A DNA stretch of 59,665 bases, counting the filler, from Jimgerdemannia flammicorona (taxonomy: Eukaryota), in assembly GCA_003990765.1 (NCBI GenBank). It is 3 parts of 3 records of this genome, joined end to end, with 100 filler letters (N's around TTAATTAATTAA, not from the genome) between each part and the next. Parts side by side here need not be neighbours in the genome. Positions count along the whole stretch, not along the records: positions 39,845 to 59,665 come from RBNJ01001845.1; 2 more parts are not named here. One strand, 5' to 3'. The position numbers were made by a program, and so were the translations under genes. How positions within the stretch are numbered: position 1 is the stretch's first letter; every line of letters starts with the position of its first letter. This document shows positions 1-59,665 of the stretch, piece after piece. The notes beneath the pieces are model-generated. The model had not been told where the DNA came from. It worked only from the letters and a program-made list of their open reading frames with translations, and searched no databases.

Positions 1-119
1 TTTTTATACAGTCACTTGGACTCCATCTTTATTACCAGTCTATGAATAAGTATACAATATCACCACCTACTATCCAATCCCCATAGGGGAGCCCCTCCCC
101 ACCCCTTCACGAATAAAGA

Positions 120-3100
120 TCACTCTTTCACCAATGACTCTAATCCTCCTACCACTCTGTCCACAGATTTTCTTAACCAAGTAGCACCTCTGACCCTCCT
201 GTAGCCCCCAACCAAGTCACCAGCCTGTCAAGGTGTCTTCCATAAGTCTCTGCCACCATGACAGCTGGCTCCCCAAGCTCTGTTGTCTCTCATCCTTGAA
301 AACAAATAGCTAATAACTAGCCAGTTCAACCCAAATAGCCAATGCCCAATCTAAGGTAATTCACTCCTTTCCTACCCCTCCTACCAATCAATCTCTCAAG
401 TCCTCCCACCTCCCTCATACTTTATCCCTCCTATACCTCACCCCCAAGTAGTCTCCGATGATCCACCAAAAGTCTCCCAACATCTCACACTCTCTTAGCC
501 AATGTTCTGATGTCTGTACCAAGCCCCCTTCCTGCTCTACATTGTGGCACTCCTCACAGTTGAAGCAACCCCCAATGATAAGGTGCCCTGAGTGGAAGTT
601 GAGCATTACATTCCTTCTCAGCATGCACCATCAGACCACCCAGTACTTTGGTGGCATCCATTTTCATACTGTGGCACTCTAGATCCAAACACCTTACCAG
701 TTCCACTCTTCTCCAATTCCAACTCCTTGCCAACTGCTAGGCCACAGATCCTGGCCTGGTCCCCTCTGGCATTCTATTTCATTATCAATGTCAAACTCAA
801 GTAAAGGCATATCACCCAGCAGTATGCCATCCCATCCCCACATCGCTAGGTCCCAAGCCTCCTCTCCCTCATTCCCCTGCCAGCAAATACCAATGCAGTG
901 TGCCCCCTCCACTATCCCCCACCAGAAACCTCTTATTGTATATAATTGTGCAGTGTTCTGAAGTCCAACCAATGAGAGAAGATCACCAGTTGAGCCTCTC
1001 AGTGAAGACTGCCTCTCCCAGACCTTCTGTAGCAGAGGAACCCAACCCCCTCCTCACAACTCCACCACCCTCTTAAGCCACCATGCCCTCAAGCAGTATA
1101 GTTATTTGGGAAAGTCCACCAGCCCAAGACCACCTCTTGCCACCAGTAGGGACAAGGTCTCCCAACCAATCTGACTCTATCTGCCAGCCCAAATCCATCC
1201 CTTGGCCACCTTCACCAATCTCTTCACCACCTAGGCCGGGAAGTCCAGATGATAAGCCAAATACCACAGCTTTAGTAGCCAATATACATTCAAAATTGAG
1301 ACTCATCCTACCAGAGAAAAGTGTCTTCCCCCCCAACCCCACAGGTCCTCCTCCCAAATTCCAATTCACTGCTCCCACCAAAGCCTGGGCAGAACTGACC
1401 CATAGACTGACAAATAGATGCCCAAGTACTGCACTGCCTCACCAGTGGGGACAATTGTTCCTATAATGTCTCCTCCCATCAGGCCATTGCCTAGCACTAT
1501 TGTTTCATACTTGTGCCAATTCAGCTTCACCCCAGAGTTCTCCTTATACCACTCCACTGTCTTCTTGAGCTCTTCAACATCAGCAATTGATTCCAAACCA
1601 ACCACCATGTCATCCACAAAGGCCCCAACTTTCCACCCAATGCTATAGATAGAGAGCCCCACTATCTGCTGCCTAATTCTGTCCATTAGGGGTTCCAGAA
1701 AAAGAGCATACAAGATGGGGGACAGTGGGTCCCCCTGGGGCACCCCCCTACCCAGAGAGAACACTACCCCTCTATGCCCATTACATATGAGTGCAGCCCT
1801 ACTCCTTTCCAGTAGGCTGATCATTGCTGACCCAAATTGGATTGGAACCCCCATTCTATCCAATACTTTCGCCAGCCAGACTCATCACACCCAGTCATAA
1901 GCCTTCTCCTGGTCCAAGAAGACTAGTCACCCATCCAGTCTACAGGCTCTAGCCTCTTCAATAACTCCATGTACCCAGGCTGTGCCATCTTAAATGAGCC
2001 GACCACCCACAAATCCCCTCTGCTCAATCTCTACAACTTGCTAGACTACCTTCTGTAGCCTTGCAACCACTACCTTAGTCACCAACTTTCTGTCCATATC
2101 TAGCAACATTATTGGCCACCAGTTCTTCCAATTCTCTCGCCTTCCTTTGTTCTTATAAAGCAGCATCACCAGCCCCAGATTCTGCTCCCCCACCCATCTC
2201 CCTGTCTGCAATATAGAGTCACACAATGCTATCAACTCTCCTATCACTCCTGGGACTCCAACCATTCACTTCCAGAAGTCCCAGAGTAGGCCATTCTCCC
2301 CAGGTGCTGTACCTGAGGCTGTCATGGCAAGAATATGGTAGATCTCATCCTCCTTTACTAGTATCACCAGGTCATCTAGTCCTGCAACTTGGGGTGGGTG
2401 CCAATCCTCCCATGTTCAGTCAATGGCAGTAGCATCCACCCCACCCTCCTCCTCACTCCACAATCCACTCTATTGCTCCTTTAGTGATCCAAGAATATCC
2501 TGTACACTATGCACTAGTATCCCATCTGAGTTAAGTACCCCTTCCCACCATTGCTGTACCCTTCTTGCCCTAAGGGTCCTCATGAGAAACTTGGAAGGTC
2601 TCTCCCCTTCCTTCAGCTCCTACCAATGAAGCCTTGCCACCAAGCTTTGCACCCTCATCTCTTCCTCTTCCCGCAGCATCTGTTGTAGTTCCCCAACCTC
2701 TAACTTTGCTCTCATTACCCTCCAATCTTCTTCTCCCTCCACTATCTCCAATCTCGCCCACTCCTCCAGAAGCCTAGCCAATCTAGTAGAAGCCCAGTGC
2801 ACTCTCTGCCATTGCTGCTTTCCTGCTACCTTGCCAGCCTCACTCCAGTACATCCTGGCCATCTCTTTCATTCTCATCCACCAAACCCCAATCAAGACAC
2901 CTTCCTGCCACCAGTTCTCCACCCTTAGCTGAATGTCTTTAGCCCACTCCTCCCACCAGGACTCATCATCTAACAAGGAGGAATTTAGGCGCCAATGTCC
3001 AGGCCCATCCCCACTTCCCCCAAAGCACCCCTGTCCCAAAAGGCCCCAGTGATCTGACCATGGATACCATTCCACCTCCAGCAACTTTCAAACATCCTAG

Positions 3101-3728
3101 CCCCAATAATTGGCCATCAGAACCCAGTCGATCCTTGTCCCCAGGCCTCCAGCCCAATGCATATATACCCTCCTATTCCCCCAGTACTCTCTACCAGTAT
3201 CTACCAGTGCTCCTAGTCTTTTGACTTCCTCCCACATCACCAGCCCCCTACTCCTGCTCTCAGCACCCCATCCTCCATCAGTTCTATCCATCTGTATATC
3301 CTGAACTATATTGAAATCTCCCCCAAGCATATCCACTCCAGCCTCTGCCAGAATCCCACTCTCCTGGAGACCCTTCACCCAATCTACATACTCCTCCCTT
3401 ATGGCAGGGCAGTAATAGGAGCCAACTATAACTGGCTCCCAGCCTGCATGAATCCATTACCCCAGACCAGCCTCTTCCCCCAGCTCCTCACATCTCTTAT
3501 CTCCCCTCTGCCTTTCTGAATCAGAATCCTGACCATGTTATTCCAAATCACCATGCCACCCTATTCTTTTGTCCATTCCATTCTATCAGAGTCATCCTCA
3601 CACCAGACATCCTGCAAAAGAAAGAGATTGGCCTCCAATCTCTTTAGCCAAATAAAAATATTCCTACATCTAACAGCACCCCATAGTCTATTCATATTCA
3701 AAGAGAAAATATTGGTTGTACTGTTCAT
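120..3728 (-). pseudogene. LINE ORF2: AP endonuclease + reverse transcriptase + C-terminal Cys/His motif
   Basis: Motifs MNSTTNIFSLN, LLQD, GGDFN, RIDW, SDH (endonuclease); GRGVPQGDPLSP, AFVDD, YLGI (RT); CFNC...HWLREC. Several premature stops. Confidence 0.92.
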
Positions 3729-3758
3729 AATGAAATACAATTTGTTATCAGTTGATCT

Positions 3759-5784
3759 CTACTGCTCCATGCTCATCTCCTCCTATACCATGTCCAGATT
3801 ATGTTCCACCATCACCTCCTCCTCTTCAGCCCTCTGAGCCTCCAATCCAGCCAACAGCTCATTCATCTCTCTATCTGCCTTCTCCTCAAACTCCTCCCAG
3901 TACTTAATGCAAGCCTTCTACCAAAGCTGCAATCTATGACACTTGTTCCAACAGTACTCAGCCCTCTCCCCAGTGACAACCACCATCTCTGCCTCCCACT
4001 CCTTGTCCACCCTATACCCTTCCTCCTCCAGATATACTACGAGAATTTCCACCTTCAGTGCCATCATCACTCCATCCCCCTGCAAAATCCATGCCCAGTA
4101 CTCATCACACATCACTCGCAAGTCCACCTCCCCCAACTCTTCTGCTGCCAGGTTATTCATCATCCTGTACATCCAAAGTAGGTTCCCCACCTCCTTCCCT
4201 CCAGGGGTCACCAGTCTCCCTCTATCCAGTATTGTGGTATTGGCTCCAGCACTCGCAGCCTCATCCCACACCTCCGGGACATCCACCAGTTCCTCCTCCC
4301 CATCTGCCACCACACATCCCCTGTCCATTACCTCTGGAATACCGAATTTCACCCAATGGGTCCCCAGCATTATCACATCCTCCACCATCTTATTCCTAGA
4401 AGCCAGGCCTCACCTGATAAGAGGAGAAGGAGTGGGGGAATCCTCCCAGATCTCATCCCAAACCTCCAAGGTGCCATCAGCATATGGGTCAATAACCTTC
4501 ACCTCCTTCACCTTCCCTGTCTCCTCCTTGGCATTCCCACTTCTCTTGCCAGCCCAGATACTCACTTTGGCTCCTTCCACATCTATCATCTTGCTCACAT
4601 CCTCCTGTGGTCAGTTCCCCAGTTTAGCCAGCAGATCCTTCTGTCTCTTATGTCCCTGAGCCCTTTCCTACTGCATCTTGTTCACTTGAATCCTCTTTCC
4701 ATCCACTATCTCCAGATGCGTTGACTCCATGAAAGCCTTCTAAGCCTTTACTTGCCACTCCACAGTACTATCCAATTCTTCCAGCACTTCCAATAAATCC
4801 TCTTCCTCCTCTTCACTTCTTTTCACCCTCATCACCTTGCACAAGATTGCTCTCCAGACCATCACCAAAGGCCAGTCCCTTGCCTTCCCAGTAGCTTCTT
4901 TCCTAGCCAGCCGAATCCTCACATCCACATCCCCAGTTTTGAGCAAGGTCCCTTCCCAGACCCTGAATCCAATATCCACCACCTCTCCATACTCTACCAT
5001 GACATCCTCAACTCTCTTTCTCATCTCCATCACCATCACTGTGGGCACTCCTTTCACCAGCAGTTGGACCACCCTTGGATCCCATTTCAGACACCTTGTC
5101 ATCAGAACACACACCTCCCCAACCACCAATCCAACCTTCAAAGCCTCCTCTAGTAGCTCAGCCTCCTCAAAACTCACCTCCACACCCTCTAGTCCCTTCA
5201 AAAACTTCACTGACGTGGCTCCTACCACCTGCTTAGCAATAAGCCCCAGCACTATTTTCACCATTACTGCTAAGCCCCAGAAGCACAATGTAACTACAAA
5301 CACTGAGATCAATTTTTTGAGTAACGGGGCCACTGCTAGGCCCATCATGCCATCTGCCAAATCTCCTTGTCTTCCAAGCCTCAGCCGCTCAGCCTCATCA
5401 GCAGCTGTTATATCTGGATTTTTTTCCAGATTAGCAGTCTTGTTACCATCAGCAGTCCCACTCCCCCCAGCTGCTACTTCCCCAGCTCCACTACCCCCCT
5501 TCTCAAGGGCTACTCTCCCATGCACTGCCACCTTCTCAGTCTCCTTGCCCCTCCTCAGCCAGCCCTCCAGCCCTGACACCTGCTGCCTCCCCTTCACTGT
5601 CTCTATAAAGCTCGCTCTCCCAGACCCTTGTCTACCACCAATACCTCCACCTCTTCCATGTCCTCCCACCAGCAGCCCCCTCATGCCCCCCCCCCAGGCC
5701 TGGGCCCCTCCCCACCTGCTGCCATTCGAAAGTACTTGGGCTGCCCTACCCAGTATATACCTCAGATTGCCTGTTGGTCACCAT
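3759..5784 (-). pseudogene. LINE ORF1 (gag-like; probable RRM-like region), interrupted by stops
   Basis: Fragments 4740-5684, 4410-4598 and 3918-4388 are homologous to the better preserved ORF1 at 39845-41156. Lies directly upstream of ORF2. Confidence 0.85.
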
Positions 5785-5863
5785 ATTGTTAGTCTCTTTT
5801 CTCCAAAAACGATGTTGTAAGTACCTTCCAAAGGTTGTGTAACCTGAATGGTACTGGAGAAAG

Positions 5864-8829
5864 ATGTATTTGACCATATTGAAGTCTTTGCCAAGTATAT
5901 CTACTCTAGTCTCTATGAGTGCCCCACTCTCCTAGAGACTCTTCACCTAATCCACACACTCACCCTGCACAGCAGGATAGTAGCAAGATCCCACTATAAC
6001 TGGCTTTCAACCAATTCATATTCACTTTCTCCAAACCAGTCTGTCTCCCTAGCTTCTTATATCTCATACCTCTCCTCTGCCTTTCTGGACCAGAATTCCA
6101 ACCTTGTACTTCCAAACTACCTTACCTCTCTATTTCTTTGTCCATTTCAGTCTATCCAAATTATCCTCACATCTGACATTCTACAAAAGAAATAGATCAG
6201 CTTCTAATCTCTTCAGTTAAGCAAAAATATTCTAATATCAAAATGAACCCTGTAGCCCATTTACATTCAAAGAGAAAATATTAGTTATACTGTTCATAAG
6301 AAATGTTGTAAAATATCAAATACATTCTCTACTGCTCCATATTCATCTTCTCCTATATCAAGTCTAAGTTGTGTTCAGCAGACTCTTCTAATCTATCCAG
6401 TAGTGCAGTCATTTCTCTATTTTTCTTTTCCTCAAAATCCTCATGATACTCTAGATAGGCCTTCTGCCAGAGCTATAATCTATAATGCTTTGCCCAATAG
6501 AAGGCAGCCTGCTCACTAGTAGCATCTGCCAGCTCAGCCTCCTTCTCCTTATCTACCTCATATCTCTCCTCCTCTAGGAAAACTACAAGCACCTCTGCCT
6601 TCAATACCTCCACCACTCCATTATTACACATGATCTTCACCCAATGCTCATCACTCATCACTCTTAGGTCTACTTCTCCCAGCTCTTCAGCCACAAAGTT
6701 GTTCATTATTCAGCATATCTATAGTAGGTTTCCCATCTCCATCCCTCCAGGAGTCACTGGCCACCCTCTACCCAGCATTTATGTATCCTCTCCTATACTT
6801 GCCTTCTCATCCCACTCCTCTTCAGAGATATCCACCAGCTCATCCTCACTGGCTGCTCCCACTTGTCCCTCTTTCACTACCTCAGAGACTCCAAAGTGTA
6901 CTCACTGTGCTCTCTACATAGATACATTCTCTACCACTCTGCCTCTTAAAGCTGGACCTTACCTAATAAGAAGAGTAAGAGTATGGGAGTCTTCCTAGAT
7001 CTCAAACATACCATCTGTATATGGGTCATTGCCAGCTGCCTCCTTATTCTCTCCTTACTCCTTCTCTATATTTCCTCTACTCTCACTGGCTCAGACACTT
7101 GCTTTAGCTCCCCTCATGTCCTCAATTCTACCAGCATCCTTCTTTGTCCTACTCTCCAGATTTGTCAGCAGCTCTCTCTACCTCTTACATCCTTGGAACC
7201 TTTTTTACAGCTCCTTATTTACTCATATCTGCTTCCCATCTACCACTTCCAAGTGTGTTGACTCTATATATATCTTCCAAGTCTTCATCCTCTGCTCCAC
7301 TGTACTACTCAACTCCTCTAGTGCCTCTAATAAATCCTCTTTCTCCTTCTCACTCCTCTTTAGCCTTATTACCTTGCATAGAAATATCCCCCAGACCATT
7401 ACTAAAGGCCAGTCTCTAGCCTTCCCAGTAGCTTTTTTTTCTACCAACTAAATCTTAATATCAATATCCCCAGTTCTGAATGAAGTCCCTTCCCAGACCT
7501 GGAATCTAATATCAACTACCTCTCTATACTTGGCCATGACTTCCTCAACTCTTCTCTTTATCTCTACAGTGGTTACTGTAGACACTCTTTTTATCAGCAA
7601 TTGTACCACTCTGGGGTTCTATCTCAAACAGTGCACTATCAGAATATACATCTCTCTAGTACTCCCAAACAAGTTGAATCAATTTGAATTGAATCAAATT
7701 GAGGGTTAAATGAGTCAAATTGAATTGGGGATTTTTTAATTTGAATCAATTCGAATCGAATCAAAAGTTGAATTGAATTGAGGGTCTAATTTGAACCCTA
7801 ATTTTCAAAATGCAATAACTCAGCGTAAACTCATCCAAATCTAACGTACTTTAGCTTGTTAGATTCACCGTATTAATGTGATTCTACCAAGCTAAAGTAT
7901 GTTAAATTTGGATGAGTTTTCGTCAAGTTATTACATTTTGAAAATTAAGGTTTAAATCAAACTTCGAATCAAATTGGACCTTTGATTCGATTTGATTTGA
8001 ATCAAATTGGACCCTTGATTCGATCGAATCAAATCAAGTTTGGGCCAAATTCGATTCAATTCAATTTGCTGGGAGTACTACATCTCCCCAATAGTCAGTC
8101 TAGTCTTCAGTATGTCCTCCAATAGTCCAGCCTCCTCAAAGCCCACCTCTACTCCTTTTAATCTCTTTAGAAACTTCACAGATACTGCTCCAGCCACCTG
8201 CTTAGCAATCAGCCCCAGCACTATTTTCACTGTCACTGCTAAGCCCCAGAAGTACAAACTAACCACAAACTCTAAGATTAACTTCTTGAGTAACAGGACT
8301 ACTACTAGGCCCATTATGCTATCCACCAGATCCTCCATCCATCTAAGCCCCATCCTCTCAGTCCTACCATCAGCAGTCATATCTGGATTTTTTTCTAGAT
8401 TGGCAGTTCCATTGCCATCAGCCATCATACTCACTTCAGCCCCTATATCCCCAGCTCTACTGTCTCTACTATCAAGGGCTGCTCCCCTATACTCTGTAGT
8501 CTTTACTATCTTCTTGCCTTTTCTTAACCAACTCTTTAGCTCTGAAGCTAGCTGTCCCTCCTTCACCATATCTATGAAGCTTGTCCTCTCTGTCCTCTGT
8601 CCACCAACTCTACTCCTTCCCCTTTCATGACCTTCTGCCAGTAGACTCCTCATACTTCTCCCCAAGTCAGAGCCCTTTCTTACATACTGCCAGTCAAATA
8701 TACTAGAGCCACCCTACCCAGTATATACCTCAGAATACCTGTCAGTCATTATGTTAAGTCTCTTTTCTCCAAAAATAATGTTGTGAGTATTGCTTAAAGG
8801 TTGTGTAACCTGAATGTTACTAGAGAGAG
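5864..8829 (-). mobile_element. LINE copy L2 (5' end, ORF1, start of endonuclease), cut off by L1 and carrying a MITE
   Basis: Homology to ORF1 (e.g. 8078-8665, 7223-7447, 6473-6706). Ends just after the (G)DFN endonuclease motif, where the 5' end of L1 begins. Confidence 0.85.
7657..8080. mobile_element. hAT-type MITE (foldback)
   Basis: TIRs TAGTACTCCC...GGGAGTACTA; 8-bp TSD catctctc (7649-7656) / catctccc (8081-8088); GAATC subterminal repeats; long internal palindrome. Confidence 0.92.
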
Positions 8830-9293
8830 ATTGATCAAGATATTGGTCTATTACTTTCTATATGAGATTTTTAAAGTAATGTTGATTTTTAAAGAAATGA
8901 TATATTTTATCTAAGATAAGAAATTAATTATTGATATAGCTATTTTTGAAAATTAAAGATTAGTATTGATGAGGTTCTTTATAAATAAAGTTATTAGTTT
9001 TCTATATATGTAATTTAGAAATTTATAAAATTTAAATAATAATTAAACTTATAGTATATTTAACTCAAAAATAGCCAACTTATTTTTGAATCTGATTTAT
9101 TTTTGAAACTCAATTTAATATTCAACTTATAATCTAACTTAAAACTTAATTTAATCTTAAAATTATCTTATATATATTTTTTAAAAAGTATATATTAAGA
9201 TATTAATTATTCTAACTTAATATATAAATATATGATATCTATCAATATTATACTTATATTTATATCATCAATTATTATATTATATATATATAT

Positions 9294-10826
9294 TGTCATG
9301 TAGTGGTTGCTGAGTCCTTCAAATATATCAGATTCTCTTCAAGGTATATCTCTTAGACTAACTTAAGTTTGTTATAAGTAAGTTCTTATTAGAGTGCCTT
9401 CCTAAAGTCTTATAGTTCTCAAACTTCTTATCTTTAACTATCTTGTTATCTCTTAGATTGCTTGCAAGGAAGTGTGTATATTACACTAAGTAGACTGACT
9501 TTATTTCAGAAGAAATAAGAGGAGTATTTATACAAAATATAATTCAATGGTTACTAAGATATAAAGCTAAATATAAATTCCAATAACTAAAACTACTAAG
9601 TTCTAGGGTCAGTACTGATAGTTGTACAGGTTCAGGATGCTGGTATAATTCAGTATTATATCAGAATACCAGTGCTGGTATTATTTAGTGTTATATCAAA
9701 ATACTGATACAGGAACAATTCTGTGTCACCTCAGAATACTGGTGCTGGTATTATCCAGTGTAACAAGAGACTTAGAACAGAATGTTCAAGACCATGGGGG
9801 CTTTATCCTTGTCATCAGAGATCAGGATATCTTTAAAGGAGATAAAGTCTATAAATATTTCGTTAAGATTATGTAGGTTGCATGAGATGACATCATTGCT
9901 AATGACATTATCATATTCAGCAGCGACAGGAACAAGGAGATCTGGAGCTCTCTAGTCTATGAGATTCTCTTCCACAAAATAGGGGACAAATGTGGGGTCT
10001 TGGGGAGGTCTAACCTAGATGCTTAGGCCTTGGAATACTGAGATCAATCCTTGCAGGAATTGGTCTGGGTTGTCTTGGAGGATGGGGTACCAGAAGTCTT
10101 CTACTTCATCACTATTGAGGGTGATAGTAGACTGGGCTTCTGTAGCCACCCTGGCTTCTAGTGCATTGATATGGTGGGATGATAGGTCTCTGAAGTCTGA
10201 GACTCTGACATACTCCAAGTTAGAGATCGACTATGGCACATGCCTGAAGATCTGATGGATCTTCTTAGCTATTCTTGTCTCGCATATATCTATGGGAGTG
10301 GCATCTTGTAGCTCTTGAGAGCTGGCCTGTGGGAACTCCCAGCAGAGGAGGTTTTCTATTTTATACTCCTGCTATATTTAGAGGTATTCAGTGACAATGG
10401 TGATCCTTGTTTCCATTTCATAGTAGTAGAGGATATAATGATAAGAGTCACCAGTACTCAGGTTGATACTAGGAGTCCTTCTTGAGTAGGTCCTCATAGC
10501 TCTTCTGATGTCTTGGAATATATTTTCTTTGACTGAGGTGCCTTGGTAGTTCCTTGACCTTGAGGTTTGGCAGGCAGCAGGCATTTCATTTATAGTAAGT
10601 CTTTGAGCTATTTTGGAATTGGTAGGTCTTGTTGGTTGCTGCTACTGTAGTTCCTTGATCCTTCTTTTATATTCCTCAAGATACTCATACTGAGGTCACA
10701 ATGACTTACAGTTGGTCATCATTGCTTATCTAATATGCCATATGATCTTCTTGTGCTCCAATCTGGTGGCTTGTAAGGAAAGGCTGTCTCCTATACTGAT
10801 GTCATCATTCTGGGGTCACCATTATA
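9294..10826 (-). repeat. Family A 3' LTR
   Basis: Direct repeat of 16129-17628; polypurine tract (AGGAGGAAGA on the minus strand) abuts it. Confidence 0.9.
9772..10584 (-). pseudogene. LTR-encoded ~270-aa ORF of unknown function (family A)
   Basis: Fragments 10378-10584 and 10015-10218 are in one frame. Same ORF occurs at 16574-17386, 18840-19667 and 41386-42221, with stops often at different positions. Confidence 0.75.
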
Positions 10827-10829
10827 TCT

Positions 10830-12387
10830 TCCTCCTAAATAAGGATCTTCCTGAGCATCTTTATTCATTGGTCCAGTTCTGAAAAATTTGCTGATCCCAT
10901 AACCTCTGGCAAGGGGTCAAAAAGTGGTGTTTATGGACTGGTATCTTCTCTTTGTATTTTGGCATAATGGTGAAGGGTCACTCCCTTCATATAGAGTAAG
11001 GGCTTGATTCTGATCTTGACCAATCAGTTGATAGTTTGAACTCCTCTGACTTTGAAAGTCTCACAGATGAGTAGTTACCAGTGCCATATCCCTTAGAGAA
11101 TGGTCCAGACAAATAGCCTGCTGGTTATGGGACATACTGTTACAATTTGCAGACTAGAACCTCACAGGCAGTCATCATATTTTGCTTCTCTTGTATAGAT
11201 TCATAGTACTTCTTGAGTCTGTTCCTGTGTACCATGGTAGGTAGTATGGTCTCTGAGATTTTTCTAAGCCAGAAGGTAGTTCCTTTAATATCTTGCATGT
11301 AGAAGGGTCCTTCCCATTTGGGCTCCAGTTTTCATGACCATGAGACTCCTACTATATTTTGATACAGTAGAACCTTTTCTCCAATTTAGATGAGTTCTAG
11401 GGCCTTGTGATTCTTTTCTGCATTCTTCCTTATCAGTACTTGTAACTTGGTGATATAATCTTCAGCCTTCTTTCTAATTTGGTGTAGTCTCTGGATTTCT
11501 GCATCAACCCATCTCCAAGTTAGGTCTAGATTTGTAACTGAGATTCCATCAGAATCTTCTTCTCTGAAGAGCAGCTCTCTTGGGGTAAAGTGTGTGCTCT
11601 GTGACTATATGTCTCATAGAACAGAGAGGGCAGTTGGGAGATAGTTATTCCAATTCTTATATGTCTCTGAGATCTTTGCTAGGATGTTCTTGAGGGTCTT
11701 GTTGATTCTCTCTGTCTGTTCATTTCCTTGAGGGTGGTATGTGGTGGTCTTGATGTACTGGATCTTATATTTCTGATATATTATCTCATGGAATCTATTG
11801 ACAAATTCTATGCTATGGTCTGTTGTAATTTGCTTCAGTGTCTTATAGTGGCAGATAATTTCTCAGTAGAGGAAGTCAGCTATAGAGAGGGCATTGGCCT
11901 CTTGTAATACTCCTGCCTCTATCCATTTGGTAAAGAGGTCTATAATATCTATAATATAGTGGTTTCCTGATAGTGTTACTGATAGTGGCCCAATGATATC
12001 CATTGCAATATAGTGGAAGGGGATAGGCTCAATTCTTGATAATTCAAGTATCTGGTCTTACTGATCTTGTTTTTGTTTTTGGCACTTATCACACCCTTTG
12101 ACAAATTGGTGCAGATCTTCTTCCATCTTGGGCCACTATATAGTTCTTCTTACTTTGTCATATGTATTGATTCCTCCTAAGTATCCTTGCTCATATACTT
12201 CCTTCATTACTTGATACTTCTTGTGTTCAGGTATTACTAGCTTTCCTCCTTTTCTGAGTATAGTGTTGTCTAGTTCAAACTGTTTCCAAGTCCAGTTGAT
12301 GATAGTGATTGTCCAGAGTTCAAGATGGTTGAGCATCTTCCACTGCCCAAGATAGCTGATTAATCCATAGTATAGCTCCTTATTCAT
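10830..12387 (-). pseudogene. Integrase (family A)
   Basis: WPKMEEDLHQFVKGCDKCQ zinc-binding region, DIIGPL, TTYHPQGN..TERINK core, KLEPKWEGPF (GPY/F) motif. Confidence 0.88.
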
Positions 12388-13800
12388 GTTGAATAGTCTT
12401 GATGGGGGTATTTTGGGGTGTCCTTGAGAGTGCATCAGCATTGGTATTGGTCTTTTCTGAGCAGTACTTGACAGTACAGTCATACTCTTGCAGCCTGTAG
12501 ATCCATCTGGCATATATTCCTTAGGGTTCAGAGTGTGGAATAGCTAGGCAAGAGCAGAATGGTCTGTTGAATGGTGAAGTGTTTTCTGGCTAGGTAGTAG
12601 TGGAACTTGTCTACTGTCCAAACTACTGCTAAGCATTCAAGCTTGCATGACTTGTACTTCTGTTCTGCTCCATGGGTATCTTGGCTTGCATAGGAGATGA
12701 CATATTTATATCCATCTTTCTTCTGAGCTAGGACTGCTCCAAGTCCTATAGTACTCACATCTGTCTGCAGAATGAATTCTAGGTTCCAGTCTGGTCTTCT
12801 GAGGATAGGTGCTTGGGTCAATCTGGTCTTGAGTTCATTGAAGGTTTTTTGGTACTCTTTGGTCCATTTGAATTTAGTTTCCTTCTTCAGTAGCTCATAG
12901 ATAGGTGCTGCAATATTGGAATATTCTTTGATGAATCTTCTGTAGTAGCTGACTAGTCTAAGGAAGGCATGGACTTCTGTAGTTATTCTGGGTCTTGGGT
13001 AGGCTGCAATAGTCTCAATATTCATAGGGTCTGTATGGATTTTGGTCTGGTTGATGAGGTGTCCTAGATAGGCAATTTCTTGAGCTGCAAACTTACATTT
13101 CTTGGACTTGATGTAGAGGCCATGCTCCTTGAGCTTCTTGAGGGCTAGCTGTATATGATTAACATATTCCTGTACAGTGTTGTTGAAGATAATCACATTA
13201 TCAACATAAACAAAGAGCCATTTTCCAATCTCATTGCTGAAGACTCTGTTCATTATTCGCTGGAAACTTACTGGGGCATTGCACATTCCAAATGGTATTT
13301 GTAGGTAGATATAAGTGGTATCAGGTGTGATGAAGACTGATTTCTCACTGGCATCTTGAGTGAGACCAATCTGATGGAAGCCTGAGAACAGATCCAAGGT
13401 GGTGTAGTATTTGGCTTCACTTCCAAGAGTGGTAAGGATTTCTTGAATATTTGACAAGAGCTGCCTATCCTTCTTGGTGATGGCATTGAGCTTCCTGTAG
13501 TCAATGTAGAGTCTTGGTGTAAACTCTCCAGGCTTGCTTCCTTTCTTTGGGACAAGAACAATGGGTGAAGCCCAGGGGCTGATAGCTTACTTGATAATTC
13601 TGGCTTCTTCCATTTCCTTGAGTTCTGCTTGCAGCCACTCTCTGTAGGCGGGTGGTATGAGTCTGGCTTTCTGGTAGATGGGCTTAGTATCACCAGTATC
13701 AACTTTGTTGTAGTACTTGGGTTCTTGATTGTGGATATCCCTAAAGTCTATAGCAAATACTCCTTTGTTCTGGTGCAGAATCTTGAGAAGTTGTTCCTCC
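12380..13800 (-). pseudogene. Reverse transcriptase + RNase H (family A)
   Basis: LDLFSGFHQI, PFGMCNAP, YVDN (degenerate YVDD), LQTDVS..GLGAVL, LECLAVVW, NADALSR. Confidence 0.92.
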
Positions 13801-13898
13801 AGGGGAAAGTTTTCTCCAATGGTATATGTGTGCTTATTCTGGTCCTTGTCTTTCTTGTGCTCAAGTTCAGTAATCTTGGTAGCAACATAGACTCCTCT

Positions 13899-14315
13899 TC
13901 CAGTAGATCCGAAGCCTTGTTCTCCTCTCTTAGTCTTGATGAGTTCAATGGCTTCAATGATCTTGGGCTTCTTGACTTTGTGGATCAGCATCTGGTCAAT
14001 CCTGTCATGCTTCTTGACTTCAAATAGGGTGGTGGGGTTGTGATTCCTGACTATGAGGAAGATCTCACCAGTGTAATTAGGGTCAATTACTCCTCCTTTA
14101 ACTGAGATTTCACTTTTGGCTAGACTGCTCCTAGTCTTGATAATTCCAGCATAGTTCTCTGGTAACTTGACTCTAATTCCAGTGCCAAGTAGGGTGGTGG
14201 TCTGTGGTTTGAGAGTAGTATCTTGAATGCTGGCAAGGTCTATTTCTATGGCTCCTTCAGTCTTGTATTCTGGGATCTTGGCTTTGGGGTAAAACTTCTT
14301 GACCTTGAGGGTGAT
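13899..14315 (-). pseudogene. dUTPase domain within pol (family A)
   Basis: Motifs EIDL, TRSSLA, GGVIDPNYTGEI, DRIDQM, RGEQGFGSTG. Confidence 0.92.
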
Positions 14316-14639
14316 GTCTGATTCTTGTTTCTCCTCATTATTACTGTCAGCTTGAAGCTCTGGGGGCTAGTCATCTTCTTCAGCCTTCCTTTTTGCTTCA
14401 GCAGCTTCTTGCTCATGTTTCTGTTGGCAGATTTTTCTGACTTCACTGATACAGGACCAGCAGTCATTCAGGTGTTCAGAGCAGTACATCCTAGTACCAT
14501 GGGAACATCTTCCTTGAGGGACATAGCCATTGATGATCTTGTTGTACCACTGCTCATCTGTGAGCTTGGGTGTCTTATTCTTGTTCTTATTCACTAAGTA
14601 TATGAAGGCCTCTGTGTTCTCTTTATCTCCTTCCTCCAT

Positions 14640-15030
14640 GTCTGATAGAACTCCTTTGTGGACATTGATAGAGACTCATACCTTTCTTCCTCTATAGTTG
14701 ATCTATATCTTCTGGGCATTGAGGTCAATAATGGCCTTGGCCTTGTAAAGCCATTGGTTGCCAATGAGGATGTTATAGTTGGTAGCACTTGTAATAATCA
14801 CATCTACTGAGATGGTAGCTCCTCCTATCTTGATGGAGACTTCTCAGATTTTGCTAAGGGGGGTAGCTCATGTACCATCTGCTGTGATATAGACCATCTT
14901 GGTGGACTCTTCAATATCCCAGTCTAGGTGGTCAATTGCCTTCTTGCTCATAAGGCATCTTCCAGCACTAGTATTAATGATGGCATCAAAGATACAGTCT
15001 TTGATCTGACATGGAGTATAGGCTGATGTT
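14640..15030 (-). pseudogene. Retropepsin-like aspartic protease (family A)
   Basis: AIINTSA (degenerate IIDTGA), TADG, ILIGNQWL. Confidence 0.8.
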
Positions 15031-16073
15031 TTGTGCTGGTCTTCAGATTCTTTACCTGAGTTCTCAGATTCTTCCTGTGTATTGTAAGCTTCTACAATCT
15101 TATACTCTTGATTCTTGGTGGTAGTTGCAAGTCCTACTCTCAACTGCTGTCTGAAGGCAGGGACTTTGGCTAGTTGTCCAAAAGTAGCATTGACCTTCTG
15201 TTCCTTGAGATCTTTATAGATATCATACTGATGGATCTTGGTCTTACACAGCTTCTGTTCCTTCTTGCTTTCACTTTCTCCTGAGACTGGAGTAGTGTCT
15301 TCAATGATTTGGCAGGCAGCTTCATCTAACTCTATGTCTTGATCAATCTCCTCTGGTTGAGTCTTGCTTTGAATAGTAATAGCTGGGGTCTTCTTTGGTC
15401 TTTCAACTGTCTTGCTGTTGCTCTTCTTGTCATAGGGCTTGGACTGGATTCTGGTACCTTCAGTAGCAGGGTAGAATTCAAGCTCCTTGTAGTATTCTTC
15501 ATTATCAGTGTCACCAATCTCCTCGATGACTACTGCATTGGTTTGTTCTCTGATTCTGCTAGCATTACTTGATTGGACTTTGCATCTTATTTTGGTCATG
15601 CAACTCTTTGCATAGTGGCCTTCTTCTCCATATCTGAAGCATGTGATATTGTGTTCTTCTGTAGTGGCTACAAATCTCTGTACTGGTCTCCTGTTGGCAC
15701 TTCAGACTTCTCTAACAACATCACCAAGGTGTGTAGTCATCTTGGTGAACTACTTGGCAAGTTTTTCCACTGGGTCAGCTTTGACTGTCTTAGGGGTAGG
15801 TAGGGTTGGTTGTCTGTTTACAACTGTGGTGAATATGATACTAGTTGGCTTTGATGGCTCCATCTTGATGCCAGTTATTTTCTCCATTGAGTGTTCAGTA
15901 GAGTATCTGGCAGTCCAATATCTCTATGCAAAGACCACTTTCTGATCAAGGGTCAGTGCAGCTGGGGTAGACCAGATTACTATAGAATGTGAGGGGATGT
16001 ATTTCCATCTTATCTTGAATTCTTGCAGGGGTGACTCTTGTAGTCAGGGTAGTTATTATGGGGGTTGTTCATT
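15030..16073 (-). pseudogene. Gag remnant with CCHC zinc knuckle (family A; appears internally deleted)
   Basis: CFRYGEEGHYAKSC near 15600-15645; only ~0.5 kb separates the PBS from the knuckle. Confidence 0.65.
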
Positions 16074-16108
16074 TTTTAGCTTGAAAGTGAGGGATTCATC
16101 TTGAATCA

Positions 16109-16125
16109 CCAGCCAATGGGCACCA
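16109..16125 (-). promoter_or_regulatory. Primer-binding site, family A
   Basis: TGGTGCCCATTGGCTGG begins 3 nt after the LTR-terminal CA; cognate tRNA not identified. Confidence 0.7.
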
Positions 16126-16128
16126 AGT

Positions 16129-17628
16129 TGTCATATAGTGGTCACTGAGTCCTTCAAATATACCAGATTCTCTTCAAGGTATATCTCTTAGACTAACTCA
16201 AGTTTGTTATAAGCAAGTTCTTATTAGAGTGCCTTCCTAAGGTCTTATAGTCCTCAAACTTCTTATCTTTAACTATCTTGTTATCTCTTAGATTGCTTGC
16301 AAGAAAGTATATGTATTGTACTGGGTAGACTGACTTTATTTCAGAGGAAATAAGAGAGGTATTTATACAAAATATAATTCAATAGTTGCTAAGATATAAA
16401 GCTAAATATAAATTCCAATAACTAAAACTACTAAGTTCCAGGGTCAGTACTGATAGTTGTACAGGTTCAGGATACTGGTATAATTTAGTGTCACATCAGA
16501 ATACCAGTTCTGGTATTATTTAGTGTTATATCAAAATATCAGTGCTGGAACAATTCTATATTATCTCAAGGACTTAGAGCAGAATATTCAAGACCATAGG
16601 AGCTTCATCCTCATCATCAGAGGTTAGGATATCTTCAAAGGAGATGAGGTCTGTAAATATTTTGTCAAGATCATATAGGTCGCATGGGATGACATCATCA
16701 CTGATGATATCATCACGTTCGGTAGCAGCAGAAACAAGAAGATCTAGAGCTCTCCAGTCTATGAGATTCTCTTCTACAAAATAGGAGACAAATGTGGGGT
16801 CTTGGAGAGGTCTAACCTGGATGCTTGGGCCTTGGAATACTGAGATCAATCCTTGTAGGAATTGGTCTGGGTTGTCTTGGAGGATGGAGTGTTAGAAGTC
16901 TTCTACTTAATCACTATTGAGGGTGATAGTAGACTGGGCTTCTGTAGCCACCCTGGCTTCTAGTGCATTAATATGATGAGATAATAGATCTCTAAAGTCT
17001 GAGACTCTGACATACTCTAAGTTGGAGATCAACCATAGTACATACCTGAAGATCTGATAGATCTTCTTAGCTGTTCTTGTCTTATGTATATTCATGAGAG
17101 TGGCATCTTGTAGCTCTTGAGGGCTGGCCTGTGGAAACTCCTGGCAGAGGAGGCTTCCTATTTCATACTTCTGCCACATTTGGAGGCATTCAGTAGTAAT
17201 AGTGATCCTTGTTTTTATTTTATAGCTATAGAGGATATAATAATAAGGGTCACTAGTACCCAGGTTGACACTAGAAGTTCTTCTTGAGTGGGTCCTCATA
17301 GCTCTTCTGATGTCTTGGAACATCCTTTCTTTGACTGAGATACCTTGGTGATTTCTTGACCTTGAGGTTTGGTGGGCAGTAGGCATTTCATTTGTAGTAA
17401 GTCTTTGAGCTATTTTGGGATTGGTGGGTCTTGTTGGTTGCTACTACTGTAATTCCTTAATCCTTCTTTTATATTTCTCAAGATACTCATACTGGGGTCA
17501 CAATGACTCACAGTTGGTCATCATTGCTCATCTCATATATCATATGATCTTCTTGTGCTCTGATCTGGTGGCTTGCAAGAAAAGGCTGTCTCCTGTACTG
17601 ATGTCATTATTCTGGGGTCACTGTTATA
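16129..17628 (-). repeat. Family A 5' LTR (contains ORF 16574-17386)
   Basis: Direct repeat of 9294-10826; followed by the PBS. Confidence 0.9.
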
Positions 17629-18586
17629 ATATGTATAAATATATATATAACTTATATATTATTAATAAAATATCACTTTTTTCTTTTCTACTCTACTCTA
17701 GTATTTTGGCTATTCTATAATAAAGATTATAAGCTCTTATTAATAGCTAGAAAGAATATCTCTAATATATATACTATATATATTATATAATTAAGAAATT
17801 TGATAAAAATAATTATAAAATATATAATACGATATATAATTAATATCTTTTAAGAATATAGTCTAAAAGAGTATCCAAAGTCTAATATAGAGATAATAAT
17901 AAGAATTACATATATATATAATAAATAATTATATAACCTGATAATGATATTACAAATGAATGATATACATATATATATGAATAAGTAATAAATAAGATAA
18001 TTAAAAAATATAGAAAATAATATATCAAAAACTCTAAATATTGAGCTATAGCTTATACTATAGCAAATATATTATCTAATTTAGAGATTTTGTTTAAGTT
18101 TATTCTGAATACAAATATGTAGTATATTTATTCATAAAATAAATAGAGTAACTATATACTAAATTAGTTATATATATTTAGCCAAAATCTACAAATTATT
18201 ACTTAGCTAATATATATAAATATTTCAACAATTATATTTAAAATAAACTAGCTCTTAGTTAAGTATAAAATATAAGAAGCTCTCCTCTATATATTTTCCT
18301 TTAAGTTCTTAGTAATAATATCTAAGTTACTTTAGTATTTCTGACTAAACTCTAGAAGTTTAACAAACTTCTAATAAACTAAGAACTAGTATATAAACCT
18401 AAAAAGAGAATCTCTTTGAATCTGAATAACTAGATATTCAGTCTATATATAGAAAGAACAAGTCTCTTGAATAGCTATAATTATAGAAAATGAGTAATAT
18501 TATTACTTCTGCTATAAAGAAACTATACTTTCTCAATCTTAGTATAATTAAGTAAAAGAACAATTGAAAGACATTTTGATATATAT

Positions 18587-19823
18587 TGTAATAGTGATCT
18601 CAGAATAATGATATCAGCATAGGAGATAGTCTTTCCTTATAAGCCACCAGATCAGAACACAGGAAGATTATATGACATAACTTATCTGGGCTACAAGATG
18701 AGCAATGATGACCAACTATAAGTTATTGTGACCATAAGACAGATATCTCAAGAAATATAAAAAAAGGATCAAGAAACTACAGTAGCAGCAATCTAAATAA
18801 AGCTCACAGAAATAGTTCTAAAGACTTACTACAAATAAAATATCTGCTGCTTACTAAACCTCAAGGTCTAGGAATCACCAAGGCTCCTCAGTCCAGGATA
18901 GAATATTCTAAGACATCAGAAGAGCCATGGAAATCTGTATAAGAAGGACTCCTAGCCTCAACCTGGGTACTGGTGACTCCTATCATTATATTCTCTACTA
19001 CTGTAAAATGGAAACAAGGATCACTATTACTACTGAATGCCTCTGGGTATGGCAGGAGTATGAAATAGGAAACCTTCTCTACTGGGAATTCCTTCAGACC
19101 AATTACCAAGAAATATAAGATGCCATCTCCATAGATATATGTAAAATAAAGATAGCTAAGAAGGTTCATCAAGTCTTTAGACATACACTATGGTCAATCC
19201 CCAACTTGGAGTACACTAGAATCTCAGACTTCAAGGAACTGTCAGCCTGCTATACTAATATACTAGAGGCCATAGTGGCCACAGAAACCCAGTCTACTAT
19301 CACCCTCAATAGTGATGAGGTAGAAAAGTTCTGGAATTCTATCCTTGAGGACAATTCTGATCAGTTCCTACAAGGATTGATCTCAGCATTTCAGAGCCCC
19401 AGCATCCAGATTAGACCTCTCCAAGACCCCACATTTGTTTCTTATTTTATAGAAGAGAATGTTATAGATTGGAAAGCCCCAGACCTCCTTGTTCTCTCTG
19501 CTGCCAAATGTGATGACATCATCAGTGATGACATCATCCTGTACAACATATGCAAAGTATACAAAATGTATGATATATGTGATGAGATAGACAAAATGTT
19601 CATAGATCTCATCTCCTTCAGTAGTGATGAGAATAAAGCCCCCATGGTTCTGAACTTTCTACTTTAAGTTCTTGGTAATACCAGATTCTACCAGCATTCT
19701 TTTCTTATATAACTATTATTCTTCTGGCATTCTGATCTTGTATAACTCAGAAATTCTTCTAGTATTCTTTTCCTATACTATCAAAATTCTACTGATATCC
19801 TGAACTTGTATAATTGTTTTTTT
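18587..19823 (+). mobile_element. Family A-related LTR (diverged), cut by the assembly gap; ORF remnant 18840-19667
   Basis: Starts TGTAATAGTGA; encodes the same LTR protein (18927-19118, 19206-19667). Confidence 0.85.
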
Positions 19824-19923
19824 NNNNNNNNNNNNNNNNNNNNNNNNNNNNNNNNNNNNNNNNNNNNTTAATTAATTAANNNNNNNNNNNNNNNNNNNNN
19901 NNNNNNNNNNNNNNNNNNNNNNN
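19824..19923. other. Artificial contig linker
   Basis: N-run / TTAATTAATTAA (stops in all six frames) / N-run, 100 bp. Confidence 0.97.
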
Positions 19924-21421
19924 TAGTAAGCCATTCAGGCAGGGCATCGAATAAATGGTCTGCTCTTGTACCATTTCGTGCTTCATCATTGGCAATGTAT
20001 CCTAGGCCAACAGTGTTCAGGAGTGACTCGAGTTTTGTACAGAAGGTTTCAAATTCTTCTTTGCCATATACATCAAATTTGAGGTTGCGGAGTTTTACTC
20101 GAGATTCGGCAATCATGGTTTCGCTGCGATATTGAGCAATCATGAGTTGTTTGAGTCCAGGGCCTGCAGGATGGGCTCCATATCCTGGGGCATTGTTTGC
20201 TGCATTCTGGGCAACTACTGCAGGTCAGGTATCCCATGTGAGGGGTTTTTCAGGAAGGGTTCACCACCATTCTTCGGCAGGTCCTCGAAAGAATGTAACT
20301 ACTCGGCAGACATAGGCTGTAGTGGTAGCAAAGAGTTGTTCCAGGGTGTGGTCTTGATTGTTTGTCAGAACGCAGTCAGCAACTTGTTCATTGGTCCATT
20401 GATTGGCTTCAAAGTTGGTGTCAACTATACTAACGAAGCTTTGGACTTCTTGTGCAGTACCATTGAAGGTAGGTAGGCTCAGATTTTTGGTAGGTTGGGT
20501 CTGTTCGGCTAAGGCAGTAATGGTTGCTGTCATTATAGCTACTTGGGCTGTGAGATCCAGAATCTGTTGGTTTGCCATGTTGTTGACTGGAGGCGGTTGG
20601 ACTGTGGGTAGTGGTGTTACTGGTACTACTTGAGGTACTGGTGCAGAGTGTGATGGGGTTCTTTGGGTCTGTGTAAGTTGCTGGAGTAGTAGTTGTGGAT
20701 CTGGAGTGAGGGCTTGATAGATTGCTGTTTGTTGCTGTATAGGTGTATTCTGTCCTGATGGATGTGTGTCTCCTTCAGTGGTATATCCGGGATCGAATTC
20801 AGTGAGATACTCCTCCTCTTCTTCGGTTTGGTCCCCGTGTAATTGGGTTTGCTCGGTGTCAAAGTAGACAGAATCAGTTGTATATCTGATTTCAGACGGA
20901 CTTAATTCAAAGTCAAGTTCAGGTTCGGTATTGGTTTCAGATTCAGGTAGGGTTGTAGCAGGGCCTGCTTCAGGTTTGGGGTCAGGTAGTTGATGAAGGG
21001 TTTCTCTTGCTTCTTCCTTAAGAATATAGCGGGCCTTGCTATTCTGGAATCGGTAGTATAATGTGGTCTTGGTCCTGGTGCGGTGAAAGTCGGTAGAGTT
21101 GAGCCACTTGGCTACAGAGGCTTGGGCTTCGTGAGGAACTAAGGCTAGAAAGACTGCTGCTGGTTGTCCTAGATCGCTTGGATTTGTGGAGCTAACAAAA
21201 CTCTTGTTGAGAAGAGTAAAGAAGGCTTCAATAAGACCTTCTTCATCTTGACTTGCTGGGTGTAGTGCAAGGAGTTCGGTGAATAGGGTTTTGCCTATTT
21301 GCTGGTTTAATCGGAGTACTTCTTTCTTTGAATGAAGTTTGTCCCACTTGTTGCAGGTGTGGAGGTCAAATTGTCCTTGTACATCAGGTTCAATTCTCTC
21401 CAGATTGTCAGATGGTTCGGA
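19924..21421 (-). pseudogene. Gag, N-terminal part (family B)
   Basis: LPTFNG...FFRGPAEEWW retrotransposon gag signature; frame open from 21421 to a TGA at 20261, then continues in 19924-20143. Confidence 0.8.
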
Positions 21422-22216
21422 TTAATTCCAGTTCAGAGGTTGGGCTTTATACCAACTTGTAGGAATTCACAGAAGGGTTTGTAGCAGGGTGAGGAAGCGT
21501 CTTGAAGCAGAATTGGATTGTAAACCACTGCTACCAAGTTGTAAGAGGGTTACTTTTTAGGGTAACTGTTACATAGTTCTGGAAGGATTTTCTGGAAGTT
21601 CTGGATATTCTGGAAGACTGTTTTCTTATGGTCAAGATCAATTTTGTATGGAGTACATCCTCTACGCTTATTGATATCAAGATTGGGTTGACGTCTCAAC
21701 CAAAGTCCTTTTCCAGACTAGTTCTGGATGTTCAGGATTTCTGTATTTCAGGAAGTTCAAGAAACTAAGACCAGCTTAGTTGAATTGGCATATTGCTGCA
21801 GATAATACCCAATTAGGAAATTTCGTGACGGAGTTAGGAGTAGGACCTAATAGGGAGCAGATTTACTTAAGAGTGGTTTGTGGGTTATGGAATAGGTTTA
21901 TTTGCTATTCATGATATTGCTATACTAGGAGTATTTGTGTGAAGGGGTATTGTGGGGAAGTGCTCAGGAGTTGTGTTCGAATTGTTCCAGTCTGAGATTC
22001 TGAGGTCTGGGGGAGGGGGTATTTATACTAGTGAGGGGCTATCTGGACTATGCTGAATATGGATGTAGCACTAAGTGCCTTGCTGAGTCGGAATGCAGTC
22101 ATATAGTACAAGTGTGATCTGACATATCAAGAGATCGTTTGACTGCTGAGTCAGTTCACAGTCACGTCATATAAGGCTAATCTATCTATACTATGACTGC
22201 TAGACTATTTATAGGT

Positions 22217-23314
22217 TTAGGCACTATCTGGGTAGTCCTCAATGACATCACTATTGATTGCATCATCTCTGATGAAGTAGTCGTCTAGGAATAATGGTTC
22301 GCGGATTACTTCTCCTTGTTGGCTGAGGTAGTAATATATTGGGACTTCATCTCTGTCCCACAGGATAGCATCATCTGTTTCGTATGCTGGATAAGATATT
22401 GGTGGGTGAAGGATGGGTGTACTGTCTTCGCTTTCATCGGATTCGCTATCTGTGTACCTTCTATAGGTTACAGCACTATGAGTTGTGGGGTTATAGTATG
22501 CTGGCAGCTGTGGTTCATGTTGCTCGTACTCGGGTGGTGGAGTGGTTGGTTCGATCTCGAGGGTTGTCTGAAGGTACAGGTTGTGTTCTCCAGTCTCTTC
22601 ATTATAATTGAAGTAATCGGGGGTGAACGCGGGTTGGTATTCATGCCAGTGGTCATTGTCCCAATAAGTCTCGTATGTGGTTATGAACTGTTGCAAGTTC
22701 ATCGGCAAGTTTGGCGGGGTGATCAGGGTTGGCAGAGATCCTTGGCTTGAGGTCATGTCAGCATCAGAGGGATCATTGTCTTCTGCTTCATCTTCGTCGA
22801 AGTGGATTATATTGTAGATATCCTTCATAGCGTATCCAACTTGAGGCATTTGTAGGATATGGTCATCAGGGTGCGGGAAGGTTCTGTCTGTGGTCTGGAC
22901 GTATTCGAGGTACTTGTGGTTGATTTCTTGTATCATGTCATCGATTTGGCTATAGGACAGAGTAGCAACCATTTCGCTGGTAGTAACTCGGAGGCGGGGA
23001 ATAAAGGTGTTGTACTCATAGAAGAGTTCTCGATGTTTGCAGGCGATGAGCTTCTGGTGTTGAGACATCTGGGTAATGTCTGTATCATGGTGGTGTTCGA
23101 CCATGTCTTCCAAGAGGCGGCCGATCTGGTAGTAGCTTGATATTTGTCCGATCCGGTGGGCCTCGTTAAGCATGTTCAGGGTGTTCCATCGAGCTTCCAC
23201 GAAGTAGAGAGGTGCCAGGCTATGGATATTCATAAGGGGCAGAGGGGGTGTGGCTCGGTTGACAATGGTATTCCAAATGTCAGCATGAATGCAGTTGTAG
23301 ATTTCAGTGGTCAT
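22217..23314 (-). CDS. Intact 365-aa protein of unknown function encoded within the family B LTR
   Basis: Uninterrupted ATG-initiated ORF on the element sense strand, entirely inside the LTR and upstream of the TATA-like box; acidic, Pro-rich C-terminal half. Confidence 0.8.
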   Translation of the reverse strand: MTTEIYNCIHADIWNTIVNRATPPLPLMNIHSLAPLYFVEARWNTLNMLNEAHRIGQISSYYQIGRLLEDMVEHHHDTDITQMSQHQKLIACKHRELFYEYNTFIPRLRVTTSEMVATLSYSQIDDMIQEINHKYLEYVQTTDRTFPHPDDHILQMPQVGYAMKDIYNIIHFDEDEAEDNDPSDADMTSSQGSLPTLITPPNLPMNLQQFITTYETYWDNDHWHEYQPAFTPDYFNYNEETGEHNLYLQTTLEIEPTTPPPEYEQHEPQLPAYYNPTTHSAVTYRRYTDSESDESEDSTPILHPPISYPAYETDDAILWDRDEVPIYYYLSQQGEVIREPLFLDDYFIRDDAINSDVIEDYPDSA

Positions 23315-23604
23315 GTTTGTGTGTTTGGAAGTTGTGGTTTGTTGTTTGTTTTGGTTCTCTGATTCGACGCATCTCAGTGCTCAGTATATATGCATTTGGT
23401 CCTGATTGGTAAGGTTCCGTTTGTGTAGATCTTGTGTTCCGTGACTTCATATTGACTCAGCTTTGTGCGCTGTGACTTCGGTTTGACTCAGCTTCGTAAT
23501 CAAGCAGGTGATTTCCAGATTTGTTCAGAGGTCGCGTGTGATTTCAGTGGCTTTGTTCAGAGGGTGATGTGCAATTTCGGTGGCTTGGAGGTTGTGTACT
23601 TACA

Positions 23605-26600
23605 CTGGGAGAGCAAGCTTTGTAGAGATGGTGAAGGGGAGACAGCAGGCATCAGGGCTAGAGGGCTGGCTGAGGAGGGGCAAGAAAACTGAGAAGATAG
23701 CAGTGTGTGGGAGAGTAGCCCTTGAAAGGGAGGGCAGTGGAGCTGGAAGAGTAGCAGCTGGGGGGAGTGTGACTACTGATGGTGATGGGACTGCCAATCT
23801 GGAAAAAAATCCAGATGTGATAGCTGATAGTGAGGCTGAGCAGCTGAGGCTTGGAAGACAAGGAGATTTGGCAGATGGTGTAATGGGCCTAGTGGTGGCC
23901 CCATTACTCAAAAAATCAATCTCAGTATTCATGGTTATACTATGCTTCCAGGGCTTAGCAGTGATGATAAAAATGGTACTGGGGCTCATTGCTAAGCAGG
24001 TGGCAGGAGCTGTATCAGTGAAGTTTTTGAAGGAACTGAAGGGAGTAGAGGTGGGTTTTGAGGAGGTGGAGTCACTGGAGGAGATGCTGAAGATTGGATT
24101 GGTAGTTAGAGAGATGTGTGTTCTGATGGCATGTTGTCTAAAGTGGAATCCCAGGGTGGTCCAACTGCTGGTGAAAGGAGTGCCTATAGTGATAGTAGTA
24201 GAGATGAGGAGGAGAGTTGAGGAAGTCATGGCAGAATATAGAGAGGTGGTGGATATCAGATTCAGAGTCTGGGAAGGGACCTCACTCAGGACTGGTGATG
24301 TGGATATAAGAATTTGGCTGGCTGAGAAGGAAGCTACTGGGAAGGCAAGGGACTGGCCTTCAGTAATAGTCTGGAGAGCGATCTTATACAAGATAACAAG
24401 AGTGAAGAGAAGTGAGAAGGAGGAGGAGGATTTATTGGAAGTGCTAGAAGAGTTGAGTGGTGCTGTAGAGAGGTGAGTGAAGGCTTGGAAGGCCTTTGTG
24501 GAGTCAACACACTTGGAGGTAGTGGATGGAAAGCGGATTCAAGTGGACAAGAAGTAGTGGGAAAGGGCTCAGAGACATAAGAGACAGAAGGAGCTGCTGG
24601 CTAAGCTAAAAAACAGACCACTGGAGGATGTGAGCAAGATGAAGGGCACAGGGGGGGCCAAAGCGAGTGTCTGGGCCAGTGAGGGGGGGGGAGAAGGCCA
24701 GGAAGGAGGCAGGGGAGGACAAGGTGAAGCCTGGTAATGACCCATATACTGATGGTATACTGGAGGTTTGGGAGGTGGACTGGGAGGACTCCCCTACTCC
24801 TATCCCTCTTATTAGGTGAGGTCTGGCTTCCTGAAACAGAATGGTGGAGGATGTGCCAATACAGAGAGCCCAGAGGGTACAATTCGGAGTTCCAGAGGTG
24901 ACATATGGGAGACAGGTGGTAGTGGCTGGAGAGGAGGAACTGGTGGATGTCTTGGACGTATGGAATGAGTCTGCAAGCACTGGAGCTGACACTACAATGC
25001 TGGATGGAGAGAGGCCAGTGACTCCAGGTGGGAAGGAGGTGGGGAACCTACTTTGGATATACCAGATGATGAATAACCTGGTAGTAGAAGAGTTGGAGGA
25101 GGTGGACTTATGAGTGATGAGTGATGAGCATTGGGCAAGGATACTGCAGGGGAATGGTATGATGAAGGCATTGAAGACAGAAATTCTTATGGTGTACTTG
25201 GAGGAGGAAGGGTATGAGATAGATAAGAAGAGGGAGGCAGAGATAGTGGTCATTGCTGGGGAGAGGGCTGAATACTGCTGGAACAAGCATCATGGATTGC
25301 AGCTCTGGCAGGAGGCATGCCTAGAATACTGAGAGGAGTTTGAGGAGAAGGCAGATGGAGAGATGAATGATCTGCTGGCTGGATTGGAGACTCAGAGGGC
25401 TGAAGAGGAGGAGGTGGCTGTGGAATATAATCTGGACATGGCACAGAAGGAGATGAATATAGAGCAGTAAAGATCGATTGATAACATAACATATTTCATT
25501 ATGAACAGTACAACTAATATTTTTTCTTTAAACATGAATGGGTTATGGGGCACAGCTAGATGTAGGAACATTTTTACTTGGATGAAGAAATTAGAGGCTG
25601 ATCTCTTCCTCTTGCAGGATGTCAGGTATGAGTAGTGCTCCCAACGAATTGAATCAAGGATCCAATTCGATTCAATTTGAATCGAATCAAAGGTCCAATT
25701 CGATTCGAAGTTTGATTCGAACCTTAATTTTCAAAATGTAATAACTCGACGAAAACTCATCCAAATTTAACATATTTTAGCTTGTTAGATTCACCGTATT
25801 AATGTGATTATAACAAGCTAAAGTACGTTAGATTTGGATGAGTTTACGCTGAGTTATTGCATTTTGAAAATTAGGGTTCGAATCAGACCCTCAATTTGAT
25901 TTGACTTTTGATTTGATTCAAATTGATTCAAATTGAAAAATCCCCAATTCGATTCAACTCATTTAACCCTCAATTTGATTTGATTCGAATTGATTCGACT
26001 TGTTTGGGAGTACTAGATATGAGGATGATACTGATAAGAGAGAATGGACAAAGGAATGGGGAGGGATGGTGATTTAGAAGGGCAAGGTTGGGATTCTGGT
26101 TCAGAAAGGCAGAGGGGAGATACAGGATGTGAGGAGCTGGGGGGAGAGACTGGTCTGGGGTGAGTGGATTCATGCAGGCTGGGAACCAGTTACAGTGGGT
26201 TCCTGTTACTGCTCTGCTGTATGGGGTGAGTATATAGATTGGGTGAAAGGTCTACAAGAGAGTGGGATTCTTGCAGAGGCTGGAGTGGATATGCTTGGGG
26301 GAGATTTCAATATGGTTTGGGACCTACTGGTGGATAGAACAGATAGAGAATGGGGTGCTGAGAGCAAGAGTAGAGGGCTGGCAGCATGGGAGGAAGTAGA
26401 AAGACTAAGTGTGCTGGTAGATGCTGGTAGGGAATACTGGGGAGATAAGAGGGTCTATATACATTGGGCAGGGGGCCTGGGGACAAGGATCAACTGGATT
26501 CTGATGGCCAGTTGCTGGGGCCTAGATGTTTGGAAGTCACTGGAGGTGGAATGGTGTCCATGGTCAGATCACAGAGGGCTTTTGGGACAGGGGTACTTTG

Positions 26601-29592
26601 GGGGAAGTGGGGATGGGTCTGGATATTGATGTCTAAATTCCTCCTTGTTGAATGACAAGACCCAGTGGAATGAGTGGGCTAAAGACATTCAGCTGAGGGT
26701 GGAGAACTGGCAGCAGGAAGGTGCATCAGTTGGGGTTTGGTAAATGAGGATAAAGGAGAGGGCCAAGATTTACTAGAGTGAGGCTAGCAAGGAGGCAGGA
26801 AAGCAGAGAAGGTGAAGAGTGCATTGGGCTTCTACTAGATTGGCTAGACTCCTAGAGGAGGAGACAAGGCTGATAATGTTGGAGGGAGAAGAAGGTTGAA
26901 GATTAATGAGGGTGAAGATAGAGGTTGGAGAACTACAACAACTGTGGGAAGAGGAAGAGGCAAGGGTACAAAGCTTGGCAATGCAGCTTTGTTAGCAGGA
27001 TCTGGAGGAAGGGGAGAGGCCTTCCAAGTTTCTTATGAGGGCCCTTAGGGTAAGAAGGGTATAGCAATGATGGGAAGGGGTACTTGACTCAGATGGTATA
27101 CTAGTGCATGGTATACAGGACATTCTTAGATTATTGAAGGAGTAATGGAGTGGATTGTGGAGTGAGGAGAAGGGTGGGACAGATGCTGCTGCCATTGATC
27201 AAACATTAGAGGATTGGCATCCACCATAAGTAGAGGGGCTAGGTGACCTAGTGATGCCTGTACAGGAGGATGAGATCTACCAGATTCTTGCTGTGACAAT
27301 ACCAGGTATGGCACCTGGGGAGGATGGTCTGCCCTGGGACTTCTGGAAGCAAATGGTTGGAGTCCCAGGTATGATAAGAGAGATGACAGTATTGTGTGAC
27401 TTTATCCTACAGATAGGGAGATGGGTGGGGGAGCAGAATTTTGGACTGGTGACACTGCTTTATAAGAACAAAGAAAGGTATGAGGATTGGAAGAACTGGC
27501 AACTGATAATGTTGCTAGATATGGATAGAAAGTTGGTGACTAAGGTGGTGGTTGCAAGACTACAGAAGGTGGCCCAGCAAGTCATGGATATTGAGCAGAG
27601 GGGATTTGTGGGTAATCGGCTCATTAGAGATAGCATAGTCTAGGTATATGGAGTTATTGAAGGGGCAAGGACCTGTGGACTAGATGGGTGACTAGTCTTC
27701 TTGGACCAAGAGAAGGCTTATAACTGAGTGCGATGAGTCTGGCTGGTGAAAGTATTGGATAGAATGGGGGTTCCATGTCAATTTCAGTCAGCAATGATCA
27801 GCCTACTAGAAGGAAGTAGGGCTGCCCTCATGTATAATAGACATAGAGGGGTAGCATTCCCCTTAGGTAGGGGGGTGCCCCAGGGGGACCCACTGTCTCT
27901 CATTTTGTATACTCTTTTCCTGGAACCCCTAATAGACAAAATTAGGTAGAGAATAGTGGGGCTCTCTATCTTTGACATTGGATGGAAAGTTGGGGCCTTT
28001 GCAGATGATATGGTGGTTGGTTTGGGATCAATCACTGATATCGAGGAGCTAAAGAAGACAGTGGAGTGGTATGAGGAGAACTCTGGGGCTAAGCTGAATT
28101 GGCACAAGTATGAAACAATGATACTAGGTAATGGCCTGGTGAGAGAGGAGGTTATAGGAACAATCGTCCCTACCAGTGAGACAGTGTGGTACTTGGGCAT
28201 CTATTTGTTAGTCTATGGGTCAGTTCTGCCCAGGCTTTGGTGGGAACAGAGAATTGGAATCTGGGAGGAGGCTCTGCAGGGTTAGGGGGGAAGATACTTT
28301 TCTCTGGTGAGGCAGGTCTCAATTTTGAATGTCCACTGGCTGCCAAAGCTGTGGTATCTGGCTTATCATCTGGACTTCCCAGTCTGGGTGGTGAAGAGAT
28401 TGATGAAGTTGGCAAGGGATGGATTTGGGCTGGCAGGCAGAGTCAGATTGGTTGGGAGACCTTGTCCTTACCAGTGGCGAGAGGTGGTCTTGGGCTGGTT
28501 GACTTTCCAAAATAGTTATACTGCTTGAGAGCATGGTGGCTAAAGAGGGCAGTGGAGTTGAGAGGAGATGGTTGGGTTCCCCTGCTGCAGAAGATCTGGG
28601 AGAGGTGGTCATCACTAAGAGGTTTGACTGGTGATCTCCTCTCATTGGTTGGACTTTGGAACACTGATATAAAGGATTTTGGTGGGGGATAGTGGAGGGG
28701 GTGTACTACATTGGAATTCATTAGCAGGGGAATGAAGGGAAGGTGGCCTGAGATCTGATAATGTGGAGATAGGATCATATACTGCTTGGTGGCACTTCTT
28801 TAATTGAGTTTGACATTGGTGATGGAATGGAATACCAAAGGAGACTGGGTCAAGATCTGTGGCCTAGCAGTTGGCAAGGAGTTGGAATTGGCAAAGAGTG
28901 GAACTGGTATAGTGTTTGGACCTGGAGTGCCATAGTGAGAAAGTAGATGCCACCAAAGTACTGGGTAGTCTGGTGGTATATGCTGTAGAGGAATATAATG
29001 CTCAACTTCTGCTCAGGGCACCTTATAATAGGGGGTTGCTTTGACTGTAAGGAGTGTCATAATGTAGGACAGAAAGGGGGTTATATACAGATGCCAGAAC
29101 ATTGGCTAGGAGAGTGTGAGGTATTGGGGGACTTTTGGCAGACTATTGGAGATCACTTGGGTGTAAGGTGTAGGGGAGATGAAGTACAGGGGAGGTGGGA
29201 GGACTTAAGGGATCAATTGGTAGGGGGGAAGGAAAGAAGTAGCTTATCTTAGGCTGGACTTTGGCTATTTGAGTGGGACTGGCTAGTCACTGGCTATTTG
29301 TTTTTGAGGATGGGAGGAGACAGGGCTTGGGAGACTGATTGTTGTGATGGCATAGTCTTATGGAAGACATCTTGACTGGCTGGTGGCTTGGTTGGGGGCT
29401 GCAGGGTGGTTGGAGGCACCACTTGATAGAGAAAATTTATGAACAGAGTGAGGGGTGAGTTGGAGTAGTTGGTAAGAAGGTGATCTTTATCTGTAAGAAG
29501 GTGGGGAGGGGCTCCCCTATGGGGATTGGGTAGTGGGTGGTGATAATATATACTTATTCATAGACTGGTAATAAAGATAGAGTCTAAGTGAC

Positions 29593-29641
<49 letters not shown>
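23605..29641 (+). mobile_element. LINE copy L3 (ORF1 to 25470, ORF2 25501-29483, poly(A) tail), inserted into hAT copy 1
   Basis: Colinear with L1; GRGVPQGDPLS, AFADD; AATAAA at 29570; poly(A) 29596-29641. Confidence 0.93.
25633..26015. mobile_element. hAT-type MITE
   Basis: TAGTGCTCCC...GGGAGTACTA TIRs; 8-bp TSD ggtatgag/gatatgag; homologous to 7657-8080. Confidence 0.92.
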
Positions 29642-29644
<3 letters not shown>

Positions 29645-30392
29645 ATATACAAGATTCTGTACCCCTACCAGAACTTTAAAAGTACCATCAAAGAGCAAAC
29701 TGCGTATGAGCATGATATGGCCTGTGTGGCAATAGCAGCTATGATCTGGGGTTCTTTGAGCAGATTGGTGGAGCATATGGCAGGTCAGCTTGGTGGTGAT
29801 CTCAGTGTAGCTATACATACATTCTTAGTGCAATTTAGCATACTATATGAGGTAAAGAGCTCTGCTTTTTTGGAGTACTACAGCCCAGAGGAATTCTGTG
29901 GCCCAGGGGGTTTCTGTGGCCTGGGGGGTTTCTGCCTCTCCATATGCAAAAAGGACTGACCAGTTGCCATCCGTTTTAACAGATTTCCAAGCCAGGGCTC
30001 CTAGGGCTAGACTAAGAGCAGGCATCCACCAGCACAGCCTAGCAGTATGAGGTCCTGGTCCAAGGGTTCACCTAACCATACACTTATATTATATCAGGAT
30101 ATGTTGGGCACAATATTTTTCTGCCTACACACATAGACAATAATGTCACTCTGGTAATATTTTACATCTCAGAAAGGAAGGGCCCAATCTGGAAGGATAG
30201 CAGAAGAGTCTGGTATGACCTTATCTACAGTTTCAGGGTCCCATTTGCAGCCAACATGGCCATCCTCTTCCAACCACACAACTACCATGGCACTATCACC
30301 TTCAAGAGAGCTTGGATACAACAGTTGTCACACTCACAATGGATGATAGGCTCATCAAGGCCTGGGACTGGTGGGTGGAGCAGTTTTTGTAA
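29642..30392 (+). pseudogene. Putative 2OG-Fe(II) dioxygenase (TET/JBP-like), last two exons, hAT copy 1
   Basis: Phase-0 GT-AG intron 29852-29982 with CTGAC branch site; H-I-D at 30130-30138 and ILFQPHNY-H-GT with His at 30286. Confidence 0.6.
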
Positions 30393-31450
30393 GGGTTAGG
30401 CAATCTTTCACAAGAGATAGGCAGTCTTTTGTGAGAGTTAGGCAGTCATTTTGTGTGAGTTGGGCAGTTATTTTATATAGGTTGGGCAGTCTTATGTGGG
30501 GGGTTGGGCCAGGTACTTCTTCTGTAGTACTAACTTAGCCTTTATGCAAGGCCCTACTGACCCCTTAGCTCTGCTCTGCAGTGCCACTGGTGTAGTGCTG
30601 CAGCACAGGGCCAGGGTGCCCATGGGACTCGAACCAGTGACAGGGTCTGAACCTGTGGTGGACTTTGATCACCAGAAGTACTCTCCAACCACCGGAAATG
30701 CCCTCTGACCACCAGAAGTACCCTCTGACCACCAGAAGCACCCTCCAACTGCCAGAAGTACTCTCTGCCCCAGACTCCTTGGTGGCTTGGGGCTGCCCCT
30801 ATGCTACTAGCAGAGGGCTACAAATTTTGCATACTCTCTCCACCTGCCTTGCCTGTCCTGGACACTTGCAGCTTAGGACTGCTCCTTGCTGCTGATGGAG
30901 GGCTGCAAATTTTATGTGCTCCCTCACTGACCCCATGCCTACCAACCCCACTGACTGACCCTGCCCACTGACCTGGGCACTGACAGCTTGGGGCTACCTC
31001 TTACTACTGGTAGAGGGCCATAAATTTTGCATGCTCCCTCCACCTGCCCTACCCATCCCAGACACTTGCAGCTTGGGGCTGCTCCTTTCTGCCAGTGGAG
31101 GGCTGCAAATTTTGCATGCTCCCTCTACTGACTCTACACCCACCAACTCTGCCGACCAACCCCACCCACTGACCTGGATGCTGACAGCTTGGGGCAACTC
31201 CTTACTGTTGGCAGAGGGCTGCAAGTTTTGCGTACTCTCTCTGCCAACTCCCCCAACTGAGACACTTGCAGCTTGGGGCTGCATCTTGCTGCTGGCAGAG
31301 GGCCATAAATTTTACATGCTCCCTCTACTGACCCACCCACTGACCTGGGCACTGATAGCTTGGGGCTGCCCCTTGCTACTGGTGGAGGACTGCAAATATT
31401 GCGTACTCCCTCTGTCACTGTCACCAACTCTGCTGACTGCTGGCCACTTG
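30385..31450. repeat. Internal repeat block of hAT copy 1: two ~20-bp minisatellites and ~7 palindromic units
   Basis: GTTGGGCAGTC-type and CCAGAAGTACCCTC-type tandem units, then repeated AGAGGGCTGCAAATTTTGCATGCTCCCTCT. Confidence 0.8.
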
Positions 31451-31568
31451 GGCTGCAGACTCCAGGCCAAGTCCTTAGGGTTTTTTATCTTTTTATTATT
31501 TTTGAAAGGTATTAAATATTCCACAAGGCCAACCAACTTATTCGCAAACCCCCAGGACCTGCCAAATT

Positions 31569-34160
31569 TTAGCGGCCTGAGCCCCACTAAGACTTTAGAC
31601 ACATACATGCCCAGATTGTCTCAGCATTCAGTGCACATCTCTTTGGGGTAATGAGGTCCACCCTATCTGAGAACACCTGCTCGATAGGAGCACTGGAGGC
31701 AGGAATTGCCAGGTAGTCTCAAGCTATACCACACAGGCTGGGGAAGTCTGTTTGATACAGCTGTATACCCTGGTGAGTAGAGCAGTGGTTAGATTGGTGA
31801 GTTAAATTAGCCCAACACCCACCTGACAATGCCCACCTGACAACCCACCTTCCACTAGTTGAGTACCTCCACATCCTCCAGTAGGATCACACAGTTGCTG
31901 GTAAGATAAATGGTAAGTTCATCTATTGATGGCAGCTCTTCCACTGATGGCTCCCTCTTCCTCTTTCTGCTGAAGTAAATGTGAGACAGGAGGGATCCCT
32001 CAGCATATTTGTCCAGACTTCAGCCGAAACCTTGTGGTGGTGTATAGTTTTTCTGGTATACTTCGATTACAGCCTGCTTGATTCTCTCAATGAAGTACTG
32101 CTCCCAGCTCTGATCTTTATGGTATTGTAGCTTTAAGTGTGGGTCCAGCACTGTTCAAAAAAGAGAAGAGAGTGAGTTTTTGTAGGGGTTTCTCTGTTTT
32201 GGAAGGGGCAACAGCTATACACCAACATTGACATACTTATACTGATTGAGTATATAGCAGTATCTGTTTAGGAGTAGTACTTTCTGAGCTTACTAAGAGC
32301 AACCTCCATAGCATCTCTCTGATCTGGGCTTAACTGTAAATTACCATAACCCTCCAGCCTGTCCTCAAGCTTGTCCTCTAGCTGGTCAATTAGAAGGTTG
32401 TATACTGGTATTGTCAAGCTTATTGTCAGGGTCATTTGTTTGACTATATCTTTTATACAATTGTCAAAACACTGGTAGTTATATGTAGTGAGGTGTTGCA
32501 TTATACAGAGGCAGACAAAATGAGTGTGGAGCCAGAGCAATCACTACTTACTTCCAAAACTCTGACAATATTTCTAAGTATGTCCCACTCACTTTTACCT
32601 AGAGCCTCGGCCTGTATTTCCTTGTCAGCAGCCACTGTTGAATCTATTGGCTTTTTTTTGTTTTTTTTTTTTAAAATAAATCTTCAATCATCTGAAATAA
32701 GTTACTTCAGCTGAATGAAGAAAAAAAGAATGCATACCACAGCAAACTCCAGTGTACACTGGATCATTGCAAATGTTGAGTTCCAATGCATACAGACATC
32801 CAATATAAGCTCTTTCAGGACTAAACTGATTGCCCTACACTGTGTAGCAAATTTGTCTCATCATTGTGGAGACAATCAGACTGATATAACCAGGTTGCAC
32901 AGCTTGGAAATTATACTCAGGGCCCCACCTCTCTTGGATGTTTTGTCTATATGCATAAGATAGTTCTGAACAGCAAGGTTCAGTACATGGGCCTGGCATC
33001 ATACATAGTAGCTTTCTGTACCAAAGGCTATATTTTTCTGTTTGAGGCTGGCCACTAAAACTTTAAAAAATATTGAGTTGTTTGTGGCATTATCTGTCAT
33101 AATGGCCAAAATCTGTACTTGAAATATTTGGTTGATGAATTTATGTGAAAATAAATAACCAATAAAATCTGGTTTATTTTAGGACTTTTCTCAAAATGCC
33201 GACCTGATGGCAAGTCCCCCTTTTTTACCTTGGTTGTGATTCCAAGCTCCCAGATACAACTAATAAAAGCATCTGCAATATTGTCTCCAGAATGAGGGCC
33301 AGCAAGTTTGACAAAGTCAAGGGTGAGAGATTTAAGCTGCCAATCAAGATCAATCCAATGACTGGTAATGCCCAGAAATGAAATTACATTAGGGGATGTC
33401 CATGTATCGATTGTAAATGAAATTTTGCCTGCTGAATTCTGCTTATTGAATGTGAGGTTAAATTGGTGAGCTCTTTTTATATAATTTAGCTTGCAAAGGT
33501 CATGATGCTGCCCTTATTTTACCTGAAGTATCTGGTAGAGATTGTTGTGCTTCTTCCTATAGACCTCCAGGGTATCTTTGCGAATAGTATTGGCACTTGG
33601 CAAATATAAATCATGCTTGAGGAGGCCAAAGATGCTATGCAATTGATCACTCTCGATGGTTGTGAATGGCTGGTCTGTGTACACAATCCAGTGAATGAGC
33701 CGATTTCGAAATTCTGCTAAAGAGTATGGCTAAATATTTTTAATTAAATGGTGTTGTTGGTACAGAAATGGTCAGGCAATCAGATAAACATACCTACCAC
33801 AGCTTGGATGTTGATTTTATTTATCTCTGTGTTCTTTTTTATTTTGTCAGAGTGCTTGTCTTTTATATATATATTGATTCATGTTTGAAGTCATACCCCT
33901 AAGCATTTTGAACTTCTGGCTGGTGTAGTTTATAGAGGTGGATGAAACAATATCATGTGTGTGTCAAAACAAACAAAAAGTGTCAATAGGTATATCTTAA
34001 TTTTTTACCTACAATAATTATAAATAACATCATCTCCTATCTTAGTATAATGTTACCAGATTTCAGAGCAAGGATTGTATAGAAGGTGTGGAACTATCAG
34101 GGATGATTGACTTAAAGCATCATTGGTACTGTGAACTATTGAAGACTGATCTGTTGACAT
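31569..34160 (-). pseudogene. hAT transposase, intron-containing (copy 1)
   Basis: BED-like SEIWxHY; DQPFTTIES; SFTIDTWTS; GPHSGDNIA; TDNATNN; CQAHVLNL; WNST; LDP; DYLAIPASSAPIEQVFS. Confidence 0.92.
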
Positions 34161-34259
34161 GTATATTTGTGTGTTTGCATGTGCATATGTATACATGTGT
34201 GTGTATTGTATATGCATGTATATAGTATATTGTATTGTAGATGTGTCCAGTATATGAGT

Positions 34260-34546
34260 CATGTGGAGGATTTGGATTAGAGGATTCAGTTGAAGGATTT
34301 GGATGAGGATTTGGATTGAAGGATTTAAATTAGAGGATTTGAATTGGAGGATTTGAATTGGAGGATTCAGATTGAGTGATTCAGATTGAGTGATTCAGAT
34401 TAGAGTGGTTCAGATGGGTAATTCAGATAGAGCAATTTAGATGGGACAATTCAGATTAATCCAAGTTGATTCGGATGGCTTCAGATTTGAGATTTGGATC
34501 AAACCATCATGTGATGAATTGAATCTGGATTTGATTTGAATTGACT
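34260..34546. repeat. hAT subterminal repeats
   Basis: Tandem GATTCAGATTGA / GGATTTGAATT units next to the TIR; equivalent array at 57700-57955. Confidence 0.8.
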
Positions 34547-34649
34547 CATTCAGAGTACTATAAATTACTCAAGATAATATATAAATATACTACTCTGGAG
34601 AGTTGAAGATATCATATACAAACTACCTGAGTGAAGAATGTAGCCTACA

Positions 34650-36600
34650 CCTTTCTCTGGTAACATTTGGATTATACAAATCTCTGGCATACTTAAGGTA
34701 TTATTTTTGGAGAATAGGTAAGCAATATGACAACTGATGAGCATTCTAAGTATATGCTAGATAGGGTAGCTCTAGTGTATTCAACTGGCAGCACATGAGG
34801 AGAAGTCATGGCTTGGAGGGAAGTATACAAGGCTTATTGGCTAGAGGATGTGAAAGGAGAGGAGGTAGTATTGAGAGATAGAGATCTGGAAAAATGAGCT
34901 TTGTGGACAAGATAAAGGAGGGACATCTGATGACTGGATTGGAGAGCTGGCTGAGAAAGAACAAGGAGATGGCAAGAGCTCTGATGGAGTAGCTCATAGT
35001 AGTGAGAGCAGTAGGGCTGGGAGAGTAGTGGCTAGAGAGAGTGGGACTACTAATAGTAAGAAGACTGCTAATCTAAAAAAAAAATCCAGATATAATAGTT
35101 GATAGTGAATCTGAATAGAGAGTGGACACAAGGCCCAGAGATCTGATAGATAGTGTAATGGGCCTAGTGGTAGTACTATTACTCAAGAAATCAAGATCAG
35201 AATTTGCTATTACATTATATTTCTGAGGCTTAGTAATAATAGTAAAGATAATTCTGGAACTTCTGGCTCAAGAAGTGAAGATAGCAGTATTAGTGAAGTT
35301 TTTGAAGGATCTGAAAGGGGTGGAGATGGGCTTTGAGAAAGAAGATATACTATTGAAAGTGATAGAGAAGAGAGTGGTGGTAGGAGAGAGTGGCAATCTC
35401 TATAACCCAGTGCTTATACTAGAATTCCTGAGTAGTACAGCTGACAGTATTGAATATTCCTATAATATTGAAGAAGATGACAAAAGGATTGATTGTGGAG
35501 GCCATTAAGGAGTATAGAGATATTATAGATATTGGGTTTCAGATCTGAGAAGGCACAGAGTTCAGGATAGGAGATATGGATATGTATCAGGATATGACTA
35601 GCAGATAAGGAAAATATAGGAAAAGTGAGAGACTGACTAGCAGTCCTCAAATGGGGACCTGTGGAGTATAAGGTCTTGAGAGTAAAAGGAATATCAGAGG
35701 AAGAAAAGGACTTGCTAGAGGCATTGGAGGATCTGGTTGAAGCTGTGGAGAGGTGGAAATTGGCCTGAAAGGAGTTTGAGGCCAAGATAGTAGTAGAGAT
35801 CATAAATAGCAAGAGAGTGTGGTTAGATTAGACAGCCTGGAAGAGAGCATAGAGGAGGTACATTCAGAAGGATCTGTTGGCTAAGTTGGGAGAGAGGGGC
35901 AGCTGGAGAGATCACTACTAAAGAAGCTAGATTAAGGGCAAGTGCCTGGGCAGGAGAGAAGAGAGTGGTATCAGTAGAGACCTCAGATGGGGAGAAGGCT
36001 CAGGGCTGAGTATCATTGTAGAGGATGTAGAGATGGCAGAAGGGGAGTACTCTCAGTATAGAGTACTAGGTGGGGCTGAAGGAGATGATAAACTGTAGAA
36101 TATGCTGAAGGAGAATTGAGATAAGTCAGTAAGAAGGAATACAGAGGGTGGGCAGATAGAAGGGGGGAAGAGAGTGGCCCAGAGAGTAGTAGAGGTAGCA
36201 GATAAGGAGAAATAGCTATAGAAAACACTTGAGAATATGGTAGCTAAGAAGCTGGAGGAGAGGACTTTTGGATACTAAGTGAGAGATACTGAAGTGAAAT
36301 TCTGCAGAGCAAGAAGGTGCTATAAAAACTCCAAGATGAGATAATGGTGACTTTGTTGAAGGCTGAGACATATCAAGTAGATGATGACAGAGAGGCAGTA
36401 CTTCTGGTAATTATAAATGACAGGGCTGTATATATGTGGGCCTAAACAAAGGGCTGATAAAGTGGCAGATAATGTGTGAGGAGTACCAGATAGAGATAGA
36501 AGCTGTGGATAGTATGGATTATCAGAAGATCTTGAAGGTATTAGAGACTTAGCAGAGAGAGATAGATGAGCTTAAGACAGAGAGGAATCTAGATAACACA
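34650..36600 (+). mobile_element. LINE copy L4 (5' end + ORF1, heavily decayed), interrupted by L5
   Basis: Shared 5' terminus CTTTCTCTGGTAACATT; ORF1 homology closest to the L6 subfamily. Confidence 0.8.
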
Positions 36601-39215
36601 CTTTTCTCTGGTAATATTCAGATTATACAACCTTTTGACAATACTTTCAATACAGTTTCTGGAGAAATGCTACTAGTATCATAACAACTGATGAGTATTC
36701 TAAGATGTATACTGAGCAGGGTGGCCTAGATACATTTGACTGGCAGTATGTGGGGTGGGGCTCTGGCTTGGGGGGAAGTATGAGGGGCCTGCTGGTAGGA
36801 GGATATAATAGGGGAGGAGGCAGTGCTGGAGGTCAGGAGACAGAGAGGACAAACTTTACAGATAAGGTGAAGAGAGGTCAGCAGAGAGCTGGGCTGGAGG
36901 GCTGGCTTAGGAGAGACAAGGAGACAATGAAGACTTCAGAGCAGTAGCCTTAAGGGGGAGTCTCTCTGGGGGGCTGGAGTAGTAGAGCTAGTGGTATAAG
37001 GACTAAGAAGATAACTGCTGATAGAAGCATGATGGGCAATCAGGAAAAAAATCTAGATGGGACTGCTGATGGTAGACTGAGCAGTGGAAAAGACACAAGG
37101 CCTAGCAATTTGGTGAATAGTATAACAGAACTAGTAGTGACACCATTACTCAAGAAGTCAATCTTGAAGTTTGTAGTCACCTTGTGCTTCTGGGGCTTAG
37201 CAGTGATGGTGAAAATGGTCCTGGGGCTGATTGCTAAGCAGGTGGCTGAAGTGGTATCTGTGAAGTTCCTGAAGGGTCTAGAAGGAGTGAACCATTGGAG
37301 GAGGCTCTGAAGGTGGAGTTGACAGTTAGAGAGGTATGTATTCTAATAATATGTTGCTTGAGGTGGGACCCCAGGGTGGTGTAATTGCTGGTGAAGGGGG
37401 TGCCCATAGTGACTGCTGAGGAGATGAGGAGGAGAGTTGTGAAAGTCATGGCTGAGTATAGTGAAGTGATTGATGTTGGGTTCTGGGTCTGGTAGGGGAC
37501 CTCTTTCAGGACTGGAGATGTTGATATTCAAATTCAGTTGGTAGGAAAGGAGGCTACCAGGAAGGCTAGAGACTGACCTTTAGTAATGATTTGGGGGGCT
37601 TTTTTATACAAAGTAACAAGGGTGAAGAGGAGCAAGGAGGAGGAAGAGGATCTGCTAGAGGCACTGGAAGAGCTGAGTAGTACTGTAGAGTGGAGGGCTA
37701 AGGCTTGAAAGGTGTATGTTGAGTCAATGCATTTGGAAGTGGTGAATGGAAAGAGAATTTGGATAGATAAGGAGTGGTGGGAAAGAGCCCAAAGATATAA
37801 GAGGCAGAGGGAGCTATTGGTGAAAATAGAGAGCAGGACAAAGATAGATATTGGTGACATTGAAATTGTAGAGAGAGCCAAGGAGAGCATCTGGGCTGGC
37901 AAGGATAGAGAGAATGCAGAGAAGGGGCCAGGAGGGGGAGAGAAGGTAAAGAGAGGTAACTCTTATGCAGATGGCACCTTTGAGGTCTAGGAGCTATCTC
38001 TGATCCCTATGTCTCTTATTAGAAGGGATCCAGCTTCAAGGAGCAGGGTGGCAGAGGATGTGCCTATGCAGAGAGCCCAGCAGATATACTTTGGAGTTTC
38101 TGAGGTAGTGAAGGGGGGGCAGGTAGTGGCAGTAGGTAAGGATGAATTGGTAGATATTCAAGAAGAGGAGTGAGATGAGGCTGCAAGTATAGGTGCTGAT
38201 GTCTTGATGCTGGATGGAGGGTGGCTAGCAACTTCTGGGGGGAAGGAGGTGAGAAATCTACTGTAGATGTGCAGAATAATAGACAACTTTGTAGCAGAGG
38301 AGTTGGGAGAGGTGGACCTACAAGTGATGAGTGATGAGCATTAGGCACATATCCTATATAGTGAGAGAGTAGTAGAAGTACTGAAGACAGAGATTCTTGT
38401 AATTTTCCTAGAGAAGGAAGGGTATGAGGTTGATAAGGAGAGGGAGGCTGGGCTGGCAGCTGCTGCTAGTGAGAGAGCTGCTTTCTGTTGGGCAGAGTAG
38501 TATGGGTTACAGCCTTGACAGGGGCCTGCCTGGAATATCATGAGGAATTCAAGAAGAAGGAGGATAGAGAGCTCACTGAACTTCTGGTTGGACTGGAGGC
38601 TAAGAGGACTGAAGAGGAGGTGGAAGCTACAGAATATGATCTGGATCTGACTCAAGAGGAGATAAATATAGAGCAGTAGAGGATGTACTTACTATTATAC
38701 ATTATTCCTTATAAATAGTACAATCAATATTTTCTCTTTAAATGTGAATGAGCTCTAGGGTTTGTTTTATCAACAGAATATTTTTGCTTGGCTGAAGGGA
38801 TTGGAGGCTGATCTCTTTCTTTTGTAGGATATCAGGTGTGAGGATAATTTAGATAAACTAGAATGGACAAAGAAATGGAGAGAAGAGGTAGTTTGGAAGG
38901 GCAAGGTTGGGATTCTGGTCAGGAAGGGCAGAGGGGAGATACAGGATGTGCAGAACTGAGGAGATAGGCTGGTTTGGGGTGAGTGGATATGCACTGGTCA
39001 GAAACCAGTTATGGTTAGATCCTGCTACTATCCTGTAGTGAGGGGTGAGCAGATAGAGTGGGTGAAGGGTCTTCAGGAGGAAGAGACTCTGGCAGGGGCT
39101 AGAATGGACATACTTGGTGGAGACTTTAATATAGTCAGAGATGTACTGTTGGATAGAACTGATGGCAGGCAAAGAGTGGAGGGAAAGAGTGGAGGTTTGG
39201 AGATGTGGGAGGAGG
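36601..39215 (+). mobile_element. LINE copy L5 (5' end, ORF1, endonuclease start), interrupted by a MITE
   Basis: Shared 5' terminus; ORF1 fragments; DILGGDFNIV within 39011-39262. Confidence 0.85.
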
Positions 39216-39573
39216 TAGTGCTTCCAATGAATCAAATCAAATCGAATTTGGCCCAAACTTGATTCAATTCAATTGAATCAAGGGTCCAATTTGATTCGAT
39301 TCAAATTGAATCAAAGGTCCAATTCGATTTGAAGTTCAATTTGAACCTTAATTTTCAAAATGTAATAGCTCGACGAAAACTCATCTAAATTTAATGTATT
39401 TTAGCTTGTTAGATTCACCATATTAATGTGATTCTAACAAGCTAAAGTACGTTAGATTTGGATGAGTTTACGCTGAGTTATTGCATTTTGAAAATTAGGG
39501 TTCGAATCAGACCCTCAATTTGATTCGACTTTTGATTTGATTCGAATTGATTTGAATTAAAAAATACCCAATC
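39216..39573. mobile_element. hAT-type MITE, one end missing
   Basis: Begins TAGTGCTTCC; homologous to the other MITEs; interrupted by the short poly(A)-family element. Confidence 0.85.
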
Positions 39574-39575
39574 AG

Positions 39576-39744
39576 CTCCTTTCTCCGCTACCTTACCAGT
39601 CACAAGGTTTGGTAGGCAACCTTCCGAGTCCCCTTTCCCCTATTATTACCCCCTCTACCTCGGGTTGGTTTGCTGTGCCTGCAGGGGCATGGTGGGAGGA
39701 GGGCAATGGTGATGAGTTGCCCCTTTATCGGTGTCGGATTGGTG
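39576..39744 (+). mobile_element. 5' fragment of the short poly(A)-tailed element
   Basis: Matches the starts at 57961 and 58468; cut by the gap. Confidence 0.7.
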
Positions 39745-39844
39745 NNNNNNNNNNNNNNNNNNNNNNNNNNNNNNNNNNNNNNNNNNNNTTAATTAATTAA
39801 NNNNNNNNNNNNNNNNNNNNNNNNNNNNNNNNNNNNNNNNNNNN
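39745..39844. other. Artificial contig linker
   Basis: Same N/TTAATTAATTAA/N spacer. Confidence 0.97.
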
Positions 39845-41156
39845 CCACCATGCCGCCCTGCCCTCCTTCCCCACGGACCTCTTGGGCCACCCTTTGATCC
39901 ACTCCGGGCTCCCCAGCCCAGTCACTTTCCCTCAATCCCCCTCCACTTCCTCCCTCGCCACCTTCCACCACACCTCCTCCCAATTTCTCCAACAGCTCCT
40001 TCTGAATACGCCTCCCCTGCATCTTTTCCCAAGTTCCTCGATCCATCCTGATCTTCTTCCCTTCTACAATTTCCACCACCGTCTTGGCCTCATACTCCTT
40101 CCAAGCCAATTGTCTCCTCTCGACAGCTCCCGTCAGATCCTCAAGAGCCTCCAGCAAATCCTCCTCTTCCTCCAGTGTCCCTTTCACCCGAGAGACCCTG
40201 CACTCAGCCTGTCCCCACTTCAGCGTCGCCGGCCAGTCCCTCGCCTTCCCCGTGTTCTCCCGACCAAACAAGCGTACTCTTACATCAACGTCTCCAGTCC
40301 TAAGTTCCGTACCCTCCCAGACTTTGAACCCGATATCGATGACATCCCCATACTCCTTTACCACCTCCACAATCAACTCCCTAGCCCTCTCCTGTGACAC
40401 CGTAGGAAGATCCAGCACCGTCAACTGCACCACTCTCGGGTTCCAGCGCATGCACCTCGCCATAGGAACTACCACTCCACCCACTACTACTCCTTTCTCC
40501 ATAGCCTCCAGCATCGACACCTCTTCTTCAAACCCAACCTCAATCCCTTCCTTCCCCTTCATGAACTTGACCATAGCTGCCCCCTTCACCTCCTGTGCCA
40601 CTAGCCCCAGGATCATCCTCGCAGTCACTGCCAAGCCTCGGAAACACAATGTGACCGTGAATTCTGACCTCGACTTTTTGAGTAACGGCGCCGACACCAT
40701 GCCTGTCACTCCATCAGCCAGGTCCCTGGGCCTTGTGCCCTCCTTTTGACCAGATCTGCCAACCACCGTCACATCTGGATTTTTTTCCAGATTCCCCGTC
40801 ACAGCCCCATCAGTAGTCACATCTCCAACCCCTACTCCCCCTCCCCCCATGGCGACTGAGGCTCCCATGGGGGATCCTCCCTGCCCTCCTTCTGAACCCG
40901 GTATCGCCTTCCCCAGTCCCAACCAACCATCCAGCCCTGCGGCCATCTTCCCCATCCTGACCTTGTCGGCAAAGGTCGCCCTCCCCCCACCTCTCTGCCT
41001 CAGTCCACCTCTCCCTCCACCTCCAGCGCCACCGCCCACCACAGACAGCCCTGGTATCCCCAAACCATCTCCTCGTTTCCTCCCAACCTGCTGCCAGTCG
41101 AAGGCCCGGCTGCTCCCCTGGCCGACCTGCCCACCAGTTTGCTCGATGCTTGCCAT
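39845..41156 (-). CDS. LINE ORF1, open up to the gap
   Basis: More than 430 codons without a stop; homologous to the decayed ORF1 copies. Confidence 0.85.
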
Positions 41157-41236
41157 GTTGATAGTAGCTTTTCACCAAAAACTTCACAGAAAGTGTTGTC
41201 CAAATCTTGTGTCACCCGAATGTTACCGGTGAAAGG
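39845..41236 (-). mobile_element. LINE copy L6 (CpG-retaining, probably young), inserted into a family A LTR
   Basis: Shared 5' terminus; uninterrupted ORF1; abundant CpG. Confidence 0.88.
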
Positions 41237-42463
41237 TGTTATTAGTTGTGCTGCTGGCATTATTTAGTGTCACATCAAAATACCAGTGCTGGAATAATTT
41301 CGTATCACCTCAGAATGCCGGTGCTGGCATTATCCAGTGCTACATGAGAATACCGGTGCTGGCATTATCTAGTGTAACAAAGAACTTAGAGCAGAAAGTT
41401 CAGGACCATGAGAGCTTCATCCTCATCATCATCATCACTGAAGGAGATGAGATCTGCAAATTCGTTGCACAGGCCGTGCATCTCGGTACTTCGCATGCTT
41501 CAGGTATGTCATGCGGGATGACATTATTGCCGATGACGTCATCACGTTTGGCTGTAGCGGGAAAATCAGAAACAAGATCTGGAGCTCTCCAGTCTATAAG
41601 GTTCTCTTCCACAAAATAGGAAACAAATGTGGGGTCTTGGGGAGATCTAATCTAGATGCTTGGGCCTTGGAATACTGAGATCAATCCTTGCAGGAATTGA
41701 TCTGGGTTGTCCTGAAGGATAGGGTGCCAGAAGTCTTCTACTTCTTCGCTATTGAGGGTGATAGTAGACTGGGCTTCTGTAGCCACCCTGGCTTCTAGTG
41801 TATTGATACGGTGGGATGATAGGTCTCTGAAATCCGAGACTCTAATATACTCCAAGTTGGGGATCAACTATGGTGCATGCCTGAAGATCTGATGGATCTT
41901 CCTAGCTGTCCTTGTTTCGCATATATCCATGGGAGTGTCATCTTGTAGCTCTTGGGTACTGGCCTGTGGGAACTCCCGGTAGAGGAGGTTTCCTATTTTG
42001 TACTCCTACCATATTTGGAGGCATTCGGTAGCAATGGTGATCCTTGTTTCCATTTCATGGTGGTAGAGGATAAAGTGATAAGGGTCTGCAGTACCCAGGT
42101 TGATGCTAGGAGTCCTTCTTGAGCAGGTTCTCATGGCTCTTCTGATGTCTTGGAACATCCTTTTCTCAACTGAGATACCTTGGTAATTCCTTGACCTTGA
42201 GGTTTGGCAGGCAGCAGGCATTTTGTTTGTGGTAAGTCTTTGAGCTATTTTGGGATTGGTGGTTCTTGTTAGTTGCTGCTACTGTGGTTTCTTGATCCTT
42301 CTTTTATATTCTTCAGGATGCTCATACTGTGGTCACAATGACTCACAGTTGGTCATCATTGCTCATCTCATATGCCATATGATCTTCTTGTGCTCTGATC
42401 TGGTGGCTTATAAGGAAAGGCTGTCTCCTGTGCTGATGTCATCATTCTGGGGTCACTGTTACA
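41237..42463 (-). mobile_element. Family A LTR (partial), with LTR ORF remnant 41386-42221
   Basis: Starts TGTAACAGTGACCCC on the minus strand; homologous to 9294-10826. Confidence 0.88.
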
Positions 42464-44080
42464 ATATTTATAAACTGAGATTTCTGTTTGAAGAATATGA
42501 AATAGAGTAGTTGCTTTATATAGTTACTATAGAATGGCTTACTGAGCTCACTCTTATCATCTTTCAGATAAATGAAATTATTTCAGACTTATAAATATTA
42601 TATCACTTATTAGCAAATATGAGTAAGATCTTTTAGAGCTATTGATCTTAACTCATCTATATTGGAGAAGATTTGATCAAACTTTTTGTCAAAGACTTTA
42701 TAAATATGGAAACAGAAGATCATAATTTGATAGTGTAACTATTTTTTTTAATAAAAATGAAAATGGTTGAGTTTGTAATCTGCTAAATAAATATATAAAT
42801 AAAATATAAATAAAATACTCACTGTAATATAAATTGAACTATTGCTATCTTTGGCCTTTAAGCTCATGTCTTTTAAAATTTTAATAATAATGTCTGTTTT
42901 TAGATCACTATTATATTTTGGAAAAAGATCTTTAAGAAAAAGATGTTGAAGAAGTATATCTACTGTAAGCTTTCAGATTACTTTATTAATTTTATATTTC
43001 TAACAGATATTACTAATATCTATAGATCTGCCAAATTATGATATAAAAATTCAATTTATATTTATAAATAAGTTATAATATACAAACTATAATTTATAAA
43101 CTCATTTGTAAAAATAACTTATCTATTTCTTTTTCTGTCTTACTTAACTATCTATCCTATATATCTGATCAAATGTACTTCCACATCATCATTCTGAAGT
43201 ATCTCATCATCTGAAAGTATCTTATTATCTAAAAGTATCTCACTATACAGAAACATCTCATTGTCCTAAATTATAAGCTTGGATTATTTATCATCTCTAC
43301 CTTATTTACTACTGCTGTCTTATTTACCAACTCTGCCTTATTCTTATTCAATTTATTCATTCTCATTCTGTTCACCTTAATCTTTAACCATTTGGCTGCT
43401 CTCTCATTGAAGTTAGAAGCTATATACTTATTAGTATTGATCTTATCTAGATATAATATAGTCTGTATCTTAGTTTTATATACCTTTGTAGTCTGGTGCA
43501 GTTTGTCTGTAGTCTGCTTCTTGGTTTTATATATCTTTGTAGTCTGCAGCCTATCTATGATCTGCTGTTTCTTAGTTTTACAGAACTGATATAATTTATT
43601 TATGGCTTAGTATATATTATTCATAACTTAGTACTTATTATTTATACTAAAGTATATTTTGTTCATCTTAGAAAGCAATCTGTTATCTTTAGATACAAAG
43701 AGATTATTGTAAGGAGAGTAAGAAAGACAAGATTCTTCCAGGTAAAGATCTTTTTTTATATCTGCAATATTTATAATAGACATATATATATATTGTTAGA
43801 AAGTCTAATAAGTGAACATAAAGCTTACTTACTTATATTTAGTTAATATGATAATATAATAAGTTTAGTTAATATATATAATAAAGTACAAATATATTAA
43901 ATAAGTATATATAAGTAAGTATACTAAGTAAGTATATTAAATAAGAATAAAAGTATAAAGTCAATCAGATAAATAATTTTATTTTAGGTGAATGTGTTTT
44001 ATAATTATAAACTTTCTATTAGAATAATTCATATTGTCCTTCAAATTCTTTCTTATTTTAAACCTAATATCAATATAAAG

Positions 44081-44779
44081 TATTTTTGCTCACATTGCAA
44101 TCTAAAGTACAAATCTGTCTTAGAATTAACTTAATATATCTATAAAATACATAATATACTTATATAATATCAGAATAATAAGTTTATTCTTGAATTTTTA
44201 GTTTATCAAGATTTTAGTAACTTTAATATTATACTATTATTATTTATGAATCAACTGATAGTCAGATTATCAATAGTGAGAAAGTACTTATATAGTATAA
44301 TAAATTTTTCTAAACTTAGATAGACATCTATAACTAATGCAAATAATCCTTTATATCTTTAGAAGAATGATAGAGAAATTTGGCTCATAAATCTATTGTT
44401 TTGAAGTAGAAATATATCTCAAAAAGTTATAGATAAACATCTTAATAAATTTGTAGATAGAAGAATTTTAATGGCAAATGAGCCCCTCTAGTTCACAAAC
44501 TCAAGAGAGATGATAAAAATTTTAGATATAGTAGTCAAAAATAGAGTAGTATATAATTAAACAGTTAATATTCCTGTTAAATTAATAAATATTGAGTAAT
44601 TCTCTTTTTCAAATTAGTTCTTCAATTGCAAAGTTTTTAATATTACTTATATCCAAAACTTAGATTGATAAATATGAACTATTCTATTGAGATTTACTTA
44701 CTATTTTATATAAACTAATGTCAAATATTTTATTTAAGAATAATATGAAATTTAAAGTAGAGAAATACTATACTTAGAT
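44081..44779 (+). pseudogene. Very decayed gene start with C2H2 finger, resembling the N-terminus of a Plavaka-type transposase
   Basis: YFCSHCNLKYKSVLELT*YIYKIH (C-x2-C-x12-[H>Y]-x4-H), then NP...EIWLINLLF...IDKHL...FTNSREMIKILD. Family assignment is by recollection only. Confidence 0.4.
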
Positions 44780-45118
44780 TAGTGCTCTGAATGGATAGAG
44801 TTAATTCAGATGAGATTTGATTCAGATTCATTATGTGATGAATTTGAATCAACTCAGATTGGTCTCATGATCTGATCCAGATTGATCCATCCAGATTGAA
44901 ATCTTTGGTGATATCATCCTTTCTTTTGTTCATTTTTGCTCTTGTTTTTTTTTTCTGTTGCACTTTGGTGACATCACTCTTTCTTTTGTTCTCTCTCTTC
45001 TTTTGTTCTTTCTTTGTTCTTTTTCTTTGTTCTTTTTTCTTTCCTGCTACATCACAAGCAAAAAAAACAATAGTTCTTAATTATATATTAGTCCAGTCTA
45101 TTCATTTTTTACTCTGCA

Positions 45119-47193
45119 ATGATCATCAAAAGAGGGAGTATTTGAGGTAGAAACACACTCTCTACTGATAATATTAGATTCTTTCTCATATAGATAGCAC
45201 ACAAGCTGCTCATCAAGAACTAAAGGGGTGACAGTAGTGGTAATGGTGGTAGCAATGATAATGGCAGTGGCAATGGTGGAGATGAGGGAGAATTCTGACA
45301 ATAACTCATAGCAGTCCTTCAGACCTCAGAATTCACAGACCTCACAGCTATGTATATAGCAGCTATTTTGGAATAGCTAATAGTAGATATAGGTTGCTCA
45401 CTCTATCACTACTTGTTTACTTATATTTATTTAAATTTCCCCAGTATGACCCAATTCACCTCATGCTTTTCTTAGGGTCTACAGCTCTATGGTAAGATCT
45501 GCTGATTTTATTTGTAATATCTGATCAAGATGAAGAAAGGCTGACAGATGTTGTGGGATATGCCTTTAGTGGCTGAGCTATTGAGTTAATGTATCACATG
45601 GCAGAGGTCTCAAAAAGAACAGAAGTAAGCCTTCATGAGCAATCTTATATAACTTGTGTAACTTGTACAACTTTTTGGCATACAACTTATTGACATATAA
45701 CTTACTCACTCACTCACTCACACTCTTTTTCTAAAATACCCATCTCTATATTTTATTTAACTTCATTTTTTATATGGTCTTCTCCTAAAAAAACACCCAC
45801 ACCTGTATGTAACCCATTTACATACAACCCATCTACATGCAATCCATCTGCACACAACCCACCTATATATAACTCATCTATATGTAATCTATCTATATGT
45901 AATCCATCTACACACAACCCATCCACATACTTATCTTGGCCTCTCAGATCAGGGCTCAGTTTCATTAGAAAGGAGAGTTCAAAGTTATCCAAGTTCAACC
46001 ACATTCAGCATCTGATCAAATAGAGAAATTTGAGGGCAAGATGTTCAGCATGAGTAGTATCAGCATTGTCATCAAGACTTAGGGGTCTACATTCGAATTG
46101 GAGCCAATCATTCTTGACCAAGAGGTCTATTGGCCAGCAAGAGTAACTAACAATGAAGAGAACTATATCATTATTAATAAATATAGAGAGGTGGTTGCAA
46201 TGGTGGTAAGGAATCTCTACAGTGATGAGCTTCACCACCACATCAATGAGGTTTGTGAGGATTGCATTAAATACCAGATGGCAGGAAAGAGGGGGTGAAA
46301 AAAGCAAGGAGGGGGGGGTTGGATGGGAATTAGGTATACTGCAATACTGGTAAAGGGTGGGTTCTAGAGATCCAAAATCTCCTGTACTTATCTCCCTTTT
46401 TTTTACTCCTCTCTAGATAATCACACTCTTCACTGATATACTCTTTTTGATATAATTTCAGAAATGCACAAGATTCTGTACCCCTACTGGAACTTTAGAA
46501 GTACTGTTAAAGAGCAAACTACACATGAGTATATCACAGCCTGTATGGTGATAGTGGCTATGATCTGAGATTCTTTGAGCAGATTGGTAGAGTGTACAGC
46601 AGGCCAGCTTGGTGGTGATCTCAGCATAGCTGTATGTATATTCTTGATGCAATTTAGCATACTGTATGAAGTGAGAAGCTCCACTTTTTTTAGGTGCTAC
46701 AGTCCAGGGGGTTTCTGTGGCCCAGGGGGTTTCTGTCCTTCTATATGCAAAAAGGACTGACTAGATATTGTCTATCTGATAGGTTTCTAAGCTGAGGCTC
46801 CCAGGGCTGGACTAAGAGCAGATATCCACCAGTACAGCCTGGCAGTATGAAGTCCTGGGCCAAGGGTTCACCCAACCATATACTTGTTTCACATCAGGAT
46901 ATATTAGGTACAATATTTCTCTACCCATATATACAGACAACAATGTCACCCCAGTAATATTCTATATCTCAGAAAGGAAGGGCCCAATCTGGGAAGATAG
47001 TGGTGGAGTCTGGTATGACCTCATCTATGGTTTTGGGGTTCCATTTATAGCCAACATGGCCATCCTATTCCAACAACATAACTACTATGGCACCATTACC
47101 TTTGAGGAGAGCTCAGATATAATAGTCATCACACTCACAATAGATGACAGGCTCATCAAGGCCTGGGACCAGCAGATAGAGCAGTTTTTGTGA
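45119..47193 (+). pseudogene. Multi-exon putative 2OG-Fe(II) dioxygenase (TET/JBP-like) cargo gene, hAT copy 2
   Basis: In-frame exon-like segments from ATG 45119; 45948-~46294 (includes ORF 46098-46298); ~46462-46670; last exon to TGA 47193. Motif reads Y-T-D...Y-GT, i.e. His codons changed by C>T relative to copy 1. Confidence 0.55.
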
Positions 47194-48190
47194 GAGTTAG
47201 GCAATCTTTCATAAGGGTTAGGCAATCTTTCATAAGGGTTAGGTAATCTTTTATAAGAGTTCAGCAGTCATTTTGTACAGATTGAGCTAGCAGCTGGACA
47301 TCTCTTCTGTAGTACTAGTTTAGTCATTATGCTGGGCCCTACTAGCCCCTTAGTCCTGCTCTTATAGTGCTACTGGTATAGCACTGCAGCACAGGGCCAG
47401 AGTGCTTGTGGAACTCAAACTGGTGATAGAGCCCAAATCTGTAGTGGACTTTGACTGCCAGAAGTACCCTCCAACTGCCAGAAATGCTCTCTGACTATCA
47501 GAAGCACCCTCCAACTGCCAGAAGCACCCTCTGATCACCAGAAGCACCCTCTGATCCAGACTCAGACTCCTTGGTGACTTGGAGCTACTTCTATACTACT
47601 GGCAGAGGGCAACAAATTTTGTGCACTCTCTCTACCAACCCCACTAATCTCTGATCCAGATACAGGCTACTGGGGGGAGCCCTATGCTACTAGTGCCACA
47701 AATTTTGCATGCTTTCTCTGCCTGTCCCATATAACCTGAATTCTTACAGCTTGGAACTGCCCCTTGCTGTTGGCAGAGGGCTGCAAATTTTGCATGCTCT
47801 CTCTGCTGACCCCATACCCACCAACCCTGCCAACCAACCCTGCCTACTGATCCAGGTACTGACAGCTTGAGACTGTCCCTCACTGCTGGCAGAGAGCTGC
47901 AAATTTTGTATACTCCCTCTATCTATCCCCCCCCTCTCTGCCAACTCCCCCATCCTAGACACTTACAGCTTGGGGCTGCTCCTTGCTATCAGTGAAGGGC
48001 TGCAAATTTTGCATACTCTCTCTACTGACCCCATGCCCACCAATCTACCCACCAACCCACCCACTGACCCAGGTACTGATAGCTTGGGGCTGCTCTTTGC
48101 TGCTGGCAGAGGGCTGCAAATTTTGCACACTCTCTTTACTGCCACCAACTCTACTGACCACTGCCCTACTTGGGCTGCAAACTCTAGGCC
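47185..48190. repeat. Internal repeat block of hAT copy 2
   Basis: Same minisatellites and ~6 TGCAAATTTTGCA-centred palindromic units as 30385-31450. Confidence 0.8.
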
Positions 48191-51100
48191 AAGTCCTCAG
48201 GTTTTTTTTTCTTTTATTTTTGAAAAATATTAAATATTCCACAAGGCCAACCAACTTATCCATGAACCCCCAGGACCTACTGAATTTTAGTGGCCTGAGC
48301 TCTACTAAGACTTCAGACATATATATGTCCAGATTGTCTCAGTATTCAGCATACATCTCTTTGGGGCAATGAGGTCTACTCCATCTGAGAACATCCACTC
48401 AATGGGAGTGCTGGAGGCAGGAATTACCAGGTAGTCCCAAGCCATACTATACAGACTGGGGAAGTCCATTTGATATAGCTACATGCTCTAGTAGATAGAG
48501 TGATAGTTAGATTGGTAGATTAAATTGGCCCAATGCCTGCCTGATAACCCACCTTCCACTAGTTGAGCACCTCTGTGCCCTCCAGCAGGATCACATGGTT
48601 GCTGGTGAGATAAATGGTAAGTTTGTCTATTGACAGCAGCTCTTCTACTGACAGCTCCCTCTTTCTCTTTCTACTGAAGTAAATGTGAGACAGGAGGGAT
48701 CCCTCAGCATATTCATCTAGACTTCAGCTGGAATCTTGCAGCAGCACATAGTTTTTCCAGTATACTTCAATTATAGCCTGCTTGGTTCTCTTAATGAAGT
48801 ACTGCTCCCAGCCCTGATCTTTATAGTATTGTAGCTTTAAGCATAGGTCCAGCACTAGTTGGAGAAAAGAATGTGTGTTTTTGTAGGGGTTTCTCTATTT
48901 TGAAAGAGGCAATAGCCACATGCCAACATACCTATACTAATTGAGTATATAGTGATATCTGTTTTGGAGTAGTATTTTCTGAGCTTGCTTAAAGTAACCT
49001 CCACAGCATCTCTCTGATCTGGACTTAACTATAAATCACTGCAACCCTCCAGCCTGTCCTCAAGCTTGTCCTCTAGCCAGTCAATCAGAAGGTTATATAC
49101 TGGTATTGCAGAGCTTATTGTCAAGGTTGTTTGTTTGACTATATTCTTTATACAATTATCAAAACACTGGCAGTTATATGTGGTGAGGTATTGCATTATG
49201 CAGAGGTAGACAAAATGAGTATAGAGTCAGAGTAATTACTACTTACTTCCAAAACTCTGACAATATTCCTAAGTACATCCCACTTGCTTTCACCTAGAGC
49301 CTCACCCTGTATTTCCTTATTGGCAGCTACTGTTGAATCTATTGGCTTTTTTTGTTTTTTTTTTTTAAAAAAAAAAAAATCTTCTATCATCTGAAATAAG
49401 TTACTTCAGCCAACTAAAGAAAAAAGAATACATACTACAGCAAACTCCAGTACATGCTGGATAATTATAAATGTTAAGTTCTAATGTATACAGACATCTA
49501 ATATAAGCTCTTTCAGGGCTAAACTGATTGCCCTACACTGCAATAAATTTGTCTTATCATTGTGGGGACAATTGGACTGATACAACTAGTTTGCATAGCT
49601 TGGAAATTATACTCAGAGCCCCTCCTCTCTTGGATGTTTTGTCTATATACATAAGATAGTCCTGAACAGTGAGGTTCAGTACATGGGTCTGGCATTATAT
49701 ATGATAGCTTTCTGTACTGAAGGTACATTTTTTTGTTTAAGGCTGGCTACTAAAACTTGGAAAAATGTTGAGTTGTTTGTAGCATTGTCTGTTATAATGG
49801 TCAAAATCTGTACTTGAAATATTCAGTTGCCAAATATATACAAAAATAAATAACCAATAAAATCTGTTTTATTTTAGGACCTTTCTCAAAATGCTGACCT
49901 AATGGCAAGCCCCCCTTTTTTATCTTGGTTATGATCCCAAGCTCCCAGATACAACTAACAAAAGCATCTGCAATGTTGTCTCCAGAATGAGGGCCAGCAA
50001 GTTTGACAAAGTCAAGGGTGAGAGATTTAAGCTATCAATTGAGGTCAATCTAATGACTGATAATGCCCAGAAAAGAAATTGTATTGAGGGATATCTATGT
50101 GTCAATTGTAAATGAAATTTTGTCTGCTGAATTCTATTTATTAAATGTAAGGTTAAATTGGTGAGCTCTTTATAAAAATATATATATAATTCAGCTTGCA
50201 AAGGTCATAGTGCTGCCCTTATTTTATCTGAAATATCTGATAGAGATTGTCATACTCCTTCCTATAGGCCTTTAGGATATCTTTGTAAATAGTATCAGTA
50301 CTTGGTAAATATAAATAATACTTGAGGAGGTCAAAGATGCTATGCACTTGATCACTCTCAATGGTTGTGAATAGTTGGTCTGTGTACACAATCTAGCAAA
50401 TGAGCCAATTTTAAAATTCTGCCAAAGAGTATAGCTAAATATTTTTGATTAAATAGAGTTATTGGTACAGAAATGGTCAGGCAATTGGATAAACATATCC
50501 ACCACAGCTTGGATGTTTATTTTATTTGTCTCTGTGTTCTTTTTGATTTTGTCAGAGTACTTGTCTTGTAAGCACACAACCTCCAAGCCACTGAAATTGC
50601 ATGTCATCCTCAAAACCAATTTGGAAACCATATGCAAGACTACAAAACAAGTTACTGAAGAGATCATCTGGTTATACAAAATATGCCAGCAAACACAAGA
50701 ACCTACTGCCAAGATACAAGAATACCAGAAGAAGTACTACAACCATAGGACTGACTCTGAACCTCTATAACTAGTTTGGTGTACTATACTATTACAAAAG
50801 GAAACCGAAAGTACTCAACTCAAACTGAGACAAGAAGGACCCTATCTCATCCATCAAAGATTCATGAACTGCACTTATCAAACTCAAGATCAAGATACAC
50901 CATGACTATATAAGATCTCATTACTTAGCAGAAGCAAAACACATTTGAACAACTCTGTTCACTCTATCTGTGTCACCTCCATTGGAGAGTGACAGATGCT
51001 TCATCTGAACTCAAGAAAGCCAACATCATCAAAACCAATCTCAAGCCATCCATGTGACAGATATTACTACTAGAAATTGTCTCAGATTATAGAAAATATC

Positions 51101-52099
51101 ATTTCTGAGAGGTTCAAACCACCAGCTGCAACATTGGGAGCCCTCACCCTAGACAAGAATGGCCAGTCCTCGCAAATGTGCCAGCAGGCTAAAAAAAAAA
51201 GAGAACCAAGACCTGTTATCCTTATATAACCATCATCACCAAGAACAGTCATAATTTTGCAAGAGACAGAAGTGACAATACCTTTGAAACTAATAACATC
51301 AGAAGTCAGAAAACTGCTCAGACTTTACCAGTGATGATGTCATCAATAGTGATATCATCAAAGACTAACCAGACAGTATCTAAATCTATAAATAGTTTAG
51401 CAATTATAGTATAGTTAGATTAGTCTCGTACAACATGACTGTGAACTGACTCAGCAGTCAGATGATCTCTTGATATATCAGATCACACTTATACTACATG
51501 ACTGCATTCTGACTCAGCAAGGCACTTAGTGCTACATCTATATTTAGTATAGTTCAGATAGCCCCTCACTAGTATAAATACCCCCTCCCCCAGACCTCAG
51601 AATCTCAGACTTAAACAGACTTGAACAGACTTGAACAGACTACAATATCCCTTTACACAACTACTCCTAGTATAGCAATATCATGAATAGCAAATAAATC
51701 TATTTAATAACCCACAAACCACTCTTAAGTAAATCCGCTCCCTATTAGGTCCCACTCCTAACCTCATTATGAAATTTCCTAATTGGGTATTATCTGCAGT
51801 GATACACCAATTCAACTAAGCTGGCCTTAGTTTCTTGAACTTCCTGAAATACAGAAATTCCTGAATATCTAGAACTAGTCCGAAAAAGGACTTTGGTTGA
51901 GACATCAACCCAATCTTGAAATCAATAAGCATAGAGGACATACTCCATATGAAATTGATCTTGACCATAAGAAAACAGTCTTCCAGAATATCCAGAACTT
52001 TCAGAAAACCCTTCCAGAACTACATAACAGTTACTCTAAAAAGTAACCCTCTTACAACTTGGTAGCAGCAGTTTACAATTCAATTCCACTTCAAGATGC

Positions 52100-54015
52100 T
52101 TCCTCACTCAGCTACAAAACCCCTCTGAGAATTTCTATAAGTTGGTATAGAGCCCAACCTCTGAACTGGAATTTATCCTGAACTATCTGACAATCTGGAG
52201 AGAATTGAACCTGATGTATAAGGACAATTTGACCTCTACACCTACAACAAGTGGGACAAACTTCATTCAAAGAAAGAAGTACTCTGATTAAATCAACAAA
52301 TAGGTGAAACCCTATTCACCAAACTCCTTGCCCTACACCCAGCAAGTCAAGATGAAGTAGGTCTTATAGAAGCCTTCTTTACTCTTCTTAACAAGAGTTT
52401 TATTAGCTCTATAAATCCAAGCAACCTAGGACAACCAGCAGCAGTCTTTCTAGCATTAGTCCCTCACAAAGCCCAAGTCTCTGTAGCCAAGTGACTCAAC
52501 TCTACCGACTTTCACTGTACCAGGACCAAGACTGCATTATACTACCAATTCCAAAATAGCAAGGCCTATCATATTCTTAAAGAAGAAGCAAGAGAAACTC
52601 TTCATCAACTACCTGACCCCAAACCAGAAGTAGGCCCAGCTACAGCCCTACCTGAACCTAAAACCAATACTGAACCAGAATTTGACTTTGAATTAAGTCC
52701 ATCTGAAATCAGATATACAACTGATTCTGTCTACTTTGATGCTGAGCAAACCCAACTACATGGGGACCAAACTGAAGAGGAGGAGGAGTATCTCAGTAAA
52801 TTCGATCCCAGATACACCACTGAAAGAGACACCCCTCCATCAGGACAAAATACACTGATACAGCAACAGATAGCTATCTATCAAGCCCTTACTCCAGACC
52901 CACAACTACTACTCCAGCAACTTACACAGACCCAAAGAACACCCTCATACTCTGCACCAGTACCTCAAGTAGTACCAGTAATACTACTACCAGCAGTCCA
53001 ACCACATCCAGTAAACGATATGACAAACTAACAGATTCTAGACCTTACATCCCAGATAGCGATAATGGCAGCAACCATTACTGCCCTAGCTGAACAGACC
53101 TGACCTACCAAAAATCTGAGCCTACCTACCTTCAATGGTACTGCACAAGAAGTTTAAAGCTTTATTAGTATAGTTGACACCAACTTCGAAGCCAATCAAT
53201 GGACAAATGAGTGAGTTGCTGACTGCCTTCTGACAAACAATCAAGACCACACTCTGGAACAACTCTTTGCTACTACTACAGCCTATGTCTGCTAAGTTGT
53301 TATATTCTTCCAAGGACCTGCCAAAGAATGGTGGTGAACCCTTCCTGAAAAACTCCTTACATGGAACACCCGACCTGCAGTAGTTGTACAGAATGTAGCA
53401 AATAATACCCCAGGATATGGAGCCCATCCTGCAGCCCCTAGACTCAAACAACTTATGATTGCTCAATACCACAGCAAAACCATGATTACTGAATCTCGAG
53501 TAAAACTCCATAATCTCAAATTTGATGTACATGGTAAAGAAGAATTCAAAATCTTCTGTACAAAACTTGAGTCACTCCTGAACACTGTTGACCTAGGATA
53601 TATTACCAATGATAAAGCATGAAATGGTACAAGAGCAGACCATTTATTTGATGCCCTACCTGAATGGCTTACTAGAAAAATCTGAGAACAAGACCACCCA
53701 GTTGGTTGCAATCACCAACAATGGTACCTGGCAAGAATCAAGACTATGGTCAAGTGAATCCTAACAGCTGGACCAATTATGCCTTGAAGACAATTCAATA
53801 ACAAGAAAAAGACTTGGACTAAGAAGAAAAAACCCAAGCATGAAGCATCCCAAGCTCCCTCCACATCCACCTCATAGATACTCAGAAATCATGAATCCAC
53901 CCAGCTGAGTACCTTCAAGAAACTCACTGAAGGAGAAAGGAATGAACTTCAAAGAAGTGGAGCATGCTTCTATTGCTGAAAGACAGGACACATGGCCAGT
54001 GCCTGCCCTAACTGA
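52100..54015 (+). pseudogene. Gag with zinc knuckle (family B)
   Basis: GACFYC*KTGHMASACP near 53960-54010; homologous to 19924-21421. Confidence 0.85.
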
Positions 54016-54084
54016 AAACCCCGAACAGCAACATAAGCAGCTATTACCACTCTACACCACCTCAATAACCTGATCACCAGAACA

Positions 54085-54495
54085 CTAGACTTTGTCAAGT
54101 TAAGGCAAACTGCCAAGGCCCCAACCAAAGGAAGTCAAAAGGCAGCTAGATATGATCTGTATGTAGCCGAAGAAGCTACAGTTTCCAACTGAGAAGTCAA
54201 GCAAGTCTATACAGGAATCAGTATCCAAATCCCTGAAGGATATGTTAGAAGAATATGTTATTGCAGCAGACTAGCATTGAAAGAACTCTCAGTAGAAGGA
54301 GGAGTCATTGACAAAGATTATATAGACAAGATTATTGTCCTCATCCGAAACTACAGTTGGACACCCTTCAAGATCCCCATTGGTTTCTGCATTGCCCAGA
54401 TCCTATTCAAAAAAATTGAGTCAACCCTGACAGTCAAGGAAGTCTCTGAACTACTGTCCACCATCCAAGGATCCAAAGGATTTGGCTTATCAAAC
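54085..54495 (+). pseudogene. dUTPase domain (family B), upstream of the protease
   Basis: AKAPTKGSQKAARYDL, TGISIQIPEGY, GGVIDKDY, IAQIL, QGSKGFG. Confidence 0.9.
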
Positions 54496-54709
54496 AAGGC
54501 CCCAGCCCAACCAACCATAAACAAAGAAAAACAATTCTACAAGAAAATTGAAGATGGATATGTACCTAGTGGCTGATGCCCCCATAGTATTGGAATGTAC
54601 TCTTCCCAAATAATTGATAATTGCTTCTCTTGTATCAATGAACTGGCTCAAAGAAGAACTAATAGAAGGAAAGCTCCTATAACTAAAATCACCACCATTG
54701 GATCAGACA

Positions 54710-55070
54710 AACTGCTTACACTTAAAGCTTTTGTCAATCAAGCATCTGTCAAGATTATGATAGACAGTGGTACCTCAGGCAACTTTATCAATGAAGAAAC
54801 AGCCAACAGACTCAAGGTCTTCACCTCTCTGGTATAACAAACTCAAGCAGTTGCCACAGCTGATGGAACCTCCCATATTATTAGCAAGAAAGTCCACAAT
54901 CTGCTCTTCCAAATTGGTGACTACTGAGTACATGTTACCCTCCAGATCATACCACTCCCTGATAATGAAATCATCCTTGGGACTCTATGGTTGAAACAAG
55001 AGAACCCTATGATTGATTGGATAAACCATTCTCTGACCATCAAGAAAGGACACCATAACTTCAAACTACA
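54710..55070 (+). pseudogene. Aspartic protease (family B)
   Basis: MIDSGTSGNFI, TADG, IILGTLWLKQENPMIDW. Confidence 0.88.
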
Positions 55071-57960
55071 AGATGAAAAGGACCCACTCAGCTCTAGTGA
55101 CCCTAGACCAAAGATTACCCACATCAACAAGCTATAACTCAAGAAATTGGCCAAGAAATGCTCTCTTTTTACCATCTCCATCCACCTATCCAAAGAAGAA
55201 CCCAAGAACTCTGAAGAAGACTTTTCCAAAGTTAACAGCCATGTCAGACCACTACTTCAGAAATTCTGAGACATATTTTCAAAGAAGCTTCTGAAAGGCC
55301 TATCTCCTAAACGAGCAGTAGACCATGCCATCAAGACCAATCTCCAGAATACTACTGATTTAGTTCAGGAATATGATTTCTTGAACAACTGAAATCTAAA
55401 TACTCCGACACCTATCAGTACATACTATATATTACCCTCTTGAACATTATAATTATCTTGAACAAAATCAAGAACTCAGCAAGTCAAGACAAAAGAATAC
55501 TAATCCTCTGAAAAAACAGCAAAACTGAAAGCAAGCCTATTCTCCCCATACCACTAGTGGGAAACAAGGCATAGATATTTAAGAAGATTCCTTAGAGGAA
55601 ATTCTCCAGCAGTGAATGACATCAGAATCACTTCCAGTATATAGTATTGAACATATGACCCTTTAATATATGAACCCAACATGTTAGGCAACTGTACTAT
55701 GAACATGCCACTTTCTGAGAAAAATGGACTTCACTGGACTTTTGACCTCCCAAATGGTGTAACAACACTAGAACAAAATTAGAAGGCCCCAATGAGGATG
55801 TCGAAAGCTAAGAAGGAGAGAGTTGTAAGTGCACAACCTCCAAGCCACTGAAATCACATGTCATCCTTAGAACCAATTTGGAAACCACATGTGAGACTAT
55901 AAAATAAGTTACTGAAGAGATCATCTGGTTATACAAAATACATCAGCAAATATGAGAATCTACTGCTAAGATACAAGAATACTAGAAGAAGTACTACAAC
56001 CATAGGACTGACTCTGAACCTCTATAACTAGTTTAGTATACTATACTATTATAAAAGGAAACTGAAAGTACCCAACTCAAACTGAGACAAGAAGGACCCT
56101 ATCTCATCCATCAAAGGTTCATGAACTGCACTTATCAAACTCAAGACCAAGATACACTATGACTATACAAGACCTCATTACTTAGCAGAAGCAAAATGTA
56201 TTTGAATAACTCTGTTCACTCTATCTGTATCACCTCCATTGGAGAGTGATGGACACTTCATCTGAACTCAAGAAAGCCAACATCATTGAAACCAATCTCA
56301 AGCCATCCATGTGACAGATATTACTACTAGAAATTGTCTCGGATTATAGAAAATATTATTTCTGAGAGGTTCAAACCCCCAGCTGTGATATTGAGAGCCC
56401 TTGCCCTAGGCAAGAATGGCCAGTTCTCGCAAATGTGCCAGCAGGCCAAAAAAAAAAGAGAACCAAGACCTGTTATTCTTGTACAATCACTATTACTAAG
56501 AACAGTCATAATTTTGCAAGAGATAGAAGTGATGACACCTTTGAAACTAATGATATCAGAAGTTAGAAAACTGCTCAGACTTTGCCAGTGATGATGTCAT
56601 CAATAGTGATATCATCAAAGACTAACCAGACAGTATCTAAATCTATAAATAGTTTAGTAATTATAGTATAGTTAGATTAGTCTTTTATAATATAACTGTA
56701 AACTGACTCAGCAGTCAGACAATCTCTTGACATATCAGATCATACTTGTACTATGTGACTGCATTCTGACTCAGCAAGGCACTTAGTGCTACATCCATAT
56801 TTAGTATAGTCCAGATAGCCCCTCACTAGTATAAATATCCCCTCCCCCAGACCTCAGAATCTCAGACTTGAACAGACTTGAATACATAAGAACATTCTTG
56901 AACACTTCCTCACAATATCCCTTCACACAACTACTCCTAGTATAGCAATATCATGAATAGCAAATAAACCTATTTAATAACCCACAAACCACTCTTAAGT
57001 AAATCTACTCCCCATTAGGTCTCACTCCTAACCCCATCACGAAATTTTCTAATTGGGTATTATCTGTAGCAATACGTTGATTCAACTAAGCTGGCCTTAG
57101 TTTCTTGAACTTCTTGAAATATGGAAACTCCTGAACATCCAGAACTAGTCCAAAAAAGGACTTTGATTGAGATGTCAACCCAATCTTGAAATCAATAAGT
57201 GTAGAGGACATACTCCATATGAAATTGATCTTGATCATAAGAAAACAGTCTTTCAGAATATCCAGAACTTCCAGAAAACCCTTCCAGAACTATGTAATGA
57301 TTACTCTAAAAAGTAATCTTCTTATATGTCTTTTATGTATCAATATATGTTCAAAGTTATACTACTAAGTATTTTGAACTTCTGACTAGTACAGTTTATG
57401 GAGTAGATGAAATAGTATTATGTGTATATCAAACAAAAGTATTAGTTATATTAATAGGTGCATTTTAATTTTTTATCTGTAATAATTACAAACAATATCA
57501 TCTTCTATCTTAGTACAATATTGCCAGATTTTGGAGTGAGGATTGTGTAAAAGATATGGAACTATCAGAAATTTTTAACTTGAAGTATCATCAGTACTAT
57601 GAACTATTGAAGACTGATCTGTCAACATGTATATTTGTATGTTTGCATATATATGTATATATATATTATATATAGATACATCCAGCATATGAGTTATGTG
57701 GAGAATTTGAATTGAAGGATTCAGTTGAAGGATTTGGATGAGGATTTGAATTAGAGGATTCAAATTGGAGAATTCAAATTAGAGGATTCAAATTAGAGGA
57801 TTCAGATTAAGTGGTTCAGATTGAGTGATTCAGATTGAGTGATTCAGATTGAGTAATTCAGATTGAGTAATTCAGATTGAGTAATTCAGATTAAATGGTT
57901 CAGATAGAGTAGTTCAGATGGGGTAATTCAGATAAGTAATTCAGATGAGATGATTTACAG

Positions 57961-58467
57961 CCCCTTTCTCTGCTATCTTACTAGTTACAATGGTTTGGTA
58001 GGCAACCTTCCGAGTCTACTTGCTACAATTATTACCCCCTCTATCTCAGATTGGTTTGCTATACCTATTGTAGGGTAGTGGGAGGGAGGCAATGGTGATG
58101 AGTTGCCCCTTTATTAGTATCAGATCAGTGTCTTCTCCACTTTTTCATGGTTTCTGGTGCCTTCAGCTATATCTAGAGTGTATCTGTTTTGATATAGTGC
58201 CTTCTTCCTTTTGTTATTGCCAATAAGGTACTGTCTTAGTATGTTATGAACTATATAGGGAGTTGGTCAACCTTAGGTATCAAGTGTTCAGTATAGGTTA
58301 CCTGTAGGTCCTCAGTGCCTGTAGTGGGCCCTCTGGCTTTGGTGAGCTTCTCAGTACTGGCATAGGTGACTGCTTTTCAGATATTGTTGAAATGGAAGGA
58401 GAGATGGCTATCACAGATAAGAGAAAGAACAATAACAGTGAACCAGTAAGATACCAGGCTGAGTATA
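57961..58467 (+). mobile_element. 5' ~0.5 kb of the short poly(A)-tailed element
   Basis: Direct repeat of 58468-~58975. Confidence 0.7.
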
Positions 58468-59630
58468 CCCTTTCTTCGCTACCTTACCAGTCACAATAGT
58501 TTGGTAGGCAACCTTCCAAGTCTACTTTCCACAATTATTACCCCCTTTATCTTGGATTGGTTTGCTGTACCTATTGCAGAGTAGTGGGAGAGAGACAATA
58601 GTAATGAGTTGCCTCTTTATCAGTATCAGATTGGTGTCTTCTCTACTTTTTTATGGTTTCTGGTACCTTTACTATATCTAGAGTGTATCTATTTTGGTGC
58701 AGTGCCTTTTTCTTTTTGCCATTACCAACAAGATGCTGTCTTGGTATGTCTTGGGCTACATAGAGAGTTGGCTGATCTTGGGTGTCAAGTGCTCAGTATA
58801 GATTATCTGTAGGTCCTCAATGCTTATGGTGGGGCCCTCTGGCTTTAGTGAGCTTCTTGGTGAGTGTGGTTCTGGCATAGGTGACTGCTTTTCAGGTATT
58901 GTCAGGATGGGAGGAGAGATAGCTATTACAGATAGGAGGAAGGGCAATAACAATGAATCAGTAGGATGCCAGACTAAAGGCAGTCATCAAGGCTGGAACA
59001 AGTACTGCTTTGGTGGGGCCTTTTGATTGGAATAGCATGGTTAGGTGGTAGATGTCACTCTCGGCTTCTTTTGGCAATTTGGCAGATTGGGTCCCAGTTA
59101 TCAGAGGGGGTTAAGGGGCCTGAGACTACCCATTTCAGACATCTTGGCTGTATTTAACTAGAACTAGGAGCTGATATAGCAAAGTGATTGAGGCCTACAG
59201 GCTTGAGTAGTGGGGTATTGGAGGTCTTCTCTTGCCTTATGTGTAAGTCCTTTACTCACCTTGACTGGGAGATCCAGGTCCTACCCACTATGTTATGTTT
59301 TGATGAGAGTTTTTCTTTATCTGTCATTCTCTTTTGGATAGCAGGAGCTGTTCTATTTAGCTCAGGCATGGCCTTGTATATACATTGGGTTCTTGGGCAT
59401 ATGCTTTTGGTCATTGGCATATGACTGGGTTTCCTCTAGTAGTAGAGAGAGCATAGTACACAGAATAAGATATGGGCCAATATAGACTCTGCTGTGCCTA
59501 GCATGGTCGAGCTGCTGGACAATAGCTAGCCTAGGTTAATAGGGGGGCAGTGCTTGGTCGGTGGTGGGGGAGGGTTTTGGTCTATATAGTCTAGGTTCTC
59601 TTCTAATAAAAATCTACAGGATATTGAGTC

Positions 59631-59665
<35 letters not shown>
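58468..59665 (+). mobile_element. ~1.2-kb poly(A)-tailed non-autonomous retroposon (SINE-like)
   Basis: Same 5' start in three copies; AATAAA at 59605; poly(A) from 59635; no RT-like coding. Confidence 0.65.

What the first reader, a model, noticed from the sequence alone, without database searches (positions are those of the whole stretch)
9772..10584. A second LTR family also encodes a U3 protein, apparently homologous to the family B one
Seen: all four family A LTRs (9772-10584, 16574-17386, 18840-19667, 41386-42221) keep a ~270-codon sense ORF upstream of the TATA-like box. By-eye alignment with the family B protein: A QEYEIGNLL...RIAKKIHQIFRHVPWSIPNLEYVRVSDFRDLSSHHINAL vs B YYQIGRLL...LIACKHRELFYEYNTFIPRLRVTTSEMVATLSYSQIDDM. 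Near the C-terminus: A RDDIISDDVI vs B RDDAINSDVI. The two families otherwise differ in LTR sequence, PBS and pol layout. Inference: an unrecognised LTR-borne protein family shared or exchanged between retrotransposon lineages.
Basis: partly seen in the sequence, partly recalled or inferred. Interest (0 to 1): 0.78.

Follow-up and report, generated by a model that had tools for sequence, protein, structure and literature searches.

The report
Shared accessory gene inside retrotransposon LTRs
Several unrelated jumping-gene families in a fungal genome carry the same undescribed extra protein gene, inside the terminal repeat in some families and just before it in others, and it has been swapped between families; the copies at this spot are dead.

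Summary
The gene is real; the four family A copies here are dead. Each LTR keeps a 270-278-codon sense frame in U3, but all four have internal stops. Past selection is clear: dN/dS is 0.20 against sister family A', and the variable tail stays in frame in 27 of 27 copies.

A and B are homologous, but only through a ~135-aa N-terminal helical domain, and only intermediate families show it. A alone versus B is not significant; a six-family profile versus B gives HHalign 91.7%, E=8e-7.

The same domain is an internal 3' ORF, outside the LTR, in families C and D. A's RT groups with D but its ORF with C, which indicates module exchange. There is no Pfam or PDB sequence match. A confident AlphaFold model of a D-type member is helical, with only weak ParB/SopB-like helix-turn-helix similarity (Z 3.8). 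Best guess: a nucleic-acid-binding regulator with an acidic tail (~40%); expression is untested. This scan reported the U3 gene family before on other pieces of this genome.

The parts
9294..10826 (-). Family A 3' LTR (1533 bp) of a full-length Ty3/gypsy element
   Evidence: 1500 columns aligned with the 5' LTR show 159 transitions and 6 transversions
9772..10584 (-). U3 accessory gene, 270 codons, dead (5 internal stops)
10135..10527 (-). N-terminal helical domain (about residues 20-150) shared with families A', B, C, D, E and metagenome F
   Evidence: boundaries approximate
9886..9912 (.). Decayed tandem TGACGTCA-type palindromes that encode the DD(V/I)..DD(V/I) peptide
9500..9534 (-). TATA-like box and AATAAA about 20 nt apart (inferred U3/R boundary)
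   Evidence: similar module seen by eye in A', C and D LTRs
10827..10836 (-). Polypurine tract
10837..11215 (-). Spacer between integrase end and PPT; no conserved open frame
   Evidence: 4-12 stops in each sense frame in 34 of 34 hits
11216..16116 (-). Internal region gag-PR-dUTPase-RT-RH-IN, broken; dUTPase frame 13587-14366, RT/RH frame 12528-13586
16117..16125 (-). Primer-binding site TGGTGCCCA, same start as in family D
16129..17628 (-). Family A 5' LTR
16574..17386 (-). U3 gene copy, 2 internal stops
18587..19823 (+). Family A LTR running to the contig end; gene 18840-19667, first codon ATA, 3 stops
41250..42463 (-). Truncated family A LTR (3' end approximate); gene 41386-42221 with 3 stops and a late frameshift
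21542..23604 (-). Family B LTR (2063 bp), followed by PBS TGGTAGCAG (21528-21536) and a gag-like ORF
22217..23314 (-). Family B U3 gene, intact, 365 aa; residues 1-140 homologous to the A domain
50567..52054 (+). B' LTR: B ends, but U3 gene replaced by a piece of an A'/C-type 3' internal region; right junction at the TGACGTCA-type motif
55824..57324 (+). Second B' LTR, same build

Best explanation
The U3 frame is the accessory third gene of a group of fungal Ty3/gypsy retrotransposons. SHOWN: it coded for a protein under purifying selection while the elements replicated, and inserted copies then decay, almost wholly by transitions. SHOWN: its N-terminal ~135-aa helical domain is shared by six repeat families here (A, A', B, C, D, E) and a metagenome type F. 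It lies inside the LTR in A, A' and B, and between pol and the PPT in C and D. SHOWN with moderate support: the 3' module moved between lineages, because A's RT is sister to D's while its ORF is close to C's, and B' has had its U3 cassette replaced. INFERRED: the gene enters or leaves the LTR when the plus-strand priming site shifts, since that site defines where U3 starts. It would be read from the 3'-LTR copy, by a subgenomic RNA in A and B or by re-initiation after pol in D, where the ATG overlaps the end of pol. INFERRED, about 40%: the protein is a soluble nuclear regulator. A helix-turn-helix-like unit binds element DNA or RNA, and the acidic, Pro-rich tail recruits host factors to keep the element transcribed (transactivator or anti-silencing factor). 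The confidence given is for gene, homology and exchange together.
For: dN/dS A vs A' 0.20 (bootstrap 0.10-0.29), transversions 0-fold/4-fold 0.32. Within A 0.41, versus 0.33 for one RT pair of A elements; within B 0.15, C 0.28, D 0.22. ORF frame 0.34 vs 0.82 and 0.85 in shifted frames. Tail has 14 distinct lengths (150-234 nt), all multiples of 3, in 27 of 27 copies; downstream non-coding lengths 1 of 7. Non-B profile vs B: 32.1 bits, 0 of 2000 shuffles and 0 of 2000 window shuffles reach it; HHalign 91.7%, E=7.8e-7. Complete D element L164 has 478-bp LTRs and an internal ORF; C element in L171 has 796-bp LTRs and an internal ORF. RT tree rejects A+C (p-AU 1.8e-11); ORF tree rejects A+D (p-AU 0.031). 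Domain identity is A-C 38%, A-D 17%, A-B 16%. No hydrophobic segment (max KD19 0.19-0.97) and tails of pI ~4.1. AF2 model of a D-type member: pLDDT 85.7, helices 81-88 and 92-105 around a 3-residue turn. Weak fold hits: SopB-DNA (Z 3.8, rmsd 4.9, 90 aligned), VirB core (Z 3.4), Noc (Z 2.9) and a DUF3102 protein (Foldseek prob 0.66, E 1.2).
Against: A alone vs B is at chance level: BLASTP E=1.0; HMM 3.2 bits, reached by 21 of 2000 shuffles; B profile vs A -1.3 bits. A2 vs A3 HHalign is only 12%, E=0.0024. Profile significance is for a single chosen target, not a database. No fold hit reaches Z 5, and the top rows are unrelated helical proteins. The A-type model itself was poor (pLDDT 43), so A and B folds were not compared directly. 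The B domain is not basic (pI 5.8). Within-A transversion ratio by a second mapping is 0.76 (bootstrap 0.16-1.49). In-frame tail lengths may partly reflect duplication of 12-15-nt motif units. D has no tail and B' propagates without the gene, so it is dispensable in cis. The ORF-tree test is marginal and involves long branches.
Confidence: 0.8

Rival explanations
1. Same gene and homology, but the protein acts after transcription, for example in RNA export, particle assembly or copy-number control, rather than on DNA or chromatin.
For: Third ORFs of retroelements have varied roles (PMC7264820, PMC5408684). D's ATG overlaps the end of pol, suggesting coupled synthesis with Pol. The domain is near neutral in A', B, D and F. 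Fold hits are weak.
Against: All three ParB-family DNA-binding hits fall on the same model region, from residue 61. A basic A-[KR]-[KR]-x-H helix is kept in most families.
Confidence: 0.35
2. A and B each carry a real U3 gene, but the two are unrelated; the match is helical-pattern coincidence.
For: 16% identity; direct comparisons not significant; no DNA similarity between A and B LTRs beyond 15-26-bp matches.
Against: The score rises steadily as independent families are added (3.2, 9.6, 13.8, 14.3, 23.6, 32.1 bits) in one register covering ~125 aa from the N-terminus. Reversed B scores 0.2 bits. A profile search also returned a B-type metagenome protein, though B was in that query.
Confidence: 0.08
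3. The frame is a non-coding by-product: an LTR sequence poor in stop codons whose apparent constraint comes from transition-biased decay.
For: All four window copies are broken; 1 of 27 unbiased copies is stop-free over residues 20-236; singleton transitions show no codon-position bias (21/24/21).
Against: Transversion-only ratios of 0.2-0.3 between families, in-frame length variation, and intact metagenome members.
Confidence: 0.02
4. The DDIISDDVI / DDAINSDVI motif is a conserved peptide motif rather than a DNA element.
For: It lies near the C-terminus of A, A' and B proteins, and dual use cannot be excluded.
Against: The D-V/D-I variation follows the two decay products of TGACGTCA: 5 intact, 15 TGACATCA and 10 TGATGTCA sites in the 17 of 28 rows where the anchor was found. 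The motif varies from one to three units. It also occurs outside any ORF: at the A LTR start, in the C LTR and in B'.
Confidence: 0.15

Closest known systems
Additional ORFs (aORF/ORF3) of LTR retrotransposons (review PMC7264820; bdelloid ORF3s PMC5408684; Retrosat2 ORF0 PMC3485330)
   Same: Family-wide extra gene in sense, 3' of pol, under selection, no assignable function; sharing of ORF3 types between distant retroelements is reported in bdelloids.
   Different: Those papers, as far as I read them, place aORFs in the internal region. Here the gene is wholly inside the LTR in A, A' and B and internal in C and D. No transmembrane segment and no esterase, exonuclease or other Pfam domain.
MMTV sag (U3 ORF of a betaretrovirus LTR) - recalled, no call
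   Same: A protein gene of about 300 codons within U3, so duplicated at both ends; closely spaced TATA and poly(A) signals.
   Different: Sag is a membrane glycoprotein of a vertebrate retrovirus; this protein has no hydrophobic segment. No sequence relation was seen in Pfam or PDB scans.
Retroviral 3' regulators: HIV nef overlapping U3, foamy virus Tas, deltaretrovirus Tax acting through CRE-like LTR sites - recalled; Tax seen only in search listings
   Same: 3' accessory gene plus CRE-like LTR motifs; a possible functional analogy.
   Different: No homology shown; transactivation is untested here.
ParB/SopB/VirB/Noc helix-turn-helix core and DUF3102
   Same: Similar helix order over model residues 61-153.
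   Different: Z at most 3.8, rmsd about 5 A, no Pfam or PDB sequence hit, no CTPase domain; a lead only.

Membership tests
Ty3/gypsy LTR retrotransposon (carrier A) | Direct LTRs with TG..CA ends, PBS, PPT | tested here: met
Ty3/gypsy LTR retrotransposon (carrier A) | pol order RT-RH-IN | tested here: met
   (dUTPase before RT; integrase after RH, recognised by tblastn to a relative and by eye)
Sense aORF of LTR retrotransposons | Extra ORF kept in most copies and under purifying selection | tested here: met
Sense aORF of LTR retrotransposons | Located between pol and the 3' LTR | tested here: not met
   Not met for A, A', B (inside the LTR); met for homologues in C and D
env / env-like ORF | Signal peptide and transmembrane segment | tested here: not met
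   max Kyte-Doolittle 19-mer 0.19-0.97 in 6 of 6 proteins
MMTV sag-type U3 gene | ORF wholly within U3 | tested here: met
   ORF lies between LTR start and TATA/AATAAA module; transcription start not mapped
MMTV sag-type U3 gene | Sequence homology, membrane anchor | tested here: not met
ParB-type HTH / DUF3102 | Significant fold or profile match | tested here: inconclusive
   Z 2.9-3.8; Foldseek E 1.2; no Pfam hit
ParB-type HTH / DUF3102 | DNA binding | not testable with these tools
   needs an experiment
HECT E3 ligase (ESM Atlas lead) | PF00632 match | tested here: not met
   Atlas score 0.90, 149 of 256 features; 0 of 26 members hit PF00632 at E<=10

The most novel reading that the evidence does not exclude
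Fungal Ty3/gypsy elements of this lineage have a retrovirus-like regulatory gene: a ParB-like helix-turn-helix protein with an acidic tail that binds its own LTR and counters host methylation or drives transcription. It travels as a swappable 3' cassette, moves in and out of U3 by shifts of the polypurine tract, and in A and B overlaps the LTR's own bZIP-type enhancer sites, so each solo LTR carries the gene.
Probability: 0.25. Interest if true: 0.85.

Novelty: new variant of a known kind. Interest (0 to 1): 0.62.

Why it matters
LTRs are treated as non-coding, so annotation pipelines mask such genes. Here thousands of candidate loci per family (first-look counts of 7308 for A and 5997 for B) carry one. 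The same domain in both internal and U3 positions gives a natural series for how a gene becomes LTR-borne, a layout I recall only from complex retroviruses. If it is a self-regulator or silencing antagonist, it could help explain how these elements expanded in a genome that shows heavy CpG loss, and it offers a direct test of what retrotransposon extra ORFs do.

Tried and rejected
Pfam: no significant family for window pieces or for 12 and 26 family members. PHROGs: best E 0.008 in 2 of 26 members, unnamed, treated as noise. PDB sequence profile: best E 0.18 and 1.7. Foldseek PDB and BFVD: nothing at E<=0.001. VIA-align: none at Z>=5; this does not show a new fold. ESM Atlas: HECT lead for A rejected; F-box or giant-virus lead for B at 0.90 with few shared features not pursued. 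AF2 on the shallow A alignment failed. RNA: no RNA holder listed, so no reads were laid. Phage tblastn and viral contigs: no relative. Metagenome scan: 3 loci of 40 stretches, two real (A'-type L194, C-type L195) and one 15-residue match (L196) not followed. A second ORF in A's post-integrase spacer was not found. RT linkage for A' and E could not be made from the 20 stretches fetched. Literature: eight searches listed no report of a U3-encoded gene in fungal retrotransposons. Most subscription journals, Repbase and Dfam were not searchable, and no supplements were read.

Full report
Setting. The window is three contigs joined by N spacers; 1-19823 is G000:C1843. The host is a fungus: 88 matches to the Zn2Cys6 family PF00172, none in 14 control genomes. 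CpG is scarce in most 3-kb blocks. A family A element lies on the minus strand: 5' LTR 17628-16129, PBS 16125-16117, gag-PR-dUTPase-RT-RH-IN, PPT 10836-10827, 3' LTR 10826-9294. Its LTRs differ by 159 transitions and 6 transversions over 1500 columns.

Observation. The four regions translate to clearly homologous 270-278-codon frames, but none is open: 5, 2, 3 and 3 internal stops, one lost ATG, one late frameshift. To avoid selecting for intact ORFs I sampled copies with the non-coding 3' part of the LTR. 26 of 30 loci held a full LTR; with the window's 3' LTR that gives 27 copies. Stops inside it are scattered, and 1 of 27 copies is stop-free over residues 20-236. Stop-free natural copies exist elsewhere in the genome and in metagenomes.

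Selection. Pairwise dN/dS is 0.34 in the ORF frame and 0.82 and 0.85 in shifted frames. Singleton transitions are even across codon positions (21/24/21), as expected for neutral decay after insertion. A divergent homologue led to a second family, A', with the gene again in its LTR. Between 23 of 30 A loci and 11 of 13 A' loci dN/dS is 0.20 (bootstrap 0.10-0.29). The transversion rate at 0-fold over 4-fold sites, which ignores methylation-type changes, is 0.32. Within A dN/dS is 0.41, close to 0.33 for one pair of A-type RTs. Against this, the within-A transversion ratio in that mapping is 0.76 (0.16-1.49). The variable tail takes 14 lengths from 150 to 234 nt, all multiples of three, in 27 of 27 copies; duplication of 12-15-nt units may explain part of this.

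Homology with B. The B gene (23314-22217) is intact, 365 aa, inside a 2063-bp LTR. Direct comparison fails (BLASTP E=1.0). A HMMER search of 1.84 billion representatives gave 6 proteins, all unnamed. Using two of them on the own genome revealed families C, D and E. As families are added, the profile score on B rises from 3.2 to 32.1 bits; 0 of 4000 shuffles reach the last value, and HHalign gives 91.7%, E=7.8e-7. The reverse test (B profile on A) is negative, so the link rests on intermediates. The shared part is about 135 residues. Identities are A-A' 56%, A-C 38%, A-E 27%, A-D 17%, A-B 16%.

The C-terminal match. DD(V/I)..DD(V/I) is encoded by tandem GATGACGTCATC-type palindromes. In the 17 of 28 rows where my anchor was found there are 5 intact TGACGTCA, 15 TGACATCA and 10 TGATGTCA sites, the two products of CpG decay; L108 keeps two perfect sites. 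The same 8-mer occurs outside any ORF: near the A LTR start, in the C LTR after the stop, and in B' LTRs that lack the gene. It is one of only three short DNA matches between A and B LTRs. That TGACGTCA is a bZIP (CRE) site is recalled knowledge; binding was not tested.

Position and exchange. In the complete D element L164 (LTRs 437-914 and 6695-7172, 95.6%), the 153-aa homologue lies between integrase and LTR, and in L146 its ATG overlaps the end of pol. In the C element of L171 (796-bp LTRs, 5-bp target duplication) the gene ends just before the PPT. A metagenome C-type contig shows the same stop-PPT-TGT arrangement (L195). D shares A's PBS start, pol layout and 63-66% RT identity; C has B's PBS start and 37-40% RT identity to A. 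The RT tree of 8 rows joins A with D (94/95) and C with a B-type RT fragment (100/100), and rejects A+C (p-AU 1.8e-11). The domain tree of 18 rows places A near A', C and E and rejects A+D at p-AU 0.031; C+B is not rejected (0.31). The B-type RT comes from L181, whose internal region is 88% identical to B' and whose gag is 84% identical to B's. B' LTRs keep B's first 53 bp and last 739 bp but hold a piece of A'/C-type 3' internal DNA in place of the gene, with the junction at the palindrome. Exchange of the 3' module is therefore well supported. Whether internal or U3 position came first is unresolved.

Structure and function. An AF2 model of a D-type protein from 26 sequences is confident (pLDDT 85.7, pTM 0.77) and all-helical, with a short helix, a 3-residue turn and a helix bearing a basic A-[KR]-[KR]-x-H motif. 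Fold searches give no firm match. The recurring weak hits are ParB-family DNA-binding cores: SopB Z 3.8 (rmsd 4.9, 90 aligned), VirB Z 3.4, Noc Z 2.9, and a DUF3102 protein at Foldseek probability 0.66; unrelated helical proteins score as high. No member has a membrane segment, and the A, A', B and C tails have pI 4.1-4.3. I therefore favour a nucleic-acid-binding regulator with an acidic effector tail (~40%), over a post-transcriptional or particle role (~35%). By standard LTR logic (inference), U3 of the 5' LTR lies upstream of the start site, so the 3' copy is the one transcribed. No expression data were available.

Literature. PMC7264820 (parts 1-2 of 3 read, covering the main text) places aORFs in the internal region and reports nuclear localisation for some. 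PMC5408684 (passages) reports ORF3 types shared between distant retroelements. PMC3485330 (passages) describes ORF0 upstream of gag-pol. PMC3248453 (passages) showed no such gene in the passages returned. MMTV sag, nef and Tas are recalled. Eight searches listed no report of a U3 gene in fungal retrotransposons; coverage is incomplete.

Earlier scan notes. A look-up by place returned 8 of 391 fitting notes, all on other pieces of this genome, describing the U3 gene, its cross-family homology and an internal homologue. I saw them after my tests, and they are not independent support. Look-ups by sequence and by ParB/HTH words returned nothing.

Verdict. A real, undescribed accessory protein family of fungal Ty3/gypsy elements, LTR-borne in A, A' and B. 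A-B homology is supported for the N-terminal domain only; function is inferred. New variant of a known kind; interest 0.62.

Noticed in passing
window 19824-19923 and 39745-39844: N spacers join three separate contigs; features on either side are not neighbours.
   Followed up: yes
window 50567-57324: B' element with chimeric LTRs whose U3 holds an integrase-end/3' internal piece of A'/C type; RT appears cut short before the 3' LTR (by eye).
   Followed up: partly
window 7655-8024, 25648-26017, 39206-39572: About 370-bp element with a 270-bp inverted repeat, three copies at 87-93%, inserted in longer repeats; MITE-like.
   Followed up: no
window 1-8830, 23605-29640, 34650-40840: Long repeats with extreme GC skew (about 0.5); 26020-29602 abuts a poly(A) run at ~29598-29642. 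They look like decayed LINEs; no Pfam hit on the pieces scanned.
   Followed up: no
window 29641-33865 and 46460-50570: Two copies of a ~4-kb repeat with internal tandem units and a decayed frame that by eye resembles a hAT transposase; Pfam gave no hit on the piece scanned.
   Followed up: no
window 9530-9770 and other A LTRs: Direct repeats between the ORF stop and the TATA box vary by 35 or 70 nt among copies.
   Followed up: no
L146:1430-1455; L164:6190-6200: Family D third ORF starts a few bases before the pol stop, suggesting termination-reinitiation.
   Followed up: partly
L171:4485-8399: A 3.9-kb family C element with no RT or integrase match but with the accessory gene, nested in a family A gag-pol: a non-autonomous derivative kept the gene.
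   Followed up: partly
L175:332-943: A further divergent family member, 27-31% identical to A, A' and C.
   Followed up: no
window 10585-10605, L194:50-70, L195:355-378: The ~20 nt before the ATG are alike in A, A' and a C-type contig although the gene is inside the LTR in the first two and internal in the third; possible shared expression signal.
   Followed up: no
window 57958-58975: Two ~500-bp direct copies, also partly at 39573-39744.
   Followed up: no

What the first reader, a model, noticed from the sequence alone, without database searches (positions are those of the whole stretch)
22217..23314. Intact 365-aa ORF inside the U3 region of a 2.07-kb LTR
Seen: the ORF lies wholly within LTR 21540-23604 on the sense strand, upstream of the TATAAATA box (~22020-22027), and has no stops. 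Known: ORFs in U3 are rare; MMTV sag and lentiviral nef are the classic examples. Extra ORFs of Ty3/gypsy elements normally lie between the LTRs. Inference: an accessory gene duplicated at every transposition, expressed from the 3' LTR or retained in solo LTRs. A helical N-terminal domain plus acidic/Pro-rich tail would fit a regulator or silencing suppressor.
Basis: partly seen in the sequence, partly recalled or inferred. Interest (0 to 1): 0.75.

Follow-up and report, generated by a model that had tools for sequence, protein, structure and literature searches.

The report
Accessory gene inside retrotransposon terminal repeat
A jumping gene carries a real, conserved extra gene of unknown protein family wholly inside its terminal repeat, a place that normally holds only control signals, and related elements in the same genome show how the gene probably got there.

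Summary
Confirmed. The 365-codon ORF (minus strand, the element's sense) lies inside the 2,065-bp 5' LTR of a dUTPase-bearing Ty3/gypsy chromovirus. Its partner 3' LTR was found (shared 5-bp TSD, 4.2% diverged). The ORF occurs in 5', 3' and solo LTRs of a high-copy family. It evolves like the element's own integrase (pN/pS 0.31-0.37 against 0.38; non-coding LTR 0.8-1.1), though most copies are now broken. It lies upstream of the TATAAAT...AATAAA module found in all five LTR families examined, so U3 is inferred; no transcript evidence. Its ~140-aa helical domain defines a family on five gypsy lineages: inside the LTR in three, between pol and the PPT in two. A sister LTR has this U3 segment replaced by another gypsy's integrase end and PPT, evidence that this U3 captures foreign 3' DNA. 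No Pfam, PDB or fold match; no membrane segment; no invariant catalytic residue; acidic-aromatic tail. Best guess: a trans-acting, non-enzymatic regulator; function untested. This scan noted the LTR-borne family before on other DNA of this genome. The partner LTR, calibrated selection and U3-capture evidence were not in the notes I saw.

The parts
21540..23604 (-). 5' LTR (2,065 bp, TG...CA) of family F1, a Ty3/gypsy chromovirus
   Evidence: partner 3' LTR L017 with shared TSD
22217..23314 (-). 365-codon accessory ORF, wholly inside the LTR (LTR nt 291-1388)
22895..23314 (-). conserved helical domain (aa 1-140) shared with families F2-F5
   Evidence: alignments A5/A6; leave-one-family-out 31.0 bits against best shuffle 9.4; helices in both models
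22220..22894 (-). acidic, aromatic, Pro-rich tail (225 aa: 48 D/E, 7 K/R, 30 F/W/Y, 24 P)
   Evidence: constrained too (pN/pS 0.21 and 0.39 for aa 141-260 and 261-365)
23384..23490 (-). candidate promoter for the ORF: two TGAGTCA (AP-1-type, name recalled), CCAAT, TATA-like ATATATAC about 70 nt before the ATG; a conserved CAG at 23402-23404 is an alternative splice acceptor
   Evidence: conserved in 74-77 of 77-78 copies, but the surrounding DNA is nearly as conserved; inference only
22020..22027 (-). TATAAATA, inferred main promoter marking the end of U3
   Evidence: 53 of 53 copies; TATAAAT followed by AATAAA in all five LTR families, including the short ORF-less LTRs of F3 and F4
21897..21902 (-). 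AATAAA, inferred polyadenylation signal in R
   Evidence: 48 of 48 copies
22206..22213 (-). second TATAAATA just after the stop codon, less conserved (50 of 63); also downstream of the ORF
21525..21536 (-). primer-binding-site-like TGGTAGCAGTGG (initiator-Met tRNA type by recall, not tested)
23605..23609 (-). target-site duplication CCCAG, inside a LINE
19924..21500 (-). start of the internal region (N-extended gag-like frame), cut by the assembly gap
50567..57324 (+). sister element S: internal DNA about 89% identical, RT-RNase H-integrase deleted; 1.49-kb LTRs share the first ~53 and last ~740 bp but lack the ORF
50643..51277 (+). U3 segment of S: 70% identical to the integrase end, 3' UTR and PPT/LTR junction of non-chromoviral family F5; evolves neutrally
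16895..17344 (-). homologous domain in the LTR ORF of family F2 (other copies at 10093-10542 -, 41730-42179 -, 18885-19331 +)

Best explanation
This is a genuine third gene of a Ty3/gypsy chromovirus, sitting in U3. SHOWN: it lies inside both LTRs and solo LTRs. It was held under purifying selection while the family transposed and decays after insertion. Its N-terminal domain belongs to one family spread over five gypsy lineages in this genome. INFERRED (about 0.75): the family began as an ordinary ORF3 between pol and the PPT, as in F3 and F4. It entered LTRs when 3' internal DNA was taken into U3, and reached this chromovirus from a non-chromoviral element by recombination during reverse transcription. 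The sister LTR S preserves one such capture. INFERRED (about 0.55): the gene is transcribed from the AP-1/CCAAT/TATA-like signals at the LTR's 5' end and ends at the LTR's own AATAAA, so any LTR, solo ones included, is a complete expression unit. The alternative is a spliced RNA into the 3' LTR. INFERRED (about 0.5): the protein is a soluble, non-enzymatic, trans-acting regulator. The helical domain docks on a host or element protein, and the acidic-aromatic tail acts like an activation domain, raising LTR transcription or relieving silencing in a CpG-depleted genome.
For: Selection: copies not chosen by protein score give pN/pS 0.31 (CI 0.25-0.38, 20 copies) and 0.37 (25 copies). The element's own integrase end gives 0.38 and its gag extension 0.47. 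Non-coding LTR frames give 0.78-1.07 and the captured integrase frame in S gives 1.20. Variants shared by 4 or more copies are 66 synonymous to 25 other. Differences between the two LTRs of three single insertions are 93 synonymous to 158 other. Homology: each of 5 held-out families beats all 1,000 shuffles. Positions: F3's ORF follows the integrase stop and precedes the PPT and a 469-bp LTR; F5's is in a 2.3-kb LTR; F4's ends before its PPT. F1 RT is only 29-35% identical to the other families' RTs, which are 36-63% identical among themselves. F1 has a chromodomain (PF00385, E 3e-17). Capture. Not a membrane protein: highest 19-residue hydropathy 0.16-1.02 in five families. Only L68 is invariant and A91 nearly so. 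ORF-less S LTRs amplified (1,065 candidates), mostly on deleted elements (4 of 5 examined), so the gene is dispensable in cis.
Against: There is no transcript, start-site or protein evidence. Neither structure model is reliable (pLDDT 63.6 and 45.7). The domain is not basic (pI 5.7-7.8), which argues against direct DNA binding, and F3's protein has almost no tail, so activation cannot be the family's only role. F5's ORF starts within about 130 nt of the LTR end with no TATA before it, so a private promoter is not universal. The promoter motifs are barely more conserved than their surroundings. The within-element ratio is 1.7:1, below the 2.2-2.5:1 expected from site counts, so the raw pN/pS values somewhat overstate constraint. 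The domain tree has long branches and its deep forks are not firmly supported, so donor and direction are not established. One of five S elements keeps its integrase end.
Confidence: 0.5

Rival explanations
1. It is a particle- or integration-complex accessory factor, an adaptor working like retroviral Vpr/Vpx/Vif (recalled). It binds Gag, integrase or a host restriction factor and acts after transcription.
For: Small soluble helical domain with no catalytic signature. In F3 and F4 it directly follows integrase. The tail-less F3 form is also constrained (pN/pS 0.38). It is portable between elements with very different LTRs.
Against: Long acidic-aromatic tails in F1, F2, F5 and a short one in F4. 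It moves between lineages whose RTs are about one-third identical, which is hard if it must bind their own proteins, though not if the partner is a host protein.
Confidence: 0.25
2. It is a self-limiting or competition factor. Expressed from abundant LTRs, it dampens transposition of its own or rival families (copy-number control).
For: An LTR location makes gene dose rise with copy number and survive in solo LTRs (3 of 23 full-length copies). The gene is shared by co-resident families.
Against: Carrier families are very abundant (thousands of candidates). Inserted copies decay rather than being kept, so there is no sign of host-level selection.
Confidence: 0.12
3. It is an unrecognised nucleic-acid-binding or enzymatic domain, for example a divergent helix-turn-helix like DUF3102 (resemblance recalled).
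For: Helix spacing and the Y-x-I-G-x-L ... A-x-K/R-x-x-x-x-F pattern recall such domains (my recollection). PF09039 (Mu DNA-binding) scored weakly, E 0.09 in 2 of 16 members.
Against: No Pfam hit under E 0.07 in 16 members. DUF3102 found nothing in the genome. Net charge is neutral to acidic. There is no invariant polar residue.
Confidence: 0.1
4. It is a passenger: captured coding DNA carried in U3 with no function, open only because the family is young.
For: Most copies have stops (16 of 18). S shows that U3 can carry functionless captured coding DNA.
Against: Constraint equals that on integrase, while the true passenger in S is neutral. The family is conserved across five lineages.
Confidence: 0.03

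Closest known systems
MMTV sag (betaretroviral LTR ORF); PMC4667437, passages read
   Same: An accessory gene mostly within U3, preserved in solo LTRs (490 of 527 sag contigs there lacked other retroviral genes), with purifying selection across endogenous copies (omega 0.289 reported). Several promoters are described, including one within U3.
   Different: Sag belongs to an enveloped vertebrate retrovirus and is a membrane superantigen (membrane topology recalled). This protein is soluble, showed no similarity to it in any search, and sits in an env-less gypsy retrotransposon.
Sense additional ORFs (aORF-3S) of LTR retrotransposons; PMC7264820, main text read
   Same: An extra ORF conserved across most copies, sense to gag-pol, of unknown function. 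F3 and F4 have exactly this layout.
   Different: The review places aORFs in the internal region, and its sense aORFs are often env-like with membrane segments. Here the gene is wholly inside the LTR in F1, F2 and F5 and has no membrane segment.
Bdelloid rotifer ORF3 modules; PMC5408684, passages read
   Same: The same extra ORF type is shared between distant retroelement lineages, several of which carry dUTPase.
   Different: Those ORF3s are identifiable enzymes or membrane proteins (GDSL, DEDDy, env-like). The passages read do not place them in the LTR.
Podospora crapaud LTR subfamilies; PMC10787394, passages read
   Same: A fungal chromodomain element whose LTR subfamilies differ mainly in the U3 half before the TATA box, with recombinants.
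   Different: The passages read report no protein-coding gene and no captured pol DNA in those U3 variants.
Fungal chromoviruses with dUTPase; PMC2864245, passages read
   Same: Chromodomain integrase plus dUTPase, including at the N-terminus of Pol.
   Different: No LTR-borne gene in the passages read; its figure legend mentions an additional ORF of unknown function without giving the place.
Foamy virus tas/bel2 and lentiviral nef (recalled, no call)
   Same: 3' accessory genes running into U3. Tas is a transactivator with an acidic activation region and an internal promoter.
   Different: They only overlap U3 and are not wholly copied into the 5' LTR. No sequence link was found.

Membership tests
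Ty3/gypsy chromovirus (host element) | TG...CA LTRs, PBS, PPT, 5-bp TSD | tested here: met
Ty3/gypsy chromovirus (host element) | RT-RNase H before integrase; RT nearest to Ty3 | tested here: met
   order dUTPase-RT-integrase in L076, L095, L098; best solved relative is Ty3 RT, E 4.5e-56
Ty3/gypsy chromovirus (host element) | chromodomain at the integrase C-terminus | tested here: met
   PF24626 E 3e-18 and PF00385 E 3.2e-17 in L007
Ty3/gypsy chromovirus (host element) | placement in a named clade such as Tcn1 | not tested
   no reference RT set was built
U3-encoded accessory gene (sag-like layout) | ORF inside both LTRs and solo LTRs | tested here: met
U3-encoded accessory gene (sag-like layout) | upstream of the genomic transcription start | tested here: inconclusive
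   upstream of the TATAAAT...AATAAA module seen in five families; no start-site data
U3-encoded accessory gene (sag-like layout) | purifying selection on the protein | tested here: met
U3-encoded accessory gene (sag-like layout) | expressed as RNA and protein | not testable with these tools
   no RNA holder on record
Sag superantigen protein family | membrane anchor and sequence similarity to Sag | tested here: not met
   highest hydropathy 0.86; no Pfam family at E <= 10 for the full protein
Env-like sense aORF | located between pol and the 3' LTR | tested here: not met
   inside the LTR in F1; met only by homologues F3 and F4
Env-like sense aORF | transmembrane segment | tested here: not met
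   one protein from each of five families
DUF3102 / helix-turn-helix domains | profile match | tested here: not met
DUF3102 / helix-turn-helix domains | shared fold | tested here: inconclusive
   low-confidence model; best Z 7.0, within noise
Silencing suppressor / transactivator | activity on LTR expression or methylation | not testable with these tools
   needs a reporter or methylation assay

The most novel reading that the evidence does not exclude
The U3 of these gypsy elements is an exchangeable cargo slot. A previously unnamed regulator family moved from the ORF3 position into it, gained its own promoter there, and was passed between chromoviral and non-chromoviral lineages. Every LTR, including solo LTRs, would then be a self-contained gene for a trans-acting activator or anti-silencing protein shared by the dominant retrotransposons of one genome. 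I found no described counterpart outside retroviruses in the library searched.
Probability: 0.3. Interest if true: 0.85.

Novelty: new variant of a known kind. Interest (0 to 1): 0.62.

Why it matters
LTRs of non-retroviral retrotransposons are treated as non-coding, and annotation pipelines look for extra ORFs only between them. Here a protein family without a database name sits inside the LTRs of three abundant families and in the ordinary 3' position in two others. A sister LTR records the capture of foreign 3' DNA into U3. Together these give a testable route by which sag/nef-like U3 genes arise. They also give a candidate factor behind retrotransposon expansion in a CpG-depleted genome. 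The function is unknown, and the family was seen only in this genome and in short environmental contigs, which limits the claim.

Tried and rejected
Family libraries: Pfam found nothing for the ORF and nothing under E 0.07 for 16 family members. PHROGs best E 0.053 and NCBIfam best E 0.039, scattered and not shared across families. PDB sequence profile best E 0.14. DUF3102 had 0 candidates in the genome.

Homologue searches: 1 hit among 451 candidates, 1 among 6,979 and 6 among 389. All are close environmental relatives of F1, F2 or F5, unnamed or named 'hypothetical protein'. It gave 3 hits, one of them (P0003) a spurious repeat protein. A five-family profile was therefore never run exhaustively, and distant relatives are not excluded. 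I recall a similar motif in common arbuscular-mycorrhizal hypothetical proteins; no call confirmed it. Metagenome contig scan: 137 pattern matches, none confirmed. Phage tblastn: no match, and two hits at E 8-10. ESM Atlas: unnamed clusters at 0.90 and 0.93 at best, leads only.

Folds: two AlphaFold runs gave pLDDT 63.6 and 45.7. Only the first was searched: VIA best Z 7.0 among unrelated helical proteins; no Foldseek match at E <= 0.001 in BFVD or PDB.

Direct F1-F2 comparisons were weak alone: BLASTP E 1.0, hhalign E 0.027, 33 of 2,000 shuffles. Homology was secured only with the extra families.

RNA: no RNA holder listed. Contigs of one run guessed to be RNA were deepest over 21646-22014, just downstream of the main TATA, and sparse over the ORF; the other run was more even. 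The tool says such contigs cannot show level or start, so I do not use this as evidence. No canonical splice joint was listed.

The first dN/dS set (0.16-0.24) was chosen by protein score and is biased low; it was replaced. The 47 codons of open frame before the ATG show no third-position excess, so a longer N-terminus was rejected. ARAGORN found no tRNA in the window, so the primer tRNA is unverified.

Literature: eight searches listed no paper describing a gene wholly inside a non-retroviral LTR. Only open-licence papers are held. I read the main text of one paper and passages of five; the rest I saw as listings. No supplements were opened, and those of PMC2864245 could bear on fungal additional ORFs.

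Full report
1. Observation. The ORF is real: 22217-23314, minus strand, 365 aa. It occupies nt 291-1388 of a 2,065-bp TG...CA repeat at 21540-23604, which is followed by a PBS-like motif and a gag-like frame, so this is a 5' LTR. Among 23 distinct full-length copies, 11 follow the same polypurine tract, 9 precede the PBS and 3 are solo LTRs with 5-bp TSDs. L017 is this insertion's 3' LTR: the TSD is CCCAG, the interrupted LINE resumes across the flanks, and 87 of 2,065 sites differ. The family is abundant: 5,950 candidates, with the 112 scored at 90-100% identity. The host element has dUTPase, RT-RNase H and an integrase with a Tf2-type SH3 domain and a chromodomain; its RT is nearest to Ty3 among solved structures. 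Earlier notes call the host 'probably fungal'; I did not establish that.

2. Is it a gene? Copies chosen by protein score gave pN/pS 0.16-0.24, a biased sample. Copies chosen by non-coding DNA (19 of 30 loci covered enough of the ORF) gave 0.20-0.31 in frame. Four other frames gave 0.84-2.40, and the in-register antisense frame gave 0.28-0.39, the expected shadow. Excluding CpG-touched codons gave 0.17-0.27. With controls on one scale: ORF 0.31-0.37, integrase end 0.38, gag extension 0.47, non-coding LTR 0.78-1.07. Variants shared by four or more copies are 66 synonymous to 25 other, while differences accumulated between paired LTRs after insertion are 93 to 158 (3 pairs). The protein was therefore selected in transposing lineages and decays afterwards. 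Only 2 of 18 fully covered unbiased copies are stop-free, so the open frame here is partly luck. The post-insertion ratio (1.7:1) is below the site-count expectation (2.2-2.5:1), so absolute values are somewhat low, but the contrast stands.

3. Is it in U3? TATAAATA at 22020-22027 is invariant in 53 of 53 copies and is followed by AATAAA at 21897-21902. The same TATAAAT...AATAAA pair occurs in the LTRs of all five families, including the short LTRs of F3 and F4 that hold no ORF. The ORF ends about 190 nt before it. That is comparative support, not a mapped start. A second candidate promoter (two TGAGTCA, CCAAT, a TATA-like box) lies 70-176 nt before the ATG, and F2 also has a TATA-like box before its ORF; F5 does not. 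A conserved CAG could instead be a splice acceptor. No usable RNA data were found.

4. The protein family. A second gypsy family in the window (F2) has a ~280-codon LTR ORF. A profile of F1+F2 run on 329 kb of fetched genome revealed more families: F3, F4, F5 and a decayed F6. Leaving each of F1-F5 out in turn, the held-out protein scored 17-63 bits against at most 11.2 for 1,000 shuffles (F1: 31.0 against 9.4). The alignment had been made jointly, which may help slightly. Positions differ. F3's ORF starts right after the integrase stop and ends before the PPT and a 469-bp LTR. F4's also follows integrase and ends before its PPT. F2's and F5's lie inside 1.5-kb and 2.3-kb LTRs. All are constrained (pN/pS 0.38-0.61; these sets include protein-selected copies). 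RT groups F2 with F3 (97/96) and F4 with F5 (88/92), with F1 far outside. The ORF tree joins F2 with F5 (89/82) and F1 with F4 (94/85). This suggests exchange between lineages, but those forks are below firm support and no topology test was run. Public relatives were few and all close environmental copies.

5. How it got into the LTR. The sister element at 50567-57324 has internal DNA about 89% identical to F1. Its LTRs share the first ~53 and last ~740 bp, but the ORF segment is replaced. The replacement (50643-51277) is 70% identical to F5's integrase end and 3' UTR and stops at a degenerate copy of F5's PPT/LTR junction. It evolves neutrally (1.20, CI 0.75-1.92, 8 copies). So this chromovirus U3 has taken in 3' internal DNA of a non-chromoviral gypsy, the region where F3 and F4 keep the gene. 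That the F1 gene arrived the same way is inference. S LTRs are numerous (1,065 candidates), and 4 of 5 S elements examined lack RT-integrase, so the gene is not needed in cis.

6. What it does. The domain is helical in both models, soluble and roughly neutral, and conserves mainly hydrophobic positions. F1's tail has 48 acidic, 30 aromatic and 24 proline residues in 225, the composition of activation domains (recalled). The window's CpG observed/expected is 0.11, and 86 of 87 LTR-LTR changes are transitions, consistent with methylation of repeats. I commit to a trans-acting, non-enzymatic regulator that raises LTR output (0.5). The rivals are a particle or host-factor adaptor (0.25), copy-number control (0.12), a cryptic nucleic-acid-binding or enzyme domain (0.10) and a passenger (0.03). 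None was tested directly.

7. Known relatives. The layout matches MMTV sag: mostly in U3, kept in solo LTRs, with an internal U3 promoter described (PMC4667437, passages). The protein is not Sag. The aORF review places extra ORFs in the internal region (PMC7264820, main text). Sharing of ORF3 types among distant retroelements is known in rotifers (PMC5408684, passages), U3-variable subfamilies in Podospora crapaud (PMC10787394, passages), and dUTPase in fungal chromoviruses (PMC2864245, passages). Rice Retrosat2's ORF0 is described as upstream of gag-pol in an element with long LTRs (PMC3485330, passages). Eight searches listed no gene wholly inside a non-retroviral LTR, within an open-licence library. 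This scan holds 29 notes matching these words; the 8 shown describe the same phenomenon in this genome. They are unchecked and not independent. A search for the U3-capture idea returned none.

8. Verdict. A real U3-located accessory gene of an unnamed family, a new variant of the additional-ORF / sag-like kind. Location and selection are shown, origin by capture is well supported, and expression and function are open. Interest 0.62.

Noticed in passing
window 50567-57324: Sister element with a chimeric LTR: U3 holds a decayed integrase end and PPT/LTR junction from non-chromoviral family F5. RT-RNase H-integrase are deleted.
   Followed up: yes
L206, L207, L208: Three S-type elements share another internal deletion (about internal nt 3222 to 3694) that leaves only ~70 bp before the PPT: an amplified non-autonomous subfamily.
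   Followed up: partly
window 20579-21430 (-); L013:3384-4085: A long N-terminal extension in frame with the gag-like region of F1, with no Pfam match yet constrained (pN/pS 0.47).
   Followed up: partly
L076:6480-6860; L006:468-1214; L197, L200, L202: All five gypsy families carry a dUTPase ahead of RT, in chromoviral and non-chromoviral lineages alike.
   Followed up: partly
L156, L165, L166: A sixth, heavily decayed family (F6) of the same domain; its position relative to an LTR was not determined.
   Followed up: no
L088, L013, L030, L003: LTRs of these families often insert into each other's LTRs (S and F1 into F2; F1 into F1).
   Followed up: no
window 1-8830, 23605-29602, 34650-41230: Many decayed LINE-like copies (RVT_1 hit at 1366-1854); the F1 element inserted into one of them.
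   Followed up: no
window about 29640-34460 and 46460-57900: Two copies of a repeat with internal tandem arrays. Not checked here.
   Followed up: no
LTR ends of F1, F2, S: TGATGTCATC-like (CRE-type, name recalled) and TGACTCA motifs recur near the ORF end and before the main TATA in several families.
   Followed up: no
window 19824-19923, 39745-39844: Assembly gaps with a TTAATTAATTAA linker; the F1 element's interior is lost at the first one.
   Followed up: yes

Follow-up and report, generated by a model that had tools for sequence, protein, structure and literature searches.

The locus described here raises the question of whether a hAT transposon of the fungus Jimgerdemannia flammicorona carries, as a part of itself, a gene for a TET/JBP-like Fe(II) dioxygenase that might have protected it from methylation-based silencing. 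The window, i.e., the whole stretch of DNA that was analysed (59,665 nucleotides; assembly GCA_003990765.1), probably does hold such an element: a hAT outside the hAT7 group with a TET/JBP-like gene of putative anti-silencing function, both copies of which are now dead.

Two decayed copies of a single hAT element

The window contains two decayed copies of a single hAT element, and its structure and layout can be read from them directly. Copy B occupies 44780–50565 and 57327–57957 and is interrupted by a nested LTR retrotransposon, and copy A (29641–34560) is truncated at its 5′ end. Three blocks of copy B (46460–47636, 47692–50570, and 57327–57894) form collinear repeat matches with 29641–30844, 31014–33865, and 33857–34459 of copy A, respectively, the set being 77–83% identical, and the arrangement of accessory gene and transposase is common to both copies. 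The interrupting retrotransposon (50566–57324, plus strand; LTRs at 50566–52054 and 55823–57324) has domains for a dUTPase and a protease, shows TGTCT as its 5-bp target duplication, and lies outside the hAT proper.

The hAT identity of the element is established by its transposase, in which the hAT dimerisation domain PF05699 was found on the minus strand of both copy B (48305–48478, E 1.1e-7) and copy A (31587–31718, E 3.5e-7), with scores of 32.0 and 30.4 bits against a Pfam cut-off of 21.4 bits. In copy B, this domain forms the C-terminal part of a minus-strand transposase remnant broken into short ORFs (48305–50565), and in copy A the remnant spans 31587–33729, also on the minus strand, with its longest ORF, of 138 aa, at 33097–33513. 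An array of ~100-nt repeats at 47730–48157, with a counterpart at 30852–31433 in copy A, lies between the gene and the 3′ end of the transposase.

The TIRs of hAT transposons are short, with the consensus (T/C)A(A/G)NG, and TAGTG is found at one end at 44780 and at the other, read on the minus strand, at 34560, these ends sitting on different copies. The left TIR of copy B is TAGTGCTCTGAATG (44780–44793, plus strand), and the reverse-complemented right end of copy A, which reads TAGTACTCTGAATG on the minus strand (34547–34560), aligns with it. Of the matching termini in the original prediction, the left sequence was recovered as described, but its inverse is not exact, since the two agree at 13 of 14 bases (12 of the first 13) before continuing into a common subterminal block. 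The 14-mer alone is within chance (39 of 100 shuffles gave at least two matches in a 2-mismatch search); it carries weight because of its position at two repeat boundaries and the further common subterminal block. The left subterminal region of copy B (44794–44900) contains short CAGAT-type repeats, a motif common to the right-end repeats, which in copy A are 14-nt units at 34286–34456 preceding the TIR. The right part of copy B (57327–57957) likewise carries 14-nt subterminal tandem repeats (57721–57933) and lacks its last ~100 bp together with the right TIR. As originally noted, no single copy displays both TIRs: copy A is cut at its start by the poly(A) of a LINE-like insertion (29596–29640), and copy B breaks off on its right side at about 57957, so that the 8-bp target duplication typical of hAT elements is unreadable in the window. 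Put together, the two copies suggest a cut-and-paste transposon of about 6.4 kb that would have comprised, in order, the left TIR, the accessory gene in forward orientation, the transposase in reverse orientation, and the right TIR.

The accessory gene and its relatives

A spliced plus-strand gene, convergent with the transposase, is present within the element in both copies, as had been predicted, with the left terminus on one side of it and the transposase on the other. Its pieces are matched in collinear order by a profile made solely from homologues. The upstream exon of copy B (46083–46356, plus strand, one in-frame stop) was located by tblastn with residues 86–167 of a 374-aa homologue, P0004, and corresponds to profile positions 64–123 (E 1e-8); its end at 46356 was placed from the GT at 46357 and the intron position in a homologous metagenome locus, L001. 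The middle exon (46461–46670, plus strand), flanked by an AG acceptor at 46459–46460 and a GT donor at 46671, also holds one in-frame stop and matches positions 141–177 weakly (E 0.15), while its counterpart in copy A (29642–29851, plus strand; E 0.0056) begins directly after the poly(A) of the LINE-like insertion. The last exon lies at 46783–47193 in copy B (plus strand; positions 219–337, E 9.9e-42) and at 29983–30392 in copy A (plus strand). The gene has at least three exons. For copy B, a gene at 45119–47193 had been proposed; homology bears this out from 46083 onward, but the start at 45119 and the segment 45119–46083 are unsupported, because the first 63 positions of the homologue-only profile find no match anywhere upstream of 46083 in the window.

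Both copies are pseudogenised, in agreement with the original prediction, through in-frame stops, a frameshift, and His-to-Tyr changes of iron ligands. The last exon of copy B reads Y-T-D in place of H-x-D and has an intact GG, a distal His changed to Tyr, one in-frame stop at 46813–46815, and a terminal TGA at 47191–47193. In copy A, H-I-D and the distal His are intact, GG has become RR, and the reading frame is broken by three stops and, near 30303, by a frameshift of 1 nt; the 1-nt indel reported between the copies directly after the distal His was also seen.

The gene belongs to a real family, and its homologues, the conservation of its triad, and its decay can all be read from sequence. 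An exhaustive profile search among 1.84 billion representatives found five clusters, ranging from P0001 (E 2e-61) down to P0004 (E 1.8e-7). GT-AG introns interrupt the gene in a further homologue, P0021, and in two metagenome loci, L001 and L002; it is intact in L001 and has one in-frame stop in L002. These two loci are the only related ones from the metagenome contigs, and none was found in the viral contigs and genome contigs searched. In a word-index protein search, the profile of the family alignment (A5) retrieved only P0004 among the matches listed, and a 125-aa window ORF gave no match to longer proteins. The triad is conserved, with the first His in 20 of 21 rows, Asp in 17 of 21, and the distal His in 17 of 19, and all departures from it are transition-type changes. 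H-x-D reads H-[VTI]-D throughout the family, and the distal residue stands 50 residues after Asp in both window copies and in the intact P0004. The predicted HxD...H with a 50-codon spacing is accordingly upheld, as copy A keeps all three residues and the motif is conserved in the few relatives.

Affinity of the encoded protein

Profile methods were silent on the identity of the protein. A comparison with Tet_JBP and 2OG-FeII_Oxy profiles, as the original prediction had suggested, returned no Pfam family for P0001–P0005 at E up to 10, nor one for the window gene ORFs. Among 14 members of A5, Pfam detected no Tet family, the only matches at E < 1 being to four unrelated families in one member each. 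NCBIfam and PHROG searches gave no match of note, a PDB sequence search at E up to 10 gave none, and a scan of 141 ORFs revealed no canonical TET/JBP gene elsewhere in the window. AlphaFold yielded unusable models for full-length P0004 and for its residues 90–374 (14- and 16-row alignments; pLDDT 41 and 37). With the first of these poor models, Foldseek found nothing at E <= 0.001, its weak rows including several 2OG oxygenases and cupins, none of them significant.

In a language-model comparison, all 30 of the nearest named ESM-Atlas clusters are Tet-like, 6 with PF20515 (2OG-FeII_Oxy_6) and 24 with PF12851 (Tet_JBP), families with which the gene has the H-x-D...H triad in common, in contrast to the lack of an HMM match at E up to 10. 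The top three scores were 0.96, 0.93, and 0.92 (209, 182, and 174 shared features), the best PF20515 cluster scoring 0.96 with 209 of 256 features; the recognition value of 2142 is under the mark of 2300 below which a high score is weak evidence, and a third of shuffled proteins obtain ten of ten same-family matches with this tool. The degraded window ORF reached only 0.84–0.86, to unnamed bacterial clusters.

The Arg of the G-W/S-R motif is reported to bind 2OG in the TET2 structure; it follows a conserved Gly and reads GWR in PU-type and AGSR in PE-type enzymes. In this family, it is replaced by Thr in all four covering rows (P0004, P0021, L001, and window copy B), and no Arg is conserved ~15 residues after the distal His. 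The group formed by the window, P0001, and P0002 is the only one with T..R-L. Iyer and co-workers reportedly described, in 2014, fungal TET/JBP genes associated with KDZ (Kyakuja/Dileera/Zisupton) and Plavaka transposons. The present element resembles these in being a DNA transposon that brings along a TET/JBP-like gene, in a host fungus with methylated repeats; however, it differs from them in transposase superfamily and in enzyme type.

The original prediction knew of no hAT-borne case, which is out of date: TET-carrying hAT7 transposons with PU-type enzymes are reported from Puccinia (Kojima 2025, Biology 14:1741, PMC12730594), with 20 such families in six Puccinia species and, in rusts, seven lineages of DNA transposons, hAT included, that bear TET/JBP genes. 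In both systems, a hAT-superfamily transposon bears a TET/JBP-like gene beside its transposase, and escape from silencing is the proposed role. hAT7 is defined by a 7-bp target duplication, and its termini begin with CA[AG]C in 10 of 10 records listed from Table S1 of that paper, whereas the window element begins with TAGTGC. The PU-type enzymes contain G-x-M-W-x-I-G-W-R-K and GGPFVFP, unlike the gene described here, which by eye looks closer to the PE type, whose hosts in that paper are Agaricus, Laccaria, and Pezizomycetes. Like the present family, the PE type is too divergent for ordinary profile matches; it was tied to TET/JBP only by HHpred e-values of 1.4 and 19 and by predicted-structure similarity (PMC12730594).

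When the family was compared by eye with the PE proteins of Table S1 (PMC12730594), a core of 33 ungapped residues, GG...Y-G...A-A-N-T...H-G-T, proved identical to that of one PE-type protein at 17 of 33 positions in P0001 and at 13 of 33 in window copy A, and E-[LI]-V-L-V-V, [LV]-S-A-G, R-[ML]-D-G, and G-L...T..R-L recurred at similar spacing. Two differences stand against this likeness, namely H-x-D here in place of H-x-E, the PE hallmark given in section 3.4 of that paper, and S-A-G-Y-T here in place of S-A-G-S-R. The proposed TET/JBP-like identity gains indirect support from the ESM-Atlas clusters and the PE-type likeness, but it found no counterpart among Pfam, NCBIfam, or PDB sequences. 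Sequence comparison leads us to infer a highly divergent Fe(II) dioxygenase that would belong to the TET/JBP superfamily and adopt a double-stranded beta-helix (DSBH) fold. Relative to the hAT7 precedent, as far as the paper's listed records describe it, the new features here are the TAGTG termini and what appears to be a PE-like enzyme with HxD.

Rival readings and biological meaning

The failure of profile and PDB sequence searches, the two failed AlphaFold predictions, the ESM-Atlas recognition value below the tool's reliability mark, and the lack of conservation at the usual 2-oxoglutarate-binding Arg positions would all suit a hAT passenger of some other function, whose H-x-D...H arose by chance or is part of another metal-binding fold. 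This is nonetheless unlikely, given that the nearest named clusters are uniformly Tet-like, that several blocks, compared by eye, occur at the same spacing as in the PE type around the half-identical core, that the triad is conserved in homologues with only transition-type losses, and that 2OG oxygenases and cupins appear, if not significantly, among the Foldseek rows. Somewhat less credit is due to a true TET/JBP relative that does not demethylate and whose reaction instead yields some other base modification or draws on some other co-substrate, in the way that CMD1 uses vitamin C. The Arg-to-Thr replacement is in its favor, as is the report that the solved structures nearest to the PU and PE types include CMD1 and that other activities are possible (PMC12730594), but the element contains no glycosyltransferase or other modifying gene.

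Whether the gene is integral to the hAT at all is a separate matter. It could be a distinct element or host gene lying next to or inside one copy and duplicated along with it, or the two copies could reflect segmental duplication rather than transposition. Only two copies are present in the window, neither with both termini or a readable target duplication; the gene and a terminus are seen together in copy B only, and the left end is in that copy alone. No hAT transposase was found in L001 or L002; the flanks of L001, compared with the window by tblastx, gave nothing significant, and its 3′ repeats, which are of low complexity, can be aligned with the right end of copy A at a score of 40, where shuffles reached at most 29. 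TET genes, moreover, are often transferred among transposon superfamilies without recognisable junctions (PMC12730594). We regard this reading as improbable even so: the flanks of copies A and B are unrelated to each other, the left terminus and subterminal block of copy B match the right end of copy A, and the repeats of the gene–transposase spacer are common to both copies. A nested element had been named as something to look for, and of the six inverted-repeat pairs in 44700–48400, none brackets the accessory gene alone.

The favored reading is that of a hAT outside hAT7 whose accessory gene, of at least three exons, would encode a very divergent TET/JBP-superfamily dioxygenase, closest to the PE type of other fungal DNA transposons but with H-x-D instead of H-x-E. 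In the active element, the most likely task of the enzyme would have been to oxidise 5-methylcytosine in the element itself or in its vicinity, thereby countering methylation-based silencing and C-to-T hypermutation; substrate and role are deduced from sequence here, and the anti-methylation role is an inference in Kojima 2025 (PMC12730594) as well. Both copies are dead by now, having acquired stops, a frameshift, and ligand changes, and one having been split by the LTR retrotransposon. They are also completely stripped of CpG, which indicates that the element lost the methylation contest. More speculatively, and with considerable doubt, the gene may represent a fourth, unnamed type of transposon-borne TET/JBP enzyme: a sister of PE that kept H-x-D, lacks the G-W/S-R Arg, is very rare in public data (the five clusters above), and was acquired independently by a hAT lineage that has no relation to hAT7 of Puccinia; its co-substrate or reaction could then differ from 2OG-dependent 5mC oxidation.

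A transposon that brings along a demethylase-like enzyme is a striking case of counter-defence to the methylation of a genome. The idea of a hAT that uses a TET gene against methylation was already published in December 2025 (Kojima 2025, PMC12730594), and the part worth following here is the rare enzyme family that standard profiles miss. If the favored reading is true, the locus would represent an independent capture, by another hAT lineage, of another and barely sampled enzyme type, and it would strengthen the view that TET-like genes have been recruited repeatedly by unrelated DNA transposons.

Architecture and surroundings of the hAT element

The feature is real, and the original prediction was largely right as an observation: the window holds two decayed copies of one hAT element, about 6.4 kb in length, in which a gene on the plus strand is convergent with a minus-strand transposase. 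In a self-comparison of the window, 46460-50570 together with 57327-57894 is collinear with 29641-34459 at 77-83% identity. Copy B (44780-50565 and 57327-57957) is split by a nested LTR retrotransposon at 50566-57324, which encodes dUTPase and aspartic-protease domains and whose LTRs (50566-52054 and 55823-57324) are 90% identical; read against copy A (29641-34560), which this retrotransposon does not interrupt, the insertion displays the 5-bp target duplication TGTCT. Immediately before copy A stands a 45-nt poly(A) tract, the end of a LINE-like element with RVT_1 and endonuclease domains, while copy B is without its last ~100 bp and ends at 57957, where another repeat starts.

A hAT dimerisation domain is encoded on the minus strand of both copies, above the Pfam cut-off. 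The left end of copy B is TAGTGCTCTGAATG, and the right end of copy A is the minus-strand TAGTGCTCTGAATG with one G/A difference; the element termini are TAGTGCTCTGAATG and CATTCAGAGYACTA. The left end of copy B and the right end of copy A sit exactly at repeat boundaries, followed by a further common block, and 14-nt tandem repeats are found at the right ends of both copies. Since neither copy has both ends, the target duplication of the hAT is not readable. An array of ~100-nt repeats, which separates the plus-strand gene from the transposase 3' end, is kept in both copies (47730-48157 and 30852-31433).

The linkers at 19824-19923 and 39745-39844 are identical, each consisting of 44 N, TTAATTAATTAA and 44 N. 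The window is thus three artificially joined contigs (1-19823, 19924-39744 and 39845-59665), and as the hAT copies lie on different contigs, the distance and relative orientation between them are not real.

The LINE-like element is present in two copies, at 1 to ~6000 (minus) and 23600-29640 (plus); it encodes reverse transcriptase and endonuclease/exonuclease/phosphatase domains, and its poly(A) tail lies at 29596-29640. These copies show an extreme GC skew of about -0.5 and +0.45 across several kb, its sign following the element's orientation. LTR retrotransposons with a dUTPase domain beside protease, RT and RNase H are located at 12531-14366 (minus), 54193-54834 (plus) and 19924-22278, of which one is nested in copy B and the last is a third, partial copy of the family.

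The plus-strand gene and its putative product

When 1.84 billion cluster representatives were searched with a profile of the last exon, only five clusters matched; none has an informative name, and metagenome or run assemblies are the source of all of them. They are P0001 (E 2e-61; 136 aa, with 69% identity to the window), P0002, P0003 (28 members), P0004 (374 aa and seemingly complete) and P0005, to which P0021 was added by another search. The gene is also found, with short GT-AG introns, on the metagenome contigs L001 and L002: intact in the former and with one in-frame stop in the latter. Tblastn with the homologues, as well as a profile built from the homologues alone, match the window in collinear order: profile positions 64-123 at 46083-46295 (E 1e-8), 141-177 at 46437-46565 (E 0.15) and 219-337 at 46816-47190 (E 1e-41). 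GT/AG sites, combined with where the introns of L001 fall, place the exons of copy B at approximately 46083-46356, 46461-46670 and 46783-47193, and copy A yields corresponding pieces. The gene start originally placed at 45119 is unsupported because nothing in the window upstream of 46083 matches the first 63 positions of the profile of homologues.

The predicted H-x-D...H pattern with its 50-residue spacing was confirmed and is conserved across the family alignment, where the first His is present in 20/21 rows, the Asp in 17/21 (Asn in the other four) and the distal His in 17/19. All departures from the triad are transition-type changes, as in decaying copies. In Pfam, none of the members had a family match at E up to 10, whether to Tet_JBP or to any other profile; PHROGs and NCBIfam gave nothing relevant, and PDB sequences gave no match at E up to 10 with either P0004 or the profile as query. 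AlphaFold models of P0004 reached a pLDDT of 41 and 37, and Foldseek with the first, low-pLDDT model found no match at E <= 0.001. In the ESM Atlas, the 30 named clusters nearest to P0004 are all Tet-like, at a recognition value of 2142, below the tool's mark of 2300. PF12851 is carried by 24 of them and PF20515 by the other six, from Basidiomycota; the top three PF20515 clusters have values of 0.96, 0.93 and 0.92, with 209, 182 and 174 of 256 features, and in the first cluster PF20515 occurs on only 15% of the members.

The 28 members of P0003 vary by R-to-C/H, D-to-N, P-to-L/S and H-to-Y, the pattern of transition-type decay; in that organism, too, the gene probably exists in several copies that are accumulating mutations. 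In L001 (2099-3260 and 3500-3620) and L002, the homologue is followed downstream on its own strand by another multi-exon gene, one without a Pfam match; both contigs also have a GATTTGA repeat block resembling the hAT right end. The two contigs share 99% identity across 2714 bp; they differ by 23 transitions in all, and of the 19 C/T differences scored for context, 13 fall at CpG.

Association of the gene with the hAT and decay of both copies

That the gene is part of the hAT is favoured by the order of gene, spacer repeats and transposase, which is common to both copies despite unrelated flanks, by the left terminus lying upstream of the gene, and by the six inverted-repeat pairs in 44700-48400, none of which brackets the gene. 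Counting against its being part of the hAT, gene and terminus occur together in copy B only, and no hAT transposase was seen in L001 or L002. A likeness to the hAT right end is seen in the 3' repeats of L001, with a score of 40 against a shuffle maximum of 29, in low-complexity sequence.

Copies A and B differ by 609 transitions and 63 transversions over 4037 aligned positions; 88 CA/TG doublets mark former CpG sites. CpG observed/expected ratios of 0.00 (copy B) and 0.09 (copy A) compare with 0.11 for the whole window. The transposase is broken, with a longest ORF of 138 aa. In copy B, each of the three exons of the plus-strand gene has one stop, and Tyr occupies both iron-binding His positions; in copy A, the last exon is interrupted by three stops and a 1-nt frameshift, and RR stands in place of GG. 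Both copies have the stop at 46813-46815, so their common ancestor may already have been defective, or two independent changes at a favoured CpA site may have produced it. Outside former CpG sites, C/T differences between the copies are more frequent where C precedes A or C, with 19-41% of sites variable, than where it precedes T (2-9%), which suggests a non-CpG component of the hypermutation.

Relation to published enzymes and proposed role

The passages of Kojima 2025 (PMC12730594) on transposon-borne TET/JBP enzymes describe three types, PU, AG and PE, of which PE is tied to TET/JBP only by HHpred e-values of 1.4 and 19 and by predicted-structure similarity to CMD1, NgTET and CcTET. They also report TET-carrying hAT7 elements (20 families in six Puccinia species, with 7-bp duplications and PU-type enzymes), which overtakes the novelty originally claimed for a hAT-borne case; a full-text literature search found no other report of such genes.

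By eye, against Table S1 of that paper, the present family resembles the PE type in the blocks E-[LI]-V-L-V-V, [LV]-S-A-G, R-[ML]-D-G and G-L...T..R-L, all at matching spacing, and in a core of 33 residues that aligns ungapped between GG and H-G-T, where P0001 has 17/33 and window copy A 13/33 residues identical to the PE type. However, it has H-x-D where the stated PE hallmark is H-x-E (PMC12730594), and in all four family rows covering the position, Thr replaces the Arg that follows the conserved Gly in PU (GWR) and PE (AGSR). The TET/JBP-like reading is supported indirectly, by the Atlas neighbours and the PE-type likeness, but not by any Pfam or PDB match; the product is a probable rather than a proven TET/JBP-like dioxygenase. 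Compared with hAT7, the window element begins TAGTG, whereas 10/10 hAT7 records listed begin CA[AG]C, and its gene is PE-like, whereas hAT7 enzymes are of the PU type. What remains new is the pairing of another hAT lineage with an enzyme type that is rare, PE-like, H-x-D-bearing and overlooked by standard profiles.

No more than the parts list and the triad's conservation has been demonstrated; the fold, the substrate and the biological role are inferences drawn from the relatives of the family and from the hypothesis put forward in PMC12730594. A two-part account appears most likely, in which the transposase would have mobilised the element via its TIRs and subterminal repeats, and the iron dioxygenase would have oxidised 5-methylcytosine on the element or nearby, which may have conferred resistance to silencing and to C-to-T hypermutation. 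In this window, the element has clearly lost: copy B retains no CpG, and neither gene is intact.
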